IMG/VR virus record: IMGVR_UViG_3300027573_000025
Reading direction: 5' to 3' (one strand)
Length of the DNA stretch: 64,000 bases
Source of the DNA: an uncultured virus (IMG/VR IMGVR_UViG_3300027573_000025)
Lineage: Duplodnaviria > Heunggongvirae > Uroviricota > Caudoviricetes
Shown: positions 1-64,000 of the stretch, piece after piece
Layout: every line of letters starts with the position of its first letter
Position numbering within the stretch: position 1 is the stretch's first letter
Notes under the pieces: model-generated
Seen by the model: only the letters and a program-made list of their open reading frames with translations
Told to the model about the DNA's origin: nothing
Database searches by the model: none
Position numbers and translations under genes: made by a program

Positions 1-127
1 TAAGCGAGACCGAGAATCGCCCGGTGGAGGTGCCCGCATTGCACGGACTCCATCTGACTCGTCGTGAGTCAACGCCACGGCTTTCCGTGGAGCCATCGGA
101 CTAACCTTGAAAGGTTAGGTGCCCGAA
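1..127. repeat. 127-bp exact repeat of 44623-44749 (part of the capsid leader element)
   Basis: Base-by-base identity, first mismatch at 128/44750. Confidence 0.95.
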
Positions 128-134
128 ATGTCTG

Positions 135-341
135 CTACCTATCCGGCATCGGTAGCAGACTTCTTTGGTCATAGCGTAGCGAGCGTTGAATCATGCGAAT
201 ACTCTCGTTCTCCTCAAAATAGCCGGAGTCTTTTGAAGGTACAGATTGCTCTATCGCATGGGTCGAGCAACCGAGATGCCCTAGACGCGCCGCAATAACG
301 ACGCTTAAACGCTCTGTGGGATTCAATTCTTTGCAACACAT
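135..341 (-). CDS. Hypothetical protein, copy-A-specific insertion
   Basis: ORF tightly packed after 345-572; absent at the equivalent site in copy B. Confidence 0.55.
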   Translation of the reverse strand: MCCKELNPTERLSVVIAARLGHLGCSTHAIEQSVPSKDSGYFEENESIRMIQRSLRYDQRSLLPMPDR

Positions 342-344
342 TAC

Positions 345-572
345 TCAATCGTCTTTTTCACCCTTGCCCGCCGGCGCGTCGCCGCGATAGTAGCGGTCAA
401 CGATCTCGTAGGGCACTCCACTTAGGCGCACGGCATCGCTTCTGCTAATACCGTTCTTTTTCATTCTGCCGATTGCTATCGTCATCGCGCCTGACTCCCA
501 AACTTCCTTTTTAACGTCTATTGAGTGCTGGCGCTTCATAAGAGTTTTTTTGTCGATCATTACTTCAGACAT
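345..572 (-). CDS. Small HTH-like protein
   Basis: ISRSDAVRLSGVPYEIVDRYY is HTH-like; conserved in copy B (44762-44989). Confidence 0.65.
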   Translation of the reverse strand: MSEVMIDKKTLMKRQHSIDVKKEVWESGAMTIAIGRMKKNGISRSDAVRLSGVPYEIVDRYYRGDAPAGKGEKDD

Positions 573-582
573 TGCGTTTCTC

Positions 583-1434
583 CTATATTTCTATCGTACC
601 CGGATAACCCTTTTTCATCAACTGGTTGACATACTCGGTAACATCGGGGTCGCCCTGGTGGTAAGCCTTGTACTTAGGGTTCTCTTTGTTACGGATGATG
701 TCCTTTGCCTCCAACACCGCCGCATTGCCGTCGTGCGACGTTGCCCCGTTAGCCGTACCACCGAAATCAGTTTGAGTCATTTTCGCCACCAGTCCTATTA
801 GTTTTACCATTGCCGGATGGTCGCCCAAAGCCAATGCCTTATTCTCCGAGGCTTGCCCGTATGGCGCCACACCGTCGTTGAGTAAGTCTTTCAATTCGGG
901 AATATCGCGTGAGAGTAAGTCCACGTTCTGCTTGTACTCGGCAATGCGTTGGGTCGACTCGCCCTTGAATATATCCGCCATCAAGGCGTCGACGTGCTCG
1001 CCCTGGATGAAGTCCACTTCGGCGCCCTTGGCGGGTAGGAGAGCTGGTAGAATATCCTTGGCGAAGGTTTCGACTAGCCCCGCCGCTTGCGTCTTGGATA
1101 GTCCTAGCTTGTGCGCCTGCTCGCGGAAGATGCCAAGGGTCTTGTCGGACTTGATGACTTCATCGGCCATGCCGTCGAACTTAAACTCGTAGTCGTCGGC
1201 TTTTGCCGGCGGCATACGGTCGGCGAAGACATGCTGGAGTTTCGGCAAGTGCTGAGTTTTCCAGGCTTCGAGTTCCTTGGGATCGTTGCCGGGTATCGCT
1301 ACCGAACGGCCCTGGTAGGACTCCATTTCACTGAAGCCCTTCACCAGCGAGCCGACATCGTTGTACTTTTGGACTGCCGAACTGCCGCGTAGTTCCTCGG
1401 GTAGACTCTGCACTATATCATCTGGCAGTGGCAT
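583..1434 (-). CDS. Capsid scaffolding/assembly protein
   Basis: Lies between portal and capsid; LPEELR...LVKGF..ESYQG, P...DDYEF and AHKLGLSKTQA motifs typical of podovirus scaffolds. Confidence 0.8.
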   Translation of the reverse strand: MPLPDDIVQSLPEELRGSSAVQKYNDVGSLVKGFSEMESYQGRSVAIPGNDPKELEAWKTQHLPKLQHVFADRMPPAKADDYEFKFDGMADEVIKSDKTLGIFREQAHKLGLSKTQAAGLVETFAKDILPALLPAKGAEVDFIQGEHVDALMADIFKGESTQRIAEYKQNVDLLSRDIPELKDLLNDGVAPYGQASENKALALGDHPAMVKLIGLVAKMTQTDFGGTANGATSHDGNAAVLEAKDIIRNKENPKYKAYHQGDPDVTEYVNQLMKKGYPGTIEI

Positions 1435-1691
1435 TACATCTCCTCATTCAATTTGACTAAGACAGCCGTCCTACTCATGGCAATAGTCAGAATGGTGCGC
1501 GATAGCCGGCGCATTCCTTCAGCCATGCCGCGCTCAAATTCCGAAGCGCCCTCCACGTCCTCTGAAATAATAGTGCTGAAATAATCCCACAACACACCGC
1601 CCTGGAATACCGCCGCCCGTATTGCCTCGTCGATTTGCTCAGGGGTGCGCTCGACATAAGTGAGCCTGATTTTACGCTGCCGCTTCTTCAA
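1434..1691 (-). CDS. Small head-module protein (Bbp19-like position)
   Basis: AEGMRR motif, between portal and scaffold; conserved in copy B. Confidence 0.6.
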   Translation of the reverse strand: MKKRQRKIRLTYVERTPEQIDEAIRAAVFQGGVLWDYFSTIISEDVEGASEFERGMAEGMRRLSRTILTIAMSRTAVLVKLNEEM

Positions 1692-1854
1692 GCTGCTTAT
1701 CCCACTGGTTGATAAATTCCACTACATCCTTGAGCGTCGGTTCATGGTCATAACACTGACTCATGCCACGGTTGTCTATCTTCAAAAAGAGTTGATACGG
1801 CATTAACTGAGGCGTCCTGCCGGGCAGTATCGAGTAGTCGCAAAATACCTTCAT
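1672..1854 (-). CDS. Hypothetical protein
   Basis: ATGA overlap with the portal stop; conserved in copy B. Confidence 0.65.
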   Translation of the reverse strand: MKVFCDYSILPGRTPQLMPYQLFLKIDNRGMSQCYDHEPTLKDVVEFINQWDKQLEEAAA

Positions 1855-3527
1855 GCCGCTGCCTGTCCTCCGCTGGCGCCTTCGCGTGTGACTTTGAGGA
1901 ACGGCGCCACATCTCCCGCCGCCTTAGCCGCACCCATGCCGAGCATCGCCATCTTCTCGGCGTTCTGCTGCGCGAGTAGCTTGGTGACTTTCTGGTTGAA
2001 CTCGTACTCGCTTATCAGCATGTCCTGGGTGCCGCGAATCTCGAATAGCTTGCGTGATACTTTCTTAAAGTCGACAAGCTGTAGCACCTGCGGGTCAAAC
2101 TGCTGGATGCCGGCAAGGTCGGCGACGGACTGCTGCAAATCAGTAATTTCCTGATTGCGAGCTGCACGCGCAAGAGGCGATTCATAACTGACCGCCAGTG
2201 CCCCGTCTGCCGAGCCTTGCCTCAACACATCGGGGGGTTCGCGCAACATCCCCGCATGCGCCATGTTGTCTAGGGTGACGTTGATGACTACGCTTTGATA
2301 GTCCTGTTCAAGGCGGGAATATACCGGACCTTGGATTTGCTGGAGTAGGTTAAGTCTTGCGTTGGTTTCAAAGGCTGTGAGTTCGGGTTTCTCGCGGCTG
2401 AGTAGATTGAGAATTTCTGAGACATGATAGATTCGTAAGATTTGCTCAACTTTGCGCTTTCGCATAAGGTCATCGGCTTGCCAGTTAGGCTGGTCGAATA
2501 GCTGCCGAACGGAGTTGTTAGGGTCAGTGACCACGGTATCTCCGCCGGCTCGCTTATTAAGAATTCCGTTAATGATACTATTTCGTTTGCTAAGCGTTGG
2601 GGGATCGAGTTGTCTATCCCACATGAGCATTTCTTTTTTGTCGGCTTCATTCATCGTCCTCGCGTCGGGTAACGCCATTTCGCTAGGTCCACGTCCGTAA
2701 GGCTCACCGGCTATCAAGTCGTAACGTGCTACCGCCACGGGAAACAGTCGGTAGCCCGACTCGCGCACCAGCCGGAGTTTTTCCTTCTCCACCCAACACG
2801 ACGCCCATGGTAGTTGGTTGGACTTCTTGAGTTTAGTGCCGGAGTATTCGAGGTTTTCCCTTGGACTGATGGAGTGTAGAAACGTCACGTCACGGTAGGG
2901 GGTCTTGTCGAGTTGACGGTTAAGGTCGTCGGACAAGCCGTAGTTTACCCCGCCGTCTTCCTCGAACATCTTGTGCGCATTGACCAGCTTGATGGTCACT
3001 TCCCGGATAAAGGTATCTATCTTTCCGTCCGGTCCCTCACACATGACGTAACTGCCAAATGGGATGGCCGTGTAACGAAGCTGGTTAAGACCGCTTCTAG
3101 TCTGCGGTACCATCTCGCAGAGTAAGGGGCCGTTGCCCATGTTGATCCATGAGTTTATCGCCTGTCCATTTCCTTGGTAGAAGTTGCTGCGCCGGAAGGC
3201 GAGCAGCATTGCGGTCGTCCAGTCCTTGAGACAATTAGCGGCATCTGAGTCCTCGTTTATTTCCGGGTCTGAATGCCCGAGTCCAAACCAGCGGGTAGCC
3301 GAGTTGCACACGGCGCCCTGGATAAACTGGCTGAGAATGAAAGAGCCGTAGGTCGCTGTCGAGTCAAATATCTTTCGGGTGCGTCTCTCGCCTGGCGCCC
3401 TGGTGCGCTCCACGTCTTTGTAGAACGGCGCTATGTAGTCGATGATGTCTTGGACAATGTTGTCAAGATTGACGCGCTCCGCCTTGAGCGTTTCGTAATT
3501 CTTGGCGATGGCTTGGGGTAAATTCAT
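1851..3527 (-). CDS. Portal (head-to-tail connector), T7/BPP-1 podovirus type
   Basis: 558 aa; IFDSTA, RSNFY, GEPYGRGP, TAFE and YESPLARA motifs. Confidence 0.92.
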   Translation of the reverse strand: MNLPQAIAKNYETLKAERVNLDNIVQDIIDYIAPFYKDVERTRAPGERRTRKIFDSTATYGSFILSQFIQGAVCNSATRWFGLGHSDPEINEDSDAANCLKDWTTAMLLAFRRSNFYQGNGQAINSWINMGNGPLLCEMVPQTRSGLNQLRYTAIPFGSYVMCEGPDGKIDTFIREVTIKLVNAHKMFEEDGGVNYGLSDDLNRQLDKTPYRDVTFLHSISPRENLEYSGTKLKKSNQLPWASCWVEKEKLRLVRESGYRLFPVAVARYDLIAGEPYGRGPSEMALPDARTMNEADKKEMLMWDRQLDPPTLSKRNSIINGILNKRAGGDTVVTDPNNSVRQLFDQPNWQADDLMRKRKVEQILRIYHVSEILNLLSREKPELTAFETNARLNLLQQIQGPVYSRLEQDYQSVVINVTLDNMAHAGMLREPPDVLRQGSADGALAVSYESPLARAARNQEITDLQQSVADLAGIQQFDPQVLQLVDFKKVSRKLFEIRGTQDMLISEYEFNQKVTKLLAQQNAEKMAMLGMGAAKAAGDVAPFLKVTREGASGGQAAA

Positions 3528-3706
3528 CCGACGTTGCCCAAGTTACTTCCGCCTATCACCGTGGAGGAGCGCCCCTGCGCCAGCATGGCCCGGCGCCGGG
3601 CGTCATTCTCTGCGGCTTGTATCTGAGTGCTGGAAGTGGACGGCGGGGGTTTTGCTTTGGGTATCTTCGGCTTATCGGCGCCGACGAACATATCTTTCAG
3701 CATCAT
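3524..3706 (-). CDS. Small Pro-rich virion protein upstream of portal
   Basis: AGGAG RBS before ATGATG at 3706; GRSST motif; conserved in copy B. Confidence 0.7.
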   Translation of the reverse strand: MMLKDMFVGADKPKIPKAKPPPSTSSTQIQAAENDARRRAMLAQGRSSTVIGGSNLGNVG

Positions 3707-3821
3707 GGGCGGGGTACTCCTAAGAACCATTACTCGCTTTTAGGCTTGGTTGTCAAGCGTCGGGCACAAGTGCCCTATAATACTTGTTGACTTTCTTTAT
3801 GATGGAGAATAGAAAACACTA

Positions 3822-4547
3822 ATGTTCGACGCGGAATTTATAAAGCGAACCCACGAACCGATCATCAAGGAATTAGAAATCGAGATCAATCGGGCGAGGT
3901 ATAAAATACGATACACGCTAGGATACACAAGCGAACATGACAAAGTAGATGATCTCGTGAGAAAGAACTTAAAAATTTGTTTAGTACGAGATAGGTGGAA
4001 TGACATTCTTGAACAGTATTACGGTCACGCGATAAACTGGCCCATTCAAAAAGAATGGCTAGCTACATTTAACTACGACAACACACGCTTTTCCGGCATT
4101 GATCGTAAATCTCTTAAAGTCCACTTTAACACTTACAGATACCTGCAATCTATTATTCCTTGCGTGTATTCCTATCAGATGGATCAACGCGGATTATTTT
4201 ACTGGCGTGATATTTTGCGAGTTATTCCCAAAAGACCGCGTTGCAGAATATGTGGTGCGCCGCCAACGAGGTGGGATAGAACCGCTCATGGCAAACGTAA
4301 AGGCGATGATAATGACAGATATAACTGCCTCGGCGGAGAATCATACGTTTACGCCGAACGGTTACGGAAATGGAGGGAAGAATATCGAATAAAACAAGAG
4401 AAGAAGAAAGGTATTTGGCAAGCACGAATAGCGGCTCTTGAAGCACAATATAAAATCAAGGAGGACAAAAAATGTCTGCAAGAAACAAGACAACTGATCT
4501 GGAAAATAAGGAAGTATCTACGGAATCCGAACAGCCTCGCTCTCTAG
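3822..4547 (+). CDS. Hypothetical protein (AT-rich moron, CxxC)
   Basis: 241-aa ORF opposite to the late operon; copy-A-specific. Confidence 0.7.
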   Translation: MFDAEFIKRTHEPIIKELEIEINRARYKIRYTLGYTSEHDKVDDLVRKNLKICLVRDRWNDILEQYYGHAINWPIQKEWLATFNYDNTRFSGIDRKSLKVHFNTYRYLQSIIPCVYSYQMDQRGLFYWRDILRVIPKRPRCRICGAPPTRWDRTAHGKRKGDDNDRYNCLGGESYVYAERLRKWREEYRIKQEKKKGIWQARIAALEAQYKIKEDKKCLQETRQLIWKIRKYLRNPNSLAL

Positions 4548-4783
4548 CGATTGCCCGCAAGGGATTAAACACCTCGAAAGACTTCGCCAACTTCATGGCG
4601 GCAATGATGTCTGATTTAGTCGAGGGGAAAGTTTCACCCGGCGTCGGCAATGCAAGCTGCAACGCAGGCGGAAAGCTATTGAAGATTGTCGAGATGGAAT
4701 ACAAGTACGGCACCAAGGATGACAAAGGCAATCCGAATAAGACATTGACGCTTGCCTTCGAGAGCACAGATGCCAAAGAATGA
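4472..4783 (+). CDS. Hypothetical protein (moron)
   Basis: GGAGG RBS upstream of ATG 4472. Confidence 0.75.
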   Translation: MSARNKTTDLENKEVSTESEQPRSLAIARKGLNTSKDFANFMAAMMSDLVEGKVSPGVGNASCNAGGKLLKIVEMEYKYGTKDDKGNPNKTLTLAFESTDAKE

Positions 4784-4898
4784 TGACTCCGATGACCGCT
4801 GGTCGCGCACATGCCCGCGCTGCGGCTGGAAGTGGGTGCCGAGGGTGCCCAAGCCCAAGAAGTGCCCGGCGTGCAAGAATATCCTAAAACCGAAGTGA
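4770..4898 (+). CDS. 42-aa zinc-ribbon protein
   Basis: Hand translation MPKNDDSDDRWSRTCPRCGWKWVPRVPKPKKCPACKNILKPK; below the ORF-track cutoff. Confidence 0.65.
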   Translation: MPKNDDSDDRWSRTCPRCGWKWVPRVPKPKKCPACKNILKPK

Positions 4899-6494
4899 TG
4901 GTTGCCGGTCGTCCTGATTAAGGTTGGTCAACACCTTGAGCGGGCGACCGGCATTCTCATTCATTCCCGGCACACCCCACCTAGCCAAGAGATAAATAAA
5001 GGCATCGCCTATATCCTCATGGGGATGGTTGGGCTTCTTGGGCTTGTCGCTGCGCAGCTCGCCGAGGTGCGACTTGGCATAGTACCAGCGTCCGTCGAGT
5101 GCTTTTATCAAGTCCTGGGTGTAGGCATTATCTTCGACGGTGATACCCGACCTACGGTTGAATATCTGGACCAGGATATTCTTTCTTATCTCCCACTGGA
5201 CAGGTCCGCTTTCAAACCACCCTCCGCCCAGCATCTGCTGGATCATCACCAGAGCCGCATTGTCGATGTCTGCTTCACTGCCCTTGGGCTTCTCCATGCT
5301 GCCCTGGGCCGGGTCGTAGCCTATGAAGGCGTAGTCGTCGGGATGTCTAAGCACCCAAGGTGCAAACCTACCTAGCCACGGTATCACCTGATCCTCGAAT
5401 AGCTGCTGGATACCCGCCCCCATGGCGCACAGTGACGCCTTGACGCGCATGGTCGGACCCTCGGGCTGTCCTATCACGCACGCCGGGGTATGGCCGAAGT
5501 CGATACCGAAGTAGACAGGCTCTCCCGGAATGAAGGGGAGTTGTTTAGATGAAACGTGGAGGTCACGGCTAAAGCCCTGCGCTACCTGGTCCCCAAGCAT
5601 GATAACGCCGGGAAGTCCAAGCAGGAGTCTTCGAACTAGGTCGGGTCTATTCTGGAGGGACTGACCCCAATCGGCTCTCGCTTCTTCGTTTGCTCTCTCG
5701 CCGGCTGGCACCCTGAACCACTGGACAGTCGGCAAGTAGGATGAATTGCCCATGCACTCGGACAGGGGACTGCCCTGGGGATACTTGTCAAACTCGGGAA
5801 GCCACCGGTAACCGTTATCCAGGAACATCTTCTTGAACTGCTCGGGGTGTGCGAAGACTGGTCGCTGATGGGGGTTAGCCCTACGCCATGTCCAATGATC
5901 CTCATCAGGTAGGTTCTCGGTCGTAACCGCGGGGTGAAAGTGGCTAGGTGTGCGTTGACTGGTCAACCCGAGACTCCAGGCATCCTCATTGACACCGCTG
6001 GACACCACCATCTGAGAACTAGGCGCCGGCTCCTCGAACCACATGCCCACCGTCTCCATCCTCATCCGGTCCATCGCCCCCTGATCCTCAATCCCAAACA
6101 GGTCCACCCTCACTAGGGGAGTCCCAGCTAAGTAAAACGTAGCCACATGGTCATTATCCGTTAGTCTCCAGCCACCTTTGAATATGACATTCTCGAAACT
6201 CTTGATGGTCTTTAACTTGTGGCTGGTAAAAGTATCCGTAACTCCCACCCAGGGAACGGGGAGGGGAAACCCCGCGGCATGGTGCGCCCGGGCATGCTCT
6301 ATCGCCCCCACCATCCACCCGATGGTCTTGCCGTCACCACGAGTACCAAAACAGAATATCTCCCTACGCTCAGGGTTACGTCCCCCATCCCTAATGGTCT
6401 GGACAAACTCAGCCACCACCGGCTGCTCCATAAAGCTGATCTCTGCCTTCTGGTTTGCCTGCCGGGGGTCTATCTTGTGACGGAGTTTAGGCAT
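4884..6494 (-). CDS. terL: Terminase large subunit
   Basis: Walker A GTRGDGKT, Walker B-like WFEE, RNase H-like GIDFG and terminal HEDIGDA. Confidence 0.9.
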   Translation of the reverse strand: MPKLRHKIDPRQANQKAEISFMEQPVVAEFVQTIRDGGRNPERREIFCFGTRGDGKTIGWMVGAIEHARAHHAAGFPLPVPWVGVTDTFTSHKLKTIKSFENVIFKGGWRLTDNDHVATFYLAGTPLVRVDLFGIEDQGAMDRMRMETVGMWFEEPAPSSQMVVSSGVNEDAWSLGLTSQRTPSHFHPAVTTENLPDEDHWTWRRANPHQRPVFAHPEQFKKMFLDNGYRWLPEFDKYPQGSPLSECMGNSSYLPTVQWFRVPAGERANEEARADWGQSLQNRPDLVRRLLLGLPGVIMLGDQVAQGFSRDLHVSSKQLPFIPGEPVYFGIDFGHTPACVIGQPEGPTMRVKASLCAMGAGIQQLFEDQVIPWLGRFAPWVLRHPDDYAFIGYDPAQGSMEKPKGSEADIDNAALVMIQQMLGGGWFESGPVQWEIRKNILVQIFNRRSGITVEDNAYTQDLIKALDGRWYYAKSHLGELRSDKPKKPNHPHEDIGDAFIYLLARWGVPGMNENAGRPLKVLTNLNQDDRQPSLRF

Positions 6495-6539
6495 GGAGTC
6501 CCTTGATACTTTAAAAGCGGGGATATTGGTAGCCTACTC

Positions 6540-6645
6540 CTTAACGTGGAGGCGTATGGCCCTAAAAAATGGGTCCCACCCCTCACCTCGTAGGGAAAAA
6601 GCACCCCCCCCTACCACTACTACCAGCACCACGCTCCACGCTCCC
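6540..6645. other. Conserved non-coding block between terS and terL, candidate packaging (pac/terminus) site
   Basis: Near-identical to 52521-52626 although the flanks diverge; A and C tracts. Confidence 0.45.
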
Positions 6646-6770
6646 GCACTGTACAATACTGTCCATGTTGTACAATTATGGTAAAGTTTACAGATTATGT
6701 GTTATCAGACACTGATGGTCTATCCATGCCATAACACTGAGTATTATTTTATTATTCTAAATTATGGGAA

Positions 6771-7334
6771 TTAGACTTTGGATGGGTTTATTATCTTAGC
6801 TTCCTCGAGGTCTTCACCTAACTTACTAAGGCCATTATCGGGTGTTATTGCCCTAGGTGACTGTCCGGGATAGCTGATAGCTAACTGTGCTGGACCTATC
6901 GTAGTGATATTAAAACCATCACGATATTCAGGTCTTAGACCTTTGAGAGCGAAGATGGCTAATACGTCGCTTTTGCGATTCACCTTCTCAACAATTACCT
7001 GATCTCCCCTTGTCTTAGTGATAGTATGCTCAGTCCCCACAAAGGCCCTAGTAAATACGTCACCCTCAGCATAGTCAGCAAACATTTCACGAGCTTTATT
7101 ATAAGCTTGTTTATAATCCTCAGACTTTTGTATCCATCGATAATGAAACATCCAATGGATATTGCATAACCTAGAACATCCGGTGATTGAGCCACTAGCG
7201 CAATATGCCAGTAAATAACGTCTTTGACGTGGTTTAATGGCCTTGAACTCAGCAATGGCCTTAAATTCTCTGATTAGGTTTAAAGATTCTACTGGTACTG
7301 AGGCAGGTGATGTGAGACTTGCTGAACCATCCAT
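6771..7334 (-). CDS. terS: Terminase small subunit
   Basis: N-terminal HTH, SDVLAIFALKGLRPEYRD motif, upstream of terL. Confidence 0.8.
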   Translation of the reverse strand: MDGSASLTSPASVPVESLNLIREFKAIAEFKAIKPRQRRYLLAYCASGSITGCSRLCNIHWMFHYRWIQKSEDYKQAYNKAREMFADYAEGDVFTRAFVGTEHTITKTRGDQVIVEKVNRKSDVLAIFALKGLRPEYRDGFNITTIGPAQLAISYPGQSPRAITPDNGLSKLGEDLEEAKIINPSKV

Positions 7335-7339
7335 GAGTT

Positions 7340-7720
7340 AAGATTTTAAAGACAGGTACTCCTTAGGTTGGGACGCTGCTCTCACTCCCTCACTCCCTCC
7401 GCTATCCTCTTAAGCCCCCCGAGTAACCCTGCAATCCATTCTATGATGCAGGCCATAGTTGATTCAATGTGATTAGATCAAGATTGAATCGTGAAAGCGT
7501 CGGTCGGTCGGTCGGTCGATTGCGCTGGCCCGGTCAATCACGTTATTAGCAGCTATCCCGCCAGTGGCGCTGTAGGCAATGGCGCTATGGAGTACCTGAG
7601 AGACGCGATCCATGCCTCGTGATTGCCGAATAGTCCCACAAACAACAAAGCGTAGCCCAGATTGCTCCAAGCTACGCTCCATTGCCTCAGGTACTACTAT
7701 GGATTGCTCCATACGCCACT
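7340..7720 (-). ncRNA. Candidate ~380-nt structured RNA in the replication-module slot
   Basis: Two GCAA-tetraloop hairpins, one with G-U pairs that work only on the minus strand; several 8-10 bp long-range helices; TTGACA just upstream. Confidence 0.6.
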
Positions 7721-7747
7721 ACTATTGAATTAAGTAGAGTTTGTCAA
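7719..7747 (-). promoter_or_regulatory. Putative sigma-70 promoter (TTGACA-17-TAGTAG)
   Basis: Perfect -35, weak -10; copy B has TTGACA-17-TAGCGT at the equivalent position upstream of rep. Confidence 0.45.
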
Positions 7748-7780
7748 GCGTTATCCCATCGGGCATTTCTGAGAAAACAA

Positions 7781-7861
7781 GGCATTATTGCCCACTGTAA
7801 TAAATTCAACTACTTAGAGTATCAAGTTATAGGTAGTGTAAATAAATATGGCAGTATTGCC
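7781..7861. promoter_or_regulatory. Pair of GGCA-N4-TGCC palindromes (activator UAS or operators)
   Basis: GGCATTATTGCC 7781-7792 and GGCAGTATTGCC 7850-7861; conserved at 53996 and 54064. Confidence 0.6.
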
Positions 7862-7928
7862 TGAATTCTTTTTCCTTGACTCATAGGGGAATGTAGTGTT
7901 ATTGAGCATTTAGCATTGCGCTGTTATC

Positions 7929-7944
7929 TGGCATGAGTCCTGCT
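7929..7944 (+). promoter_or_regulatory. Sigma-54-type (-24/-12) promoter of the early operon
   Basis: TGGCATGAGTCCTGCT with exact GG-N10-GC spacing; identical in copy B; RBS and ATG follow the predicted start. Confidence 0.65.
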
Positions 7945-7971
7945 TTAATGGGAGTGCAAAGGGGAATGAAA

Positions 7972-8181
7972 ATGAAAACCATCAACCATCTACGAGAAAT
8001 ATACGGCGGCAGGTATCACCAGATCGCTCAAGTGAATATCACAGAGCCTCAATACCTACAGCCTATTCACGCGAGTGTAGTTGCCGATAGCTTACAGACA
8101 TTCGATGGGGACCAAGGACCAAAGACAGCACAGCTCATGACCTACGGCGATAGCTGGCGCTTTTGGGTAATTGTCGACTAA
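7972..8181 (+). CDS. Early hypothetical protein
   Basis: GGGG RBS; first gene after the promoter. Confidence 0.65.
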   Translation: MKTINHLREIYGGRYHQIAQVNITEPQYLQPIHASVVADSLQTFDGDQGPKTAQLMTYGDSWRFWVIVD

Positions 8182-8201
8182 CCATCAACGTGCAGGAGGG
8201 A

Positions 8202-8441
8202 ATGAAAATGAAAAACAAAAAACTATCTGAGGAAGATTTAGTCCAGGAAGCTTACGAGGATTCTCTTTATGTATTCCGCCTGGCATCTCAGGCCTTTAGC
8301 GCAGTGCAGGTAGCATACCGCGGACGGGTCATTGATGATGATGAGTTTCTCCGCGGGCGCAAGATATACCACCTGGCGCAATTAGCGGCTGATGAGGCTG
8401 AGGAAGCCTATATCAACGCCATGAAGCAGTTTCGCGACTAA
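8202..8441 (+). CDS. Early hypothetical protein
   Basis: GGAGG RBS before ATG 8202. Confidence 0.7.
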   Translation: MKMKNKKLSEEDLVQEAYEDSLYVFRLASQAFSAVQVAYRGRVIDDDEFLRGRKIYHLAQLAADEAEEAYINAMKQFRD

Positions 8442-8490
8442 CATCAACGTTCGCAACACCCGCTGCCAAGCGGGAGAATGGAAGGGGAAA

Positions 8491-8730
8491 ATGAAAACTA
8501 AGATGGTCAAATATGAAATTGAGTGGGCTAACGGCGAAAAGGAAATAGTCAAAATTCCGGCTTTTTTCCAACCGAGTCAAGTTAAGAAAAACCTCCCCTA
8601 CTCTGAGGTCGTCATGTTACTTGAGAAAGGCTATCACGTTTTCGCCAACAGCGATGGTCGCATTGATGGTCCGGCTCGCGTTGCAGTCCTTGACAATGGC
8701 GAGTTAACGCCTGCGTTTAAACATCTATAG
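8491..8730 (+). CDS. Early hypothetical protein
   Basis: GAAGGGG RBS; follows a hairpin spacer. Confidence 0.7.
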   Translation: MKTKMVKYEIEWANGEKEIVKIPAFFQPSQVKKNLPYSEVVMLLEKGYHVFANSDGRIDGPARVAVLDNGELTPAFKHL

Positions 8731-8828
8731 TCCCATCATCGGCAACTCTTATGAGAGTTGCCCATTGATCGGATTAGGCGTGCTTAACCTCCATGTTGCC
8801 AAACATGGGAGAAAGAGAAGGGGATAAC

Positions 8829-9119
8829 ATGAAAGACACACTATGGGCCTACAAGGCCATCGAGACGCGCTACATCGGCCCAACGAATACACGCGGATCG
8901 CGCTGCAAGGCCACTGCCGAAGGCCACAACTCTATCACGCTGTCATGGGACAGCGACCTAGACTCGCTTGAAATGCACCACAAAGCAGCGTTGGCACTAT
9001 GCGCCAAGTTGAATTGGAAGGGTAAGCTAGTCGCCGGCGGTACAGCACGCGGTTATGTCTTTGTCTTTGCGGATCGGGATTTCAAAGCAGAAAACAAAAG
9101 CGAGGTCGAAAAAGTCTAG
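8829..9119 (+). CDS. Early hypothetical protein (AIETRYIGPTNTRGSR type)
   Basis: RBS before ATG 8829; motif I recognise from phage early regions. Confidence 0.75.
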   Translation: MKDTLWAYKAIETRYIGPTNTRGSRCKATAEGHNSITLSWDSDLDSLEMHHKAALALCAKLNWKGKLVAGGTARGYVFVFADRDFKAENKSEVEKV

Positions 9120-9229
9120 CCTTGCCCTTCGCCCTTTCTAAGGGCAAGCGCCGTGAGTCTGGCAACTTACCACGCCCGCTGGCGATACGGGCGGGCATTA
9201 AACTAACTCAAGAGGAAGGAAGCAAAACC
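9117..9229 (+). promoter_or_regulatory. Three-hairpin structured intergenic RNA element
   Basis: Conserved at 55312-55425 with compensatory and consistent stem changes. Confidence 0.65.
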
Positions 9230-9364
9230 ATGAAAGACTTAGACGCCATACTGGCAATAATCCTCGTTATAATCGGCATAGGCTCATGCAGCGTTTACAA
9301 CGTTGCCAAAGTCGATGCCGTGGTGACACGCATGATTGAGCAGTCCCTACAGGTGAAACGATGA
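9230..9364 (+). CDS. Small membrane protein
   Basis: One hydrophobic segment; conserved at 55707-55841. Confidence 0.65.
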   Translation: MKDLDAILAIILVIIGIGSCSVYNVAKVDAVVTRMIEQSLQVKR

Positions 9365-9552
9365 TAAAAACAAAAGAACATTACGACTTGTTAGAACAAT
9401 TTGAACGCGACTTCCCCTACTGCCGCCTTGACAAAGAACCTAAGGATTTATGGGGAAAGGAAGCTATCTATCAGAATGGTAACACTAATGAATTGTTTCT
9501 GGCTTACCGTAAAGGATACGCTTTCGGCAAAGTGGTGAATGATAATGATTAA
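9361..9552 (+). CDS. Hypothetical protein, copy-A-specific
   Basis: ATGA coupling with the previous gene. Confidence 0.65.
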   Translation: MIKTKEHYDLLEQFERDFPYCRLDKEPKDLWGKEAIYQNGNTNELFLAYRKGYAFGKVVNDND

Positions 9553-9763
9553 GTCAGGCGCCGATCTCCGCCATGAGCGCAAAGCCTTGGGCATCAACCA
9601 AAGCCAATTCGCTAGGTTTTGCTTTGTCGCCCGCAATACCATCATCGAATGGGAAAAGCGCGATAAGCTGCCGTTTGTCTTGGCGCTAGGCTTAGACGAA
9701 TTGATTAGGCAATTACATTTCGCGCTAGGCGTAGGAAAAGGGAGGGCACGCGATGAAGATTGA
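9545..9763 (+). CDS. Cro/XRE-family HTH protein
   Basis: LRHERKALGINQSQFA...VARNTIIEWE. Confidence 0.85.
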   Translation: MIKSGADLRHERKALGINQSQFARFCFVARNTIIEWEKRDKLPFVLALGLDELIRQLHFALGVGKGRARDED

Positions 9764-9854
9764 AAGAGGCTCGCCACTAGGACCACTTATCGGGCTGGCG
9801 TTTTGCCTGATGTTTTGGGCTTTGGTCTGGGTGCTTATCAGCGCGCTGGTATGA
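9753..9854 (+). CDS. 33-aa membrane peptide
   Basis: GGAGG RBS; MKIERGSPLGPLIGLAFCLMFWALVWVLISALV; conserved from 56037 in copy B. Confidence 0.6.
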   Translation: MKIERGSPLGPLIGLAFCLMFWALVWVLISALV

Positions 9855-9862
9855 GGGGTGAA

Positions 9863-10048
9863 ATGACAAAGAAAACCATCCTTGAACTCATCACGTTAAT
9901 GGCGAATTTTAAGACATCGGCATCGGCAACAATAGCCGATATGGGCGACTACGACTATCTTATTTCCGGCACCAAGAATAGCGGTAAACTGCGTCGATTG
10001 AGCATGGACATTACCCGCAAGCTGGCCGAGTTGCGCGCCGGCAAATGA
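9863..10048 (+). CDS. Hypothetical protein
   Basis: GAGGGG RBS; conserved in copy B. Confidence 0.7.
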   Translation: MTKKTILELITLMANFKTSASATIADMGDYDYLISGTKNSGKLRRLSMDITRKLAELRAGK

Positions 10049-10082
10049 AGCGAAGCGACAGTCTGCTAAGGACGGAGGCAAG

Positions 10083-10361
10083 ATGAAAGACGCTATATCA
10101 TGTCAATTTTGTGGTGCCTGGTATCACCATCCGACTTATTACCGGGCACCTAGCCAATGCTGCGATCGCTGCTGGCTGGAGATTAACGCGCAACTATCAA
10201 GGGAAGGAAGCGAAATGAAAGAATATCCGCATGAATGCGATACCGACTACGAATATGAAAAGATAGGGGAAGCCAAACGCCTAGCCCATGACGAAGGCAC
10301 ATGCAAAGCGCCTTGCGACTATTGCGAAGCGACGGGGGATAAAGAAAATGGGCAAGAATGA
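10083..10361 (+). CDS. Cys-rich (zinc-binding) hypothetical protein
   Basis: Three CxxC-type clusters; conserved in copy B. Confidence 0.7.
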   Translation: MKDAISCQFCGAWYHHPTYYRAPSQCCDRCWLEINAQLSREGSEMKEYPHECDTDYEYEKIGEAKRLAHDEGTCKAPCDYCEATGDKENGQE

Positions 10362-10518
10362 ACTTATTTCCGATTTAACTAGGCTCGAATGGTTTGCCGG
10401 CATGGCGCTAAATGCTTGGATTGATACAGACCATTGGACGAATGCAACAGACTTAGCTAAGCGATGTTTTGATGTTGCCGAGGCCATGCTGGCTGAAAGC
10501 GAGCGGAGGGAGAAATGA
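10348..10518 (+). CDS. Small phage protein (WFAGMAL...AEAML type)
   Basis: Recognisable phage motif; copy-A-specific. Confidence 0.65.
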   Translation: MGKNELISDLTRLEWFAGMALNAWIDTDHWTNATDLAKRCFDVAEAMLAESERREK

Positions 10519-11198
10519 GCGAGCAACTATACGACCAAGCCATTAGCGTGCTGGACAACGCCAAGCTGATACCGGCGGCCCGCACCGACGAGGATTATAG
10601 CGCCCTGGGCCACTTCATTGTTCACTGTAAACGCCTTATCGCCAAGATAACCGAAGCCCACAAGCCGAGTATCCAAGCCGCCCATGACTCCCACAAAGCG
10701 GCCATAGCCCTGCGGGATAGCCATATTCAGCCCATTACCGCGGCTTTGAGGATCGTTGAGCCGCTGGCGCTGGCTTACAAGCAAGCCAAGGATGCCGAGG
10801 CATGGGCAGAGACAAATAAATTACTAGGTACCGCCCGTTGGATTAAGGAGGCCACAGCCCTAGCCGATGCCGAAGCCCTAGAAGCCCTGGGCTTTGCCGA
10901 TGATGCCGATGCCAAGCTGGCTGAAGCCGTAGCCCCAACGCGCATAACGCCCCAAATTAGCACGCTGCCCAAGGTGGCGGGGCTTTCCACCCGGAAACGC
11001 TGGACGTACCGTATAACGGACGCCAGGGCGGTCAAACGCGACTATTGCCAGCCCGCCGAGGGTGTCATCAAGGCGGCAGTCGAGAATGCCTTTTATAAAA
11101 TATCCGTAGTTACCCCCAACATGGTAAAACAGCTTGAAGATGAGATAGGGGGGATCGAGGTTTTTGAGACCGAAACGGTGGTAGGGAGGACAAAATGA
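10515..11198 (+). CDS. Conserved coiled-coil phage protein of the recombination module
   Basis: PKVAGLSTRKRW motif; conserved at 56618-57301. Confidence 0.7.
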   Translation: MSEQLYDQAISVLDNAKLIPAARTDEDYSALGHFIVHCKRLIAKITEAHKPSIQAAHDSHKAAIALRDSHIQPITAALRIVEPLALAYKQAKDAEAWAETNKLLGTARWIKEATALADAEALEALGFADDADAKLAEAVAPTRITPQISTLPKVAGLSTRKRWTYRITDARAVKRDYCQPAEGVIKAAVENAFYKISVVTPNMVKQLEDEIGGIEVFETETVVGRTK

Positions 11199-11689
11199 GT
11201 GAAGCTGAGCGTGTCGTTGAAATCAATCAGATCAAAGACAAGATCGCCGAATGGCAAACAGCCAAGCTCAAACTTGAGCGTGATCTAGGAGAGGTCACGA
11301 ACAAGATTAGAACAAGTGGCAGACTCCCTCAATTGGAATATGTGAGGTTATGTAATCGCCAAAACACTCTCAAAAGAGAAGTGGCTGATATTCTTGACAC
11401 AATGGCAAAACTTAAATCTCAACTCAGAATCGCCTCAAGTAAGAAAGACATTCTTACTATCGAACGACAGTCTATTTCATCCTTAAGCGACTCATTGAGT
11501 GACTTGGATTTTGTATTTGGACGTATTCGTTTACTGAGAGATAGCCACTTGAGATTCTCTGAAGACCTTACCCGTGTCTCTAGTATGCGTACCATCTCCG
11601 CACAAATTGCTAGAGAATTGACCGAATTGATCGGAGAATTACAACAACGACGCGACTCTATTTTGCAGAAGAAGTCACAAAATGAGTAA
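11195..11689 (+). CDS. Coiled-coil hypothetical protein, copy-A-specific
   Basis: Coupled ORF absent from copy B. Confidence 0.65.
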   Translation: MSEAERVVEINQIKDKIAEWQTAKLKLERDLGEVTNKIRTSGRLPQLEYVRLCNRQNTLKREVADILDTMAKLKSQLRIASSKKDILTIERQSISSLSDSLSDLDFVFGRIRLLRDSHLRFSEDLTRVSSMRTISAQIARELTELIGELQQRRDSILQKKSQNE

Positions 11690-12029
11690 CCTGAGCCTGT
11701 TGGAGCGGCGCATCATAGCCGCCGAAAAGTTAGGCGAGTCATGGGCTGAGTTACATGCCACTTGGATGCAGCTTGACGACGCAAAGAAGAATGTCCTGGC
11801 CGCATTGATGAATGACCTGGATGACGGCAACATGAGCGAGTCCAAGCTGGAAAGACTCGCTAGAGGGGCCAAGGAATATCAAGACTATTGCCGTAACCTG
11901 GCACTCGCCAAGGGTGCGGAGTTACGGGCGAAGGTGAAATATGAGTGTGCAAAGGACTATTTTGAAGCTGGACGGTCTGCCGAAGCTACAGAACGGGCAA
12001 AATTTACGCATTTTAACCACATACCATAA
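11682..12029 (+). CDS. Helical hypothetical protein (possible recombination mediator)
   Basis: Conserved at 57298-57645; function inferred from context only. Confidence 0.65.
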   Translation: MSNLSLLERRIIAAEKLGESWAELHATWMQLDDAKKNVLAALMNDLDDGNMSESKLERLARGAKEYQDYCRNLALAKGAELRAKVKYECAKDYFEAGRSAEATERAKFTHFNHIP

Positions 12030-12039
12030 GGAGGAAGTC

Positions 12040-12567
12040 ATGCCGATAATTCAAGTAGACGCCGTTACCAAAGAAGCACGCGAGTGGAAGGGTCGTAAGA
12101 AATGGGGAGTCAAGCCGGTCGGCTGGTCGGAATGGCTGAATTTATACTGCGATTTCAAGCCGCAAAAAGGACAGAGTTTCTCGGTCAATATCACCGAGAC
12201 TCAAGGCAAGGACGGTAGGGTATTCAAGGACGCCGAGATCATTGGGCCGGCGCCAGCCGCACCACCGCCGGCGCCACCGGCACAGACACCCTCCGTCGAA
12301 GCGGCATTCAACCAGCTTAAACAACAACACAACGGTAAAATTCCCTGGTCCGACTGGTCTTTAGTGTGCAGAGCCGCCCATGAGCTGGCTTGCTTGCTGG
12401 AGCCTGACGACCAAGGCGAGCATATCTGTGAGCGGTCCAATGCCAGAGCCGCCCTGGTCAATACGGTGATGATAGCTTTCAGTAACGGCAAACTGGAAAC
12501 CCCGATCGAAGCCGGTCCCGTCAGTGATGGTGATGCTGAGGGCAAAGAAGATGACATCCCCTGGTAA
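12040..12567 (+). CDS. Putative single-stranded DNA-binding protein
   Basis: Beta-rich N-terminus, Pro linker, acidic SSB-like tail EDDIPW; AGGAGG RBS. Confidence 0.65.
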   Translation: MPIIQVDAVTKEAREWKGRKKWGVKPVGWSEWLNLYCDFKPQKGQSFSVNITETQGKDGRVFKDAEIIGPAPAAPPPAPPAQTPSVEAAFNQLKQQHNGKIPWSDWSLVCRAAHELACLLEPDDQGEHICERSNARAALVNTVMIAFSNGKLETPIEAGPVSDGDAEGKEDDIPW

Positions 12568-12823
12568 GTTACTGGTCTGCGGCATAACCCTCAAAGCCGC
12601 CCTATGCCCGCATGGGTGCCGTATCTACCCGGTGTCGAGTCTTGCCTTGCACATGCTTATCCATGACAGGATTGATGCCGGGATAACCGACACACACCAT
12701 TGGGCCGAGCACCGACCCACCAAGCACCATGTCAGTAACAGGCATGGCAGACCGCGTAAGCGGCAAAGCGAGAAGGCCAAGGGTGTGAGCATCAGACAGA
12801 GGGGTAGAGGGGCTTACGAATGA
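12551..12823 (+). CDS. Basic hypothetical protein
   Basis: Conserved at 58370-58648. Confidence 0.6.
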   Translation: MTSPGKLLVCGITLKAALCPHGCRIYPVSSLALHMLIHDRIDAGITDTHHWAEHRPTKHHVSNRHGRPRKRQSEKAKGVSIRQRGRGAYE

Positions 12824-13125
12824 AGCAACGCATACCTGGAATGACGGAGCGGCTATTTCAAGGCAGAGTCCAGCAAGCCCTGCGGGTAGCCGGGTTTGAG
12901 TCCTACCATACCTATGACAGCCGGCGGTCGACTAAGGGTTTCCCCGACTTGATAGCCCTGCACCCAGGAAAGAAGCGTATCCTTGCCATAGAAGTCAAGA
13001 CCGAGACAGGCAAGGTGACGCTGGAGCAAAACGCCTGGCTGGATATGTTTAGTCTGTGTGGAGTCGAGACTTGGTTGTTACGTCCGGGTATGTTTGACGA
13101 GTTTTGGGAGTCGATTAGGAAGTAA
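12820..13125 (+). CDS. VRR-NUC domain nuclease
   Basis: GFPDL...IEVK...Q..W PD-(D/E)xK motif. Confidence 0.85.
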   Translation: MKQRIPGMTERLFQGRVQQALRVAGFESYHTYDSRRSTKGFPDLIALHPGKKRILAIEVKTETGKVTLEQNAWLDMFSLCGVETWLLRPGMFDEFWESIRK

Positions 13126-13591
13126 GCTGCCCGAGCAGCCGGATTGACCGACGCACCCAGCCCAAGCCAAAGGTTTTGAAAGTCTCAAGACTGGTGTAGT
13201 ACATCACCCGCTCGACGGTGACTTCCTCCAATAGCTGCGGGCCGTATTTGGCTTTTAACGCAGCCCTGGTGACGGGCCCAAGCAAACCATCGTCTTTCAC
13301 CCCTACCGCACGCTGTAGGCAAACCACGGCGTTTCCACGGCCCATATTGACGGCCATATCGAATAGCATAATGGCGATGTCGTCGGGTAGCTCGAATGCC
13401 TGCAAGGGTAGCCAGTAATCCACATAAAAGAGGTCTTTGGCCCTGTCCAGGGTAAGCCCGGCAATGTCCTCGTCGGGGTAGCTGCGCTGGCTGATGCCGT
13501 ACTTGGTGAGTCCGCCGGGGTCGACGGAATTGTTGCTTAGACTGCCCTCGTGGCCGATGACTATCTCGAAGGCACGGTCGAAGAGGGTCAT
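13115..13591 (-). CDS. Endolysin, glycoside hydrolase family 108
   Basis: HEG...DPGGLTKYGI, FDMAVNMG, LQRAVGV..DG..GP.T, F..GW.RR. Confidence 0.9.
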   Translation of the reverse strand: MTLFDRAFEIVIGHEGSLSNNSVDPGGLTKYGISQRSYPDEDIAGLTLDRAKDLFYVDYWLPLQAFELPDDIAIMLFDMAVNMGRGNAVVCLQRAVGVKDDGLLGPVTRAALKAKYGPQLLEEVTVERVMYYTSLETFKTFGLGWVRRSIRLLGQLTS

Positions 13592-13869
13592 TGGACTAGC
13601 CGGCACCCATCGGCAAACTTTGGGTTAAACGGACTCTCCGCCGGCAAGACAAGCCATATAGCCATGCCTGAAGGCGGGGGACCTGACACCTGCGTACACG
13701 AATAGACCTTTTGGTTTTGCTTGCGGAACTCGGCCACCTGCTCCGGTGTCAGCGACTGCCCTTGCCCTAACGCGTTGCCTATCAACATGCCGGTGCAGCC
13801 CGGCAAAAACGCCACGATGATAAGCAGCGCCGCTAGAAGGAGCAGGTTTTCAAGCCAGGGTTTAGTCAT
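13588..13869 (-). CDS. Lipoprotein (possible spanin component)
   Basis: Signal peptide with LPGC lipobox, in the lysis cassette. Confidence 0.7.
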   Translation of the reverse strand: MTKPWLENLLLLAALLIIVAFLPGCTGMLIGNALGQGQSLTPEQVAEFRKQNQKVYSCTQVSGPPPSGMAIWLVLPAESPFNPKFADGCRLVQ

Positions 13870-14017
13870 CGGCTTCCCTTCGCGCCATGCGACAGAGCAT
13901 CACCACAAAGACCACCACCACCACGACAAACAATAGCACGATAAGCGCCATGTGAGTATCGAAATAAAGATACCAGTAGCCGACTACAGTGTAATAAAGC
14001 TGGTCGGTGAGAGGCAT
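13862..14017 (-). CDS. Small membrane protein
   Basis: Val-rich TM segment; conserved at 60063-60218. Confidence 0.65.
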   Translation of the reverse strand: MPLTDQLYYTVVGYWYLYFDTHMALIVLLFVVVVVVFVVMLCRMARREADD

Positions 14018-14025
14018 GGTATCTT

Positions 14026-14211
14026 TTAGATACTTACTTTCCTTTTGGGAGGTACTACCCAACAAAATACTTGACAGCGTTCAAGAATTACCCCCCTAAT
14101 ACCCCCCGTACATGGTCCCCCCGCACAACAACCCGGGATCTCATGGCAAATGGAGTGGTGTCGGTCGCTTGCCACAAGCCCGAAGGGCGAGGCGTCTGCT
14201 GTGAGAGGCAT
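14026..14211 (-). CDS. Cys-rich hypothetical protein, copy-A-specific
   Basis: Starts right after the holin-like stop and fills the gap. Confidence 0.45.
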   Translation of the reverse strand: MPLTADASPFGLVASDRHHSICHEIPGCCAGGPCTGGIRGVILERCQVFCWVVPPKRKVSI

Positions 14212-14212
14212 C

Positions 14213-14416
14213 CTACCTCGGTGGAAAGCCTGGCAACGAGCCAGCCGGGAAGTACATCACACAATAGTACAGCAAGAGCAGCACGCCGATGACGTAGAGC
14301 AACTGCACGACCTTGGCCGGTGGTCCGACGATGGTACTGATAGCCCATATCACAACGTAAATAACGATGGCGGCAATCGCCAGCCAAATTAGAAAACCTA
14401 GAATTGCACCCATCAC
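14213..14416 (-). CDS. Two-TM holin-like protein
   Basis: Two hydrophobic helices, in the lysis cassette. Confidence 0.6.
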   Translation of the reverse strand: MMGAILGFLIWLAIAAIVIYVVIWAISTIVGPPAKVVQLLYVIGVLLLLYYCVMYFPAGSLPGFPPR

Positions 14417-14769
14417 TTTGCCCCTTTCATTTGGAGAGTTCCCTCAAGAATTCCTTCCTCTATTTTTGCCTCTGCTGTATCCGCTGTCTTTTGTTCCGCC
14501 CTGCCCTTTACCTCACCTTCGATAAGCGCGAGCTTGCGAGTTGCGTCCACCAGCGCCGTGTGCATTCCGTTGGTGTGCTCGCGTATCTGGTTGACTGCGG
14601 CCATGACAAATCCGACACCTACCGCAACCATGGCTGCAACGACTATCAGCGTCACCAGCAGCCAGTTGGTCAGAAACGCACTGCGCTGCGCTTCGAGCGC
14701 CGCTAACACAGCGTTAATTACGGGTTCCGGGCTGGTCCCTATTTCAGCGGCAAATAAGCTAAACATCAT
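14413..14769 (-). CDS. Membrane protein (lysis cassette)
   Basis: One TM segment plus HTNGM motif; conserved in copy B. Confidence 0.7.
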   Translation of the reverse strand: MMFSLFAAEIGTSPEPVINAVLAALEAQRSAFLTNWLLVTLIVVAAMVAVGVGFVMAAVNQIREHTNGMHTALVDATRKLALIEGEVKGRAEQKTADTAEAKIEEGILEGTLQMKGAK

Positions 14770-15074
14770 CCACCTCTCGGCAAAGCAGGCCGGTCGAATA
14801 AGAACTTAGGAATACAACCGAACGTATCGACGGGCAGTCTATCCCAATCGATAGGCGCCCCCTTCGGCGTCGTGTAAATGTAAATGCTGAGTTTGCTCGC
14901 ACACATAATATGGTCGTGTTCGGTACTTCTCTGCGTGTGCTCCCAAACTGTCAGGGCGATGTTGAGTCCAAGCAGTAACAGCAAAAAGAAGAATAGCGCA
15001 TTGCCGCCAAACATGCGCAGAGTACCGCCTAAAGCGGATATTTCCACGCCGTCTGTGTGCATTGCTTCAGCCAT
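14766..15074 (-). CDS. Membrane protein
   Basis: One TM segment, two conserved Cys; conserved in copy B. Confidence 0.7.
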   Translation of the reverse strand: MAEAMHTDGVEISALGGTLRMFGGNALFFFLLLLLGLNIALTVWEHTQRSTEHDHIMCASKLSIYIYTTPKGAPIDWDRLPVDTFGCIPKFLFDRPALPRGG

Positions 15075-15077
15075 TGT

Positions 15078-15194
15078 CTACGGTGTCATTACCTTGGCGC
15101 AAGCCGCTCTGTTGGCAGTCGTAGTCACAAGACTGGCGCATATCAGCTTGAGTGCTTTGTCGAAACGCTCTAACAGAGCGGCATTACATTCCGT
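15078..15194 (-). CDS. In-frame 38-aa extension beyond the UGA of the beta-helix gene (candidate Sec/readthrough tail)
   Basis: S-UGA-TECNAALLERFDKALKLIC...CAKVMTP; homologous frame conserved in copy B. Confidence 0.65.
   Translation of the reverse strand, partial: TECNAALLERFDKALKLICASLVTTTANRAACAKVMTP
15166..15180 (-). promoter_or_regulatory. Bacterial SECIS-like hairpin
   Basis: CGCUC-UGUUA-GAGCG starting 14 nt after the UGA, GU in the apical loop; equivalent hairpin in copy B. Confidence 0.5.
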
Positions 15195-17357
15195 TCACGA
15201 CTCCATCATGGTGTATGGGCCGACGGTCAGCCGTGGTGTGTTGGTGTAGGTGTCGATAGCCGCCCCGCTCCCGTCGTATACCCTAAAGTCATAGGTCGTG
15301 CCAACCGGAGCCGAGGTGCTTATCTTCAGCACATACTCACATTCCGTCTCGGAGTTGTTTAAGGCGATGCTTGGATAGTCGCTGCTAGTGCGTATCACGG
15401 CACAAGCGGTATCGCTTGCCTCGTCGCTGGTGAGTATTTCCGTGGTCGCCGTGCCTGCTGCCACAATGTCGGTGTCTGCGGTGATGCCGTGCCATGAGAT
15501 GAAGTCAGCACCGAAGGCGTCCGGTGTCAGCGTGTAGGCGCCGCCGTCTTTCGCATACCGCAGGTTATAGACGCTGCCAACGGTATCGTCGCTGCGAAAC
15601 TTGATGCGCAAGCGGAATGCCGCGCCCGGTGGCAGGGTGATGGGCACGTTCTCGGCGCAGGTAGCGCATTGCGTGACCACCGTATTAGCCGCGCCTCGTA
15701 GCTTGAAAAACTGATAGCGGGACTGCACCACTGCATGACTCACCCCAGCCCCCACGTTGTTTGTGCCGCTTGACGCTGCGTAAGTACGCACCTTGGCATA
15801 TACCCCGCCGATGGCGAAGCTATCGGTCAGGGTAGGACTTGCCGAGCGCGTCATGGCGTCGGTTAGGCTTTGCCCGTTGGTGACGGCTGAAGCCAAGACC
15901 ACTTCGACGGTCGATAGACCACTGATAGCCGCGCTGACCAGCCCGCCGTTGCCTAGAGTCTTGGATACGCCGGCCACAACAATAGCCCAATTCCCCACGG
16001 TCGGTGTTTGCAACGTCACGCCGTTTTTCGTCGATTGGACGGGGCAATCGTAGGCAATGTGATAATGCGTCGGCTCGTCGTTCTCGACGACGGCTTTGTT
16101 GCGCACGCACGCCTCGTAAGCCCCCTGGTCGGGGTTTGCACCAACATAGGTTAGCCCAGCGATGGGGGTGCCGCCATCTATGGCGACACTGCCTTCTTTT
16201 AAGTTGAAGTCGTAACCTGTTGGATCAACAAAGATATTAGTTTGTGTGCCGGTTACAAGATTTGTCGCACCCGGAGTTGTAATTTGTGACCCGGCTCCTG
16301 ATGCGTTGCCTAGGGCAATATTGTTTTTAGTATTTGTGCAACTGCCACAATAAATTCCAGAATGCCGGTTGTTTACAACAACATTGTTATAGACCTTGAA
16401 GGAACTAGATACGCTAATTCCTGCCCCCGTTGGATCGCTCGCAGTTGTTATGCCGGGATTTTCAGTGGAGTTGCCAGCATCGACAACAATATTTCGTTGA
16501 ACAATCGCGCCACCAGTGTTGCTGTTCCCAACATATATCCCTCGACGCCCAACACTTTTTACAAAATTGTTTTCGATTAACCCACCTGAAAATACGACAC
16601 CAGTAGAACTATAGTATTGTATGCCTAGTCCATGAACGTTTTCTATTCGATTCCCGCGAATTGTGGCGTTATTGCAATGGCTGTAGATGCCGTGAGTGCC
16701 AGCCCCATCGCCACCAAATTCTTCCCAACTACTAATCCACCAGCCTTCTATAACGGCATTATCACAAAAAGCACTGTCACTGCTTGACGTAAACGCGCTA
16801 CCGCCATTTGTCATGCTGCCCGTATTGACGGCTGTAAAATTGCGCCATTCGCAGTTGGTGCAGGTCGCGCCAGTGATTCTCGAAACATGGGATTGCGTAG
16901 CAATGTTGACAGTGTTGTCAATTTTGAATGAATCAAAGACTATGTTGGATCGAGTCACGCCTGAAAAATAAACAATATAATCTCCACCGGCGACAGGTCG
17001 AATCACGCAACCGGGATGGGTCTGCGTTGCCGCTGCCAAAGGGTATAGGTTTTCACACCTAATAGTGGTTTTTTGCGATGTAGATGGGCCGGATGGAATT
17101 GCACTTCCCGACATCACAACTTGGACCGATCCGACCGTAACCACTTCGGTGTATGTGCCTTCTTCGACCATGAGAGTATCGCCACCGGCAAGACACCCAA
17201 TTCCGGCGGCGATAGACCTTTTCGCCTGAGTCGCTACGGTCGGCTTGGCAACTGAGGCGAAGCACGCATTGGCGTCGTTGCCGGAGCGTGAAATCCAGTA
17301 AGTTGCCGCCTCGGCTTGGCTGGCAAGTAGCACAAAGAGAATTGCAAGTAGTTTCAT
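15195..17357 (-). CDS. Signal-peptide-bearing right-handed beta-helix (pectin-lyase-like) protein
   Basis: MKLLAILFVLLASQAEA signal; GDTLMVEEGTY, parallel beta-helix repeats, DFNL..GS.AIDGG, PDQGAYE. Confidence 0.8.
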   Translation of the reverse strand: MKLLAILFVLLASQAEAATYWISRSGNDANACFASVAKPTVATQAKRSIAAGIGCLAGGDTLMVEEGTYTEVVTVGSVQVVMSGSAIPSGPSTSQKTTIRCENLYPLAAATQTHPGCVIRPVAGGDYIVYFSGVTRSNIVFDSFKIDNTVNIATQSHVSRITGATCTNCEWRNFTAVNTGSMTNGGSAFTSSSDSAFCDNAVIEGWWISSWEEFGGDGAGTHGIYSHCNNATIRGNRIENVHGLGIQYYSSTGVVFSGGLIENNFVKSVGRRGIYVGNSNTGGAIVQRNIVVDAGNSTENPGITTASDPTGAGISVSSSFKVYNNVVVNNRHSGIYCGSCTNTKNNIALGNASGAGSQITTPGATNLVTGTQTNIFVDPTGYDFNLKEGSVAIDGGTPIAGLTYVGANPDQGAYEACVRNKAVVENDEPTHYHIAYDCPVQSTKNGVTLQTPTVGNWAIVVAGVSKTLGNGGLVSAAISGLSTVEVVLASAVTNGQSLTDAMTRSASPTLTDSFAIGGVYAKVRTYAASSGTNNVGAGVSHAVVQSRYQFFKLRGAANTVVTQCATCAENVPITLPPGAAFRLRIKFRSDDTVGSVYNLRYAKDGGAYTLTPDAFGADFISWHGITADTDIVAAGTATTEILTSDEASDTACAVIRTSSDYPSIALNNSETECEYVLKISTSAPVGTTYDFRVYDGSGAAIDTYTNTPRLTVGPYTMMES

Positions 17358-17367
17358 AGTTACCTCA

Positions 17368-18357
17368 CTACTGGAACATTATTGGCGATACAGGTCGCGC
17401 CGTTGAATATACTGGAGTCTTGATTGCGTACCACCAGTATTTGACACCCGCGCTTTGCACGCTGGCGCTGGTGCCGATAGTGAATCCGGTGGCCGTGAAA
17501 CTTTGGATGAAATTTGTATTGCACGCGACGTTGGTTATAGGACAAGCGAAATCGCCGGTCATGGCGGAAGTGCGGAAGATGCCTACGCCAGCGTTGGTGT
17601 CGCTTTTGACAATAACGAGGTCAGGTTGAAAACCGACCGTGATTTCAAGCCCATCGGAGGGTGATCCCCCGGCGGTATAAGTTCCCGATGCCGTGTAATT
17701 GGTAACATCCTTGACGGACAGCGGATAATAATCGACGGTGCCGCCCGTGGCGTCGTTGACAATAACATCGGTGCCTATCTCGAAGCCGTCGGCGTTAAGT
17801 GCTTGAATTAAATTAGCAGCAGTTGGCGATGCGGCAAAACGGAGCGATGAATCACCCTCACCTGACATGGCGCTAACACGCCATGTATTTGCATTATCGG
17901 ACTCACTTAAAATTATAACCGCGCCCGGTTGAAATGCCGGACTGATGACAATATCGCGGGTGTCTATACCGTCGCCAACGTAAGTTCCCACCGCCAGATC
18001 GTTGTTGGCATCGGCGCCCCAAGCAACGTAAAAGCAATTGTCGGTGCCGCTGACATTGGTTGTGGTGCTTGTCCCGACTTGGAACGTGCCGGTGCCAATA
18101 GACTGAATCTTATTAGTGGTGATGCCACCACCACCCCCTAAATCATCTGCTCCATCGCCCGCTATGGACGACGTTTTCATCGTTGCGTGTGTCGCGCCGT
18201 CGCATTTTATCATCAAGGCGGATATGGCAAACGACGCCACCGTGGAGATGTTGCGGTCGTCAGCGCCGCTGCCGCTGTACATGCCGACCTCGAAGCGAAA
18301 GGCATACGCAGGACAAGCGAGCAATAACGATAGAAGTGCGGCAAGTATAGGTTTCAT
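17368..18357 (-). CDS. Signal-peptide-bearing tail-fibre-like protein with three internal repeats
   Basis: AYA signal; repeated GTY.G.G...GFQPDLVIVK units. Confidence 0.75.
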   Translation of the reverse strand: MKPILAALLSLLLACPAYAFRFEVGMYSGSGADDRNISTVASFAISALMIKCDGATHATMKTSSIAGDGADDLGGGGGITTNKIQSIGTGTFQVGTSTTTNVSGTDNCFYVAWGADANNDLAVGTYVGDGIDTRDIVISPAFQPGAVIILSESDNANTWRVSAMSGEGDSSLRFAASPTAANLIQALNADGFEIGTDVIVNDATGGTVDYYPLSVKDVTNYTASGTYTAGGSPSDGLEITVGFQPDLVIVKSDTNAGVGIFRTSAMTGDFACPITNVACNTNFIQSFTATGFTIGTSASVQSAGVKYWWYAIKTPVYSTARPVSPIMFQ

Positions 18358-20150
18358 TAGTCGCTCAAGCTGGTGACGCTGTATTCCATCGTAAACCCAA
18401 GGTGGTGCAGCGTAGCCACCGCCGTTGTAGTGCCTGCCGCGTCAAGCTGATAGCGAAATTGCAACAGTCTTGATGTGCCCGCCGTGCAAGTGCCGTTAGG
18501 TGTGACGGCTGCGCTGGTGGTGATGTCGATGGCGTTGCTACCCGTCACCGCCGCATCGTCTATCGCTATCTCGGTTCCCCAAGTGTTGTTGATGGTAGCC
18601 GCTGCCAGTCTGCACGATGCCGCTATGTCGCCGTTTAACACGCCGGTATCCGCCGCTGTCTGGACGTAGCGGTGCGCGAAGGTCACGGTGCCGCCGTCCC
18701 ATGACTTAGGCATGACGGCTTCGCCGTAGATGCTGGACGCATCGTTATCAGTGCAGATGATGGTGTACCTTGGAGCGCCGCTATTGATGGTTGCCAGCGC
18801 CGGTGATGCGCATTGCGCTGTGTCCGTGGTCAGTGATGCCGCCGGGAAGTCTACGGTCTTGGTCGGCTTGTAGGCGGTGCCGAAAGTGTACTTACCTAAC
18901 TGTGATGCCGCGTCGGGGTCAATGGTCAGTATCGCCGCCGCTCCTTCGGTATCGTAAAACCCGCAGACTTGGTTGGTCATGCAAGTGAAGTAACGGTCAG
19001 CCGCAACACTCGGCTCTATCACCATCTGGTTAGCGTCGGTAACATAGATTTTAATTGCCACCGTTCCATTACCAAACTCACAAGGGTCGGCTTCGGTGCA
19101 TTTGGTGGTGGTGTTGCCCGCCGTCATTACGGTTTCGAGGGTCGGTGTCGTTGCGCCACTTACGCCCGATAGCGCCAAGTCCCATGTCCCACCGCCCTGA
19201 TTCCACACGCAGCGATTGCGGTAAGTGCCCCCGCCTACTTCGCAATCGGTCGTCGCCAGCGCATCGGTGACGGTCACTTCTTGGCCGTCCACTGGCGTAA
19301 CCGGAAGCGTAGCCACGGTAACAAGCGGAGGTATCCATCCCGCCGCTGCCAGTGCGCTTGAGGTGGTAGCCGTCGCCGCATTGCCGCTTACGTTGCCGGT
19401 GACATTGCCAGTCAGCGCCGCCGTGATGGTGCCGGCGGCAAAGTTACCGCTGCCATCCCTGGCGACTATCTGGCTTGCCGTGTTGGTGGTCGTCGCCCCA
19501 TGCGCCCCGGTGCCGGTAAGCGCGGTATGCGTATTCATTTCGGTCTGAGTCGTTACGTCGAAACAGCCCTCCACTGCGCCCGCCGCATCCACCCCAAGAG
19601 GCGCACTTCCAGCCGAGCAGTTGACGCCATTAGCCGACAATGCCGGCACTGTGGTAATGGCTTGCCAGGTATTGTCACCGCGTAGGTAATTGGTGGCGTC
19701 CGGTGTACCCGAGCCTAGCCGCGCTGCCGCTGCCGTGCCGGTGGTAAGTTGTGAAGCGTTTAAGGCGGTCAGCCCGGCGCCTGAGCCGGTCGGTGCCACA
19801 TAGTCGGTGCCCGCTGCGGCAATGGACTGGACGCCGGTGCCGGTCTGGTTCTTGACGATGCCGGTGGCTAGGGTAGACATGGCCTGTTCATTGTCTAGCC
19901 CGGCGTCGGGGGTCTGAGTAAGATAAGTCGCCGTCGTTGGAGAGCCTGAGCCGCTGGTGTCCACGTCCACCCATGCCGCCGAGCGGTAAATGTAAAGGTG
20001 CCCCGAGGTGCGCCCGCTGACCGTTGTGGTTTGCGTGCAGACATCACCCTCTTCCGGTCCGACCACCGTGCCGCAGTCGGTGCGCGTGTAGTAGGTGGCA
20101 AACGCCGGGGAGGCGATAAGCAGGAATAGTAGGAGTAGGAGTTTTTTCAT
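18357..20150 (-). CDS. Signal-peptide-bearing tail-fibre-like protein
   Basis: AFA signal; fibre motifs YLRGDNTW and IVARDGSGNFAAGTITA. Confidence 0.75.
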   Translation of the reverse strand: MKKLLLLLFLLIASPAFATYYTRTDCGTVVGPEEGDVCTQTTTVSGRTSGHLYIYRSAAWVDVDTSGSGSPTTATYLTQTPDAGLDNEQAMSTLATGIVKNQTGTGVQSIAAAGTDYVAPTGSGAGLTALNASQLTTGTAAAARLGSGTPDATNYLRGDNTWQAITTVPALSANGVNCSAGSAPLGVDAAGAVEGCFDVTTQTEMNTHTALTGTGAHGATTTNTASQIVARDGSGNFAAGTITAALTGNVTGNVSGNAATATTSSALAAAGWIPPLVTVATLPVTPVDGQEVTVTDALATTDCEVGGGTYRNRCVWNQGGGTWDLALSGVSGATTPTLETVMTAGNTTTKCTEADPCEFGNGTVAIKIYVTDANQMVIEPSVAADRYFTCMTNQVCGFYDTEGAAAILTIDPDAASQLGKYTFGTAYKPTKTVDFPAASLTTDTAQCASPALATINSGAPRYTIICTDNDASSIYGEAVMPKSWDGGTVTFAHRYVQTAADTGVLNGDIAASCRLAAATINNTWGTEIAIDDAAVTGSNAIDITTSAAVTPNGTCTAGTSRLLQFRYQLDAAGTTTAVATLHHLGFTMEYSVTSLSD

Positions 20151-23100
20151 CGTCTTCTTTCCCCTCTGCCGCTCTTTTCCTTAGCGGGAAACATAACACC
20201 CTCAAGAGTATCGAGTCCGAATGCCGTGCCGGGAATACCCTTGCCAATAACCGCACCTACCTTGACGGCTTGGAATGCCGCTTGTGCCAGCTTACGCCGC
20301 TTTTCCTCTGCCGATAACTCCTGGGTACCCGGCGCCTTGGTATAGGCGCCCAACGCGCCGATGCTGTCCCGGATGGTGTCGTTTAGCATCTTCTGAATTG
20401 GTATCTCCGAACTGCCGCCGTGAGCGGCCACTATATTAAAGACATTGCCGAAGAATGGCACGTCGGATGCCAGCCCGAATATGGCTTTCACCCAACCCGG
20501 CCAGCGGTTTTCCTGACGGTTACGCCTGAATGTTAGCTCGTAAAGAAACTCTCTTACTTCATTATCCGACGCTCTACCGGCAATGAGAAAGCCAACGGCT
20601 ATCAATGCGCCTATCTTCTTCTTCGCCGTGCCGTCAATGACACCACGTTTGACAATATCGTAAGTTGTTAAGCCAAAGCTGTTGACCATAAATGTCTGGA
20701 ACGTCAGGAAGGTTTTCGCCGTCTCGCCGCGGGAGAATATCAGCGGTCGGGATGCCACATCGGAACTTGCGGCTACCATCAAGGTAACGGTTTCAGCTTC
20801 TAGGTGAGCGTTTTCAACGCCGCGTTTATTGAGAATGTTCTCGATTGCTTGTTGCGTGCCGGCGGTGGTTCGCATGTCCGGCTTTTGTATTAACTTCATC
20901 GCCGCCCGTTTGAACTTGTTGAGTCTGGTAGTGGCGGGTGAATCTTGCAGCAACTCAGCCAAGGCGACTTCGCCGCCAGCCCGCATTTGCAGGGAGTGAG
21001 AGGCTTCGACTATTTTGTTGAAGTGACTTGTCGACACCCAGGTTTTAGCGAACTCGGACAATGCTTCGCCCGCTGTTGCCGGTCCATACTCCGCGCTCAT
21101 ATAAGCTAAGGTTTGAAATAGCGCCAACGGCTGGACAAGGATAGTCGATGGGCGAAGCCCTAGCACGCCGGTCGTCATGTTGTTGCGGGCGCCCTTTAGA
21201 AACTGATGGACTCCCGGCATACTACGCCGCGATGCCGCCGCACCAGCCGAGATGCCATGACGCGCAACAATATCCAGATAAGCGGTCCACCAAGTCGACA
21301 CCGATTGCCCGGCTTGGGCAACGTATTCCTTGGACTTTACCACACGCTTGATGTTGTCTATTTCCGGCTGGACTTCCAAGAACCATTCTTGCTCGGCGAG
21401 CGCCTGCTCCAACATACTCCATAGGTCAATGCGCGGGGGCTTGGTCACACCCTCGACGCGCTCAATGCCGAAGCCCTGCGGCACGTTGGTTTTCTCGTGC
21501 GGGTCGGCTACGTCCTCGATGCCGGTGTTGAACTCACCCTCGTAATACAGCGGTAGGATATAGCGGTCTCGTTTGACGAATGGCACGTTGTGGCGTTCTT
21601 CCCATAATGCCGCCACTTCCGCGACACGCTCGTTGGTGCTTTTCTCCAACGCTTCGACTAAGCGCATTTCCTGCTGTGTCAGTGGCGCCAACGAGGTCCA
21701 GCCAAACCTTTCCATAATAGTTTGCGCTGCCATAGGCGAGCCTTCGAGGATACGGATATTGGCGACTATCCTGCCAAGGTTCTCATCGCTCAAGTCCATG
21801 GTCTTAAAACCTAGACGGTCGGCTTCTTCCATGACTTCAGCAAGACGCGCATGGTGCTGCCATTCCGCCTCGGTTGCCTTCGCCACCATTTGCCTGACTG
21901 CCAGATAGTTCCAACCCCGTTCGGCTTTAGAGCCGTCGACAAGCCTACCAACACGCATTGGCGACAAAATATTCAAATAGCCTGTCAGCATCCCGCCCTT
22001 GGTCGCTTGCCACATGCCCTCTTTGCCGGAGGTGGCGGCGTCAAGGTTGTGAGTCGATGCCACGGCTTCGGCTATCGCCTTCTCGCGCATACGTTGGTTA
22101 TACTTGGTCCATAACTTACGCTTGAGTTTGCCTAGCTCGAATAGATGCTCGGCCATGTCGCGCAAGTCTTTCAAGTCCTGGATACTCATATCCTCGGGCT
22201 GGCGCATCTCCAGCCGTTCAATGTCGGCCAGCATCTTCGGACTCACACCGGACGGCATCCCGTTTCTCTCAGCGAATGCCGCCAGCGATAACAACCGCTC
22301 GCGGGTCTTTGGCCCTATCTTCTTTAGGTTGATGTCCTCTAGTAACTCGGTGATGCGCTTTTGGTAGTCAACGTCTATTCTCCCCATGTGCGACTTAAAG
22401 TTAACCAAGTCGTCGACTATTTCCTGGCGGGTAGCGAGTTCACTAGCCGCGTCGATACGGTCCATGATGTCGTTGACGCGCTTATGGGTGAGTTTGCCGG
22501 CCAACGCTTCGAGATACTTGCCCTTCATGGTGGCGGGAATATCGGACTCATGGATCATCTTGATAAGAGCCTTGGCGGTGGCAAGCCGTTCTTCTTCCTT
22601 GGCTTTATAGGCAACCGTCAACTCGCGGTTAGTCAAACGCTCGCCTAGCTTGAATCCTTCTCTAAAACCAAACCCTTCGGCTTTCACCTTGGCCTTGATG
22701 ACAATCTCTTGCATGTCAGCCATCGCCGCCTTGACGCCATCTTTGTTACCCGCGGCATAGGCTTCTTTAGCCATGCGCTCTGCCATCTTCATTGCGCCGT
22801 GCAACGCCTCGTCCTCACGGATAGTTTTGACAATGCGCTTCTGCCCGGTGGTGAGTCTGACCTGCGCCTTGACATCCTTGGCCGGCATCTTGGCGCCTTC
22901 GACTGCCTTTGTCTCCGCCAATGCTTCTTCGCCCAGGTCGACACCGGACGGTATACCGGCGCCCACCATGTCGATAGACTGGTTCCATATGTTATCTAGG
23001 TGAGGCTTAACCCACTCACCGAAGCGGTCAATCATGGCATTGGACCACTCGGCAAAAGTGCGGATGCCGCGCTCGATATGATATGCGCCTATCTTTACAA

Positions 23101-24694
23101 GGTCGCCCAATACAAATGGATCAACGCCAGCGTGTAAGCCGGTAGTCTTTTCCTTGAGGGATGCCAATGCGGCTTGGTAGGTTTCTTCGGAGATAATGAA
23201 GTTTTGTACTGGTGCCGTTTCCTCTACCGTTATCGTCGGCTCATCGCTTAGTAACTCATCAACCGAAGTGGCACCGCTGGCAACCGCCTCCATGGTCTGC
23301 TCGTTTACCAGCGCGTCAATATCGCCCTGCGGGATAATGTCGGCAACATCTTCTTGCTCGGCAATGTAGTCGTCTACCGCTTTTTGAATTTCCTCTTGTG
23401 TCGGTTGCGGCGGTGGCTTGCCCTCGGCCAAGTCTTTCATTTCCTTGGTCACTTGGTCTATATGCGCTTCGCCCTCGGGTGTGGCGGCGATGGTGTCTAA
23501 CGCACTGACCGTAGCATCATGCTCATCCATGCCGGCAGTCAACCCGGCTTGCACCTGCGCGTCATACTCGGCGCGTAATCCTTCCTTCATGGTGTCGACA
23601 ACCCTATCGGTCACGCCGGTAAACACGCTGCCGGCGCCCTGCATTCCTAAGCCCATGACGGTTGCCAGCACTACCGCGTCCTGCATCTCCGGGTTGAAAC
23701 GCCTCAGCTTGTCCATGACCGTGCCACCCTCGGCGGCGACCTGTTGAAAGGCTGTCTGCGTGGCTTCTTCACCCGGTTCAATAGCTCCAGCTGCGCCTAT
23801 CTTTGCCGCGCCTAACGCGCTACGGACTATCGAGGATGCTGCTATCCTTTGCGCCATGACGGTCGGGGCAACCGCGCTTATCATCTTGCCCATCGGCGTT
23901 ATCATTGCACCGATTTGCGCGGCGTTTGAACCGATAAGTAGTTTCAAGTTGTTGTTGAAAACATATTCAGCCTGGCGCTGCACTTCATCTTCCGGTAGTC
24001 CCTTGCGCCGCGCTTCCTCCACGGTCTGACCCGCCTCGAAAGCTGCTTCAATCGGTCCCGTAATTAGACCGCCGAATAACCCCGTCAACACTATTTTGCC
24101 AAACATCCCCAAACCCAAGGCACCGGCAGTGGTTAAGCCTGCATACCCGGCAACAATGGCTGCTGGTACAAGCGATAATGACGATGTGACACCCTCGACG
24201 GCTACCGTCGATAACCATTCCGGCGATATGAAACGCTTCCATGTAACATCGTTCACCGCCACTGTTGGATTATAGGAGTTGGCAAGCTGGCGCCCGTAGA
24301 TACGGTATACATCGGCTTGCTCTTTGCTGTAGCCTATCAACTCCATCGCATGACCGAGATTTGTATACTGGTTCCCGGTGCTGCGCATAATGGACTTGCC
24401 TATCTCGCTGGTCCAACTTGGATTCTGCTTGTTCAACTCGGCGGTGAATGTTTCCTCACCGTCATAGGCCATGCCAAACGGGAGGTCGAATGTCGCTGAT
24501 ATAGCCTTCGCTCTCTTGATTTTCTCCCAATCGCCCAACACCATCGGCGGCGCGTCGACTGCTGGCGATGGTTGATTCATCTCAAGAATAGGGAAACGCG
24601 GTTGCGCACGCTGCCCGGTCCATGCGCTAGGATTACTGTCGCCGTCGTTAAAGACGGTGCTTAGGTCAATTTGTTGTAAAGGCGTGTTTTCCAT
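20147..24694 (-). CDS. Large internal virion (ejection) protein
   Basis: 1515 aa, helical with hydrophobic patches; position typical of podovirus core proteins. Confidence 0.65.
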   Translation of the reverse strand: MENTPLQQIDLSTVFNDGDSNPSAWTGQRAQPRFPILEMNQPSPAVDAPPMVLGDWEKIKRAKAISATFDLPFGMAYDGEETFTAELNKQNPSWTSEIGKSIMRSTGNQYTNLGHAMELIGYSKEQADVYRIYGRQLANSYNPTVAVNDVTWKRFISPEWLSTVAVEGVTSSLSLVPAAIVAGYAGLTTAGALGLGMFGKIVLTGLFGGLITGPIEAAFEAGQTVEEARRKGLPEDEVQRQAEYVFNNNLKLLIGSNAAQIGAMITPMGKMISAVAPTVMAQRIAASSIVRSALGAAKIGAAGAIEPGEEATQTAFQQVAAEGGTVMDKLRRFNPEMQDAVVLATVMGLGMQGAGSVFTGVTDRVVDTMKEGLRAEYDAQVQAGLTAGMDEHDATVSALDTIAATPEGEAHIDQVTKEMKDLAEGKPPPQPTQEEIQKAVDDYIAEQEDVADIIPQGDIDALVNEQTMEAVASGATSVDELLSDEPTITVEETAPVQNFIISEETYQAALASLKEKTTGLHAGVDPFVLGDLVKIGAYHIERGIRTFAEWSNAMIDRFGEWVKPHLDNIWNQSIDMVGAGIPSGVDLGEEALAETKAVEGAKMPAKDVKAQVRLTTGQKRIVKTIREDEALHGAMKMAERMAKEAYAAGNKDGVKAAMADMQEIVIKAKVKAEGFGFREGFKLGERLTNRELTVAYKAKEEERLATAKALIKMIHESDIPATMKGKYLEALAGKLTHKRVNDIMDRIDAASELATRQEIVDDLVNFKSHMGRIDVDYQKRITELLEDINLKKIGPKTRERLLSLAAFAERNGMPSGVSPKMLADIERLEMRQPEDMSIQDLKDLRDMAEHLFELGKLKRKLWTKYNQRMREKAIAEAVASTHNLDAATSGKEGMWQATKGGMLTGYLNILSPMRVGRLVDGSKAERGWNYLAVRQMVAKATEAEWQHHARLAEVMEEADRLGFKTMDLSDENLGRIVANIRILEGSPMAAQTIMERFGWTSLAPLTQQEMRLVEALEKSTNERVAEVAALWEERHNVPFVKRDRYILPLYYEGEFNTGIEDVADPHEKTNVPQGFGIERVEGVTKPPRIDLWSMLEQALAEQEWFLEVQPEIDNIKRVVKSKEYVAQAGQSVSTWWTAYLDIVARHGISAGAAASRRSMPGVHQFLKGARNNMTTGVLGLRPSTILVQPLALFQTLAYMSAEYGPATAGEALSEFAKTWVSTSHFNKIVEASHSLQMRAGGEVALAELLQDSPATTRLNKFKRAAMKLIQKPDMRTTAGTQQAIENILNKRGVENAHLEAETVTLMVAASSDVASRPLIFSRGETAKTFLTFQTFMVNSFGLTTYDIVKRGVIDGTAKKKIGALIAVGFLIAGRASDNEVREFLYELTFRRNRQENRWPGWVKAIFGLASDVPFFGNVFNIVAAHGGSSEIPIQKMLNDTIRDSIGALGAYTKAPGTQELSAEEKRRKLAQAAFQAVKVGAVIGKGIPGTAFGLDTLEGVMFPAKEKSGRGERRR

Positions 24695-26535
24695 TACCTT
24701 GCCCGTGGCGACGGATTACCGATATGAATATGCGGTCCGGTGGATTGCCCAGGCACCGCCCTATCGTATGCAATGAACGGTATCCCTTGAGTGTCGAGCC
24801 ATGCCATTAGTACCTGGCCCTCTTTAGTCGTTGGACTTAGGGAAACATCCATTGAGCGCGTATGGTCGAATTTCAATTTGTCGTGCGTGCCGCTCTGCCC
24901 TTGTGCGCTTACCGGCAACTCCTTATTGAACGTAGACTTAAAAAACTGCTTGACCTTCGGCACCAAGACGGCCAAGTCGGGAACGGTAAGCGTCTTAGCC
25001 CCCGGCCCAGGTGGTCCTGGCTTGGTGGGGTCTTGACCGGTGAATGCGCGGCCTTGCGCATCGCGTATCTCTTGCGGTGTCTTGGGTCGGGTGTACTCGA
25101 ACATACCAACACCACTAAACGGCATCCATCTCTGTCCCCATGTCGTGACAGTCTCATTGTAAAACGGCTGCATCTCGGTCTGTAACGCTTTGCGCGGGTC
25201 TATTTTGTTCTTCTCTGCCAGTACCATTCTATCTAGTACAGCTTGCGCTCGCCGGTCATTCTCGGCAACCATCGCCGCTTGACCTATCTGGTCCTTGTCC
25301 TTGTTTCTAAAGATTACTAATTCCTCGGCATTGAGAAACGCGCCCATTTTGCGCTGCTCATCCCATGATGACCGCGCTTGCGCCATTGGCGTCATGCGAC
25401 CATCGCCGCCTTCTTTTAACCGCCGCTCGCGCAACCCCTCAATAGACTCGGCATCCTTTGCCGATAATCCCCTGCCAATATACTGAGTAATATCCGTGGT
25501 GCTCCACTTCTCCGGTGCCTCCAAGACACCCTTCATTACATGGGCAAGCACGTCGCCTTGAGACTTGAAGAATGGCGAGTCCTCGCCGCTCTGCTGCGCC
25601 TTAATTGCCGAGTCGAATACGGTTTTCCAATGGTTAAGTGACTTGAAGTCTAACGCCCCGGCGTTCTTGAATACCGTCTCGCGCAAGGCAAACAGGTTGA
25701 CGTTATCCGCCGCGCTGGCAACGATGATGTCCCTGTTGAGATTGTCAATGCGCTGCTGTTCCGCCCGCTCCGCGCCAATGCGCATCAAGTTCATTGACTC
25801 TTGCGCCCTTCCCCTGGCAGTGTTACGCGCCGAGGCGTCTAGTGTCGGGAATTGCTTGGGGTCTTTAAGAGCCTCAATAAGTTGCGCCGGCGTGCGCTCA
25901 GCCATCCAGCTTACCCGCTCTTTGTCGGCATCCCTTAAAAACTCCTGGTGCATCGCCACCGCTTCCTCACGTGTGTAAGTGGACGGGATAGGCTGCCCGC
26001 CGGCATCGAGCGGAGTCGACGCGCTTAACAGCAGACCGCTAGCCTTCGCCATCAACTCGGCTTGCTCTTTATTGGTCTGCGCCCCGCCGTACTGTATGGC
26101 GATGTCTTTCAACTCTGCCTTGACGCCTATCTGTTGGCGGTTATGGCTTGCCTTTATTCCCGCTGTGCTGATGTCGATGATATGGTTGTCGTAGCTACGC
26201 GCCGACTGGAAGTTAAAGACGCTTTGAATTTCCTTGTCTTGGATACCATCGGACATCTGCTTGCGCAGCGCCGCTTCTTCGGCTTGAAATGTGGAGCGCC
26301 AGGTAAGCGGGTCGGCATTCTCCGCCATGACTTTATTCTTCAAGTCGTTTACGGCGATGTTGTACTGCGACTCCATCTGTGCCGCTTCAATCGGTAGCTG
26401 CTTCTGGCGCATCCCTTCGGTGACGCGGGCAAGCGTACCCCACACCCCCGCGCCGAAGTCATCCGGCGTAGTCCTAGCCATCGGCCCGGAGAACGGGATA
26501 TTAGGAGTCGCGTAAATTCTCGGTAGATCGGCGAT
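24694..26535 (-). CDS. Internal virion protein with C-terminal M15/DD-peptidase-like domain; probable non-AUG start
   Basis: DH...SMD and GPHIHI Zn-peptidase-like motifs; GGAGG 8 nt before ATC 26535. Confidence 0.65.
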   Translation of the reverse strand: MADLPRIYATPNIPFSGPMARTTPDDFGAGVWGTLARVTEGMRQKQLPIEAAQMESQYNIAVNDLKNKVMAENADPLTWRSTFQAEEAALRKQMSDGIQDKEIQSVFNFQSARSYDNHIIDISTAGIKASHNRQQIGVKAELKDIAIQYGGAQTNKEQAELMAKASGLLLSASTPLDAGGQPIPSTYTREEAVAMHQEFLRDADKERVSWMAERTPAQLIEALKDPKQFPTLDASARNTARGRAQESMNLMRIGAERAEQQRIDNLNRDIIVASAADNVNLFALRETVFKNAGALDFKSLNHWKTVFDSAIKAQQSGEDSPFFKSQGDVLAHVMKGVLEAPEKWSTTDITQYIGRGLSAKDAESIEGLRERRLKEGGDGRMTPMAQARSSWDEQRKMGAFLNAEELVIFRNKDKDQIGQAAMVAENDRRAQAVLDRMVLAEKNKIDPRKALQTEMQPFYNETVTTWGQRWMPFSGVGMFEYTRPKTPQEIRDAQGRAFTGQDPTKPGPPGPGAKTLTVPDLAVLVPKVKQFFKSTFNKELPVSAQGQSGTHDKLKFDHTRSMDVSLSPTTKEGQVLMAWLDTQGIPFIAYDRAVPGQSTGPHIHIGNPSPRAR

Positions 26536-26548
26536 GACCGTATCCTCC

Positions 26549-27265
26549 CTAGATTGCAACCTCAAAGGTCAGAGTACCGCCAGCCGCCGGCGCCTCGTCG
26601 GTCAAGCCAACGGTAATGTCATTGGCCGTTTGACTGACCACCTTAAACGCCGTGTGAAACGTCGAGCTAAAACCGATAATCTTGGCGTTACTGTCATTGA
26701 GTCCATGCGTCACCACCGCTGAAATATCAGCCGGCGCTAAGACCACATCGACCACGGTATGAGTTATTGCCAAGGCTGAAGCCAAGACGTTTGTGACCAT
26801 GGTTTCAGCGGTATTCCACCTGAGTATCTGTCCAGCCTCGGGGTCTTCCACAGTGATGTCGACCACGGTTGAAGTCGTCGGGAAGTGAAGCGCCTTACGC
26901 GCTAAGTACGTCAATTCCTGGGCCATCATGGTAAGCCGGTCGAATACTTCCTCGAATACCGATGATGGTATCGGCGCCCCTTCTTCGAGATGGACTAGCT
27001 GAGTCAAGGCGGTCTGCCGGGTGAGAAACAACTCCGTGCCGCTTTCCAAGGCTGTCGCCAGGACTAGCTGCCCGCCCGCCGGGTTATTCACATAGGCGTT
27101 GGCAATGGTGTAGTCGGTATCGAGTACCAAGTCAGTGACGGTGCCGCCGCTGGTCTTGGTCTGTACCAGTATGTCGGCTTTCCTGAGTATCCTAAACGTG
27201 AAGGCGTAGTCAGTCAGTAAGCCGGTGCCGACGTAGTAGTCGGGAGTGAAAGCAGACTGAATCAT
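26549..27265 (-). CDS. T7 gp17-like tail fibre attachment (adaptor) protein
   Basis: Y.G.G....YAFTF, L.LDTDYTI and FDRLTMMAQE motifs; short, with no receptor domain. Confidence 0.75.
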   Translation of the reverse strand: MIQSAFTPDYYVGTGLLTDYAFTFRILRKADILVQTKTSGGTVTDLVLDTDYTIANAYVNNPAGGQLVLATALESGTELFLTRQTALTQLVHLEEGAPIPSSVFEEVFDRLTMMAQELTYLARKALHFPTTSTVVDITVEDPEAGQILRWNTAETMVTNVLASALAITHTVVDVVLAPADISAVVTHGLNDSNAKIIGFSSTFHTAFKVVSQTANDITVGLTDEAPAAGGTLTFEVAI

Positions 27266-27879
27266 GCGAGTAACCTCGATCCTAGACTTTTCATAGCCGG
27301 TGCCGACGCACCGATAATGCCGCTCCAAAGGTCAGATTCACCGCCGCGTCTTGCCACCCTTGCCTGCTCTTTGTAGCCGGTGGCGCCTATCTCGCCTTTG
27401 TAATATTCCATTTGCGACTCGATAGCCGCGTTTTTAACGCTGTCCAAATAGACCAACATGGGCGAGCCGGAGAAGGTCGTGCCCTGCGCTCCCACCTGTG
27501 CGCGTATCTCGCCAAGTTGAGCGCGCCCCCTGGCATCCGATAGGTTCTTGTTGGCGGCGCCTACCATCTTGGCTTGCCTACCAGCTTCTTTCAGATAGGC
27601 AGCGTTGGTATTGCCGGAAGCGTAGCCGCTCACGCCTTGGAGTAGGGTAGCGCCCTGGTAGGCGTATTGGAGTGCCTGGCCTGCGGTGATGCCTGCTGTT
27701 TGTGCTGCCGCTGCCGATTGCCCCGCCGCTGTTACTGACCCCGCCGTTGAGCCAGCTTGAGCCAGTGCAGCGTTCTCTGCCGCCATGGTTGCTGCTGAAG
27801 TAGCCGCCGAGGATGCAGCCGATGAAGCCGCTGCCGAAGCGCCAGCCTCATAGCCGAAAAACTCCAATATGCCAGTCAT
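27262..27879 (-). CDS. Small internal virion protein (T7 gp14-like position)
   Basis: Ala/Gly-rich; GAQG..FSGSP motif. Confidence 0.65.
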   Translation of the reverse strand: MTGILEFFGYEAGASAAASSAASSAATSAATMAAENAALAQAGSTAGSVTAAGQSAAAAQTAGITAGQALQYAYQGATLLQGVSGYASGNTNAAYLKEAGRQAKMVGAANKNLSDARGRAQLGEIRAQVGAQGTTFSGSPMLVYLDSVKNAAIESQMEYYKGEIGATGYKEQARVARRGGESDLWSGIIGASAPAMKSLGSRLLA

Positions 27880-28301
27880 GTCTGCCTCACCATTAGCTTC
27901 ATATCCGGCGTAAGTTTCTTAAACACTTCGGGATATTTGCATTCGTCTGGTTTCACATACTTAAAGCCTAGCGCCACAAGCCATCGCTCATTCTCGGGTT
28001 TACAAGCGGCGTAGACTTCTTCCAGCTTTGCCGAGTGCTTGTCGAGTAACTGCCTTACCAGCCGGTGCATGGTCAGCGGGTAAACGCGCCTGAGTAACGG
28101 GGTGAAGTAAGTCCATGCCTCGCCTATGCCCGGTCGTTGCACCGACAAGCCTGCGGCGCCAATCGCCATGCCGTGCAGGTAAACGGTGTAGCCGACTCCG
28201 CTTTCCTGCGCCCGCCATGCCATACGGTAAAGCTCCTCGTCGGCATCGGGCACGATGTCGAATAAATGAGCGGCGCGGAATGGTATTAGTTCTAGCTTCG
28301 T
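27876..28301 (-). CDS. GNAT-like tail assembly protein (T7 gp13-like position); start uncertain (ACG 28301 or TTG 28325)
   Basis: IGAAGL...GEAW, RWLVALGF; follows tail tube B. Confidence 0.7.
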   Translation of the reverse strand, partial: TKLELIPFRAAHLFDIVPDADEELYRMAWRAQESGVGYTVYLHGMAIGAAGLSVQRPGIGEAWTYFTPLLRRVYPLTMHRLVRQLLDKHSAKLEEVYAACKPENERWLVALGFKYVKPDECKYPEVFKKLTPDMKLMVRQT

Positions 28302-28411
28302 ATAATCACCTTGGTTGTGCCGCAAAACTTGCAGCGTCTATACTTCTTACCCTTTCAGCCCCTCACTTCGACTACGCCTAGCTTCTTACAATTCGAGCAT
28401 ACTCTCATCAT
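28292..28411 (-). pseudogene. 39-codon zinc-ribbon ORF with internal UGA (recoded or pseudogene)
   Basis: MMRVCSNCKKLGVVEVRG-UGA-KGKKYRRCKFCGTTKVIIRS. Confidence 0.5.
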
Positions 28412-31400
28412 GTCACCGTGAAAGGCGCGCTAGTCACCACCCATTTATTGTTACTCGTAACGTAGATGGCGACGTAGCTGCCCGGTGTCGTGCCGCCGGG
28501 AATGGTAATGTCCATCGTGCCGGTGCCGATCGCCGACGTGATAAGCTGATTCGTCACCGCCACTTCGCCATCAGTCCACCCATAAACACCCGCCGCCGGT
28601 TCGGTGAATATGTAAATCTTATCGCTGGCGTTTGGCTCAAGCACGCTGACCCAATCGACGGTAATATCAGCCCCGGCAACCACGGTTGGATCGGTCAGCA
28701 CCGAGGCAAGGATGGGAGCCGTCAAATCAGTAGGACAGGCGATTGCTACCTTGTGCACATCGGTCGTGAATCCCGAATCGCCATCGGCGCCAAAATACAG
28801 GGTCCCGTTATTCCAGATTGCCGTGCCAGAACCGGACGGACTAAAACCTGCGCCTGACATTTGCCCGACGTAGACGATCTCGCTGAAGTTCTTGATGTAG
28901 TAAACGACTGCCGGAATGCCAGGAGCAAAGAGATAAATAAGTGCGTCGTTTGCCACCGCCAACCATACCACCTCCAAAGAGGTAATTATGAGCGACTCAA
29001 CTAACGCGCCAGTAGTGCGGTTGATCTTGTAAAGCCTTGTGACTCCACTGGTCGTACCGCAACAATACAAATAATCTGTGGTGCATTGCAGGTTAAACAC
29101 CAACACTTCGTCATTGTTGAATGGATAGTAAGCGTTAAGTTTTACCCCCGTCGCTTTATTGAATCTACTCAACTCGGTTTGCGGAGGACCGCCGTCCATA
29201 CCACCACCGTTGATGGTCCATACTTCATTACCGTCGACAAGGTACGTCGCCACGGTCCGCCCACCACCGTTGACAGAGGGTGTCGCGTACTCAACATAAT
29301 TTATGCCGTTGTCGTAGTAGATTCGCAGCCCACCGTAAGCGTTTGAATTGCCGACCCATACCGGCACATCGGAGGTTCCCACCATGGCGTTGCTAAACGG
29401 CGCCGCCGCATCTGGCATACTCGGTGCCGCGCCAGAATCTAGCGTTGGCACGTCATCGACGTAGTGGTTGATCTGCACGCAAGTGGCGGTATATGCCATA
29501 TTGCCACCGTCGCATCCGGCTTGCCCTATGAGACTCCACAACTCGCCGTCGCTGATATACCCCCATGACGTGCGCAAATTGCCGCCGCCAAACGTGGCTT
29601 CTTGGTCGAATGCCACCGTGTTAATAATGCTCTGCTGCCCCCGAAATGTCAGGTCATTGCAAACCTCCGGCTCTGCGCCGCCACCGCCCAAGTCGAGTAG
29701 CTCAAAATCGGGATTCTCGTCCACCGTTTCACAGCACCATTCCGTGCCTATCTCCAAGTCGCCGACGATATTCATCACCTCGGCGGGGAATGGCAAAGTC
29801 TGCTTGAATGACACCCGGCAGAATGGATTATAATTGGTCTGCTCGGTGCAGAGCTTACCCTCTTGGAGCGGGATAGCCGCGTCCATGGGGTGATCCGGTC
29901 TGAGGATCGCCAAGCCGACATCGGCGCTATCGTCCACGTTGAGCGTCAGTCCGGGTCCAGCCCTACGCACGCGCATCCCCAACGCTTTCCAGCGCCGGCA
30001 CATGAACATGCCGCCCTGCTCGGGGGGTATAAATGGCTCGCATGTCAGTCCTTCGGACTCATAGTCAAGCCCGTACTCTACTTGAGCCACGGCTATCGCC
30101 GGCTCCAGGGTGAACTGCCCACCCGTCACCACGGCATCGCTGAATAGCATACCGTCGCCTATTACCCTAACTGTGGCGCCCTCTAGGTGGTCAGCGCCGG
30201 TAATGAGTAGGTTAGCATCCGGCACGGCGAGACTGGCGCAGTCGGTTTGCAAACTAGCCCACTCGCGATTGACGGCGGCATCCGGCTCCATGTGCTCGAT
30301 AAAGGTTTCGGTCACGCCGTTTATATCGCGCTCGATACTGGCCCAAAGCCAGTCCTTGCCGGTAGTTGGTCGGGGTATGCAGGCAACACTGGTCACTTCG
30401 CCGGTAGTGGGATGCGTCGACCATGCAATGACGTTCTCGTCCTCTTGGTACGTTAGCGCCAGAAGCATCCCGTCGTTTCGTACCAGCCAAACAATAGAGT
30501 CTGGTTCCTGCTGGAAAGCCACGTCCATCAGGAATTTATTTTCGGTCAAGTGCTCTGCCAACATTACAAGCGAAGGTGACCTGAACTTGTCGGTTACGAA
30601 ATCAAAGACCAGTTCCCGTATCTTCTTCTGTCCAAACTGGACATGAATAAGCTGCCCGCCGATGCGGGTAGGCGGGATATTGGCGCTGCCGCGGCTGCTG
30701 ATAGGCAACACGTTGAAGTCGGACGGCGATAGCGCCTTACCGGGGGTCGATGCCGTTACCTCATACGCGCTGCCACCTGTGCCTACCTGGAGCGAGCGCA
30801 CCGCCTTTATCCAGCGAATAGGGTTTACCTGGTCGTCGTCAATGGTGCGCTGAATAGCGTCGTCGGCATTGGCGCCCTTGGAGAAGTTCTCGAAGTCGCC
30901 GGTCACGCTGCCGTTGATGGTCATTCCCTTGCAGAGCCACATGCGCGACTGAAAGAAACAACCGCATACCGGATAGCCGAGAATATCGGTCCATGACTCA
31001 TGCTCGATGCCCCATACCGTAGTGCTTGGCGGGTCGCCATACGGTAAGCCGCTGGCCGGATCGTTAGGCACGTCAATAAGCGTATTCAGGATGATGCCAT
31101 TCATCTTAGCGCCATTGATGTAGGCGGTCAGCTTTATCAGCCCGCCGTAAATCGTCATGTATTTGTCGACATCGGTAGCGCGGAAAATGTTATTGCCGGC
31201 GTCAAGCCCCACGCCTTGACCGGCAAGCCGATTGGTAGGGTCTACGGCTATGGCGCCAAAGCCCTCAAAGTGCCATTCGTCCTCTAAAATCGTGGTACTG
31301 ACAAAATCGCTGACGACATCGGCAACTAGGATGTTGGCAGAAGTGAAAGTAGTAATAACCGCCCGCCCCGCGCCGCTTACTAGAGTGCGCCCTACGTCGC

Positions 31401-32022
31401 CGTCAAGCCAGCACGCATTCGCCGCCGTGATGTTGATACCGTCGCCGGTGACAGCCGAAAGAGTCAAGGTACCGCTGCCTATCTCGGTGCCTAGCGGCGT
31501 ATCGGCGTGAGTCGCCGGCGGATTAAAGGATACCGCGCTTAGGGTGAACTCATCTGGCGATACTGCTATTCTGGCGAGCTTTTGCACCGGGTAGATGCCG
31601 GTGCAGATATACATGACATCGGCGGATTGAAAGCTGCCTATCTTGATAAGGTCAAGGTCGGCAATGCCGAACGGTGTGACTAGCTCATGGGGTATCGCCG
31701 GGTTAACCGGGTCCATGAGCGGAACGCCGTCCTTGAAGAAGCGCACATAGAAGTCGCCAAACTCCAGCATGTAGGCTTGAGTCGACGAGAAGCGGAAGTC
31801 TATAAGTCTGACATCGGCATTCTCCAGCCCGCTATATTTAGCCTTGGCGCTATAGGCAAATCCTTCACGCCGCTTGACACCACCCATGGTGACGGGAAGC
31901 CAGTTTCTGAGGATACGGCAGGCGGAGGAATACTTCTCGGTCTTGTCCTGGCGTGCCTCGAAACGGGGGGAGACTTCGCCGACATTGAGCGCAAAGTTAA
32001 TTCTGGAAACATTGAACGCCAT
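28408..32022 (-). CDS. Tail tubular protein B (nozzle) with C-terminal extension
   Basis: GEVSP..., Y.LEFGD.YVRF, QSADVM, FFQSR and AWSTH motifs; extra ~430 aa C-terminal. Confidence 0.85.
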   Translation of the reverse strand: MAFNVSRINFALNVGEVSPRFEARQDKTEKYSSACRILRNWLPVTMGGVKRREGFAYSAKAKYSGLENADVRLIDFRFSSTQAYMLEFGDFYVRFFKDGVPLMDPVNPAIPHELVTPFGIADLDLIKIGSFQSADVMYICTGIYPVQKLARIAVSPDEFTLSAVSFNPPATHADTPLGTEIGSGTLTLSAVTGDGINITAANACWLDGDVGRTLVSGAGRAVITTFTSANILVADVVSDFVSTTILEDEWHFEGFGAIAVDPTNRLAGQGVGLDAGNNIFRATDVDKYMTIYGGLIKLTAYINGAKMNGIILNTLIDVPNDPASGLPYGDPPSTTVWGIEHESWTDILGYPVCGCFFQSRMWLCKGMTINGSVTGDFENFSKGANADDAIQRTIDDDQVNPIRWIKAVRSLQVGTGGSAYEVTASTPGKALSPSDFNVLPISSRGSANIPPTRIGGQLIHVQFGQKKIRELVFDFVTDKFRSPSLVMLAEHLTENKFLMDVAFQQEPDSIVWLVRNDGMLLALTYQEDENVIAWSTHPTTGEVTSVACIPRPTTGKDWLWASIERDINGVTETFIEHMEPDAAVNREWASLQTDCASLAVPDANLLITGADHLEGATVRVIGDGMLFSDAVVTGGQFTLEPAIAVAQVEYGLDYESEGLTCEPFIPPEQGGMFMCRRWKALGMRVRRAGPGLTLNVDDSADVGLAILRPDHPMDAAIPLQEGKLCTEQTNYNPFCRVSFKQTLPFPAEVMNIVGDLEIGTEWCCETVDENPDFELLDLGGGGAEPEVCNDLTFRGQQSIINTVAFDQEATFGGGNLRTSWGYISDGELWSLIGQAGCDGGNMAYTATCVQINHYVDDVPTLDSGAAPSMPDAAAPFSNAMVGTSDVPVWVGNSNAYGGLRIYYDNGINYVEYATPSVNGGGRTVATYLVDGNEVWTINGGGMDGGPPQTELSRFNKATGVKLNAYYPFNNDEVLVFNLQCTTDYLYCCGTTSGVTRLYKINRTTGALVESLIITSLEVVWLAVANDALIYLFAPGIPAVVYYIKNFSEIVYVGQMSGAGFSPSGSGTAIWNNGTLYFGADGDSGFTTDVHKVAIACPTDLTAPILASVLTDPTVVAGADITVDWVSVLEPNASDKIYIFTEPAAGVYGWTDGEVAVTNQLITSAIGTGTMDITIPGGTTPGSYVAIYVTSNNKWVVTSAPFTVT

Positions 32023-32636
32023 CAGTAATTGCCATAACCACCATTCCGCACGTCGATAAAGTCAGTCGACACCTCTATCTCGCGGTTGCCTTCGCCCTCG
32101 TCCACGCCCACGGCTTCATCGAACTCGCGGTAAGCGTCCATCAGGAACTTCTCCGCCATCTTGACATCCTTGCCGAACGAGGCGGCAAGCCGTGACGCCA
32201 AGAGCGCCGCACACGCATTGAATAGCAGCCGGTCCCACCTGTTCACGTCGGTAATGTTGGCTTGGTAAATGATGGCGGCATTCTCTAGGTGGCAGTAAAG
32301 AACGCGCTTGCCTTCGCTGTCCACTTCCCAGGAAAAGACATGGCGCTGATTGGTGTACGGGAAACAGATAAGTCGGCGCACCGCTAGGCAGTCCGATGGT
32401 GTGCGGTAAGCATAAGTCCACTCGCCGAGGCTTTCATTGTTGGCGGTAAGCGACAAAGTTGCCCGGCGCCGCGCACAATTCCAGTCGCGCATTCTTAGGA
32501 CTTGCTCCTTGGTGTTTGCCAGGTGCGCGTTGATTGCCACCACCGTCTTGTTGTTTAGAGAGGTCAACAGCGACGGCACGGAGTCTTGTCCGATAAGTGC
32601 TAGGGCTTGGTTGGCAAGGTCGGTGTCTGTGCTCAT
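32022..32636 (-). CDS. Tail tubular protein A (adaptor)
   Basis: N.AL..IG, WNCA.RR..L, Y..PSDCL motifs. Confidence 0.85.
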   Translation of the reverse strand: MSTDTDLANQALALIGQDSVPSLLTSLNNKTVVAINAHLANTKEQVLRMRDWNCARRRATLSLTANNESLGEWTYAYRTPSDCLAVRRLICFPYTNQRHVFSWEVDSEGKRVLYCHLENAAIIYQANITDVNRWDRLLFNACAALLASRLAASFGKDVKMAEKFLMDAYREFDEAVGVDEGEGNREIEVSTDFIDVRNGGYGNY

Positions 32637-34162
32637 ATAATTACCTTTATCGGTGCGCCGCCGGTGGTTAGGACGTGGATTTGCTTTGCGCTGGAAATAA
32701 CAACCTTTACCGTTGTGCCGCTGTCGGTAAGCACCGTGCAGGCGATGCCATCCGGCGCTATCAAGACTTGCACTTCATCACCATCGGATATGGCGAGTGG
32801 TCCCTGTAACGTGGCGGTAGCGCCGGTAATGGTGTAAGTGCCAGGTTCAAGGTTGAGAGCGCGACCTACCAAAGCCGTTAGGTCGGCGCCGGTAATGGCA
32901 TAAGTCCCGGCTTCCAATTCAAGCGTCCGGTCCGCTATAGGCGTTAATACTGTGCCGGTGACGGTGTAACTGCCAGCCTCTAATTCAAGCGTCCTTGCCG
33001 CCAGTGTCGTTAAGTCAGCGCCAGTGACAACGTAGGTGCCAGCCTCAAGGTTGAGATCATAGGCGGTTGGCGTGCCGCTGTAATCCAACGTGGCGCCCGC
33101 GCCACTGAGAACATAACTCCCCGCTTCAAGATCGAGCGAGTAAGCGTTGAGTGCCGGCTTATCCGGCCTGTACATCGTCGGCGGACGATAGGCAATGCGA
33201 ATCTTCGAGTACGGGTTAGGCCAGTCGTGTTGTAAGAATGGCTTTTGTTTTTCCGGTAGCCGTACCGTGTAGCCGTAAGCCGCGAAGTTTAACGGTCGAG
33301 GGTTTGGATTAGGCCAGTCGGTTTTGGCGAATGGCGCCTGCGCTGAAGGGACATAGACGAAGGTTACGTCAGCGCCAGTGAGAGCATAACTACCAGATTC
33401 GAGGTTAAGTGAATAAGCGTTGACTGTCGCCTTTTCAGATCGAAATACCCCTGGATGGCGAAATTTAATCCTACGCTGTGGGTTGGGCCAATCGTTTTGA
33501 ACAAAGGGCGCCTCGGCTGAAGGAACATAATCGAAGGTTACGTCGGCGCCAGTTGTAGCGTAGGTTCCGGCTTCAAGGTCCAGGGCGCGACCCGCTAATG
33601 GTGTTAAATCCGCCCCGGTGATGGTATAGGTGCCCGCTTCAAGATCGAGACTTCGATCTACGGCGACGGTTAGATCAGCGCCGGTTATAGCATAACTGCC
33701 AGCTTCAAGATTGAGCGCACGCCCGGCTAGTGGGGTAAGGTCGGCGCCAGTAAGCGCATAAGAACCAGATTCGAGGTTTACGGCGCGGCCAGCTAATGGG
33801 GTAAGATCGGCGCCGGTTATCGAATACGAACCGGCTTCAAGTTCAAGCGAATAGACGCTAACGGTCTTTACTGACCGATGCACCTCTGGATGACGGAATG
33901 ATACCCTGCGTTGCGGATTAGGCCATTCGGTTTGAGAAAATGGCGTTGGTACCGATTTAAGCGTCGTCCCAAGTAAATTGGGGATCGGTTGAGCAATGAT
34001 TGCCGCAAACGACGATACGGCAATAATTTTAGTGATTAACGGAAGCCGCTGAGTTTGAGTGCTGACAGCGCCGTAGGTTTTACCTAAAAGGTTCTGAACC
34101 CAACCAGCTTCATTAGCCTGGTTGTATCGGCGCGGTGGCGATTGGTATGAGTTAAATGCCAT
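32633..34162 (-). CDS. Repeat-rich virion protein
   Basis: 11 LxLExGxYxxTGAxxT repeats (22-aa period when tandem) and 4 PFxxxxWPNP motifs. Confidence 0.75.
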   Translation of the reverse strand: MAFNSYQSPPRRYNQANEAGWVQNLLGKTYGAVSTQTQRLPLITKIIAVSSFAAIIAQPIPNLLGTTLKSVPTPFSQTEWPNPQRRVSFRHPEVHRSVKTVSVYSLELEAGSYSITGADLTPLAGRAVNLESGSYALTGADLTPLAGRALNLEAGSYAITGADLTVAVDRSLDLEAGTYTITGADLTPLAGRALDLEAGTYATTGADVTFDYVPSAEAPFVQNDWPNPQRRIKFRHPGVFRSEKATVNAYSLNLESGSYALTGADVTFVYVPSAQAPFAKTDWPNPNPRPLNFAAYGYTVRLPEKQKPFLQHDWPNPYSKIRIAYRPPTMYRPDKPALNAYSLDLEAGSYVLSGAGATLDYSGTPTAYDLNLEAGTYVVTGADLTTLAARTLELEAGSYTVTGTVLTPIADRTLELEAGTYAITGADLTALVGRALNLEPGTYTITGATATLQGPLAISDGDEVQVLIAPDGIACTVLTDSGTTVKVVISSAKQIHVLTTGGAPIKVII

Positions 34163-34163
34163 T

Positions 34164-34844
34164 TTAGAACCATGACATCATTGCAAGCGGACCAGGGATG
34201 GCAATAACTTCCGTAACTGCAAGCGTGGCAAACGCCAAGTCATCGACGCCTACACCGCCCCACTGAATCGAATAGTCTGCCGTTCCTGCCGTCGTCTGAT
34301 GCTGCACGCCGCAAGTAAAGTTGCCGGCCAAGTCGGTCGTGCTGTCTTTGGTGGAGGTTGCGTGCACGGTCAGCGTTGTGTTGGCGGTGACGCCGCTGTA
34401 ACACACCGCAAAGGCCATAGAACTTCGCCCCGCATATTGGAGCGTTAGGATAGTTGGGTCGGCAGCCGCGTTATTGTCTCGGGTATCGGAATCAATAACC
34501 ATCAAGTTAGCGGCACCATCGAGGGAATACGCAGCGCCAAAAATATCTGTGGTGGTGCCCGATGTCAGGTCAACCGTGATGGTCTGCACACCAGTGGGAA
34601 TACCCGATCCCCAAAAGTAGGCGTAGGACCGTCCTGGTTCAGTTGTGGTATCGACGGCGGTGCAACAACGCTGGAGAACCGCTGTGCCGTAAGTAACACC
34701 CACCACCAAGTCGGTTGACTCGGTGCCGTGCGCTAATAGGACAACAACGCCTTGGGGTGAGGCAGCATTGAAGCTGCTCCACGTCATTGGGTCCGACGTG
34801 TCGATGCGCAAGCTCTCGGTTATACCCGCAACGGTGACAGTCAT
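34164..34844 (-). CDS. Thr-rich beta-sandwich virion-type protein
   Basis: Coupled ORF in the late operon. Confidence 0.7.
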   Translation of the reverse strand: MTVTVAGITESLRIDTSDPMTWSSFNAASPQGVVVLLAHGTESTDLVVGVTYGTAVLQRCCTAVDTTTEPGRSYAYFWGSGIPTGVQTITVDLTSGTTTDIFGAAYSLDGAANLMVIDSDTRDNNAAADPTILTLQYAGRSSMAFAVCYSGVTANTTLTVHATSTKDSTTDLAGNFTCGVQHQTTAGTADYSIQWGGVGVDDLAFATLAVTEVIAIPGPLAMMSWF

Positions 34845-37168
34845 TAAAACATTACCGCCCCAAATAAAGTTGTCGGAGTATACTCATACGCGCCTATGTC
34901 CGGCAGTCCATAGATAGGAGCGCCTATGAAATCCACAGTTAATCCAACATCAACTCCTGCATTCTTAGCTGGTGATGCTGCTTGTAAAGTAAAATCGTCG
35001 TTGCCGGGATCGGTCAAAAGCGGGTCTGCATTGACCCCGTTGGTATCGTAAGTGGCTTGCCATGTGGCCCATGATGGAAACGCGCCATTGTGATTGATGT
35101 TAGGCGCTCCGTCTGCCCGCCAATGTAGATTGTAGTCGATAGTTGCCGCCGACTGCGTGACCATGTTCAAAGTGCGGCGGGTATCGGTGGCAACAATAAG
35201 ATTATTCCGCATGTCAAACGCGGTTAAATTATCCGCGATTTTCACCTCTTGCTGAGTCGTTCCGCCGTTCTTCCAGATGGTGTTATTCCAAATCGTTAGG
35301 CTAAGAGTGCCGGCGCCCTTGGTCTGCTCAGTGATACCCGATGACGTTTCGGCAGTATTGTTGCCGTAAATCACGTTGGAATAAATCGCATAGACAACAT
35401 TGGTCGAACTGTTTTGTCCTGCCTCGACGCCGGAACTGGCATTGCCGTAAATCTCGTTGCGGTAGACGTTAGCGGAGCCGATTAACTTGATGCCATCACC
35501 ATAAAGGTGCCCGTAAATCGTATTTTGGTAAATGTTTGTTACGACTGCGCTAGTAAGAACATATATTCCGTGACTTAATCCCGCTGTGTTGCCAACATGG
35601 GTATTGTCGTAAATTGTATTGCCGAAGATGTTAAACAAACCCAAATAACCCTGAATACCACTGTACTGTTGGTTATTAAAAACCGAAACCAACCCATTCC
35701 CGGTGATCGTGTTGTTTTTCAGTTCACCACCGACCGAGTAAGCGTTGTCGACCCAAATACCCCATCCGCCGTTGTTTCTGATTGTGCAGCTATCAACGAT
35801 TGCGTTTATCGCTGTGGTCGATCCTCTTAAATCTATTCCGTCTAGTGCAGATCGTTCAAGGATGCAGTTTTGAACGATGTTATTGGTTACGGTCACGCTG
35901 CCAACGACGATGGAGTGAGAATTGCCATCTCTCAATGTCAATCCGTCAATCGTGATATTCGTTTTATCGTTGGTGTAAATTGCCTCGGCACGTTGGCCGA
36001 CTTCCATTGTATAACCTGCGGGATCATCGTCGCCAGTTGTCCGAATATAAACCTGCCCGCCACCTGCATCCCAAAAGAATGTTCCTGCGGTTAGATTGTT
36101 TTTAGTAGTGATTACCTCGCCCAACCGGGTATCGGTTTCATAAACTATACTAGGTTGTACGCTAACCACTTTTTTGTAGGCGTCGAAATTGGTCGATGAC
36201 CCCAATGCGCTCAAGCCGGATGTATAGATAGTACCTATTACGGTATCGGTAATCGCTTCAGTAAACACAAACCATTCATCGTAATTTAACGCGCCGTCAG
36301 CAGCGCCTATAAAAGCAAGAGACTGCGCGGTATTTAGAGCGACTGAGGTGCGAGTAACCGTAGTTGATTCCTTGACACCATCTATCCAAAACGATATTTC
36401 GTCATCGGCACCTGCGTTTGCGACGTTTTCACCGTTCCATCTAAGGACAACATGGTGCCATCCATCGCCGGTGTACGCAGCGCCCGCTTGGTCGATTGTG
36501 GCCGTGCCGCCAGCGGAATAGACTCGCGCTCTAAATTTACCGATAGTTCCGCTGCCCGCAATCAACCATCCCCTACTTGAAAAATCGCTATGCGCTGCCA
36601 TTGAACGAAAGGCGGCAAAATTACCCTTGATGTTTATCCAGCCGCCAATAGTAAAACCCGTCGTTGTACCTTTGAATGGAAAGGTCGCAGACTCATTTGC
36701 TAGTGTGATAAAGGCGTTGTCACTGGTCGTTGGGGTTGCTATCGAATATGTCCCTTCATGGTGCGTAGCCGATTGGGCTGCTGATCCTGCCCATGTAAGA
36801 TTATTAACCCCGTTACCATCGAGTGATGGCGAAGCAGCATCCTCAAAATACCAGTATGAAAGTGGCATTGGCGAAAGCGGCACAACGGTAACGATGTTTT
36901 CAAGTGTCCAACCCGTTACAATATCGGAGCCGCTAATGATTGGCGCAGCCCCGCTGCCGTATGTGCCTAGGGTGATGACATTACCGGCGCTACCCGATGA
37001 TGGCATTGTCAGCATCTCGCGCCAAACTTCACCCTTCTTGAACAGGATCGAATCACCGGCAGAGAACGACGACCCATTGACCTTGGCAATGGTTTTCCAC
37101 GCCAAGGCTTCACTCAAGCCGGTATCGCCATCGTCACCGGTTGTAAAGTCAACGTAGTAAATCGCCAC
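34844..37168 (-). CDS. Beta-helix protein with inserted LamG/ConA-like domain
   Basis: YYVD...GDD...G.S...AWKTI; GWHHVVL.W LamG motif; PDIGAYE. Confidence 0.8.
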   Translation of the reverse strand: MAIYYVDFTTGDDGDTGLSEALAWKTIAKVNGSSFSAGDSILFKKGEVWREMLTMPSSGSAGNVITLGTYGSGAAPIISGSDIVTGWTLENIVTVVPLSPMPLSYWYFEDAASPSLDGNGVNNLTWAGSAAQSATHHEGTYSIATPTTSDNAFITLANESATFPFKGTTTGFTIGGWINIKGNFAAFRSMAAHSDFSSRGWLIAGSGTIGKFRARVYSAGGTATIDQAGAAYTGDGWHHVVLRWNGENVANAGADDEISFWIDGVKESTTVTRTSVALNTAQSLAFIGAADGALNYDEWFVFTEAITDTVIGTIYTSGLSALGSSTNFDAYKKVVSVQPSIVYETDTRLGEVITTKNNLTAGTFFWDAGGGQVYIRTTGDDDPAGYTMEVGQRAEAIYTNDKTNITIDGLTLRDGNSHSIVVGSVTVTNNIVQNCILERSALDGIDLRGSTTAINAIVDSCTIRNNGGWGIWVDNAYSVGGELKNNTITGNGLVSVFNNQQYSGIQGYLGLFNIFGNTIYDNTHVGNTAGLSHGIYVLTSAVVTNIYQNTIYGHLYGDGIKLIGSANVYRNEIYGNASSGVEAGQNSSTNVVYAIYSNVIYGNNTAETSSGITEQTKGAGTLSLTIWNNTIWKNGGTTQQEVKIADNLTAFDMRNNLIVATDTRRTLNMVTQSAATIDYNLHWRADGAPNINHNGAFPSWATWQATYDTNGVNADPLLTDPGNDDFTLQAASPAKNAGVDVGLTVDFIGAPIYGLPDIGAYEYTPTTLFGAVMF

Positions 37169-37171
37169 TGT

Positions 37172-37675
37172 TTAATCTGGTTCGATTACGATATGGCTTG
37201 CAAGCGCCGTCGATGCCGTCGAACCCGTGTGCGCCGACAAACTAATCTCGCCCACGTTGACCGCTACGCCGTACTGCGAGATTTCTTCACCTGGCGCTGC
37301 CACCCATCGGACGATGCCGCCGAATGCGTTGAACGAGAGTTGCAACAGATGAAACGCGGCGTTTCTCTGCGGCATGGTCGTGGCGCTGAATCCCGGTGTC
37401 GGTGGCGCTGCCAGCGCGGCAGTATGCACGGTCAACGGCGTGAACGAGCCGTTGGTGCCGAGCGTGATCGAGGTCGCGGCAACTGTGGAGTCGCGGCCCA
37501 CAACCATAATCATTGGCGCCGAGGCTGTGGCTTGGCCGCCCAGGTACACCTCGTAAGTCCTGATGAACTGCGTCGATGAACCAAGTACAAAGCACGCCCC
37601 GTTCGCCGTCATCGTGGCGCCGTTGCCGACTACCGTTGCCGTCCAGGTCGGATTGCTAAAACTCCATTTAGCCAT
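37172..37675 (-). CDS. Hypothetical virion-type protein
   Basis: GGAG RBS, coupled ORF. Confidence 0.7.
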   Translation of the reverse strand: MAKWSFSNPTWTATVVGNGATMTANGACFVLGSSTQFIRTYEVYLGGQATASAPMIMVVGRDSTVAATSITLGTNGSFTPLTVHTAALAAPPTPGFSATTMPQRNAAFHLLQLSFNAFGGIVRWVAAPGEEISQYGVAVNVGEISLSAHTGSTASTALASHIVIEPD

Positions 37676-37877
37676 TAGCTTTCTCCTTTTCTTCCTTTAC
37701 TCTATCCAATTGTTCACCTAATTCGCGCAGCGCAGAGGCCACGGTTGGACGAAAAACAACCGGACATCCGCTTACATGAATAAACTGTCGGCGCTCGCTA
37801 TCGATCTGATCCCAATAGCAGTCAAGCTCGCCAATACACGGCAACAACTTCTCCACCTGCTCGTCATATTTATCCAT
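37668..37877 (-). CDS. Hypothetical protein (MDKYDEQ...)
   Basis: GGAG RBS before ATG 37877; shares DKYDEQ and ALRE.G with 59012-59275. Confidence 0.6.
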   Translation of the reverse strand: MDKYDEQVEKLLPCIGELDCYWDQIDSERRQFIHVSGCPVVFRPTVASALRELGEQLDRVKEEKEKANG

Positions 37878-37879
37878 CG

Positions 37880-38179
37880 CTAGTCTCCCGTCACAATTAT
37901 CGGCCCGCCGTGGTGAGCCGCTTTTTCCGCCGCTTCGATAACCTTCATCCACGGTCTGCATTCCAGCCCGCACGCCGGCTTGTCGCACACATAATGATCG
38001 CACTTCACGCAGTAGTGACGCGGACGTTTGCGCGTGGGTGATAGCACCACCACTGAGCCGCAATGAGAGCATGTCACCGTCGGCGACTCCCACACTTGCC
38101 CCTCGGGCGCGAGCGCGTTGCCGGGACTCGCCCGGTGGTCGATGATAAGATAGCCTTCTTTTGTGCGTTGACTGCTCAT
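37880..38179 (-). CDS. Zinc-finger protein
   Basis: CSHC, CVKC and CDKPAC clusters. Confidence 0.7.
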   Translation of the reverse strand: MSSQRTKEGYLIIDHRASPGNALAPEGQVWESPTVTCSHCGSVVVLSPTRKRPRHYCVKCDHYVCDKPACGLECRPWMKVIEAAEKAAHHGGPIIVTGD

Positions 38180-38760
38180 AAGCAAATCTGCGCCATTAAG
38201 TTTGTGGAGCCTAAATCTCCGCCGGAAAAATCGTCTATCGAGTCAGAACCCGCTGCTCCGGTAAATAACGGAATACGAACGCCAATAGAGCCAGCCGCAG
38301 TAATGTCACCATTACTTACGGTTAGAATCGTTCCGCCGTTGCGTTTTAAGGTAAGGTTGGTGCCATTGACTTCAAAATAAATAACGTCATTCAACTGCCA
38401 CGGTGTAGTATCTTCTCCCGATATTGCGGTTGGAGTGCCGGTAATGATTTTAAGTATTTGCGTCCGTGGAATAGAAGGAACATGCTGTGCTTGGTACATT
38501 GTTCCGACGCCATCGTTAAGACGCAGAATTAAACCCCAAGTTGCAGCCAAGCCTGCTGTTAACGCTGAGATGGTGTATTGCACAAACTGATTCGCGCCTG
38601 GAGTAGCAGCATTCCAGTAGGCGCCAGAATCACCACCACTACTTGACGAACATAATTTTTGACTAATAATTTGGACAACATTGTATCCACTTAGCGTAGA
38701 CCAATTGCCGCCAGCGGGATTCGCATCTGCTCTATTAAAGTCATCAGTTATGACAGCCAT
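38176..38760 (-). CDS. ConA/SPRY-like beta-sandwich protein
   Basis: DDFNRA...IDDFSGG; coupled ORF. Confidence 0.65.
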   Translation of the reverse strand: MAVITDDFNRADANPAGGNWSTLSGYNVVQIISQKLCSSSSGGDSGAYWNAATPGANQFVQYTISALTAGLAATWGLILRLNDGVGTMYQAQHVPSIPRTQILKIITGTPTAISGEDTTPWQLNDVIYFEVNGTNLTLKRNGGTILTVSNGDITAAGSIGVRIPLFTGAAGSDSIDDFSGGDLGSTNLMAQICL

Positions 38761-39821
38761 TAGGGCAACTCCACGTCTTGCCAGCCCGATCCGGCCTCAA
38801 CCGCCGCTAGTAGTGTGGCGTCAGCAGTTTCTGCTGTGTAAGAATAAAAGCTCGATGGGTTAAAAATACTTTCGGGATTTAGTTCCTCAACGGTTGCACC
38901 ATCCAGGAGATACTCGCCAATGCACTTAGCATTAGCAGCCAAGCCATTAACTGTAGTGTTGAGCAGTAGGGTGACACCGCTTATATGTTTTTTGTAAATG
39001 TCATTCTCGGAATAAAATTTAACATTGTCACCCGCGTACACTCCTGAAATAGTGCGGTCCAGATAATTGTTGAAAGCATGTACCTTCGCCCAATGAGCCA
39101 GCGGATTTCTGACGTAAATCGCTTGGTAATGGTTATGATGCAGCGTAACCGTTATGCCGTCATCTACAGTCTCACCGAATGTAGAGATAAGTATAGCCTT
39201 ATCGCCCCAACCCAACTCAGCCGCGCCCGTACCACCATCACCGCCGCCAGAAGTCGTCGGGAATTTGCACCACGATACGGTAATTCCGTATGGCGCCACG
39301 TCGTTGCTGGGGTTGGCTGTACCCGATCCAATGTAGATGATTTCATCCGTCGCGTCATGGAATGTGCAATGATCTATCCAAACATTTGAAGCATCCTCCC
39401 CAACAGCTATCATGCAATTGCTTGTGTTGTCCTCCATCTTGATGTTGTGAATAATGACATTAGAAATGGGTCCATTACTTCCCGCATCCCACACGCCAAT
39501 CGTAATACCCTTGTTTGAAATCGTGATGTCCTGTCCCCTGCCATCGATTGTTTTGTTCGATCTGATACCAATGACTGTTGACAGTGTAATAGTTCCTGAT
39601 ACGTCGAAGACGATCCAATAAGGCGTTGTTGACTCCGCCCCTGCGCGAAGCGAACCGGCGCCGGAATCGTTTAGGTTGGTGACGTGATAGAGTGCGCCGC
39701 CAGCGCCGCCGGTGGTGTCTTTGCCAAAGCCGACGACGTTGGCAAGGATGTTCTCCCATGGTCGCAGATTGCTGGAACCTGCCGGCAAACCCGGCGCTTC
39801 GTAAGTTACTGTAGGCGCCAC
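38760..39821 (-). CDS. Pectate lyase (PL1-like) protein
   Basis: GFG..TTGG, VTNLNDSG.GSLR, SNKTIDGRG, VWIDH, RNP; GTG start overlapping the previous stop. Confidence 0.85.
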   Translation of the reverse strand: MAPTVTYEAPGLPAGSSNLRPWENILANVVGFGKDTTGGAGGALYHVTNLNDSGAGSLRAGAESTTPYWIVFDVSGTITLSTVIGIRSNKTIDGRGQDITISNKGITIGVWDAGSNGPISNVIIHNIKMEDNTSNCMIAVGEDASNVWIDHCTFHDATDEIIYIGSGTANPSNDVAPYGITVSWCKFPTTSGGGDGGTGAAELGWGDKAILISTFGETVDDGITVTLHHNHYQAIYVRNPLAHWAKVHAFNNYLDRTISGVYAGDNVKFYSENDIYKKHISGVTLLLNTTVNGLAANAKCIGEYLLDGATVEELNPESIFNPSSFYSYTAETADATLLAAVEAGSGWQDVELP

Positions 39822-40033
39822 TATCCCATCCCCGCGCCGGTCATGCCCAGTTTTCCCGGGTCCATGCTGAACTCGAAATGTCTTCGACCGCATACTTTGC
39901 AACGCTCCACCACGAGGTCCACCTTCAATTGGTGCGGCTCGCAGTTCTCTTTTATTCGGCAACACTCGACCGGCCTATCTTCTCGTGGAATGTAAGTGGC
40001 GCGGTAAAGTTCGCCTAATTCGGTGTCGCTCAT
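39821..40033 (-). CDS. Small Cys-rich protein
   Basis: ATGA coupling; CC...CKVCGRRH. Confidence 0.65.
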   Translation of the reverse strand: MSDTELGELYRATYIPREDRPVECCRIKENCEPHQLKVDLVVERCKVCGRRHFEFSMDPGKLGMTGAGMG

Positions 40034-40464
40034 GTAAGCGTAAAAATGTTGCCGGCTACGCCAACGGCGGCGTTGCTAAACTTGGCGCTGAATGTCTCGC
40101 CGTTGCCCAACGTCAAAGGTGACCCATAATCCCACCAGCATATTAAGCCAGTAGCCACGGTGCTATTTTGAAGCACGACATACTGCCAGCTTTGCCAATC
40201 GGCAGCGGTTGCCGTCCACATGAGCGACGTACCGCGAAGCCGTCCAGTGCCCGCTGGACTCTCATCGTATGTGTTGAGCGTGTCCTCACCGCCAGCCGTA
40301 TAGCCGGTGCCGGTCGGTTGCGTCACGTCGGTTAGTACCGTGTCGGTGTTGACGATTGGATCGGTGGCGCGTACTAAAGCAATCTTCAGCGCGTCCGTAT
40401 TAAGATTGACGCCAAGCCCAATCTGCTCGGCAAAGTCGAGTATCTTATTGTATGTTGCCATCAC
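40030..40464 (-). CDS. Conserved phage structural protein
   Basis: LKIALV, GTGYTAGG, LI.WWDYG...L..GETF motifs. Confidence 0.7.
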   Translation of the reverse strand: MMATYNKILDFAEQIGLGVNLNTDALKIALVRATDPIVNTDTVLTDVTQPTGTGYTAGGEDTLNTYDESPAGTGRLRGTSLMWTATAADWQSWQYVVLQNSTVATGLICWWDYGSPLTLGNGETFSAKFSNAAVGVAGNIFTLT

Positions 40465-40469
40465 TCCCC

Positions 40470-40925
40470 CTAAAGTTTATGCGCCGCCTTGAACGCCTCG
40501 AAGGCTTTCTTTACTGCGTCGAGTTCCGCCTGCTTTGCCGTCTTTTCCGCTCCAAGCTTGTCAATCTCCCTGCTGTACTGCGCGCCTAGTTCCCCAAGCT
40601 GCTCCATCTTGCGGTCATGATCCGCTCTAGTCTTGGCAAACTCGGCAGAAAGCGCCGCTGTCTTTGTAGCCATACCGTTAGTGAAATCGTCAAACGCTTT
40701 ACGCGCCACGTCGGTTTCCCGCGCCAGCTTCGCCTTGCTGGTTTCGAGCACGGCTATCTCGTCGGCGAGCGCCTTCTTGCGTGACTCGTCCTCTTTGGTC
40801 GCCTTGGCGAATGCCTTCTCGGCGGCTTCCGCCGATTCGACAATCTCGATACACGAGGTTATCGCGGGGGCGAACTGCATCATCGGCTTTAACGCTTCTC
40901 TGATTTGTATGGCTGTCATGGTCAT
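40470..40925 (-). CDS. Coiled-coil protein
   Basis: Ala/Lys/Glu-rich heptads. Confidence 0.7.
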   Translation of the reverse strand: MTMTAIQIREALKPMMQFAPAITSCIEIVESAEAAEKAFAKATKEDESRKKALADEIAVLETSKAKLARETDVARKAFDDFTNGMATKTAALSAEFAKTRADHDRKMEQLGELGAQYSREIDKLGAEKTAKQAELDAVKKAFEAFKAAHKL

Positions 40926-40934
40926 GGAAGCCCC

Positions 40935-41420
40935 CTATGGAGTGGTGTAACCGATTATCGTGATTTTGGTTAATTGTGTGGCGATGCCCAACACGCAGAT
41001 TGCATGTCCGGCGGTGATATGGATTGGCGTTTGAAGCTGAATGATTTGCACCGACTGCGCATTGGTCACGCCGACGTATTTGGTGCTTACGTTGTCGGCT
41101 GGCAATACCGCCGTGGTGCTAGTGCCGCAATTTGTCCCGGTGCCCGACTGGATAGACCACTGATTCGCCGTCGAAGTCGTGGACTGATTGATAATCGTGG
41201 TGATGTGATGCTGTTTGTCGGTAACAACGGCTTTTATTTCGGCTAATGAGGCGCCGACACCCGCGTGTCCCACGGTCCATTCCTGGGCGGCGCTGCCCTG
41301 GCGGGTGTACCATTGCGCGTCGGCTGGTCGCGTGTTCATCATTAACGCACTCAACCCGAACCACACCAACACAACAAGAAGTGCTATACCGGCGCGATAC
41401 TCTTGGATTACTTTTAACAT
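40935..41420 (-). CDS. Signal-peptide/TM-bearing virion-type protein
   Basis: AAGGAG RBS; hydrophobic N-terminus ending ADA. Confidence 0.7.
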   Translation of the reverse strand: MLKVIQEYRAGIALLVVLVWFGLSALMMNTRPADAQWYTRQGSAAQEWTVGHAGVGASLAEIKAVVTDKQHHITTIINQSTTSTANQWSIQSGTGTNCGTSTTAVLPADNVSTKYVGVTNAQSVQIIQLQTPIHITAGHAICVLGIATQLTKITIIGYTTP

Positions 41421-42034
41421 GAGTGCTCCTTCGGCAGTCCTAAAACGACGCGGCTTTGAGTTCCATCGCACCACTCTTTAATTTGCCAACGGCTTTCAAT
41501 CTTGGCTTGCCACCAGTGAGGCGATTCGATGGTAAGGTGCAAATCCTCGATAATCTCCATGTCGCTAAAATCTGCCGTGCTGGAAGGTACATGAGCGATG
41601 GTAAGAAGCCCGCCTTTGCGCGTAATCTTCGCCATGCCGTCCAGTGTCCGGTCGACATACTGCGGCGGTATATGCTCCAGCACATCGCAACAAAGTATCC
41701 AGTCGAATACCGGGAGGCCGTCGAGTTCCCACATATTGCCTTCGATGAATGGCAAGTCCACCTCACGCACGTCGACGAAATCGAACAACGTCACGTTGAG
41801 AACCCTGGGTTCTCCCCCTGGCATTTTCTTTTTATAGTCAGCAAGGTATTTACCAGCCCGCCCGGTACCGCAACCCAAGTCGATAACGGTGTCGCCCTGC
41901 TCTCGCGCAGAAGAAAAGAGAAAGTAAGCGGCTACACGCTCGCCTGGCGAGCCTCGGCGATAGGACTTATGCTGATAGGCACGCCAATACTTGCGCTTCT
42001 CCGATTCGAGGTCGGCTAAACTAGACTGCATCAT
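41414..42034 (-). CDS. Class I SAM-dependent methyltransferase
   Basis: VIDLGCGTG and DWILCCDVLEHI motifs. Confidence 0.85.
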   Translation of the reverse strand: MMQSSLADLESEKRKYWRAYQHKSYRRGSPGERVAAYFLFSSAREQGDTVIDLGCGTGRAGKYLADYKKKMPGGEPRVLNVTLFDFVDVREVDLPFIEGNMWELDGLPVFDWILCCDVLEHIPPQYVDRTLDGMAKITRKGGLLTIAHVPSSTADFSDMEIIEDLHLTIESPHWWQAKIESRWQIKEWCDGTQSRVVLGLPKEHSC

Positions 42035-42233
42035 CTGCGCGATCTTCCACCCAACCACCATACTCTTTGGTCGTTGCACTGCTTGGGCTTGCCGGTCTTT
42101 GGAAACGGCAGATAGTGTTGCCGGCTTTGTTGACTGCCATGTGCGCGTTGGTCCAGGTGTGGTCGGCTATCTTAGCCTTGGCCCATTCTTCAGCGGCTAT
42201 GCGCCCTACGGCGGTATCAGCGAAATTTGCCAT
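42021..42233 (-). CDS. Hypothetical protein
   Basis: GGAGG RBS. Confidence 0.65.
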   Translation of the reverse strand: MANFADTAVGRIAAEEWAKAKIADHTWTNAHMAVNKAGNTICRFQRPASPSSATTKEYGGWVEDRADDAV

Positions 42234-42237
42234 TGTA

Positions 42238-42510
42238 TTATTCCTCCCTTAGCGAGCATTGCCCGCGCCTGATAAGTGAAATGAGATGGTCATCTTCGGC
42301 TGGCCCGGCGTTGTGCAAACAAAACCCTTCCTTGATGGAACCATACGGGTCGGCAAGTAGGATAGGCATGTCGGTGTAGCGTTTGTCGTAGACGGTGCAG
42401 CGCGTAGACATCGGCATACCAGCGATACCGCCAATATCGAGATACTGGCACTTGAAGTTGCCTATCCAGCAACAGTTGCCGCATTGATTACAGTGTCCAG
42501 AGATACTCAC
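42238..42510 (-). CDS. CxxCxxCC (YkgJ-like) metal-cluster protein
   Basis: CNQCGNCC...C..L...CTVYDKR. Confidence 0.75.
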   Translation of the reverse strand: MSISGHCNQCGNCCWIGNFKCQYLDIGGIAGMPMSTRCTVYDKRYTDMPILLADPYGSIKEGFCLHNAGPAEDDHLISLIRRGQCSLREE

Positions 42511-43072
42511 GAGTCCATCCTGACATGCTATGCAATGTTTTCTTAAACTCCGGGTTCCGGTTTACTTCCGCCTTGAACTGGCTCTGTACTTTCGAGTATC
42601 CGCCATTGATCGTGTCGTCCGGTTGCCAAAAGCACGGTGTTGAATCTGTAGGGCATCCACAAAGTACGATAGGTTGGCAACCCATCAAGTGAGCTACTTG
42701 CGCTGCGAACAAACCTGAAAGAGCAAAAATAGGTGTCAGTCCCATCCATTGGTGCCATTCCCTTTCTCCATATAAGCCGCCGTCATGTACCCTGAAATCC
42801 TTATTGCCATATCCCTTGCTAGTTGCATCGCGCCTGAGTCCTACCCAACAATCAAGTTTCGGAGTGTGAAGAGAAACCATATGATCCACATGAGGAAGAT
42901 AGACGCCAACATCGTTAGCAGCAAAGATAACGCATCGGCCCATTGCTGACTCGGCGGCCTTAACTTCCTCAAAGACTCCCTTCGCATTCCCGGCGACTAT
43001 CGCCGGCTGGCCGCGAAGTTCTCCTAAGAGTTCTTCGCAGCCTTCGCCAGTGTATCCGCTCGACTCCCACAC
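42488..43072 (-). CDS. Maf/DUF115-like Rossmann-fold (glycosyltransferase-like) protein
   Basis: AIVAGNA, IFAAND, SGLFA...LMG..PIVLCG motifs; GTG start overlapping the previous stop. Confidence 0.6.
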   Translation of the reverse strand: MWESSGYTGEGCEELLGELRGQPAIVAGNAKGVFEEVKAAESAMGRCVIFAANDVGVYLPHVDHMVSLHTPKLDCWVGLRRDATSKGYGNKDFRVHDGGLYGEREWHQWMGLTPIFALSGLFAAQVAHLMGCQPIVLCGCPTDSTPCFWQPDDTINGGYSKVQSQFKAEVNRNPEFKKTLHSMSGWTREYLWTL

Positions 43073-43563
43073 TACGCCACAAAGCGAAATGTGTAATAGA
43101 ATATCTTCGTGGCTACCGGAACAACCGCCGCCCAAGTGGCGATTACAACCTGGTCCGTTGTCGGCTTGTAGTGGTGCCCGGTGGCGTTGATCGTGGCAAT
43201 CGCCGCCACGTCGCAATCGAACGCCGTGATGTACTTGTCTGCCGTGGCGCTGGTGCCGATTGCCAGGGTCAAGCTGGCGCCCGCTGAGGCGCCCATAGCC
43301 TCGGTCGTTACCGTGGCACCGATGCACTTCCAGCCGGCCCGGTGGATAAACAGCTTGACTGTGCCGCTGGCCGTTTCTGACGTTCCGACAACGTAGGTGC
43401 CGGCGCCGACCGTGTGCGAGTCACTGATAATAATTTCCTCGCCGAACCGCTCCGTTGACCGGAATGGCCTGCCGAGAATGTCGTGGTTCTGATACGACGT
43501 TGAGCGAAGCTCGCTCGCCGTGCCACGACTCGATAGCAATACCCGCTTGATGAACTGAAACAT
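43072..43563 (-). CDS. Capsid decoration/cement-like protein
   Basis: Directly downstream of the capsid gene; beta-rich. Confidence 0.6.
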   Translation of the reverse strand: MFQFIKRVLLSSRGTASELRSTSYQNHDILGRPFRSTERFGEEIIISDSHTVGAGTYVVGTSETASGTVKLFIHRAGWKCIGATVTTEAMGASAGASLTLAIGTSATADKYITAFDCDVAAIATINATGHHYKPTTDQVVIATWAAVVPVATKIFYYTFRFVA

Positions 43564-43620
43564 ATGAATGTCCTCTCTAGGGCGTTCTCCATTTCCACCC
43601 TAATTAGCTGAAGTTGTTGT

Positions 43621-44586
43621 TTAATTTTCCTTGGCGATAATCAAAACGACTGCACCTTCCCACAAGCGCACGGCGCCAAACGTCGCACTTATGTAGACCT
43701 GATTGTCATAGTTGAGGTCGTCACGTTCACTCACCCTCGGCGTGAACTCCTGACCACTCGAAAAACCTACTGCGCTTTTCGACATCGCAATCATGCTTCG
43801 GCTGTTAGCGTCGTACATCGGCAGGATGGTCTGCAATGCGACGGCGGTGGCGTCGTCCACCCAAGTGGTTTGATCGCCATAATCCTGAACCAATGTCCAA
43901 TCGAACCCTTGCCACGCATGACCATTCATTGAACCACTGTCCATGATTCTCGGAGTGCTGGTAAAATCTGAAGATGACGCCTGCGTGATTGCCATGATGT
44001 CGGTTTCTTGCCCGGCACCGTAAAACATCACACGGTTTTGTGGGCCGGTCGGCACATAGCCTTTAGTCAACAGCACGCCTGCGCTGATGATGACCGTCAG
44101 GTTGATTGCCGTGTTGGTCGTGCCGACGATCCGGCTGGTAAGCATGGCCTGGGTGCCATAGGTCATTTGACCTGTGGTGCCGGAAGTCGTAATTACCATG
44201 GCATCGCCTACCGCCGCCGATAGTAACGCCGCATCACGCGAGCGCACCGCAGCCGCCGAGAGTTCGCGCACATACTCGGACTGCGGGTTGATAAGCGCCC
44301 GCACCAAGTCGACGTTTTTGCTGACCAAGCAGGCGCCGCCAATAGACTGCACCGGACAGCCGCGCCGGGTGTGGTTGGGGTTGAGAATAGGTGTGGTGCT
44401 ATGCGCGCCGATTGGCACCAGCATGACACCGCCCATCCGTTCCCAGGTGTCGATCGCTGCGCTAACGCCCATGTGCTTGACGGCTGGAGCAATCTTGTCG
44501 AATACGACGGCTTCGCGCTGCTCCATGTTGGCGAGAATGTTTTGGTTGAATTGATGGACATATGCCATCGGAAAACTGGTACTCAT
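43621..44586 (-). CDS. Major capsid protein
   Basis: 321 aa after the scaffold; AYV.QF, NPQS.Y, SSDF, GAVRL.E..V motifs of BPP-1-like capsids. Confidence 0.88.
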   Translation of the reverse strand: MSTSFPMAYVHQFNQNILANMEQREAVVFDKIAPAVKHMGVSAAIDTWERMGGVMLVPIGAHSTTPILNPNHTRRGCPVQSIGGACLVSKNVDLVRALINPQSEYVRELSAAAVRSRDAALLSAAVGDAMVITTSGTTGQMTYGTQAMLTSRIVGTTNTAINLTVIISAGVLLTKGYVPTGPQNRVMFYGAGQETDIMAITQASSSDFTSTPRIMDSGSMNGHAWQGFDWTLVQDYGDQTTWVDDATAVALQTILPMYDANSRSMIAMSKSAVGFSSGQEFTPRVSERDDLNYDNQVYISATFGAVRLWEGAVVLIIAKEN

Positions 44587-44589
44587 GGA

Positions 44590-44750
44590 TTTATCCTTTC
44601 AGGGTTATATACTCTCGGCAATTAAGCGAGACCGAGAATCGCCCGGTGGAGGTGCCCGCATTGCACGGACTCCATCTGACTCGTCGTGAGTCAACGCCAC
44701 GGCTTTCCGTGGAGCCATCGGACTAACCTTGAAAGGTTAGGTGCCCGAAG
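44590..44750 (-). promoter_or_regulatory. Structured 5' leader RNA of the major capsid gene
   Basis: Five hairpins; CGGGCAC/GUCCG internal-loop motif twice; invariant between copies over the 127 bp visible. Confidence 0.65.
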
Positions 44751-44761
44751 AAAACGCTTAC

Positions 44762-44989
44762 CTAATCGTCTTTTTCACCCTTGCCCGCCGGAGCATCGCC
44801 GCGATAGTAGCGGTCAACGATCTCGTAGGGTACTCCACTTAGGCGCACGGCATCGCTTCTGCTAATACCGTTCTTTTTCATTCTGCCGATTGCTATCGTC
44901 ATCGCGCCTGACTCCCAAACATCCTTTTTAACGTCTATTGAATGCTGGCGCTTCATAAGAGTTTTTTTGTCTACCATTATTTCAGACAT
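44762..44989 (-). CDS. Small HTH-like protein (copy B)
   Basis: Homolog of 345-572. Confidence 0.65.
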   Translation of the reverse strand: MSEIMVDKKTLMKRQHSIDVKKDVWESGAMTIAIGRMKKNGISRSDAVRLSGVPYEIVDRYYRGDAPAGKGEKDD

Positions 44990-44999
44990 TGCATTTCTC

Positions 45000-45848
45000 C
45001 TATATTTCTATCGTACCCGGATAACCCTTTTTCATCAACTGATTAACATACTCGGTAACGTCGGGATCGCCCTGGTGATACGCTTTGTACTTGGGGTTTT
45101 CTTTGTTACGGATGATGTCCTTTGCCTCCAACACCGCCGCATTGCCGTCGTGCGACGTTGCCCCGTTAGCCGTACCACCGAAATCAGTTTGAGTCATTTT
45201 CGCCACCAGTCCTATTAGTTTTACCATTGCCGGATGATCGCCTAGCGCCAGCGCCTTGTTCTCCGAGGCTTGCCCGTATGGAGCCACACCATCGTTGAGT
45301 AAGTCCTTGAGTTCGGGAATATCGCGGGAGAGCAAGTCTACGTTCTGCTTGTACTCGGCAATGCGTTGGGTCGACTCGCCCTTGAATATATCCGCCATCA
45401 GCGCGTCGACGTGCTCGCCCTGAATAAAGTCCACTTCGGCGCCCTTGGCAGGTAGGAGAGCGGGTAGAATATCCTTAGCGAAGGTTTCGACTAGCCCCGC
45501 CGCTTGCGTCTTAGACAGTCCTAGCTGGTGCGCTTTTTCGCGGAAAACGCCTAGAGTCTTATCGGACTTGATGACTTCATCGGCCATGCCGTCAAACTTG
45601 AACTCGTAATCGTCGGCTTTTGCCGGCGGCATACGGTCGGCGAATACATGCTGGAGTTTCGGCAAGTGTTGAGTCTTCCAGGCTTCGAGTTCCTTGGGAT
45701 CGTTGCCGGGTATCGCCACCGAGCGGCCCTGGTACGACTCCATCTCACTGAAGCCCTTCACCAGCGAGCCAACATCGTTGTACTTTTGTACTGCCGAACT
45801 GCCGCGTAGTTCCTCGGGTAGACTCTGCACTATGTCGTCAGGTAGCAT
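45000..45848 (-). CDS. Scaffolding protein (copy B)
   Basis: Near-identical protein to 583-1434. Confidence 0.8.
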   Translation of the reverse strand: MLPDDIVQSLPEELRGSSAVQKYNDVGSLVKGFSEMESYQGRSVAIPGNDPKELEAWKTQHLPKLQHVFADRMPPAKADDYEFKFDGMADEVIKSDKTLGVFREKAHQLGLSKTQAAGLVETFAKDILPALLPAKGAEVDFIQGEHVDALMADIFKGESTQRIAEYKQNVDLLSRDIPELKDLLNDGVAPYGQASENKALALGDHPAMVKLIGLVAKMTQTDFGGTANGATSHDGNAAVLEAKDIIRNKENPKYKAYHQGDPDVTEYVNQLMKKGYPGTIEI

Positions 45849-46105
45849 TACATTTCCTCATTCAATTTGACTAAGACAGCCGTCCTACTCATGGCGATGG
45901 TCAGAATGGTGCGCGATAAGCGCCGCATTCCTTCAGCCATGCCGCGCTCAAATTCCGTAGCGCCCTCCACGTCCTCTGAAATAATAGTGCTGAAATAATC
46001 CCACAACACACCGCCCTGGAATACCGCCGCCCGTATTGCCTCGTCGATTTGCTCAGGGGTGCGCTCGACATAAGTGAGCCTGATTTTACGCTGCCGCTTC
46101 ATCAA
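45848..46105 (-). CDS. Small head-module protein (copy B)
   Basis: Homolog of 1434-1691. Confidence 0.6.
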   Translation of the reverse strand: MMKRQRKIRLTYVERTPEQIDEAIRAAVFQGGVLWDYFSTIISEDVEGATEFERGMAEGMRRLSRTILTIAMSRTAVLVKLNEEM

Positions 46106-46268
46106 GCTGCTTATCCCACTGGTTGATAAACTCCACTACATCCTTGAGTGTCGGTTCATGGTCGTAGCACTGACTCATGCCCCGATTGTCTATCTTCAAA
46201 AAGAGTTGATACGGCATTAACTGAGGCGTCCTGCCGGGTAGTATCGAGTAGTCGCAAAATACCTTCAT
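46086..46268 (-). CDS. Hypothetical protein (copy B)
   Basis: Homolog of 1672-1854. Confidence 0.65.
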   Translation of the reverse strand: MKVFCDYSILPGRTPQLMPYQLFLKIDNRGMSQCYDHEPTLKDVVEFINQWDKQLDEAAA

Positions 46269-47941
46269 GCCGCTGCCTGACCTCCGCTTGCACCTTCTCT
46301 TGTTACCTTGATATACGGGGCAACTTTTCCAGCGGCTTCTGCCGCCCCCATGCCGAGTGCCGCCATCTTCTCGGCGTTCTGCTGCGCGAGCAGCTTGTTG
46401 ACCTTCTGGTTGAACTCGTACTCGCTGATAAGCATGTCCTGGGTGCCGCGAATCTCGAAGAGCTTGCGGCTGACTTTCTTGAAGTCGACAAGCTGAAGTA
46501 CCTGGGGGTCGAACTGTTGAATACCTGCAAGGTCGGCGACGGACTGCTGGAGGTCGGTTATCTCCTGGTTTCTTGCTGCACGCGCCAATGGCGATTCGTA
46601 GCTTACGGCTAACGCGCCGTCCACCGCACCTTGTCTGAGAATGTCGGGAGGTTCTTGCAACATGCCGGCGTGCGCCATGTTGTCGAGCGTGACGTTGATG
46701 ACTACGCTTTGATAGTCCTGTTCAAGGCGGGAATATACCGGACCTTGGATTTGCTGGAGTAAATTAAGCCGGGCATTCGTTTCAAACGCCGTAAGTTCTG
46801 GTTTTTCTCTGCTGAGGAGATTAAGGATTTCAGAGACGTGGTAGATACGAAGTATCTGCTCGACTTTCCTTTTACGCATGAGATCATCGGCTTGCCAGTT
46901 AGGCTGGTCAAACAACTGTCGCACAGAGTTGTTTGGATCAGTGACAACAGTATCGCCTCCAGCTCTCTTATTGAGAATACCGTTGATGATAGAATTTCTT
47001 TTCGATAGAGTCGGCGGGTCAAGCTGGCGGTCCCACATGAGCATTTCTTTTTTATCTGCTTCATTCATCGTCCTCGCATCGGGCAGCGCCATTTCACTAG
47101 GACCGCGCCCGTAAGGCTCACCGGCTATCAAATCGTAACGCGCCACTGCCACCGGGAATAGCCGGTAGCCCGACTCACGCACCAGCCTTAGTTTTTCTTT
47201 CTCCACCCAACATGACGCCCAGGGTAGTTGGTTGGACTTCTTGAGTTTGGTGCCGGAGTATTCGAGATTCTCGCGTGGACTGATGGAGTGTAGAAACGTC
47301 ACGTCACGGTAGGGAGTCTTGTCGAGTTGACGGTTAAGGTCATCGGATAAGCCGTAGTTTACTCCGCCGTCCTCTTCGAACATCTTGTGCGCATTGACTA
47401 GCTTGATAGTCACTTCCCGGATAAAGGTGTCTATCTTGCCGTCCGGTCCCTCACACATAACGTAACTGCCAAAGGGAATAGCTGTGTAACGCAGTTGATT
47501 CAGTCCATTGCGGGTCTGCGGTACCATCTCGCACAAAAGCGGTCCATTGCCCATATTGATCCAGGAGTTGATGGCTTGGCCGTTACCCTGGTAGAAGTTA
47601 CTGCGCCGGAATGCCAAGAGCATTGCGGTGGTCCAGTCCTTGAGACAATTAGCGGCATCGGAATCCTCGTTTATTTCCGGGTCGGAATGCCCGAGTCCAA
47701 ACCAGCGGGTAGCCGAGTTGCACACCGCGCCCTGGATAAACTGGCTGAGAATGAAAGAGCCGTAGGTGGCCGTCGAGTCGAATATCTTGCGGGTGCGCCT
47801 CTCGCCTGGCGCCCTGGTGCGCTCAACGTCTTTGTAGAACGGGGCTATGTAGTCGATAACATCTTGTACAATGGTGTCAAGGTTCACCCTCTCTGCCTTG
47901 AGCGTTTCGTAATTCTTGGCGATGGACTGAGGTAGGTTCAT
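46265..47941 (-). CDS. Portal protein (copy B)
   Basis: Homolog of 1851-3527, mostly synonymous changes. Confidence 0.92.
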   Translation of the reverse strand: MNLPQSIAKNYETLKAERVNLDTIVQDVIDYIAPFYKDVERTRAPGERRTRKIFDSTATYGSFILSQFIQGAVCNSATRWFGLGHSDPEINEDSDAANCLKDWTTAMLLAFRRSNFYQGNGQAINSWINMGNGPLLCEMVPQTRNGLNQLRYTAIPFGSYVMCEGPDGKIDTFIREVTIKLVNAHKMFEEDGGVNYGLSDDLNRQLDKTPYRDVTFLHSISPRENLEYSGTKLKKSNQLPWASCWVEKEKLRLVRESGYRLFPVAVARYDLIAGEPYGRGPSEMALPDARTMNEADKKEMLMWDRQLDPPTLSKRNSIINGILNKRAGGDTVVTDPNNSVRQLFDQPNWQADDLMRKRKVEQILRIYHVSEILNLLSREKPELTAFETNARLNLLQQIQGPVYSRLEQDYQSVVINVTLDNMAHAGMLQEPPDILRQGAVDGALAVSYESPLARAARNQEITDLQQSVADLAGIQQFDPQVLQLVDFKKVSRKLFEIRGTQDMLISEYEFNQKVNKLLAQQNAEKMAALGMGAAEAAGKVAPYIKVTREGASGGQAAA

Positions 47942-48126
47942 TATTGTCCGACATTGCCGAGATTAGTGCCGGTGATAATGGTTGAACTACGACCCTGTGC
48001 CATCATGGAGCGGCGCCGGGCCTCGGTTTCAGACTGTTGGATTTGCGTACTTGCCGTCGATGGCGGGGTTTTCTGCTTGGGGAATTTAGGTGGTGGTGCG
48101 CCGGCGAACATATCTCTTAGCATCAT
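47941..48126 (-). CDS. Small Pro-rich virion protein (copy B)
   Basis: Homolog of 3524-3706. Confidence 0.7.
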   Translation of the reverse strand: MMLRDMFAGAPPPKFPKQKTPPSTASTQIQQSETEARRRSMMAQGRSSTIITGTNLGNVGQ

Positions 48127-48313
48127 GGGCGGGGTACTCCTAAGAACCATTACTCGCTTTTAGGCTTGCTTGTCAATAGGTTATCGGTTATAAGCGGCTA
48201 TGAACATGATGGTGTTCACAATCAATCGTTTTTAGTTTGCGCGGTCAGACAGCCAGCCCCCAAAGCTGGTGCTGCCATCACAGCGGTCTGGCCGCGCATT
48301 TTCTAGGAGTACC

Positions 48314-49381
48314 ATGGACAAAGTCGACGCGGAAGAATTTACTAAATCACTAGGTCAAATTGTCGGCGGGTCGATGCGGCAGATTGAACTGGCAGACAAA
48401 CTAGGCGTGCCGAAGGCTTTGGGAATGAAGCTGCCCGAATGGGTGAACGAACACCTTGGCGGCTATGCGAAACTCGCCAAGCAGGACCGCATCAAACTGA
48501 TTCTTGAGTACAAGACTGAGGAGAAACTTAGCACGCGCAAGATTGCCGAACGGTTAGGAGTCGGCAAGGATACAGTGCGCCGTGATTTAAATGGCGCAAA
48601 TGCGCCAGCCATAGATGAGGAAAGTGAGTTAGATCAAGGCACCGTTGACGACGAAAATGCAGAGAGTGGCGCAAATGCGCCAGCTACACCCTCCACCAAA
48701 GCCGCCCGCACCCGGACAGCGCACGAACAGATAGCCAAGTTCGCCTTCGATCAGCCAGCGGCGCCGGTGCCGGATGGCGATGCTATTCGCTTGGGTGATT
48801 TCTACGAATTATCGGCAGAGATAAAAGACGACACGGTAGACTTGATTTTTACCGATCCGCCCTACGACGACGAATCGTTAAAGTTGTTTGACCGCATGGG
48901 TGAAGTGGCAGCGCGTATTTTAAAGCCAGGCGCCAGTCTCGTCACCTATCTCGGACACATGCAGATATTGGAGGCCGGTCGACTTCTTTCAAAACATATT
49001 CGCTTTTGGCACCCGCTGTGCTGCATGCACGCCGGACCGTTTGCCAGGATGACCGAGTACGGAGTTATCGAGTCATTTAAGCCGATGCTGTGGTTCGTGA
49101 AGGGGACACGCAGCGACAAACACACATTCATTACCAGCGCCATCAGCGGCGCGCGAGAGAAAGATCATCACGAGTGGCAGCAGGCAGAAAGTGAAGCCGC
49201 TTACTTCATCGAGAATCTTAGTCCAAAAGGCGGACTAGTTGTTGACTTTTTTGCAGGCGGGGGAACGACAATAGTTGCCGCAATGGCACTTGGTCGACTG
49301 GTTATCGGTTACGAGATAGAAAAACGCCACTGGATAAAAGCCAATGACAGAATAAGGAAATCACATGACTCGCAGATTTAA
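48314..49381 (+). CDS. HTH-fused N4/N6 DNA methyltransferase (beta class)
   Basis: LSTRKIAERLGV HTH; DLIFTDPPY before VDFFAGGGTT; AGGAG RBS. Confidence 0.88.
   Translation: MDKVDAEEFTKSLGQIVGGSMRQIELADKLGVPKALGMKLPEWVNEHLGGYAKLAKQDRIKLILEYKTEEKLSTRKIAERLGVGKDTVRRDLNGANAPAIDEESELDQGTVDDENAESGANAPATPSTKAARTRTAHEQIAKFAFDQPAAPVPDGDAIRLGDFYELSAEIKDDTVDLIFTDPPYDDESLKLFDRMGEVAARILKPGASLVTYLGHMQILEAGRLLSKHIRFWHPLCCMHAGPFARMTEYGVIESFKPMLWFVKGTRSDKHTFITSAISGAREKDHHEWQQAESEAAYFIENLSPKGGLVVDFFAGGGTTIVAAMALGRLVIGYEIEKRHWIKANDRIRKSHDSQI
48592..48684. repeat. Two copies of palindrome TGGCGCAAATGCGCCA (18-bp direct repeat)
   Basis: 48592-48607 and 48667-48682. Confidence 0.85.
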
Positions 49382-49928
49382 TACTTACTTCACTTGCGAA
49401 CATTGCGGCAAGCGGTCAACAGCGGAAAGCGGCTTCGGTCGTTGGATGCGCAACAACAGCGAGTTAGACTCCGGCGCCGGAATTGTGAGAACCGACACCG
49501 ACCACACTATCCTGCGATATAAAACTCACGACCAGGGACGAGATTTTCAACTGATAATGGACGTTGAAGTAAAAGAACACGGCAGCGAACCAGACCAATG
49601 CCAGATAGACATTTGTAATTTCAAACATCAACTAGCAATCAAGTGGTTGAAAAACATGCACGGGTCGAAAACAATTTACACTCACAAATTAAAATCGGCT
49701 ATGTCGGGGAGATTGGTGCGGGTAAGATACTTCGGATTTCACTTGCTACAGTTTGAAAAAACCAACCCCTCTGATTCAACTTGGATAAAGTGGGATAGGC
49801 GCGTCATAAACACCAGACAACTTATCTCGCTTCTGACATTCGAGACACATCCGTACAAACTAGACAAAAGACTCGATACGTTTCTTCGAGATAGGCACAA
49901 ACAGGAACCGCTTTTATTATCGAAGTGA
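49365..49928 (+). CDS. Putative PD-(D/E)xK nuclease-like protein
   Basis: TDTD...DVEVK...Q motif, N-terminal CxxC, coupled to the MTase. Confidence 0.5.
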   Translation: MTRRFNTYFTCEHCGKRSTAESGFGRWMRNNSELDSGAGIVRTDTDHTILRYKTHDQGRDFQLIMDVEVKEHGSEPDQCQIDICNFKHQLAIKWLKNMHGSKTIYTHKLKSAMSGRLVRVRYFGFHLLQFEKTNPSDSTWIKWDRRVINTRQLISLLTFETHPYKLDKRLDTFLRDRHKQEPLLLSK

Positions 49929-51533
49929 ACTAGGTTGCCGGTCGTCCTGATTAAGGTTAGTCAACACCTTAAGCGGGCGACCGGCATTCTCATTCATTCC
50001 CGGCACGCCGTAACGTGATAGCAGGTAAGTAAACGCATCGCCAAGGTCGGAGAAGATACTCGGCTTCTTGGGCAGTGCCGAGCGCAGCTCTCCGGTTGGG
50101 GACTTGGCATAGTACCAACGCCCGTCAAGTGCCCTTATCAAGTCCTTGGTGTAGGGTCCATCCTCGACGATAACGAACCGCTTGCGGTCAAAACTCCTGA
50201 CCAGAATATCCTTGCGCACAGGCCACTGAACCGGCCCAGGCTCGAACCAGCCACCGCCTAGCATACTTTCGATCATCTTCAAGGCGGCATTCTCGATGTC
50301 GGCTTCCGATCCCTTCATTTTCTCCATGGTACCCTGGCTAGGGTCAAAGCCGACAAAGGCAAAGGTATCGGGGTCTCTCAGCACCCAAGGCGCAAAGCGC
50401 CCTAACCACGGAGTCACCATTTCTTCCATCAACTGCTTCATGCCGGCGCCCTTGATGAACAAGCCGGCCTTTACCCTAAGCGACCGATCGAGATACTGCG
50501 CTATGACGCAGGTAGGGGTATGGCCGAAGTCAAAACCCATGTATACCGGCTCTCCCGGCAGGCAGGGAATGATCTCGTTACTGGTATTGTCGTGGCGGGT
50601 AAAGCCCTGGGCGACCTGATCGCCCATCATAAGCACGCCGGGCTGACCCAAGATAAGCCTTCTCACCAAGTCCGGTCTATTCGCCAGCGAGTCCACCCAC
50701 CCTAACCGATCGCTCTCAGAGGCACGCTCACCGGCTGGCACCCTAAACCACTGGGCATTCTTGACCGTCGACGACACCCCCATGCACATCTCCAACGGAC
50801 TGCCTTGGGGGTAATCGTTGAAAACCGCCGGCCAGGGAAGTCTCATCTTGTTGAATATCTCACGGAATTGCTCAGGATGGGCAAACACCGGATCGTAAGT
50901 AGGGTTAGCCCGCTGCCATGTCCAATGATCCTCGTCGGGGTAGTTTTCCGTCGTCACCGCCGGATAGAAATGCGACGGTATGCGCCCGCTGGACTGTGAG
51001 GTCAACCCCAGGTTCCAGGCATCCTCACTTACCCCGCTACTCGTCACCATGACCGCGGACGGCGCCGGCTCCTCAAACCATATCCCCACGGTCTCCATCC
51101 TCATCCGGTCCATCGCCCCCTGATCCTCAATCCCAAACAGATCAACCCGTACAAGAGGAGTTCCAGCAAGGTAGAAAGTAGCCACATGATCGTTGTCACT
51201 AAGTCGCCAACCCCCCTTAAATATCGCATTCTCGAAGCTTTTAATGGTTTTCTGTTTGTGGGAGGTAAAGGTATCGGTTACTCCGACCCAGGGAACGGGG
51301 AGGGGAAACCCCGCCGCATGGTGCGCCCTGGCGTGCTCTATCGCCCCGACCATCCACCCGATCGTCTTACCGTCCCCCCGAGTCCCAAAGCAGAATATCT
51401 CCCGCCTATCCGGATGCTTCCCCCCATCCCTGATGGTCTGGACAAACTCGGCCACGACAGGCTGCTCCATGAAGCTGATCTCAGCCTTCTGGTTTGCCTG
51501 ACGGGGGTCTATCTTGTGACGGAGTTTGGGCAT
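49917..51533 (-). CDS. terL: Terminase large subunit (copy B)
   Basis: GTRGDGKT, WFEE and GFDFG motifs. Confidence 0.9.
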   Translation of the reverse strand: MPKLRHKIDPRQANQKAEISFMEQPVVAEFVQTIRDGGKHPDRREIFCFGTRGDGKTIGWMVGAIEHARAHHAAGFPLPVPWVGVTDTFTSHKQKTIKSFENAIFKGGWRLSDNDHVATFYLAGTPLVRVDLFGIEDQGAMDRMRMETVGIWFEEPAPSAVMVTSSGVSEDAWNLGLTSQSSGRIPSHFYPAVTTENYPDEDHWTWQRANPTYDPVFAHPEQFREIFNKMRLPWPAVFNDYPQGSPLEMCMGVSSTVKNAQWFRVPAGERASESDRLGWVDSLANRPDLVRRLILGQPGVLMMGDQVAQGFTRHDNTSNEIIPCLPGEPVYMGFDFGHTPTCVIAQYLDRSLRVKAGLFIKGAGMKQLMEEMVTPWLGRFAPWVLRDPDTFAFVGFDPSQGTMEKMKGSEADIENAALKMIESMLGGGWFEPGPVQWPVRKDILVRSFDRKRFVIVEDGPYTKDLIRALDGRWYYAKSPTGELRSALPKKPSIFSDLGDAFTYLLSRYGVPGMNENAGRPLKVLTNLNQDDRQPSSLR

Positions 51534-51537
51534 TCAA

Positions 51538-51729
51538 TTACTTCTCTGGAACACTTATCAGCTTGGCATGCTCAGGACAAAACTCCACACTGGTAAATGG
51601 ACTGTGATGACCTATATCCCTCGATAACGTCAGCCATCCAGTTTTACTATCAAGTATTTCTCCAGCATGTATCTCCATCGAAGCATCACACCCCTTGAAG
51701 TCACACCTGATAATTACCTTATGGGACAT
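51538..51729 (-). CDS. Small Cys/His hypothetical protein, copy-B insertion
   Basis: AAGGAG RBS; CD..GC...FCPEH. Confidence 0.7.
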   Translation of the reverse strand: MSHKVIIRCDFKGCDASMEIHAGEILDSKTGWLTLSRDIGHHSPFTSVEFCPEHAKLISVPEK

Positions 51730-51781
51730 CGGATAACTCCTTGTGCTGCCTGGGGTCTATCTTGTGGCGGAGTTTAGGCAT
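51719..51781 (-). pseudogene. Duplicated terL 5' end (20-aa mini-ORF)
   Basis: MPKLRHKIDPRQ identical to TerL residues 1-12, then diverges to a stop. Confidence 0.75.
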
Positions 51782-52400
51782 GGGACTCCCTCGGACTATA
51801 AGCCCAGGCGATATGCCGAGAAAGCGGGTAGGGTATCTTGGCTATTATGGCCGAGGCTTGCTTGCGCCCTGATGACTTGGAATTACCACGGCGCATTGGG
51901 GTGTTATTCCATCCAAACGATCCGCCATATCCGCCAAGACCATCCTGCACGGACTTAAACTCCCGCTGACCCATTGGCATCAACGCCGGCACATCCCCCC
52001 ACAAATAAAAACTCCCGTAATGCCACTTCGCCCTTCCCACCCACTTCTGCGCACCCCGGACATTCTCCACCACCATCGGTATCCTATGCCCAGCCGCATC
52101 GCTCGCCTCACACTGAATCCGAAAGCACGCCTCGAATAAGCTATTATCGGGAGGCGGCAACGCCTTGGCCCTACTCCACGGCATAGCCCTATAGCTATAC
52201 CCCTGACACGGTGGACTCGCCACTATCAACGCGACATCCTTGAACTGTCTCCCATGAAGCGTCATCACGTCCTGAATCACCAACTGCCCAGGATACTCCC
52301 TACGCTCAATGTCGAACCCAACCACATCGAAGCCCTCAGCCAGCAAACCCTCTGTCCAGCCCCCCAACCCACAGAATAAGTCAATGGCTAACGGCTTCAT
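51774..52400 (-). CDS. Short C5 cytosine DNA methyltransferase-like protein
   Basis: DLFCGLGG, SPPCQ and VENV motifs. Confidence 0.85.
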   Translation of the reverse strand: MKPLAIDLFCGLGGWTEGLLAEGFDVVGFDIERREYPGQLVIQDVMTLHGRQFKDVALIVASPPCQGYSYRAMPWSRAKALPPPDNSLFEACFRIQCEASDAAGHRIPMVVENVRGAQKWVGRAKWHYGSFYLWGDVPALMPMGQREFKSVQDGLGGYGGSFGWNNTPMRRGNSKSSGRKQASAIIAKIPYPLSRHIAWAYSPRESHA

Positions 52401-52520
52401 ACTTCCTCAAAGTGTTGCTTAAATGGCAATGGTGGGCGTTGTAGGGGTACTGTCGTCGTGGTCGCTAAGTGAAGCATGGACCCTTGATAGTTTAAAATGG
52501 GGGAAATGGGAAGGGGACTA

Positions 52521-52626
52521 CTTAACGTGGAGGCGTATGGCCCTAAAAAAGGGGTCCCACCCCTCACCTCGTAGGCAAAACAACCCCCCCCATGCCACTA
52601 CTACCAGCACCACACTCCACACTCCC
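52521..52626. other. Conserved non-coding block, candidate packaging site (copy B)
   Basis: Matches 6540-6645. Confidence 0.45.
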
Positions 52627-52728
52627 TGTTCTACTCCTGAACACATAGAGATAACGCTATGTTTACATAATATACCATATCAGACACGATTAACTGAGGT
52701 ATATCATGGAGTTACAGCTATCAAACAA

Positions 52729-53259
52729 CTAAGGCTTTATGGGGTTTATTATCGTAGCTTCTTCAGGGTCATTACCTAATTTACTAAGGCCATTATCGGG
52801 TGTTATTGCCCTATTTCCTGAGGATGGATAAGAAATAGCTAATGCTACTGGTCCAACTGAATTCAAGCTAAACCCTTCTCTATATTGAGGTTTTAAGCCT
52901 TTTAGGAGTGCAATACGCTCGGAGGAAAACACTTCCCTGATATTACCTGTTACCTTACCTTTATAGACTATCGGCACCTCTCTACCTTCGATAGCATCAG
53001 CCAACATCTTACCCTCTAGAGTATCACCTAGTATATCCTTAGCGTATTCAACAGCTTGTTTATAATCAGGTTGTTGCATCCACCGATAATGTGATCTCCA
53101 TTCAACGTCAGCTACCTTAGCTGCACGCTCGACCATGAAGGACGTTCTGAGTAGACCTGATATGAACTTAAGCTGACGAGGTTTTAGAGGTTTGAATACT
53201 GCTATGCGTTTGAGTTGATATGCACCTGGTAGGGAAACTGCATTATTGGCTGGAGGCAT
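52729..53259 (-). CDS. terS: Terminase small subunit (copy B)
   Basis: LLKGLKPQYRE motif; C-terminus shared with copy A TerS. Confidence 0.8.
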   Translation of the reverse strand: MPPANNAVSLPGAYQLKRIAVFKPLKPRQLKFISGLLRTSFMVERAAKVADVEWRSHYRWMQQPDYKQAVEYAKDILGDTLEGKMLADAIEGREVPIVYKGKVTGNIREVFSSERIALLKGLKPQYREGFSLNSVGPVALAISYPSSGNRAITPDNGLSKLGNDPEEATIINPIKP

Positions 53260-53262
53260 TAT

Positions 53263-53856
53263 TCAGTGTCCATTACCACGGCCAAGCCCGGCAATGTCTA
53301 AAATGCTCGCAGCCGGCGCAAGGTCCTTGTTTTGTTCTATGATGCTATCCATGTATTTAAGTGCTTCGCATTTCTGTCTTGGGGGTTTATTCCTACTTAC
53401 CTGCTCCGAGTCTTCATTCTTAATTGCCAATTTAATTGGCTCTTCGCTCTGAGACTTAGGTTTAATTAATGGTTTATATGATGGTTCTGTGGTCGTTTGG
53501 CGACCCACCCTTGGGTCGGCTGGCGACCCACCCCCGGTCACTTGGCGACCCACCCCCCCCGCACTGCGTTGGACTGGTAGGCAGTCACTGGCGAGTATAT
53601 TGAGGTGATAAACGTGAGGCAATTGCACGCCATCCTTGAAACGTTCCTGGATAGTCAACAGATCCAATGCCACTAACTTCTTAATATTCTCTTTAATGGC
53701 AGTTCTGGACAGCTCGCAATGCTGCTCCATGTAACGATGAGACGGCCAACATACGCCATCGTCGTTGGCATTATCGGCAAGCTTGATAAGTACAAGCTTG
53801 GCTGAGGCACTGCCGACCTTCTGCTCGAATGCCCAGTTTATCGCTCGAATGCTCAT
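53263..53856 (-). CDS. Phage replication initiator, winged-HTH type
   Basis: MSIRAINWA...KLVLIKLADNANDDGVCWPS is a typical phage Rep N-terminus; internal iterons. Confidence 0.88.
   Translation of the reverse strand: MSIRAINWAFEQKVGSASAKLVLIKLADNANDDGVCWPSHRYMEQHCELSRTAIKENIKKLVALDLLTIQERFKDGVQLPHVYHLNILASDCLPVQRSAGGVGRQVTGGGSPADPRVGRQTTTEPSYKPLIKPKSQSEEPIKLAIKNEDSEQVSRNKPPRQKCEALKYMDSIIEQNKDLAPAASILDIAGLGRGNGH
53461..53555. repeat. Iterons and AT-rich tract, probable replication origin within rep
   Basis: TGGCGACCCACCC at 53498, 53521 and 53543 (22-23 bp period) next to TTTAATTAAT. Confidence 0.8.
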
Positions 53857-53995
53857 TTTAACCCCCTGCAAGGTTAGGCAGAGGGCGGGAGTGCAGGCTC
53901 CCGCCATGCCATTGATATTACTGACCCCACAATACGCTAGTTTTATCGCTCTCTAATGTCAACCATAAATTCATCGGGCATTCCTGAGAAAACAA

Positions 53996-54075
53996 GGCAT
54001 TATTGCCTGACTCAATAATATCGCATACTTACAAGCCAAGTGATAGCTAGTGCAAATAAACATGGCACTATTGCC
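53996..54075. promoter_or_regulatory. Pair of GGCA-N4-TGCC palindromes (copy B)
   Basis: 53996-54007 and 54064-54075. Confidence 0.6.
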
Positions 54076-54142
54076 TGAATTTCCTTGACTGCTACGCTAT
54101 GTGAATGTAATGTTATTGCGCACTTAGACTTGCGCTGTTATC

Positions 54143-54158
54143 TGGCATGAGTCCTGCT
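54143..54158 (+). promoter_or_regulatory. Sigma-54-type promoter (copy B)
   Basis: Identical to 7929-7944. Confidence 0.65.
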
Positions 54159-54186
54159 TTAATGGGAGTGCAAAGGGGGAACGAAA

Positions 54187-54366
54187 ATGGAAAAACTAGC
54201 ATTGACATATGAAGACTTCTCTAAGGAAACTGGCTGGCTTGCGCAGTATGTTAGGACATTCGACAAAGGGCTTTTAGCATACTCAGACAATGCTATCTAT
54301 ATCGCCACTTGGAATGATGCTTTTGCGATGGATATGAACAATCAACGATGGAAACTAGGTTTCTAA
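54187..54366 (+). CDS. 59-aa early hypothetical protein
   Basis: GGGGG RBS; hand-translated open frame below the track cutoff. Confidence 0.6.
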   Translation: MEKLALTYEDFSKETGWLAQYVRTFDKGLLAYSDNAIYIATWNDAFAMDMNNQRWKLGF

Positions 54367-54420
54367 CACCAACGTGCTCAACACCCGCTGCCAAGCGGGA
54401 GAATGGAAAGGGAGAAAGAA

Positions 54421-55314
54421 ATGGATGTTTACAAAATGATAACGGACAGAGTAGTCGAGTCATTAGAGAAAGGCGCCGTACCTTGGCAAAAACCGTGGGC
54501 TGGCGGCAAGTCTGGAATGCCTCGTAATTTTGTCTCGACAAAGGCATATCGTGGTATCAATGTTTTCTTACTATCCTACACTTCGCATTGCTTAGGATAC
54601 CAGTCCCCGTTTTGGGTGTCGTATAAGCAAGCCGCAAGTCTCGGTGGTAATGTCCGCAAAGGTGAAAAGTCTCAATGTCCTGTCGTGTTCTTTAGTACCA
54701 TTGAGAAGAAAGAAGTTAACGAAGACGGTGAACATGATACCTTTGCAATGCTTCGCTACACTCCAATGTTCAACACGGACCAATGCGAAGGTCTCAAGGT
54801 TCCAGACTTGAGTGAAGCACCCAAGAAAGACCATGAGAAGATAGACTCAGCGGAAAAGATAGTCGCCGCCATGCCATGCGCGCCAACCATCAATGTAAGA
54901 CCGTCTAACAAAGCATTTTACTCGCCGCTTAATGACTCGGTTACGGTTCCCGAACTTGGTCAATTCGATAACCCTGAATTGTTCTATGCGACGTTATTCC
55001 ATGAACTAGGGCATAGCACTGGGCATGAGACGCGGCTGAACCGTGACTTGAACAACCAACATGGGTTTGGTTCCCATGAGTATAGCAAAGAAGAGCTAGT
55101 CGCTGAGTTCTGCGCATCTTACCTATGCGGCATCGCTGGCATTGAGAACCGCACTCTTGAGAACCAAGCCGCTTACATCAATTGTTGGTTGACCATCCTT
55201 AAAGACCAGAAGCAAAAGAAATGGTTGACATGGGCGGCGTCTCAAGCACAAAAAGCGGCTGACTATATTCAAGGCATAACTGCGGTCAAGACTGATGAGC
55301 AGATAGCCGCTTAG
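54421..55314 (+). CDS. ardC: ArdC-family antirestriction / ssDNA-binding protein
   Basis: PWQKPW, YRGIN, VRKGEK, FHELGHSTG and EELVAE motifs. Confidence 0.9.
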   Translation: MDVYKMITDRVVESLEKGAVPWQKPWAGGKSGMPRNFVSTKAYRGINVFLLSYTSHCLGYQSPFWVSYKQAASLGGNVRKGEKSQCPVVFFSTIEKKEVNEDGEHDTFAMLRYTPMFNTDQCEGLKVPDLSEAPKKDHEKIDSAEKIVAAMPCAPTINVRPSNKAFYSPLNDSVTVPELGQFDNPELFYATLFHELGHSTGHETRLNRDLNNQHGFGSHEYSKEELVAEFCASYLCGIAGIENRTLENQAAYINCWLTILKDQKQKKWLTWAASQAQKAADYIQGITAVKTDEQIAA

Positions 55315-55425
55315 CCTTGCCCCTCGTCCCTTTCCAGGGGCAAGCGCCGTGAGTCTGGCAACTCACCAAGCCCGCCGGCGATACGGGCGGGCATTAAACT
55401 AACTCAAGAGGACGGAGGCAAAACC
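55312..55425 (+). promoter_or_regulatory. Three-hairpin structured intergenic element (copy B)
   Basis: Homolog of 9117-9229 with covariation. Confidence 0.65.
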
Positions 55426-55710
55426 ATGAAAACTCCTAACTGCACACAATTAGATTCCCTGCTGGCTATGGCGCCAGGCGAAGCATTCCAGGACCGTGAT
55501 TCATGGCGCAAGTTGGCGTTTTGGGCTGAAGAACAATACTCGTCAGTCGAGGCCCAGCGCGACGAACTTGCGGACGCAGTACGCACGCTATTGAATATAG
55601 AAGGTCCGGCCAAACATGGCGCAACATTCAAAGCATGGCATGGCCTTGACGTTGAATGGCATTTCAACAAAGCCCGCGCCGCCCTCGCCAAACTGGAGGC
55701 AAAGAAATGA
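55426..55710 (+). CDS. Early hypothetical protein, copy-B-specific
   Basis: GGAGG RBS; ARAALAK C-terminus. Confidence 0.7.
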   Translation: MKTPNCTQLDSLLAMAPGEAFQDRDSWRKLAFWAEEQYSSVEAQRDELADAVRTLLNIEGPAKHGATFKAWHGLDVEWHFNKARAALAKLEAKK

Positions 55711-55841
55711 AAGACCTAGACGTTTACCTGCTGCTATTCCTAGTTATCATCGGCATCGGCTCATGTAGCATTTACAACGTCACCAAGGTCGATGCCGAGG
55801 TGACGCGCATGATTGAGCAGTCCCTACAGGTGAAACGATGA
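55707..55841 (+). CDS. Small membrane protein (copy B)
   Basis: Homolog of 9230-9364. Confidence 0.65.
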   Translation: MKDLDVYLLLFLVIIGIGSCSIYNVTKVDAEVTRMIEQSLQVKR

Positions 55842-56047
55842 TAAAGTCAGGCGCCGATCTTCGCCATGAGCGTAAAGCCCTGGGCATAACTCAAACTAAG
55901 TTTGCCCAGGTGTGTGACGTAGCCAGGAATACCATTATCGAGTGGGAGAAACGAGACAAGCTCCCTTTTGTCCTGGCCCTTGGGCTAACTCAATTAACTC
56001 AACAATTGACCTTGAGACAGATAATAGGAGGCCAGGATGAAACTTGA
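55838..56047 (+). CDS. Cro/XRE HTH protein (copy B)
   Basis: Homolog of 9545-9763. Confidence 0.85.
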   Translation: MIKSGADLRHERKALGITQTKFAQVCDVARNTIIEWEKRDKLPFVLALGLTQLTQQLTLRQIIGGQDET

Positions 56048-56146
56048 AAGAGGATCGCCGCTAGGACCAATTATCGGGCTGGCGTTTTGCCTGATGTTTT
56101 GGGCTTTGGTGTGGGCGTTTATCAGCGCGCTGGTATGAGGGGTGAA

Positions 56147-56332
56147 ATGACAAAGAAAACCATCCTTGAACTCATCACGTTAATGGCGAGTTTCAAAACC
56201 ACGGCATCGGCAACAATAGCCGATATGGGCGACTATGACAAGATTTTATCAGGCACTAAAAACAGCGGCAAGCTGCGCCGACTATCGCTGGACATTACCC
56301 GCAAGCTGGCCGAGTTGCGCGCTGGCAAATAA
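56147..56332 (+). CDS. Hypothetical protein (copy B)
   Basis: Homolog of 9863-10048. Confidence 0.7.
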   Translation: MTKKTILELITLMASFKTTASATIADMGDYDKILSGTKNSGKLRRLSLDITRKLAELRAGK

Positions 56333-56348
56333 GGACGGAGGCAAGTTT

Positions 56349-56621
56349 ATGGCAAGACAACAGTGTCAATTTTGTAGCATATATTACACCCCGCCTAAAT
56401 TCTATCGGTCCCCTAGCCAGTCCTGTGATAGATGCTGGCTGGAGATTAACGCGCAACTATCAAGGGAAGGAAGCAAAATGAAAGAATATCCGCATGAATG
56501 CGATACCGACTACGAATATGAAAAGATTGGGGAGGCACAACGCCTAGCCCATGACGAAGGCATATGTAAGCCGCCTTGTGATTATTGCGAGGCTGAAGCC
56601 AAAGAAACGGGGGAGAAATGA
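56349..56621 (+). CDS. Cys-rich protein (copy B)
   Basis: Homolog of 10083-10361. Confidence 0.7.
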   Translation: MARQQCQFCSIYYTPPKFYRSPSQSCDRCWLEINAQLSREGSKMKEYPHECDTDYEYEKIGEAQRLAHDEGICKPPCDYCEAEAKETGEK

Positions 56622-57301
56622 GCGAGCAACTATACAGCCAAGCCCTGAGCGTTTTAGACAACGCCAAGCTGATACCGGCGGCCCGCACCGACGAGGATTA
56701 TAGCGCCCTGGGCCACTTCATTGTTCACTGTAAACGCCTTATCGCCAAGATAACCGAAGCCCATAAACCGAGTATCCAAGCTGCCCATGACTCCCACAAA
56801 GCGGCAATAGCCCTGCGGGATAGCCATGTTCAGCCCATTACCGCGGCTTTAAGGATCGTTGAGCCGCTGGCGCTGGCTTACAAGCAAGCCAAGGATGCCG
56901 AGGCATGGGCAGAGACAAATAAATTACTAGGTACTGCCCGTTGGATTAAGGAGGCCACAGCCCTAGCCGATGCCGAAGCCCTGGAAGCTATGGGCTTTGC
57001 CGAGGACGCCGATGCCAAGCTGGCCGAAGCCGTGGCCCCAACGCGCATAACGCCTATTACAAGCACGCTGCCAAAGGTGCCTGGCTTGTCTACTCGAAAA
57101 CGCTGGACAGCCCGCATAACGGACGCCAGGGCCGTCAAACGCGACTATTGCCAGCCGTCCGAGTCTGCCATCAAGGCCAAGGTCGACAATGCGTTCTATA
57201 AAGTGTCTCAAGTGACCCCGGAAATGATACAAGCATTACAGGACGAGGTTGGGGGGATCGTGGTTGAAGAAGTCGAAACGATGGTAGGACGGACGAAATG
57301 A
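56618..57301 (+). CDS. Conserved coiled-coil phage protein (copy B)
   Basis: Homolog of 10515-11198. Confidence 0.7.
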   Translation: MSEQLYSQALSVLDNAKLIPAARTDEDYSALGHFIVHCKRLIAKITEAHKPSIQAAHDSHKAAIALRDSHVQPITAALRIVEPLALAYKQAKDAEAWAETNKLLGTARWIKEATALADAEALEAMGFAEDADAKLAEAVAPTRITPITSTLPKVPGLSTRKRWTARITDARAVKRDYCQPSESAIKAKVDNAFYKVSQVTPEMIQALQDEVGGIVVEEVETMVGRTK

Positions 57302-57645
57302 GCAACCTTAGCCTGCTGGAGCGGCGCATTGTGGCTGCGGAAAAGTTAGGCGAGTCCTGGGCTGAGTTACATGCCACTTGGATGCAGCTCGACGACGCAA
57401 AAAAGAATGTCCTAGCCGCGCTTATGAATGACCTGGACGACGGCGAAAAGAGCGAGGCAAAGCTGGATAGACTGGCAAGGGGAAGCAAAGAATACAAAGA
57501 CTATTGCACTAACCTGGCACTTGCCAAAGGCGCCGAGCTAAGGGCTAAGGTCAAGTATGAGTGCGCACGCGACTACTTTGAAGCTGGACGTTCGGCGGAA
57601 GCAACGGAAAGAGCAAAATTAACGCATCTCAACCATATTCCATGA
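57298..57645 (+). CDS. Helical hypothetical protein (copy B)
   Basis: Homolog of 11682-12029. Confidence 0.65.
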   Translation: MSNLSLLERRIVAAEKLGESWAELHATWMQLDDAKKNVLAALMNDLDDGEKSEAKLDRLARGSKEYKDYCTNLALAKGAELRAKVKYECARDYFEAGRSAEATERAKLTHLNHIP

Positions 57646-57655
57646 GGGGGGAAAC

Positions 57656-58210
57656 ATGCCAATTATCGAGGTCGACGCATCAACCAAAGAGCCGAGAATA
57701 TATCAAGGTCGTAAAAAATGGGGGGTAAAACCAAAAGGCGAGGACGGCTGGTTAAATATGTTCTGTGATTTTCGACCTATGAAAAACATGCGATTTCAGG
57801 TGTCCATCAAAGAAACTCAAGGCAAAGATGGCAGGGTGTTCCGGGATGCCGAGATCATCGGTCCAGTAGGTCTAGCGCCAGACACACCACCACCGGCACC
57901 ACCACCTCAGTCACCATCCGTAGAGGCGCAATTCAATCAGCTTAAACCCAATTCATATGCCGAGGCACCACGAAATAGCAAAATTCCCTGGTCCGACTGG
58001 TCTTTAGTGTGCAGAGCCGCCCATGAGCTGGCTTGCTTGCTGGAGCCTGACGACCAAGGCGAGCATATCTGTGAGCGGTCCAATGCCAGAGCCGCCCTGG
58101 TCAATACCGTGATGATAGCTTTCAGTAACGGCAAACTGGAAACCCCGATCGAAGCCGGTCCCGTCGGTGATGGTGATGCTGAGGGCAAAGAAGATGACAT
58201 CCCCTGGTAA
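57656..58210 (+). CDS. Putative SSB (copy B)
   Basis: EDDIPW tail; homolog of 12040-12567. Confidence 0.65.
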   Translation: MPIIEVDASTKEPRIYQGRKKWGVKPKGEDGWLNMFCDFRPMKNMRFQVSIKETQGKDGRVFRDAEIIGPVGLAPDTPPPAPPPQSPSVEAQFNQLKPNSYAEAPRNSKIPWSDWSLVCRAAHELACLLEPDDQGEHICERSNARAALVNTVMIAFSNGKLETPIEAGPVGDGDAEGKEDDIPW

Positions 58211-58373
58211 AACCAAGAAACGCAAACGCAAATACTGGTATGAAATTACCACAACCGAATGCGTATTGTGCGGTAGGGGTAAGGAATACAGAGAGCGCAA
58301 GTATGGACGCAAGCCAGCCGCCGCCAAACGCTACCGCTACGAGCAATTTGCCTGCGATGGACACTTTTTATGA
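58194..58373 (+). CDS. Basic CxxC protein, copy-B insertion
   Basis: ECVLCG; coupled on both sides. Confidence 0.6.
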   Translation: MTSPGKTKKRKRKYWYEITTTECVLCGRGKEYRERKYGRKPAAAKRYRYEQFACDGHFL

Positions 58374-58648
58374 TATCCCCTGGTAAAGACGTTATCAGTG
58401 TCGGCGGCTGGATACTCCAAGCCGCCCTATGTCCCCGTGGCTGCCGTATCTATCCGGTATCGAGCCTGGCCCTGCACATGCTTATCCATGACAGGATAGA
58501 TGCCGGGATAACCGACACACACCATTGGGCCGAGCACCGGCCCGCCAAGCGCCATGTCAGTAACAGGCATGGACGCCCGCGTAAGCGGCAAAGCGAGAAA
58601 GCCAAGGGTGTGAGCATCAGGCGACGGGGGAGGGGGGCTTACGAATGA
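58370..58648 (+). CDS. Basic hypothetical protein (copy B)
   Basis: Homolog of 12551-12823. Confidence 0.6.
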   Translation: MISPGKDVISVGGWILQAALCPRGCRIYPVSSLALHMLIHDRIDAGITDTHHWAEHRPAKRHVSNRHGRPRKRQSEKAKGVSIRRRGRGAYE

Positions 58649-58709
58649 GCGTGGTAATCTGGCTGATGTTTATTATCTACGTTTTCTGGCGAATCATCGA
58701 AAGAAGCAA

Positions 58710-59015
58710 ATGAAACAACGCGCACCAAAGATGACGGAAAAGATGTTTCAAGGCCGAGTCATACAAGCCTTGAAAATAGCCGGGTATGCTCATTATCATA
58801 CTTACAATAGCATCAGGTCGGTAAAAGGCTTCCCGGATTTAATAGCCCTTAACGGGAAAAAGAAGCGGATTATTGCCATCGAGGTTAAGACGGAAACCGG
58901 CAAGGTGACAGCCGACCAGTCCGAATGGTTGACATTATTCAGCATGTGCGGAGTCGAGACTTGGCTATTGCGTCCAGGTCAATTTGACGAGTTTTGGGAG
59001 TCAATACGAAAATGA
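58710..59015 (+). CDS. VRR-NUC nuclease (copy B)
   Basis: GFPDL...IEVK. Confidence 0.85.
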   Translation: MKQRAPKMTEKMFQGRVIQALKIAGYAHYHTYNSIRSVKGFPDLIALNGKKKRIIAIEVKTETGKVTADQSEWLTLFSMCGVETWLLRPGQFDEFWESIRK

Positions 59016-59275
59016 GCGACAAATACGACGAGCAGGCGAAGAAAATATTCTACGATGTCATATTTTCCCAGTGTGACGCTGATCTACCGGATAAAGTTGC
59101 TATCGAAATTATCGCCGCCGCGCTGCGGGAACAGGGACAGTTAATTGAACACTTGACCGAGGCTCTAATAGGGCTTGGGTGTGAGTATAGGGACGGCGTG
59201 TTTATAAATCCACAGAGAGAAATTGCCGACCTCCGCGCCGAGAATGAGCGGCTACAAACCGAGAAGCCGGATTGA
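59012..59275 (+). CDS. Hypothetical protein, copy-B-specific position
   Basis: ATGA coupling. Confidence 0.6.
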   Translation: MSDKYDEQAKKIFYDVIFSQCDADLPDKVAIEIIAAALREQGQLIEHLTEALIGLGCEYRDGVFINPQREIADLRAENERLQTEKPD

Positions 59276-59281
59276 CCGGCG

Positions 59282-59677
59282 CTAGTCGCTGAAGAACGTA
59301 TGCGCCCCGATTTTAACGAGTTTATTTTCTTCCTTAGCCCAAGTTGGTCGGGTCGCCAATACGGATAGGTTGCAATATAACACGGCACCCATAGTCAAAC
59401 CAGTGTCTCTGCTTTGATTCCAAGCGCGTATGCAGTCTTGGACTACAGGGTCCATATCGTTTAACTTCAGCGCCCGTATTAGGTAAGCCCTATCTTCCCA
59501 CCCAGAGAATTGCCAAGGTCTTGCCACGGTGCCGGCTACGGTGCCATCGCTTGAGTAGTTGCGCAGCATACGGTTACGGATTACTTCGCCAACCGCAACC
59601 TTGCCATTGTAAGACTCACCAGATGCCTCTTGCCAGATGGTGATAATTGCCAAGGCATCAGGATTGACAACATTCAT
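59282..59677 (-). CDS. Endolysin, SleB/Hydrolase_2-type cell wall hydrolase
   Basis: TIWQEASGE...KVAVGEVIRNR, QFS, IGAHTFF. Confidence 0.88.
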   Translation of the reverse strand: MNVVNPDALAIITIWQEASGESYNGKVAVGEVIRNRMLRNYSSDGTVAGTVARPWQFSGWEDRAYLIRALKLNDMDPVVQDCIRAWNQSRDTGLTMGAVLYCNLSVLATRPTWAKEENKLVKIGAHTFFSD

Positions 59678-59955
59678 TGGACTAACCGGCAACCATCGGC
59701 AAACTTAGGGTTGAATTGACTCTCCGCCGGCATTATCAGCCAGATCGCCATGCCCGACGGTGGGGGACCTGATACCTGGGTGCAGGAATAAACCTTTTGG
59801 TTTTGCTTGCGGTACTCAGCCACCTGCTCAGGTGTGAGCGATTGCCCTTGCCCGAGCGCGTTGCCTATCAACATCCCGGTGCAGCCGGGGAGAAGCGCCA
59901 CGATGATAAGCAGCGCAGCTAGAAGAAGCAAGTTTTCTAGCCAGGGTTTAGTCAT
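59674..59955 (-). CDS. Lipoprotein (copy B)
   Basis: LPGC lipobox; homolog of 13588-13869. Confidence 0.7.
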   Translation of the reverse strand: MTKPWLENLLLLAALLIIVALLPGCTGMLIGNALGQGQSLTPEQVAEYRKQNQKVYSCTQVSGPPPSGMAIWLIMPAESQFNPKFADGCRLVQ

Positions 59956-60062
59956 GGAAGTGAGACAGGAAAAACTCATTGATGGAGCTTCGTTCCTCGG
60001 GTGTCAGGGGTGTGGCGTCGGGGAGTATTTCTTTCGCCAGCACTATCCATAAAAGCCATGCT

Positions 60063-60218
60063 TCAATCATTGCCTTCTCTCCGTGCCATCCGGAACAGCA
60101 TCACCACAAAGACCACCACCACCAAGACAAACAGTAGCATGATAAGCAGCATGTGACTATCGAAATAAAGCGACCAGTAACCGACGGCTAGATAGTAAAG
60201 CTGGTCGGTGACCGGCAT
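60063..60218 (-). CDS. Small membrane protein (copy B)
   Basis: Hand-translated homolog of 13862-14017. Confidence 0.65.
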   Translation of the reverse strand: MPVTDQLYYLAVGYWSLYFDSHMLLIMLLFVLVVVVFVVMLFRMARREGND

Positions 60219-60403
60219 CACCTAAAGCTAAGGGTCGGCCCGTACCCGCCCAGGATACCGACGATCCACAATACGCAAAGCACCACCACAACGACACGGA
60301 TTATCTTCAGCAGAAAAGGGTCGGTGACAAGCTGCGATGCCACCCACCACAACAGCGCCAAAAGGATGACTGCAATTAACAGGGGAATGATAGGTATGAC
60401 CAT
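60218..60403 (-). CDS. Two-TM holin-like protein (copy B, diverged)
   Basis: GGAGG RBS; two TM helices. Confidence 0.6.
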   Translation of the reverse strand: MVIPIIPLLIAVILLALLWWVASQLVTDPFLLKIIRVVVVVLCVLWIVGILGGYGPTLSFR

Positions 60404-60412
60404 TTAAACCTC

Positions 60413-60718
60413 CTAAGTTTGCGTTGCGTCCTCTATTTTCTGACTTGCACGTCCCGCCACTTCGCCTTCGATAAGCGCCAGTTTGCGGGTCGCGTCCACC
60501 AGCGCCGTGTGCATTCCGTTGGTGTGCTCGCGTATCTGATTGACTGCGGCCATGACAAAACCAATCCCTATCGCGACCATCCCTGCAATAATTATCAAGG
60601 AGACCAGCAGCGAGTTGGTGAGAAACGCCGACTCTTTTGCTTCGAGCGCCGCCAGTACGGCGTTGATGACAGGTTCGGGATTGTTCGCTATTTCAGCGGC
60701 AAATAAGTTAAACATCAT
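60413..60718 (-). CDS. Membrane protein (copy B)
   Basis: Homolog of 14413-14769. Confidence 0.7.
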   Translation of the reverse strand: MMFNLFAAEIANNPEPVINAVLAALEAKESAFLTNSLLVSLIIIAGMVAIGIGFVMAAVNQIREHTNGMHTALVDATRKLALIEGEVAGRASQKIEDATQT

Positions 60719-61023
60719 CCACCTCTCGGCAAAGCTGGCCGGTCGTATAGGAATTTTGGAATACAGGGAAATGTATCTACCGGCATTCTATCCCAGTCAA
60801 TAGGCGACCCCTTCGGTGTGGTGTAAATGTAGATGCCGAGTTTGCTCCCGCAGATAATTTGCCCATGCTCCACGGCGCGCTGTGTGTGCGACCATATCGT
60901 TATTCCGATGTTGAGTAGAATTAGCACCAGCAAAAAGAAGAAAAGCGCATTACCGCCAAACATGCGCAGAGTACCGCCGAATGCCGATACCTCAACGCCA
61001 TCTCTGTGCGTTTCTTCTGCCAT
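60715..61023 (-). CDS. Membrane protein (copy B)
   Basis: Homolog of 14766-15074. Confidence 0.7.
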   Translation of the reverse strand: MAEETHRDGVEVSAFGGTLRMFGGNALFFFLLVLILLNIGITIWSHTQRAVEHGQIICGSKLGIYIYTTPKGSPIDWDRMPVDTFPCIPKFLYDRPALPRGG

Positions 61024-61026
61024 TCT

Positions 61027-61128
61027 TCATGGTCCTATCACCTTGGCGCACACGGGCGTTACCACACCCTCGCAAATCAGCTTGATTGCCTTGTCGAGCC
61101 GCTCATACAGAGCGGGTAAGCAATCTTC
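61027..61128 (-). CDS. In-frame 33-aa extension beyond UGA (copy B)
   Basis: S-UGA-EDCLPALYERLDKAIKLICEGVVTPVCAKVIGP. Confidence 0.65.
   Translation of the reverse strand, partial: EDCLPALYERLDKAIKLICEGVVTPVCAKVIGP
61099..61115 (-). promoter_or_regulatory. SECIS-like hairpin (copy B)
   Basis: CCGCUC-UGUAU-GAGCGG starting 13 nt after the UGA. Confidence 0.5.
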
Positions 61129-63234
61129 TCACGACTCCATCATCGTGTAGCTGCCCACGGTCAACCGTGGCGTGTTGGTGTAGGTGTCGATAGCCGACCC
61201 ACTGCCGTCATATATCCTAAAGTCATAGGTCGTGCCAACCGGCGCCGACGTGCTTATCTTCAGCACATACTCACACTCAGTCTCGGAGTTGTTTAAGGCG
61301 ATGCTTGGGTAGTCGCTTGAGGTGCGTATCACGGCACAGGCGGTATTGCTTGCCTCGTCGCTGGTGAGTATTTCCGTGGTCGCCGTGCCCGCTGCCACAA
61401 TGTCGGTGTCTGCGGTGACGCCATGCCATGAAATAAAGTCGGCGCCCATCGCGTCCGGTGTGAGTGTGTAGGCGCCGGCGTTCTTGGAGTACCGTAGGTT
61501 ATAGACGCTACCAACGGTATCGTCGCTACGAAACTTGACGCGCAGGCGGAATGCCGCGCCTGGCGGCAGGGTGATAGGCACGTTCTCGGCGCAGGTAGCG
61601 CATTGCGTGACGACCGTATTAGCCGCCCCGCGCAGCTTGAAAAACTGATAGCGCGACTGGACGACGACGTGCGCCGGCGCCGCCCCTACGTTGTTTGTGC
61701 CGCTTGCCGCCGCGTGTGTGCGGACATAAGCATTAAAGTGGCTGACGTTCACGGTACCGTTGGGGTCGCCTATTGATACGGAGTCCATGAGCGATGGCGC
61801 TGCGCTGCGCGTCATAGCATCAGTCAGGCTTTGCCCGTTGGTGACGGCTGAAGCTAGGACGACTTCGACGGTTGACTGACCGCTGATGGTCGCGCTTACC
61901 AGCCCGCCGTTACCTAACGTCTTGGACACGCCGGCGACGACTATCGCCCAATTACCCACCGTGGGCGTTTGCAGCGTCACGTTGTTACGCGACGACTGGA
62001 TAGGGCAGTCGTAGGCCGTATGGTAATGCGTCGGCTCGTCATTCTCGACGACGGATTTATTGCGCACGCATGACTCCAAGGCGCCTTGGTCCGGTTGAGT
62101 ACCGACAAAGCGCCCGGTGCTTCCAGACCAAGTTCCTACTGTTGAGATTTGCGTCCCCGCGTCGATACAAGCAGAGCTATCCGATAAGCTGAAATTTCCA
62201 TTGGCGGGGTCAATCATACAACCCGCCGTGGTCCGGTTTGTGGTGATAGTAACATCCGGGTCGGTGCCGCTAATTGCCGTGCCGCCGACTTGGATTATGT
62301 TATTGGCGATGAGACACGCCGAGCCGGTGGCACAACCGCTGATGGTGATGCCGGGGACTGCCGAGGCTTCGTAAATCGTGTTGTGAAGCGCCTCGTTTGC
62401 CGTACCGTGCATTGTAATCCCGGTCGTGGTGTAATCTGCAACGATATTGTTGTGAGCGGTGTTTTTGTTGGATTGACTACCAAAATATATCCCATCCCGG
62501 TGCGTTGCCCCATGAAAATAGCTGTTGCGAATGACATTATTTGTAGGCAAAACGTAAAACTGTATCCCGTGTCCGTCGTAGTCCGTGCACTCAATATGCT
62601 CCATGATTGAGTTGTGCCCTGCCCAATAAAGGCAATGCGCCCCCGGCTGGTGGTCGGCTGTGCTCCAGCGGCTTATCTTCCCCCGGCTGATGCGCCAGCC
62701 ATTCGCCGAGCTGCTTGGGCCGATTGCCGCGCCGGTGTCCACCGCTTGCCCTGCTGGTGGTCCAAGGCATTCAAAATCCTCAATGACTATGTTGGTCGTT
62801 GCCGCGCTTGAAGTGCCATCAAAACAACTCGTGCCGGTGGTGGCGTTGCTCAAATCCCACTTGAGATACTTAAAGGTAACGTTAGACCGCGCCGAGGTGA
62901 AAGCAACTCCCTTGACCGCCGTGCCGGTAGGTTGCAGCACCGGCCAACTTGCCTTGGTTGCCAATTCACCCCTGATCGTGATGCCGCTCGTTGGATTGGT
63001 GATCGTTGCGTTGGTGGTATAGGTGCCCGCCTTGACATAGACCTCGTCGCCGCTTGCCGTAGCGCAGGCAACGGCTCTAGCAAACGATCCGTAATTAGGA
63101 GTCGGGTCTGCGGTGCCGTCAATATCCGTGCAAACAGCGGAGTTACTGCCGCCACTCGACGCCCAATAGCGTGTAGCGTTGGCGTCGGTGGTTATCAGCA
63201 ATGCAAGCAGAGCAAGTAGAAGTCTCATATTCAC
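61129..63234 (-). CDS. Signal-peptide-bearing beta-helix protein (copy B)
   Basis: ANA signal; diverged beta-helix, conserved C-terminal ~300 aa. Confidence 0.8.
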   Translation of the reverse strand: MNMRLLLALLALLITTDANATRYWASSGGSNSAVCTDIDGTADPTPNYGSFARAVACATASGDEVYVKAGTYTTNATITNPTSGITIRGELATKASWPVLQPTGTAVKGVAFTSARSNVTFKYLKWDLSNATTGTSCFDGTSSAATTNIVIEDFECLGPPAGQAVDTGAAIGPSSSANGWRISRGKISRWSTADHQPGAHCLYWAGHNSIMEHIECTDYDGHGIQFYVLPTNNVIRNSYFHGATHRDGIYFGSQSNKNTAHNNIVADYTTTGITMHGTANEALHNTIYEASAVPGITISGCATGSACLIANNIIQVGGTAISGTDPDVTITTNRTTAGCMIDPANGNFSLSDSSACIDAGTQISTVGTWSGSTGRFVGTQPDQGALESCVRNKSVVENDEPTHYHTAYDCPIQSSRNNVTLQTPTVGNWAIVVAGVSKTLGNGGLVSATISGQSTVEVVLASAVTNGQSLTDAMTRSAAPSLMDSVSIGDPNGTVNVSHFNAYVRTHAAASGTNNVGAAPAHVVVQSRYQFFKLRGAANTVVTQCATCAENVPITLPPGAAFRLRVKFRSDDTVGSVYNLRYSKNAGAYTLTPDAMGADFISWHGVTADTDIVAAGTATTEILTSDEASNTACAVIRTSSDYPSIALNNSETECEYVLKISTSAPVGTTYDFRIYDGSGSAIDTYTNTPRLTVGSYTMMES

Positions 63235-63240
63235 CTCACT

Positions 63241-64000
63241 TTATTGAAAGATAATCGGCGCAATGGGCCGAGCCGTTGAGTACACCGGAGTTTTGATTGC
63301 GTACCACCAGTATTTGACGCCTGCGCTTTGCACGTTGGCGTTTAAGCCTATCGTGAAGCCGGTGGCCGTGAAGCTCTGGATAAAGTCCGTGTTGCACGCC
63401 ACGTTTGTCATAGGACACGCGAAATCGCCAGTCATGGCGGAAGTGCGAAAGATGCCGACTCCGGCGTTGGTGTCGCTCTTGACGATGACGAGATCGGGCT
63501 GAAAGCCCACGGTGATTGCCAGCCCATCTGATGGTGAGCCACCAGCGGTGTATGTGCCCGATGTTGCGTAGCCGCCTACATCCTTGATGGCAAGCGGATA
63601 ATAATCCACCGTGCCGCCCGTGCCGTCGTTGACGCGCACTGTGGTTCCAACCTCGAAGCCGTCGGCGTTGAATGCTTGAATATGATTGGTTACAACGCCT
63701 GCCGCTGTAAACAGCAAAGCCGCATCCCCCGCCATCGCACTTAAACGCCAAGCATTAGAGTCGTCGGCTTCACTAGCGATGATAACCGCGCCGGGTAGAA
63801 ACGCCGGGCTTATGACAATATCCCTGTCATCTACGCTATTGCCGACATAGGTTCCCACCGCCAGATCATTATTGGCGTCGGTACCCCAGGCAACATAAAA
63901 GCAGTTGTCGGTGCCGCTGACATTGGTTGTTGAACTCCCTCCGACTTGGAATGTCCCAGTACCAAGTGACTGAATCTTGTTGGTGGTGATGCCGCCGCCA
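63241..64000 (-). CDS. Tail-fibre-like repeat protein (copy B, truncated by the window end)
   Basis: Homolog of 17368-18357. Confidence 0.75.
   Translation of the reverse strand, partial: GGGITTNKIQSLGTGTFQVGGSSTTNVSGTDNCFYVAWGTDANNDLAVGTYVGNSVDDRDIVISPAFLPGAVIIASEADDSNAWRLSAMAGDAALLFTAAGVVTNHIQAFNADGFEVGTTVRVNDGTGGTVDYYPLAIKDVGGYATSGTYTAGGSPSDGLAITVGFQPDLVIVKSDTNAGVGIFRTSAMTGDFACPMTNVACNTDFIQSFTATGFTIGLNANVQSAGVKYWWYAIKTPVYSTARPIAPIIFQ

Follow-up and report, generated by a model that had tools for sequence, protein, structure and literature searches.

What does a folded RNA do at the head of a phage packaging operon, in the very place where a close relative keeps a replication gene? The window (the whole stretch of DNA analysed, 64,000 nt from an uncultured tailed phage) holds two phage copies, A and B. 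Upstream of terS, copy B carries an initiator (Rep) gene that holds three 22-nt iterons (53491-53557), and copy A carries an element of about 370 nt. The initial annotation took this element for a minus-strand structured RNA behind a promoter-like box, and proposed that it serves as an RNA-primed origin interchangeable with Rep and iterons. Every sequence feature that it named was found in its place, and the element indeed occupies the position of the copy B Rep gene and iterons. The function suggested for it fared less well, as detailed below.

On comparative evidence, the element is a discrete, highly structured RNA module of about 370 nt, preceded by a predicted promoter (Table 1). Its two borders fall at the predicted +1 and at the start of terS, and contigs from other sequencing runs diverge exactly at 7712 and 7342, leaving loose ends. 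A TA lies 18-19 nt past the -35-like box in five of the six aligned variants, with GA there in L087; the promoter was not called by a consensus scan because its -10 hexamer is weak. The promoter, the +1 and read-through into terS are all putative. No terminator-like site lies between the element and terS (7343 to 7334), the only such sites on the minus strand being one ahead of the promoter (7793-7780) and one within terS (7230-7218).

Table 1. Features of the RNA element and its surroundings, listed in the direction of leftward transcription, with the corresponding gene of copy B last.
Feature	Position	Strand	Remarks
Two putative operator-like palindromes, GGCATTATTGCC (7781-7792) and GGCAGTATTGCC (7850-7861)	7781..7861	.	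Between divergent promoters; kept in copy B
-35-like box TTGACA of leftward promoter	7742..7747	-	TTGACA/TTGACT in 5/6 aligned variants, TTGCAA in L014; spacers unrelated
Weak -10-like hexamer TAGTAG	7719..7724	-	Only TA kept among variants; inferred from alignment
RNA module	7343..7712	-	Predicted +1 at A7712; 3' border about 7343; homologues stop at both borders
P1, 5'-terminal hairpin UAUGGA-GCAA-UCCAUA, GNRA loop, holds AUG	7698..7713	-	Helix 1: 3/6 pairs changed on both sides
79-codon ORF from 5'-terminal AUG	7473..7712	-	Frame open in all lineages, peptide not conserved
Box A, AGUACCUGAG	7686..7695	-	Complementary to box B; faces CUCAGGUACU (within 7589-7600)
P2, long hairpin, GCAA loop, invariant G-U pairs	7642..7686	-	Helix 2: 8/25 pairs changed on both sides
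P3-P4-P5, three-way junction domain	7530..7629	-	Most conserved part; helices 3-6 97-100% paired, 7 pairs changed on both sides
Box B, CUCAGGUACUCC, 19-nt apical loop of P4	7589..7600	-	Complementary to boxes A and C; proposed antisense determinant
(CGAC)5, 5' strand of proposed P8	7499..7518	-	Invariant in all lineages; Tandem Repeats Finder and alignment
P6, variable hairpin	7461..7490	-	ORF stop codon in or beside it; helix 12: 3/3 pairs changed on both sides
P7, hairpin	7428..7452	-	Helix 13: 2/9 pairs changed on both sides, 96% paired
Purine tract (NGAG)5, GGAGGGAGUGAGGGAGUGAG, 3' strand of proposed P8	7381..7400	-	Alignment and Tandem Repeats Finder
Box C, GGAGUACCUG, over Shine-Dalgarno-like AAGGAG	7353..7364	-	AAGGAGU invariant; complementary to box B
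terS, first gene behind the element	6771..7334	-	phrog_4044 at 1e-18
Copy B O-like replication initiator, same slot	53263..53856 (or 53907)	-	phrog_1032 at 3.4e-28, PF13730 at 1.2e-10

That the minus strand encodes a folded RNA is borne out by strong covariation among relatives. Six aligned sequences, representing four independent lineages only, show 27 of the 95 predicted pairs changed on both sides, the consensus structure having been derived from, and counted on, one and the same alignment; shuffles gave 10.4 +/- 2.3 such pairs (0/500 reaching 27) and slid-partner controls 1-5. The compensatory changes are spread over at least seven helices, and 96.3% of cells pair across the six sequences. 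The strand is fixed by invariant G-U pairs, those of P2 at alignment columns 44:87 and 50:81 being kept in 6/6 sequences. Folding energy of the single sequence is unexceptional (minus strand -133.1 kcal/mol, z -1.60, a value reached by 5/100 shuffles; for the plus strand, z -1.67).

The loop of P1 reads GCAA in five variants and GAAA in one, and P2 contains an inner hairpin with a GCAA loop at 7649-7678. In the junction domain, P3 is formed by CAAUCACG facing CGUGAUUG (7618-7629 with 7530-7542). The 3' domain, comprising P6 and P7, is closed by helices that flank (CGAC)5 and the purine tracts; Tandem Repeats Finder reports the latter as 2.4 copies of GGGAGUGA at 7381-7399, and a GGGGGG run lies at 7415-7420. 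The two tracts are proposed to form P8, whose interior would consist of C:G pairs plus tandem G.A pairs. The pairs flanking them (210:390, 211:389, 214:385 and 237:362) covary. The energy of the P8 duplex clearly beats shuffled purine strands in two of six sequences (0/300), and in the other four 12, 35, 37 and 37 of 300 shuffles were as good. The predicted fold further includes two long-range pairings and a possible CCUAAG/UAUGG pair resembling an 11-nt receptor. The G-rich tract had initially been assigned to an R-loop, a proposal at odds with its predicted pairing with (CGAC)5 inside the RNA.

The element was found in four divergent lineages, at 72-96% identity. A pattern scan of metagenomes returned at least 117 stretches; among the matches listed, the true homologues were L113, L161, L087, L071, L074 and L140, and the rest were (CGAC)n microsatellites. 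Three further viral scans gave the same lineages again plus L178. A two-anchor pattern matched 23 stretches, of which eight were known lineages or L025 and 14 were read by eye as coding sequence of GC-rich phages, with L207 as one more. The sole match added by nhmmer was L025, a partial one, in which the 3' domain recurs alone with an identical purine tract and different flanks. Contigs of other runs held known variants only, apart from the loose ends at the element borders. An L025-like hybrid is also present among these contigs. The Infernal search of Rfam proposed as a check of the initial annotation was run, and no family matches the element: cmscan at the gathering score gave no match in the whole window, and with E relaxed to 10 just two eukaryotic families of no relevance in 7200-7950. 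No match to the region was obtained by blastn against the GenBank phage collection, and the nearest virus record, G001, lacks the whole region. A tblastn search with TerL gave only a partial match, 25% identical, to a Pelagibacter phage, and so no clue to the host. Relatives of TerL in genome contigs reach 36-43% only and belong to NC10, Binatia and Nitrospira MAGs; neither in these genomes nor in the 401 and 251 genomes sampled in two of those phyla was the element found, with chance matches of 26-41 nt only. As far as such comparisons reach, the module is a real folded RNA, previously uncatalogued, at the head of the DNA-packaging operon in a few uncultured phages.

The genes behind the element are packaging genes in every lineage. 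In the window, L113/L087, L021 and L014 the gene that immediately follows it is terS. In L191 the element precedes an unrelated terL with no terS between, and a portal gene (phrog_1216) follows; this TerL has 781 relatives, several of which are annotated as terminase large subunit or contain PF03237, and neither it nor the portal is similar to its counterpart in the window, where terL belongs to phrog_2. The slot itself is variable in close relatives. In L011, L013 and L016 it holds neither Rep nor the element, a different C-rich leader being present, with or without an 82-aa ORF. Because relatives carry such other leaders, the slot is best seen as one for variable cargo in which Rep is the exception (one of eight slot types seen), and this speaks against an RNA-primed origin. 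As copy B and other relatives run a near-identical late operon without the RNA, it is not indispensable for late expression.

A clue to function comes from three short boxes within the element (Table 1). Box A and the stretch 7353-7362 of box C are identical, and both are complementary to box B. Within a lineage the B:A duplex has an energy of -17.7 to -22.3 kcal/mol and the B:C duplex one of -17.0 to -20.1 kcal/mol, energies matched by at most 1/300 shuffled loops. The element has three occurrences of the 8-mer AGTACCTG, counting its complement too, where chance predicts 1.03 for the full 64 kb, and a search of the window's transcribed strands found no further targets for the boxes. In L014 and L178 all three boxes have changed together, defining two natural specificities, AGUACCUG and AGUCCGUG, and cross-group duplexes are weaker (-7.6 to -12.6 kcal/mol). 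The c4 systems of P1 and P7 likewise form heteroimmune specificity pairs. The B-A and B-C pairings are mutually exclusive. Box C covers an AAGGAG situated 13-15 nt from the next ATG in four of six variants; in the window and L021 the terS ATG is 24 and 41 nt away, too far for normal Shine-Dalgarno function.

These observations suggest that the element is a riboregulatory leader of the terminase/late operon, a reading to which we give about an even chance and in which it would most likely tune transcription or translation into terS. Regulation is most likely exerted by internal antisense pairing, rather than through a protein-free origin. Pairing of B with C would mask the region where ribosomes bind to the first late gene, favour premature termination, or both, and pairing of B with A would relieve that block. 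The models for such action are the CI RNA of P4, in which seqB acts on seqA and seqC (described in part in PMC4825925), and the c4 RNA of the P1/P7 immI operon c4-icd-ant, which acts on the icd-ant leader (outlined in PMC8198154, partial text). The domain bearing box B could act in cis and also, should it be processed, in trans on genomes of matching specificity that infect the same cell.

The parallel with these immunity RNAs is one of arrangement: here too, box B is complementary to two repeats in one transcript, and the three vary together. The element shares with P4 CI RNA, as partly set out in PMC4825925, an antisense box in a stem-loop of the leader, complementary repeats up- and downstream of it, an operon-heading promoter ahead of the leader, and concerted changes of specificity. 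Unlike P4 CI RNA, it is about five times larger with extra domains, bears no sequence or covariance-model similarity in Rfam, and is followed by terminase/late rather than replication genes. With c4, to the extent covered by PMC8198154, it has in common a putative regulator RNA encoded ahead of its targets within one operon, and perhaps a target overlapping the ribosome-binding region, if the Shine-Dalgarno-like AAGGAG here acts as one. It differs from c4 in lacking homology, in its irregular spacing between box C and ATG (13-41 nt), and in having no antirepressor downstream. The cmscan of the window detected no homology to the Rfam C4/CI model, C4 being presumably the family for RNAs of the P4 CI/P1 c4 type. 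Late leaders offer another comparison, which the initial annotation had raised as an alternative in the form of late antitermination. This idea comes closer to the evidence, since a host-type promoter and leader RNA head a very long late operon as in the late leader of lambda (PR'-6S RNA-tR' with Q) and in HK022 put. It falls short in that the end of the leader has no terminator-like site and no Q-like family was matched; there is moreover no similarity to put, and the element is absent from copy B despite the shared late operon.

The module also contains an ORF that starts at the predicted +1, and it was considered whether the region might be chiefly protein-coding, for a leaderless protein of 76-81 aa, with the DNA folding by chance. 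The frame has no stops in 4/4 lineages (2-7 in other frames), the distance from ATG to (CGAC)5 is 194, 197, 200 and 197 nt, always 2 mod 3, and in L178 a one-base shift before P3 is shifted back within P4 by a -1/+1 indel pair. Against coding, variable columns per codon position (15/45, 14/44 and 10/45) show no third-position excess, and synonymous changes between close variants (4/11, 3/10 and 1/7) are as expected at random (0.24). The reading frame of the N-terminal third differs between lineages, and 22 nt of (CGAC)5GC are invariant at every codon position. The ORF has no Pfam, PHROG or NCBIfam match, and its only protein clusters, four among 5.8 billion sequences, are all of the window's own type; one database variant (P0004) starts five codons later. 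A coding function as the main role is accordingly highly improbable and, as initially supposed, the ORF is not a conserved protein. That every lineage nevertheless retains an open frame starting at the 5'-terminal AUG suggests that translation, rather than the peptide, matters. Translated ORFs also play a role in the P4 leader. The ORF spans P1-P5 and (CGAC)5 and ends at P6, and with its peptide drifting freely the passage of ribosomes may be what counts, either choosing between pairings or shielding the C-rich tract from Rho. An upstream ORF whose position is fixed and whose frame stays open, while its peptide varies without constraint, is also expected under uORF-dependent Rho attenuation (described in part in PMC12360218). 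Pairing of the AUG inside P1 should hinder leaderless initiation.

Could the element instead be a Rep-independent origin of the ColE1 type, in which a folded transcript with a G-rich 3' hybrid is cut by RNase H to prime host PolI, with PriA, in place of the Rep and iterons of copy B? The slot and the promoter are the same as for the copy B cassette, and the RNA resembles RNA II as a promoter-preceded folded transcript of several hundred nucleotides with G-rich tracts. RNA II also has a three-segment alternative pairing (alpha/beta/gamma), a feature shared by the element. As had been noticed at the outset, the scanned ORFs of copy A yield no recognised initiator, helicase, primase, polymerase or integrase (76 proteins of both copies against Pfam, 63 against PHROGs and 34 against NCBIfam), and the exonuclease, VRR-NUC nuclease and protein with an SSB-like acidic tip (...DDIPW) encoded by the phage suggest that it may lean on host replication. 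Many copy A ORFs have no family assignment and could hide an initiator; one of them, a copy-A-specific ORF of 241 aa (3822-4547), had no match in Pfam, PHROGs, NCBIfam or the ESM Atlas, and its own model had a pLDDT of 0.46. Four viral records that contain the element yielded no RepB protein, an absence that says little as all four are fragments of 12-53% completeness. Against an origin, it is with terminase genes, and not with replication or early genes, that the element is associated in two phage backbones unrelated to each other; the slots of L011, L013 and L016 do without Rep and element alike; the predicted fold places the purine tract in a helix within the RNA; and neither an RNA I-like antisense promoter (no plus-strand promoter-like site inside 7343-7712, by a weak consensus test) nor an Rfam RNAI match was found. 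We consider such an origin improbable, and no less so the wider proposal of a tailed-phage, protein-free replication module swappable with a Rep/iteron cassette, whose position at the operon head would couple replication to packaging. The place of the element immediately upstream of terS, where lambda has cosB, also brings to mind a cos or pac site recognised at the DNA level through TerS-binding repeats, and the 10-bp box does occur in direct and inverted copies beside short tandem repeats. Such a site is the least probable reading of all: so many helices with compensatory changes, together with G-U pairs that stay invariant on a single strand, are the mark of an RNA, elements 95.7% identical lie beside TerS proteins only about 43% identical, and the element also precedes terL with no terS between.

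A stable trans-acting or structural RNA carried as accessory cargo, be it an anti-defence decoy, a packaging cofactor like the phi29 pRNA or a sponge for a host factor, is rather unlikely, though better placed than an origin; the position before terS would then be just a convenient, strongly expressed slot. Cargo of this kind would agree with the large and complex fold, with its several junctions, GNRA loops, possible CCUAAG/UAUGG contact and two long-range pairings. It would also agree with the cassette-like behaviour of the element, which stays 95.7% identical between phages with TerS proteins only about 43% identical and with unrelated promoter spacers, with the other cargo in the slot of relatives, and with the 3' domain standing alone in L025. 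Yet a terminator-like site that would end the RNA ahead of terS is missing, and the three-box complementarity is internal, the transcribed strands elsewhere in the window offering no further targets. GGA motifs are just mildly enriched (12 observed, 7.7 expected), and the idea of a CsrA sponge was dropped on this count. The packaging RNA entertained by the initial annotation finds little encouragement either, since Rfam gives no pRNA or other match and, unlike phi29, the phage has an ordinary terS (phrog_4044) and terL (phrog_2) pair.

The riboregulatory leader thus remains the preferred reading, and that the Rep slot is a cargo slot in these phages counsels caution in inferring function from position alone. 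If this reading is correct, uncultured phages of sediment and groundwater would set packaging and late gene expression by an RNA-only device that joins three mechanisms otherwise known separately: an internal antisense loop of the P4/P1 style whose specificity can be exchanged, a leaderless upstream ORF maintained solely so that it can be translated, and a large scaffold with an unusual invariant (CGAC)5/(NGAG)5 element. By description, the element resembles the candidate structured RNAs that an IMG/VR survey (PMC10690425, partial text) placed ahead of large-terminase genes in phages, which are likewise uncharacterised conserved folds directly before terminase genes of uncultured phages. It would represent a well-resolved addition to this growing and unexplained class of folded RNAs, and the three-box prediction would bear on RNA-based immunity beyond P4 and P1.

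Two related podovirus-like genomes lie in tandem in the window, with long repeats spaced 44,414-46,284 nt apart. Both copies encode a T7-type portal (PF12236), tail tube proteins, terS (phrog_4044) and terL, and both have a conserved regulatory block between divergent promoters with two GGCA-N4-TGCC palindromes, the first of which, with its U-rich tail, scores terminator-like on the minus strand. Rightward of this block lie about 5 kb of early genes, and leftward terS, terL and then, around the circle, the entire structural and lysis operon. The head-to-tail genomes of this single contig are distinct yet related, with common blocks 77-97% identical and different cargo, and a 144,632-nt record from a sequencing run includes the same stretch; the arrangement could be due to tandem prophages, a concatemer or an assembler path through strain variants. 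At the places of three modification and antirestriction ORFs found only in copy B, copy A has other small ORFs instead. An early protein common to both copies, without family match in family scans, ends in ...EDDIPW, resembling the acidic tip of bacterial SSB; since it adjoins an exonuclease (phrog_10477) and a VRR-NUC nuclease, a recombination module is suggested.

Features of the window and of related loci
Feature	Position	Strand	Remark
Copy A	~340-44,750
Copy B	from ~44,750
terS, copy A	6771-7334
Element	7343-7712	-	predicted +1 at A7712
Box A	7686-7695	-
Box B	7589-7600	-	P4 apical loop
Box C	7353-7362	-	overlaps invariant AAGGAG
P1		-	covarying; GNRA-capped 5' hairpin
P2		-	covarying; long hairpin
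P3-P5		-	covarying; three-way junction
P6, P7		-	covarying
Further short helices		-	covarying; flank (CGAC)5 and purine tracts on both sides
CUAUGG with CCUAAG	7453-7458, 7362-7367	-	tentative contact
Operator-like palindromes	7781-7792, 7850-7861; copy B 53995-54006, ~54064-54078		conserved in both copies
Early protein	11941-12567	+	SSB-like tip
Structural protein, 509 aa	32633-34162	-	eleven copies of a 45-nt unit at 32810-33844, mostly 66-nt spacing
HTH + N6/N4 methylase	48269-49381		copy B only
C5 methylase fragment-like ORF	51774-52400		copy B only
RepB	53263-53856		copy B
ArdC-like antirestriction protein	54403-55314		copy B only
L014 small ORF	L014:3760-3882		between element and terS
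L025 3' domain	L025:2418-2585		terL (43% identical) lies 2.4 kb downstream
L207 stretch	L207:2270-2675		gene-free, 400 nt
C-rich leader	L013:1340-1585; L011:800-1024		unrelated to element

Behind its leftward promoter, copy B encodes an O-like initiator (RepB; phrog_1032, 3.4e-28; PF13730), whose gene contains three 22-nt iterons and ends, with its stop codon, directly against the start of terS. In copy A this slot is taken by the element of 370 nt, as the initial annotation had recognized, and all of the helices, repeats and tracts that it listed are present. Copy A indeed has no recognised initiator, helicase, primase, polymerase or integrase in family scans, in which many small ORFs had no family match. 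Searching from TerL yielded 43 related viral loci; RepB appeared in copy B's own record only, and the element in L021 (74% over 401 nt) and in L014 (72% over 340 nt). Rep is the exception among slot contents (1/8 slot types seen). In L013 and L011 another leader, C-rich and different from the element, fills the slot (L013 also has an 82-aa ORF there), and L016 has neither this leader nor the element. The C-rich leader, ~130-190 nt behind a TTGACA box and upstream of terS, is conserved and non-coding.

Several viral contigs carry identical copies of A or B. A metagenome scan gave, among the matches listed, L113/L161 and L087 (95.7% over 370 nt) and L140 (72%), and a viral scan gave L178, of L140 type. 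Four divergent lineages are distinguished, namely the window type (with the close 95.7% variants L113/L161 and L087), L021, L014 and L140/L178; two further pattern scans revealed no lineage beyond these, and a profile search of 191 loci added a single partial match, to the 3' domain alone, in L025. For the translated ORF of the element, a database of 5.8 billion proteins has 4 clusters, every one of window type. The element family is rare. A stretch of a GC-rich 48-kb phage contig (L207) carries several hairpins with GNRA loops and, at the spacing expected for the element, the short motifs CGACCGACGC and GCGGAGGGAG; it may be a distant relative, or chance.

The element lies ahead of terS in the window type (with L113 and L087), in L021 and in L014. 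L191 has a 551-aa protein behind the element and then a portal gene (phrog_1216); the 551-aa protein is not similar to the window TerL, and among the best-listed 120 of its 781 relatives the name terminase large subunit occurs 11 times and PF03237 10 times. In the window, L113 and L087 the promoter spacers are unrelated and TerS only ~43% identical, with elements 95.7% identical, and contigs of other runs depart from the window sequence at exactly 7712 and 7342. The element thus acts as a cassette, from the +1 to a point shortly before the first late gene. Between it and terS no terminator-like site was found.

That the element is a structured minus-strand RNA was borne out by RNAalifold on six sequences (96.3% of alignment cells pair), which predicted 95 pairs, 27 of them with compensatory changes. 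Both-side changes occurred in these 27 pairs versus 10.4 +/- 2.3 in shuffles (observed value reached in 0/500) and dropped to 1-5 pairs with partners slid by 1-3 columns; the count rests on four independent lineages, and the alignment that was counted had also supplied the structure. The folding energy of a single sequence is unexceptional (z -1.6). Several G-U pairs, kept in 6/6 sequences, would be A-C mismatches on the opposite strand, so that, by comparative analysis, the element is an RNA read from the minus strand. It matches no catalogued RNA family.

In the 3' domain, covarying flanks set (CGAC)5 antiparallel to GGAG-GGAG-UGAG-GGAG-UGAG, a register in which each unit would form C:G pairs around tandem G.A; duplex energy was clearly better than with shuffled purine strands in 2/6 sequences. 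L025 keeps both tracts and the end-to-end register with different Watson-Crick flanks. There the (CGAC)n / hairpin / (NGAG)n domain stands alone, fused to a different 5' structured region, and a contig of run X10 seems to combine an upstream part of L025 type with the 3' end of the window. A tentative extra contact, CUAUGG with CCUAAG, would have counterparts in the alignment in L178 (CUUGG/CCAAG) and L014 (CUUGCC/GGUAAG).

The ORF of 79 codons shows no third-position excess (variable columns 15/45, 14/44, 10/45), and synonymous changes among three close variants (4/11, 3/10, 1/7) are near the random expectation of 0.24. Its N-terminal third is read in different frames between lineages, and the 22-nt stretch (CGAC)5GC shows no variation at any codon position. 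On these grounds the ORF is not a conserved protein; the initial annotation had named a conserved protein here as something that would refute its proposal. Nevertheless, the frame is open in all four lineages, with its AUG at the predicted +1, 30-31 nt after the -35 box, and AUG-to-(CGAC)5 distances of 194, 197, 200 and 197 nt, each 2 modulo 3; L178 has a -1/+1 indel pair restoring frame, and the other two frames contain 2-7 stops. This hints at selection on translation rather than on the peptide. By itself, the pattern of lengths would arise by chance about once in 27 times, and against selected translation stand the pairing of the AUG in P1 and a database variant (n=1) starting five codons later.

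Box B is complementary to both box A and box C, and the B:A and B:C pairings are mutually exclusive because they need the same bases of the loop. Within lineages the duplexes have energies of -17 to -22 kcal/mol, against only -7.6 to -12.6 between two specificity groups (AGUACCUG, carried by the window type and L021; AGUCCGUG, by L014 and L178), between which all three boxes are altered in concert. The box 8-mer occurs three times in the element versus 1.03 expected in 64 kb. A small ORF in L014 starts 13 nt after AAGGAG, and its product (MRLTAILTLLLVLSSSS...) has the look of a signal peptide or lipoprotein leader.

The initial annotation had proposed a Rep-independent, RNA-primed origin of ColE1 type. 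The position in the Rep slot and the lack of a recognised Rep in copy A fit this, but the element goes with terminase genes in unrelated phages, Rep is itself exceptional in the slot, the G tract is predicted to be paired inside the RNA and no antisense promoter was found; the proposal now appears very improbable. A protein gene, as the open frame might have it, is still less probable on the codon counts, and a DNA site for packaging, next to terS and with pairs conserved in the sense of an RNA, is the least probable of all. A trans-acting accessory RNA is unlikely, if less markedly so; the box 8-mer in target orientation has no other copy on transcribed strands of the window.

The best-supported reading, to which we would give about an even chance, is a riboregulatory leader of the packaging/late operon. 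Its starting points, which we count as established, are the RNA fold and its strand, the co-variation of the three boxes, the location ahead of terminase genes and an ORF that is open but unconstrained. B:C pairing would hinder ribosome access or promote termination, and B:A pairing would lift this effect; ribosome transit of the upstream ORF may bias the choice or screen the C-rich tract from Rho, uORF-dependent attenuation, as outlined in PMC12360218, being a model for such translation-linked shielding. A processed domain bearing box B could also act in trans, in a lineage-specific manner. Two difficulties for a leader are that copy B runs the same operon without the element RNA and that AAGGAG-to-ATG spacing is irregular. 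Candidate structured RNAs have been reported upstream of phage terminase genes (PMC10690425), and the element joins them in kind. The CI RNA of phage P4 is described as pairing with two sites of its own leader, seqA on the upstream and seqC on the downstream side, leading to premature termination (PMC4825925); the box arrangement matches this layout and resembles that of phage P1 c4, upstream of icd-ant (PMC8198154), with no homology to either in Rfam covariance-model scans. The mechanism recalls the antisense-leader principle of P4/P1, in what looks like a new and much larger variant.

Follow-up and report, generated by a model that had tools for sequence, protein, structure and literature searches.

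The window analyzed here, a 64,000-nt stretch of DNA from an uncultured virus of the Caudoviricetes, carries two copies (A and B) of a gene for a beta-helix-like protein, each followed past its terminal UGA by an in-frame open stretch and then by a gene for a 102-aa protein (Table 1). Translation through the stop reads MMES-stop-TECNAALLERFDKALKLICASLVTTTANRAACAKVMTP-stop, T and then MAEAM of the next gene in copy A, and MMES-stop-EDCLPALYERLDKAIKLICEGVVTPVCAKVIGP-stop, R and then MAEE of the next gene in copy B. These are exactly the peptides that an initial annotation of this DNA had described behind the stops at 15195 and 61129, and the features it listed for the two copies were all verified: synonymous codon pairs and a 15-nt frame-preserving indel in the post-UGA stretch, three cysteines, and a tail stop 3 nt ahead of the next ATG. 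In copy A, the 102-aa gene heads a run of small genes toward a GH108 endolysin (13115-13606).

Table 1. Features of the two copies, in window positions
Feature	Positions	Strand	Remarks
Beta-helix gene, copy A (720 aa)	15195..17357	-	from ORF list; ends MMES-TGA
Beta-helix gene, copy B (701 aa as listed)	61129..63234	-	ends MMES-TGA
UGA in question, copy A	15195..15197	-	same TGA in 5/5 distinct variants
UGA closing copy B	61129-61131	-	
Extension, copy A (38 codons)	15081..15194	-	TAG stop 15078-15080
Extension, copy B (33 codons)	61030..61128	-	TGA stop 61027-61029
Hairpin, copy A, CGCUCU-GUU-AGAGCG	15166..15180	-	loop 20 nt past UGA; alone -6.5 kcal/mol
Hairpin, copy B, CCGCUC-UGUAU-GAGCGG	61099..61115	-	loop 19 nt past UGA; -10.0 kcal/mol
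Gene for 102-aa single-TM protein, copy A	14766..15074	-	ATG 3 nt past extension stop
Gene for 102-aa protein, copy B	60715..61023	-	
Antisense ATG-started ORF, copy A (121 aa)	14884..15249	+	covers extension
Antisense ATG-started ORF, copy B (105 aa)	60833-61150		covers extension

The beta-helix protein and the end of its family

The copy A protein opens with a signal-peptide-like segment (MKLLAILFVLLASQAEA/AT), continues as a right-handed beta-helix and closes with a beta-sandwich at its C-terminus. Its match to Pfam Beta_helix (PF13229; E 1.3e-5, 25.4 bits) misses the cut-off of 25.9, and we treat it as beta-helix-like rather than as a certified member of PF13229. The last 200 aa form a beta-sandwich in an AF2 model (pLDDT mostly >90), for which a fold search returned generic beta-sandwich matches only (TM ~0.3). 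The P0011 representative (699 aa, 91% identical) also ends in MMES. The protein is probably exported and not part of the virion.

A family search recovered 281 members, and relatives of the beta-helix protein, which come from metagenome contigs, end at exactly this stop position: in each of the best 150 of the 281 the match runs no further than query position 206, and the tail is thus no family trait. The nearest outgroup (L012) has a TAA stop and lacks the tail. No homolog of the tail region turned up in searches of proteins 417-1329 aa long or of those 27-88 aa long; the 38-aa tail peptide had no family in Pfam or PHROGs, no usable match in the ESM Atlas, 0 matches among PDB sequences and no tblastn match in 50,697 phage records. 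TGA is an ordinary stop in the window, where it ends 28 of the 75 ORFs of at least 100 aa; this usage, together with the end of the protein family at this position, rules out TGA as a sense codon (codes 4 or 25).

Conservation of the post-UGA stretch

We compared five closely related variants: copies A and B of the window, plus L016, L017 and L026, with B and L016 forming a near-identical pair. MMES-TGA is retained in all five, as are three cysteines and an in-frame stretch of 33-39 codons that is open up to a stop 3 nt before an ATG. An exact 15-mer search of IMG/VR gave 41 loci, the real ones being the five contigs already found, and a scan of IMG/VR with the family alignment returned those five again. 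The contigs of four sequencing runs contained a B-like replacement of the stretch and the 102-aa gene in an HNH context, with no further variant, and a DNA search of a phage collection with the 2.9-kb region gave no match. The tail-bearing phages are a small group of uncultured freshwater podoviruses.

In these phages, the tail stays with the beta-helix gene: L026 carries a different downstream gene yet has the tail, and the tail is missing in all seven loci where the 102-aa gene follows other genes (L014, L015, L018-L022). Identity between A and L026 is 89% in the tail and 76% in the domain; between A and B it is 55% and 89%, respectively. The type of tail does not track the domain tree, a pattern that a separable module would fit equally well.

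An open tail behind a TGA stop is by itself uninformative because both are common in the window, where 22 of the 75 ORFs (at least 100 aa) have at least 33 open in-frame codons past the stop. The pattern of substitution exceeds chance. Changes between A and B are distributed 9/7/17 over the three codon positions and those between A and L026 3/2/12, the latter pair thus having 12 of its 17 changes on one codon phase. Among the 13 codons changed between A and L026, 9 are synonymous and 4 non-synonymous (pN/pS 0.21, Fisher 6e-4), and in codons 5-35 all seven changed codons are synonymous. The remaining sense-frame pairs, leaving aside B vs L016, give a pN/pS of 0.41-0.52 (Fisher 0.007-0.046); the other two sense frames contain stops and give ratios of at least 0.67 (at least 1.06 in one pair set). 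Both indels among the variants (3 nt and 15 nt) keep the frame, and the codon-usage likelihood per codon is -3.98 to -4.13 for the tail, as compared to -3.90 to -4.17 for phage genes and about -4.5 off frame. Since the substitutions are codon-periodic, comparison of the variants indicates that the stretch is almost certainly translated; since the TGA is common to all five, the constraint postdates the stop.

This periodicity bears on a non-coding reading, in which an RNA element (the hairpin and a ribosome-binding site for the next gene) occupies an untranslated spacer and the codon pattern is chance or a relic. We regard such a spacer as improbable. The clustering of A vs L026 changes on one phase, the uniformly synonymous changes in codons 5-35, the restriction of both indels to multiples of 3, and a constraint that acted after the TGA existed all argue against it, even though open post-stop stretches are common and the outgroup L012 has no such stretch. 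A AAGGTGAT-type sequence at the 3' end could serve as the next gene's ribosome-binding site. Fold stability is divided on this point: relative to synonymous resamples, B and L016 are clearly more stable (z -2.1 and -3.0, respectively), and A, L017 and L026 are no more stable.

Close to the stop, every variant encodes [E/D]-Cys at the second and third codons after the UGA, with differences confined to third positions (GAA/GAT/GAC and TGT/TGC), and this conserved pair is flanked by hypervariable codons 1 and 4. Conservation of the pair suggests that translation begins at or beside the UGA. In the AF2 model the tail forms two helices (residues 202-223 and 227-236, pLDDT 65-78), the first of which begins directly past the UGA position. 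On the other side of the stop, the flanking GAG-TCG-TGA offers three free sites, too few for showing extra constraint on the TGA.

Candidate starts and the opposite strand

Both copies had been reported to lack an early ATG, GTG or TTG, and indeed the first canonical in-frame start is a GTG at codon 23 in A and at codon 22 in B. Across the set, this first start lies at codon 22-23 in four of the five variants, and none is shared. The initial annotation had also recognized that an ATG opening a separate small gene would speak against recoding; such an early ATG occurs in L017 (codon 5), where no Shine-Dalgarno sequence lies within 10 nt, and is absent from the other four variants.

Alternatively, the stretch could be a small gene in its own right, of ~27-35 aa, translated from the CTG at codon 7/8 as a non-AUG start, from the codon-5 ATG in L017, or by ribosomes that re-initiate after terminating at the UGA. 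It might encode a small protein that assists the beta-helix protein as partner or chaperone, or might serve to couple translation to the next gene. The in-frame CTG, originally noted as shared by the two copies, proved invariant in all five variants, with the L017 ATG three codons ahead of it; this CTG, however, falls inside the hairpin stem, and the GGAG that directly precedes the UGA in all variants is at least 25 nt away from it. The [E/D]-Cys codons lie upstream of the CTG and change only at third positions, which a gene beginning at the CTG leaves unexplained. That the tail behaves like a module recombining independently of the domain, and that in each of two different contexts its stop is suitably placed to couple with the ATG that follows, are both consistent with a small gene; the lack of a canonical start in four variants, and the lack of any such protein from gene callers among 5.8 billion clusters, are not. 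We consider this reading unlikely.

The downstream gene provides a further clue. In other phages, the 102-aa gene lies directly behind other genes and always tightly abuts the upstream stop; coupling of this kind fits the present locus only if ribosomes traverse the tail. A scan of genome contigs with the 102-aa protein yielded three spurious FlhB matches only (L005-L007). Two other routes into the tail were ruled out: a prfB-type +1 frameshift, because both shifted frames (+1 and -1) run into a stop within 4-12 codons, and a hop from UCG, as there is no UCG landing site ahead of the conserved Cys.

The initial annotation overlooked an antisense ORF that covers the extension and carries an equal dN/dS signal. 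Third codon positions are shared between this ORF and the sense frame, raising the question of whether an opposite-strand gene is the source of the coding signal, the sense frame being open as a by-product. ATG-started ORFs are present in both copies (Table 1), the frame is stop-free in all five variants, its pN/pS of 0.26-0.55 equals that of the sense frame, and codon usage gives the sense frame no clear advantage (sense-over-antisense log-ratio -0.5 to +2.8 for the tail, as compared to 13.7 +/- 7.2 for real genes). Such a gene would have to overlap ~190 nt of the well-supported 102-aa gene as well as the end of the beta-helix gene, and L026 has no canonical-start antisense ORF of at least 50 aa over the region. 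Moreover, 9 of 10 pairs, which are not independent, show the more conservative replacements when read in the sense frame; the 5-codon deletion cuts the middle of the hydrophobic stretch of the antisense product, whereas in the sense frame it removes only a Thr-rich loop; no promoter-like site was found, and the neighboring genes all lie on the minus strand. We therefore judge an opposite-strand origin of the signal very improbable.

A hairpin behind the UGA

The two copies were originally described as sharing a hairpin with GU in its loop, and we find it in both at the spacings given in Table 1. Each of the five variants has a hairpin of 6-9 bp whose G-U-bearing loop lies 19-23 nt past the UGA, and in B and L016 an additional outer stem, GAUUGC/GCAAUC, surrounds it. 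In outline, the published bSECIS model calls for a loop of 3-9 nt with G at its first or second position (mostly G[G/U]), a stem of 4-16 bp, a spacing of 16-37 nt from the UGA, and an MFE of -7.5 kcal/mol or lower (PMC13188914). The geometry and the loop G-U are present in all five variants. The energy, calculated on the hairpin only, is reached in B (-10.0), L016 (-13.2) and L026 (-12.4), with A and L017 at only -6.5 kcal/mol; the hairpin therefore fits the bSECIS model in three of the five variants and is marginal in two.

The hairpin exceeds what chance would give in the window. Watson-Crick hairpins of at least 6 bp whose loop starts with GU 16-37 nt downstream follow 15 of 2041 TGA trinucleotides, both copies included, and the copies rank first and third for such a hairpin among 42 TGA stops (ORFs of at least 100 aa). 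A simple bSECIS model passes 77 of 2039 TGA trinucleotides and just one of the 42 TGA stops, that of copy B. With the peptide fixed and codons resampled synonymously (2000 trials per variant), an equal or better bSECIS-type hairpin arose in 8.9% of trials for A, 7.7% for L017, 1.25% for L026, 0.45% for B and 0.15% for L016. Covariation of the hairpin, a check proposed by the initial annotation, showed no compensatory change, with 0 pairs changed on both sides across the variants; local folds had no extra stability over shuffles in three of the four variants folded; and Rfam gave nothing relevant on a 501-nt region at E <=10 and no hit at gathering score in the whole window. A role as a terminator was ruled out, as the hairpin has no T-run and was unflagged by a terminator scan.

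Selenocysteine or plain leak

One possible, though tentative, reading of the UGA is selenocysteine: host SelB with Sec-tRNA would bind the hairpin while the UGA is in the A site, placing U-x-x-C at the start of the first tail helix. The UxxC motif, initially described as conserved, has its Cys three residues past the UGA in four of the five variants; L017 reads U-S-N-D-C, one extra codon separating the UGA from both the Cys and the hairpin. The fit of B, L016 and L026 to the bSECIS model, the constant loop G-U at 19-23 nt, and the singling out of copy B among 42 TGA stops are all consistent with this reading, as is the helix beginning directly past the UGA. Because the protein has a signal peptide, its tail would be placed in an oxidizing compartment. 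Against selenocysteine stand the shifted spacing in L017, the low stability of the A and L017 hairpins, folds that are mostly no better than shuffles or resamples, the missing covariation and the missing Rfam match. The homologs are also unhelpful: nearly all selenoproteins possess Cys homologs, according to two reports (PMC12013277, PMC13188914), and the Cys-for-UGA homologs that might have been expected were absent, no homolog among the best 150 of 281 having Cys or any sense codon at this position.

The sequencing runs that contain this DNA are freshwater sediment and groundwater metagenomes, habitats in which selenocysteine users are common; none of the runs listed was an RNA dataset. Further points against selenocysteine are that the window holds no tRNA and that 52 of its ORFs scanned against Pfam gave no Sec-pathway domain. 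The window also has no host flank. Hints at the host are distant matches only: the portal is at most 30% identical to known phages, and an ArdC-like protein is at most 46% identical to proteins of plasmids from many phyla.

The alternative decoding, a plain leak in which a near-cognate tRNA reads the UGA, is about as tentative. UGA is the leakiest stop in bacteria, and Qbeta exploits it through tRNA-Trp to make its A1 protein. A leak would require neither host machinery nor a motif; UGA is present in all five variants, the hairpin is marginal in two of them and shows no covariation, and the spacing of both Cys and hairpin varies. The hairpin would then be incidental or would slow the ribosome. 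This leaves unexplained a hairpin that is a 0.15-9% event given the peptide and ranks first and third among 42 stops, as well as the acidic-Cys pair just past the UGA; in addition, the base after the UGA is A or G, with no conserved leaky context.

Discussion

On balance we lean toward recoding of the UGA, by which the 33-39 codons behind it would be read from the same strand as the gene and would give the secreted beta-helix protein a C-terminal tail. The stretch is coding-like in five variants, has no shared start and moves with the beta-helix gene, and for these reasons the short and long protein forms proposed by the initial annotation are the best reading of the locus. Several observations temper this preference: only five closely related variants stand behind it; an antisense frame with coincident third positions gives an equal dN/dS signal; the sense-over-antisense codon-usage ratio is far below that of real genes; the family ends at the stop, with the outgroup L012 using TAA and lacking a tail; the tail type is discordant with the domain tree; and the base after the UGA is not conserved.

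Under UGA recoding, the stop would probably be read through at a low level. Most ribosomes would end at the UGA and release the normal protein, complete by the standard of its family, and a minority would decode the UGA and add the 33-39 codons as a short two-helix tail with three cysteines. These ribosomes would stop 3 nt ahead of the next ATG, so that some translation of the next gene should be coupled to the tail. Both the decoding of the stop and its agent are inferred, SelB-type selenocysteine insertion through the hairpin and a near-cognate leak of the Qbeta A1 type, read as Trp, being about equally probable.

RNA phages and cellular selenoproteins provide well-documented cases of stop-codon recoding; to our knowledge, hardly any have been described from late genes of tailed dsDNA phages. 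In bacterial selenoprotein genes, of which E. coli fdhF is the prototype, SelB reads a SECIS that lies within the ORF. Like such genes, the present one has an in-frame UGA that is conserved and is followed by sequence conserved as coding, a GU-loop stem-loop 19-23 nt past the UGA, and a Cys 3-4 residues away. Unlike them, it gave no Cys homolog in the searches made, its UGA lies at the family's natural end rather than in a catalytic core, its hairpin is marginal in two of five variants and without covariation, and it is a dsDNA phage gene. A literature search, at the level of the records listed, gave no report of a natural phage selenoprotein.

Two phage systems offer partial parallels. In the ssRNA phage Qbeta, a leaky UGA read by tRNA-Trp turns coat protein into the A1 read-through protein, and our locus may resemble it in having a major short and a minor C-terminally extended form made via UGA. 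The Qbeta extension, however, is long and a virion component. The tail described here would add 33-39 aa to an exported protein that is probably absent from the virion, and a conserved hairpin lies behind the stop. In T7 gene 10A/10B, and for other phage C-terminal extensions, -1 frameshifting occurs at a slippery site; as in T7, a podovirus late gene would give short and extended products in a fixed ratio from one mRNA, but the present locus lacks a slippery site and its extension continues in the zero frame past a stop codon. The stop 3 nt before an ATG in two genomic contexts also recalls small ORFs of phage operons that are translationally coupled by termination-reinitiation, which, in contrast to four of our five variants, have an early ATG, GTG or TTG of their own.

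The case offers a compact test object of ~60 nt, comprising a UGA, a hairpin and a Cys-bearing tail, in five variants and two gene contexts. Whichever way the UGA is decoded, the tail has been missed by gene callers and appears in annotation as a 120-nt "intergenic" gap. If the UGA is a plain leak, a podovirus would be using a Qbeta-like two-form strategy, possibly one that meters the gene behind. If the selenocysteine reading is true, this phage would employ its host's 21st amino acid to make a minor form of an exported beta-helix enzyme with a U-x-x-C redox or metal-binding tail, and the level of that long form, and perhaps through coupling that of the next gene, would be tied to the selenium status of the host.

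A conserved reading frame follows the UGA of the beta-helix gene

The window contains two related podovirus-like genomes in tandem, recognizable by portal (PF12236) and capsid (PF19821) matches. Their junction is marked by an exact 127-bp direct repeat (1-127 and 44623-44749), behind which long stretches are 70-92% identical between the two genomes; this join may reflect a concatemer with a terminal repeat, prophages arranged in tandem, or two strains fused during assembly. Type A and type B are found on separate contigs in IMG/VR. The methyltransferase/ArdC-like gene set is not alike in the two tandem genomes.

Each genome carries one copy (A or B) of the beta-helix gene, and reading through its UGA in frame yields exactly the peptides quoted in the initial annotation, over 38 (A) and 33 (B) codons. 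Such an open stretch is not unusual in itself: among the 75 window ORFs of at least 100 aa, 28 stop at TGA and 22 have a post-stop frame that stays open for at least 33 codons; the genetic code is standard. Searches with the downstream 102-aa gene and with the beta-helix protein's C-terminal 200 aa each recovered loci in IMG/VR and JGI metagenomes, and a scan with the tail peptides added one more. Five distinct versions of the junction emerged: A (identical in L001-L003 and L013), B (identical in L004), the B-like L016, L017 and L026. All five read MMES-TGA, 33-39 open codons, a stop, 3 nt and an ATG, which in both window copies begins the gene of the 102-aa single-TM protein.

Locus L026, which is the variant that tells most, differs from A more in the beta-helix domain (76% identical) than in the tail (89% identical), and has another downstream gene, beginning MKTIPAGLLAHY. 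Conversely, A and B share 89% identity in the domain and 55% in the tail. The 102-aa gene lies directly behind other genes, with no tail, in seven loci (L014, L015, L018-L022), and in L012 a beta-helix homolog with a 53% identical domain ends ...AYIAGW-TAA, the 102-aa homolog beginning ~20 nt on. Thus, the tail belongs to this beta-helix clade and not to the neighboring gene. Tail type and domain tree are discordant, pointing to recombination breakpoints near the UGA.

Across the window copy at 14766-15074 and eight loci (L012, L014, L015, L018-L022), the 102-aa family has invariant H46, R49, E52, H53, C58, W77 and C87. Its gene follows at least four different upstream genes, whose stop always abuts or overlaps it. 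FlhB matches in L005-L007 proved spurious, caused by the LRMFGGNALF motif of this protein.

Coordinates of the features discussed
Feature	Position	Strand	Remark
Tandem units	1-44622 and 44623-64000		related podovirus genomes, roughly 44.6 kb
Copy A beta-helix gene, 720 aa	15195-17357	-	ends in TGA
Copy B beta-helix gene, 701 aa	61129-63234	-	ends in TGA
Tail	15081-15194 (A), 61030-61128 (B), L026 1198-1311		
102-aa single-TM protein gene, copy A side	14766-15074	-	
Second stem GAUUGC/GCAAUC	61069-61125 (B), L016 1082-1135	-	encloses hairpin
GH108 endolysin	13115-13606		downstream of small genes behind copy A
Two more beta-helix/pectate-lyase-like genes	34844-37168 and 38760-39965	-	PF13229, PF00544
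Methyltransferase genes (N6/N4, C5, SAM-dependent) and ArdC-like anti-restriction gene	48269-49381 (+), 51774-52400 (-), 41414-42079 (-), 54403-55314 (+)		

Substitution patterns indicate a translated tail

Between A and L026, 13 tail codons differ, nine of them synonymously, including all seven that fall within codons 5-35. Counts per codon position are 3/2/12 (pN/pS 0.21; Fisher 6e-4). The remaining pairs in the sense frame, leaving out the near-identical B and L016, gave pN/pS of 0.41-0.52 (Fisher 0.007-0.046), while the two other sense frames contain stops and have ratios of at least 0.67 (at least 1.06 in a subset of pairs). Indels of 3 and 15 nt both preserve the frame, and codon usage in the tail is gene-like. 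With five variants and codon-periodic substitutions, the original observation of a tail behind the UGA is upheld and strengthened.

A serious caveat is that this coding signal could come from an antisense frame that shares its third positions with the sense frame. That frame is open in all five variants with the same ratios, both window copies hold antisense ATG-initiated ORFs (14884-15249 and 60833-61150), and the sense/antisense log-ratio of codon usage is near zero (-0.5 to +2.8), as compared to 13.7 +/- 7.2 for real genes. Several observations nevertheless favor the sense strand: L026 has no antisense ORF of at least 50 aa with a canonical start over the region; for 9 of the 10 pairs, which are not independent of one another, replacements are milder in the sense than in the antisense frame; the 5-codon deletion takes out a Thr-rich loop between two predicted helices of the sense peptide but cuts into the center of a hydrophobic segment of the antisense peptide; an antisense ORF would share sequence with two genes that are well supported; and no promoter-like site was found for it.

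The tail is probably reached by decoding of the UGA

We then considered how ribosomes would reach this sense-strand tail. Frameshifting and hopping are ruled out by the sequence itself. A small separate gene, non-AUG-started or re-initiated, ranks next after UGA decoding and appears rather improbable: the earliest canonical in-frame start is codon 22-23 in four of the five variants, the sole early ATG (codon 5 of L017) has no Shine-Dalgarno sequence, and ahead of the conserved core the variants have a single near-cognate codon in common, the CTG of codon 7/8, within the hairpin stem. In every one of the five variants, tail codons 2-3 specify [E/D]-Cys with third-position variation only, and are flanked by two hypervariable codons (1 and 4, each represented by five different codons in five variants), a pattern that fits translation starting from the UGA. 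This argument is not clean, since the same six bases can pair with a downstream GCA-MUY; this pairing is complete in B and L016 and interrupted by a central mismatch in the three remaining variants. The most economical route is decoding of the UGA, which we judge somewhat probable.

Selenocysteine insertion is a possible but doubtful mode of decoding

The initial annotation had proposed that the UGA encodes selenocysteine, directed by a SECIS-like hairpin. In its favor, such a hairpin is present, a Cys lies close to the UGA at the beginning of a predicted helix, and the protein is predicted to be exported. The element CGCUCU-GUU-AGAGCG is unchanged in four of five variants (the B loop is UGUAU), and in L016 and L026 synonymous CGT-to-CGG changes give a longer stem, of 7-9 pairs. 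The bSECIS model, as described in PMC13188914, specifies a loop of 3-9 nt with G in its two opening positions, a stem 4-16 bp long, a spacing between 16 and 37 nt and an MFE of -7.5 or below. Its geometry was found in all five variants, and hairpin-only energies pass in three (-10.0, -13.2, -12.4) but not in two (-6.5), leaving the hairpin marginal there.

As a control, 77 of the window's 2039 TGA trinucleotides (3.8%) pass the simple model; at the TGA stops of ORFs of at least 100 aa, only copy B passes (1 of 42), and copy A ranks third. When synonymous codons were resampled with the peptide fixed, the native hairpin was reached in 0.15-8.9% of trials. Speaking against a selected structure, local folding is no better than that of shuffles in 3 of 4 variants, and compared with synonymous resampling, A, L017 and L026 fold no better; B and L016 fold better (z -2.1, -3.0). 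In these two, a second stem gives a two-tier fold of -18.0 (B) and -19.7 (L016) kcal/mol; A-type variants have a central mismatch in it.

Against selenocysteine, spacing varies, the UGA-to-Cys and UGA-to-hairpin distances each being one codon longer in L017, and no compensatory change in the hairpin occurs among the five variants. Nor was a Cys homolog found at the UGA. A HMMER search of 1.84 billion representatives, for which the query joined the final 200 aa, the read-through residue and the tail peptide, returned 281 relatives; among the 150 listed, none matches beyond query position 206, and in typical ~690-aa relatives the match stops at most a few residues from the C-terminus. Word-based searches did not find the tail in proteins of 417-1329 aa or 27-88 aa. 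Together, the matches listed in these searches yielded no Cys homolog, fused form or called small gene; according to PMC12013277 and PMC13188914, Cys homologs exist for nearly all selenoproteins. No tRNA was found in the window, and no Sec-pathway domain turned up in the 52 ORFs scanned against Pfam. Titles and abstract beginnings of the matches listed for selenocysteine, bacteriophage and SECIS report no natural phage selenoprotein; the match on stop-codon readthrough, phage tail fiber and UGA concerns code 15. We consider the selenocysteine reading possible, if doubtful, and a plain leak at the UGA about equally so.

The tail would extend a predicted exported protein

The large protein matches Beta_helix below threshold, scoring 25.4 bits where the cut-off is 25.9. 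Its N-terminus (17300-17357, minus strand) resembles a Sec signal peptide, as do those of all eight relatives read (P0011, P0013-P0017, P0020, P0022). A tailspike, as which the protein might be taken, would not usually carry such a signal, and its presence suggests that the protein is an exported enzyme that degrades polysaccharides and is not part of the virion. Candidate polysaccharide-degrading proteins number three in one 44.6-kb genome. From sequence, the safest statement is that a dsDNA phage gene appears to carry a conserved, translated tail behind its UGA, with a SECIS-like hairpin alongside.
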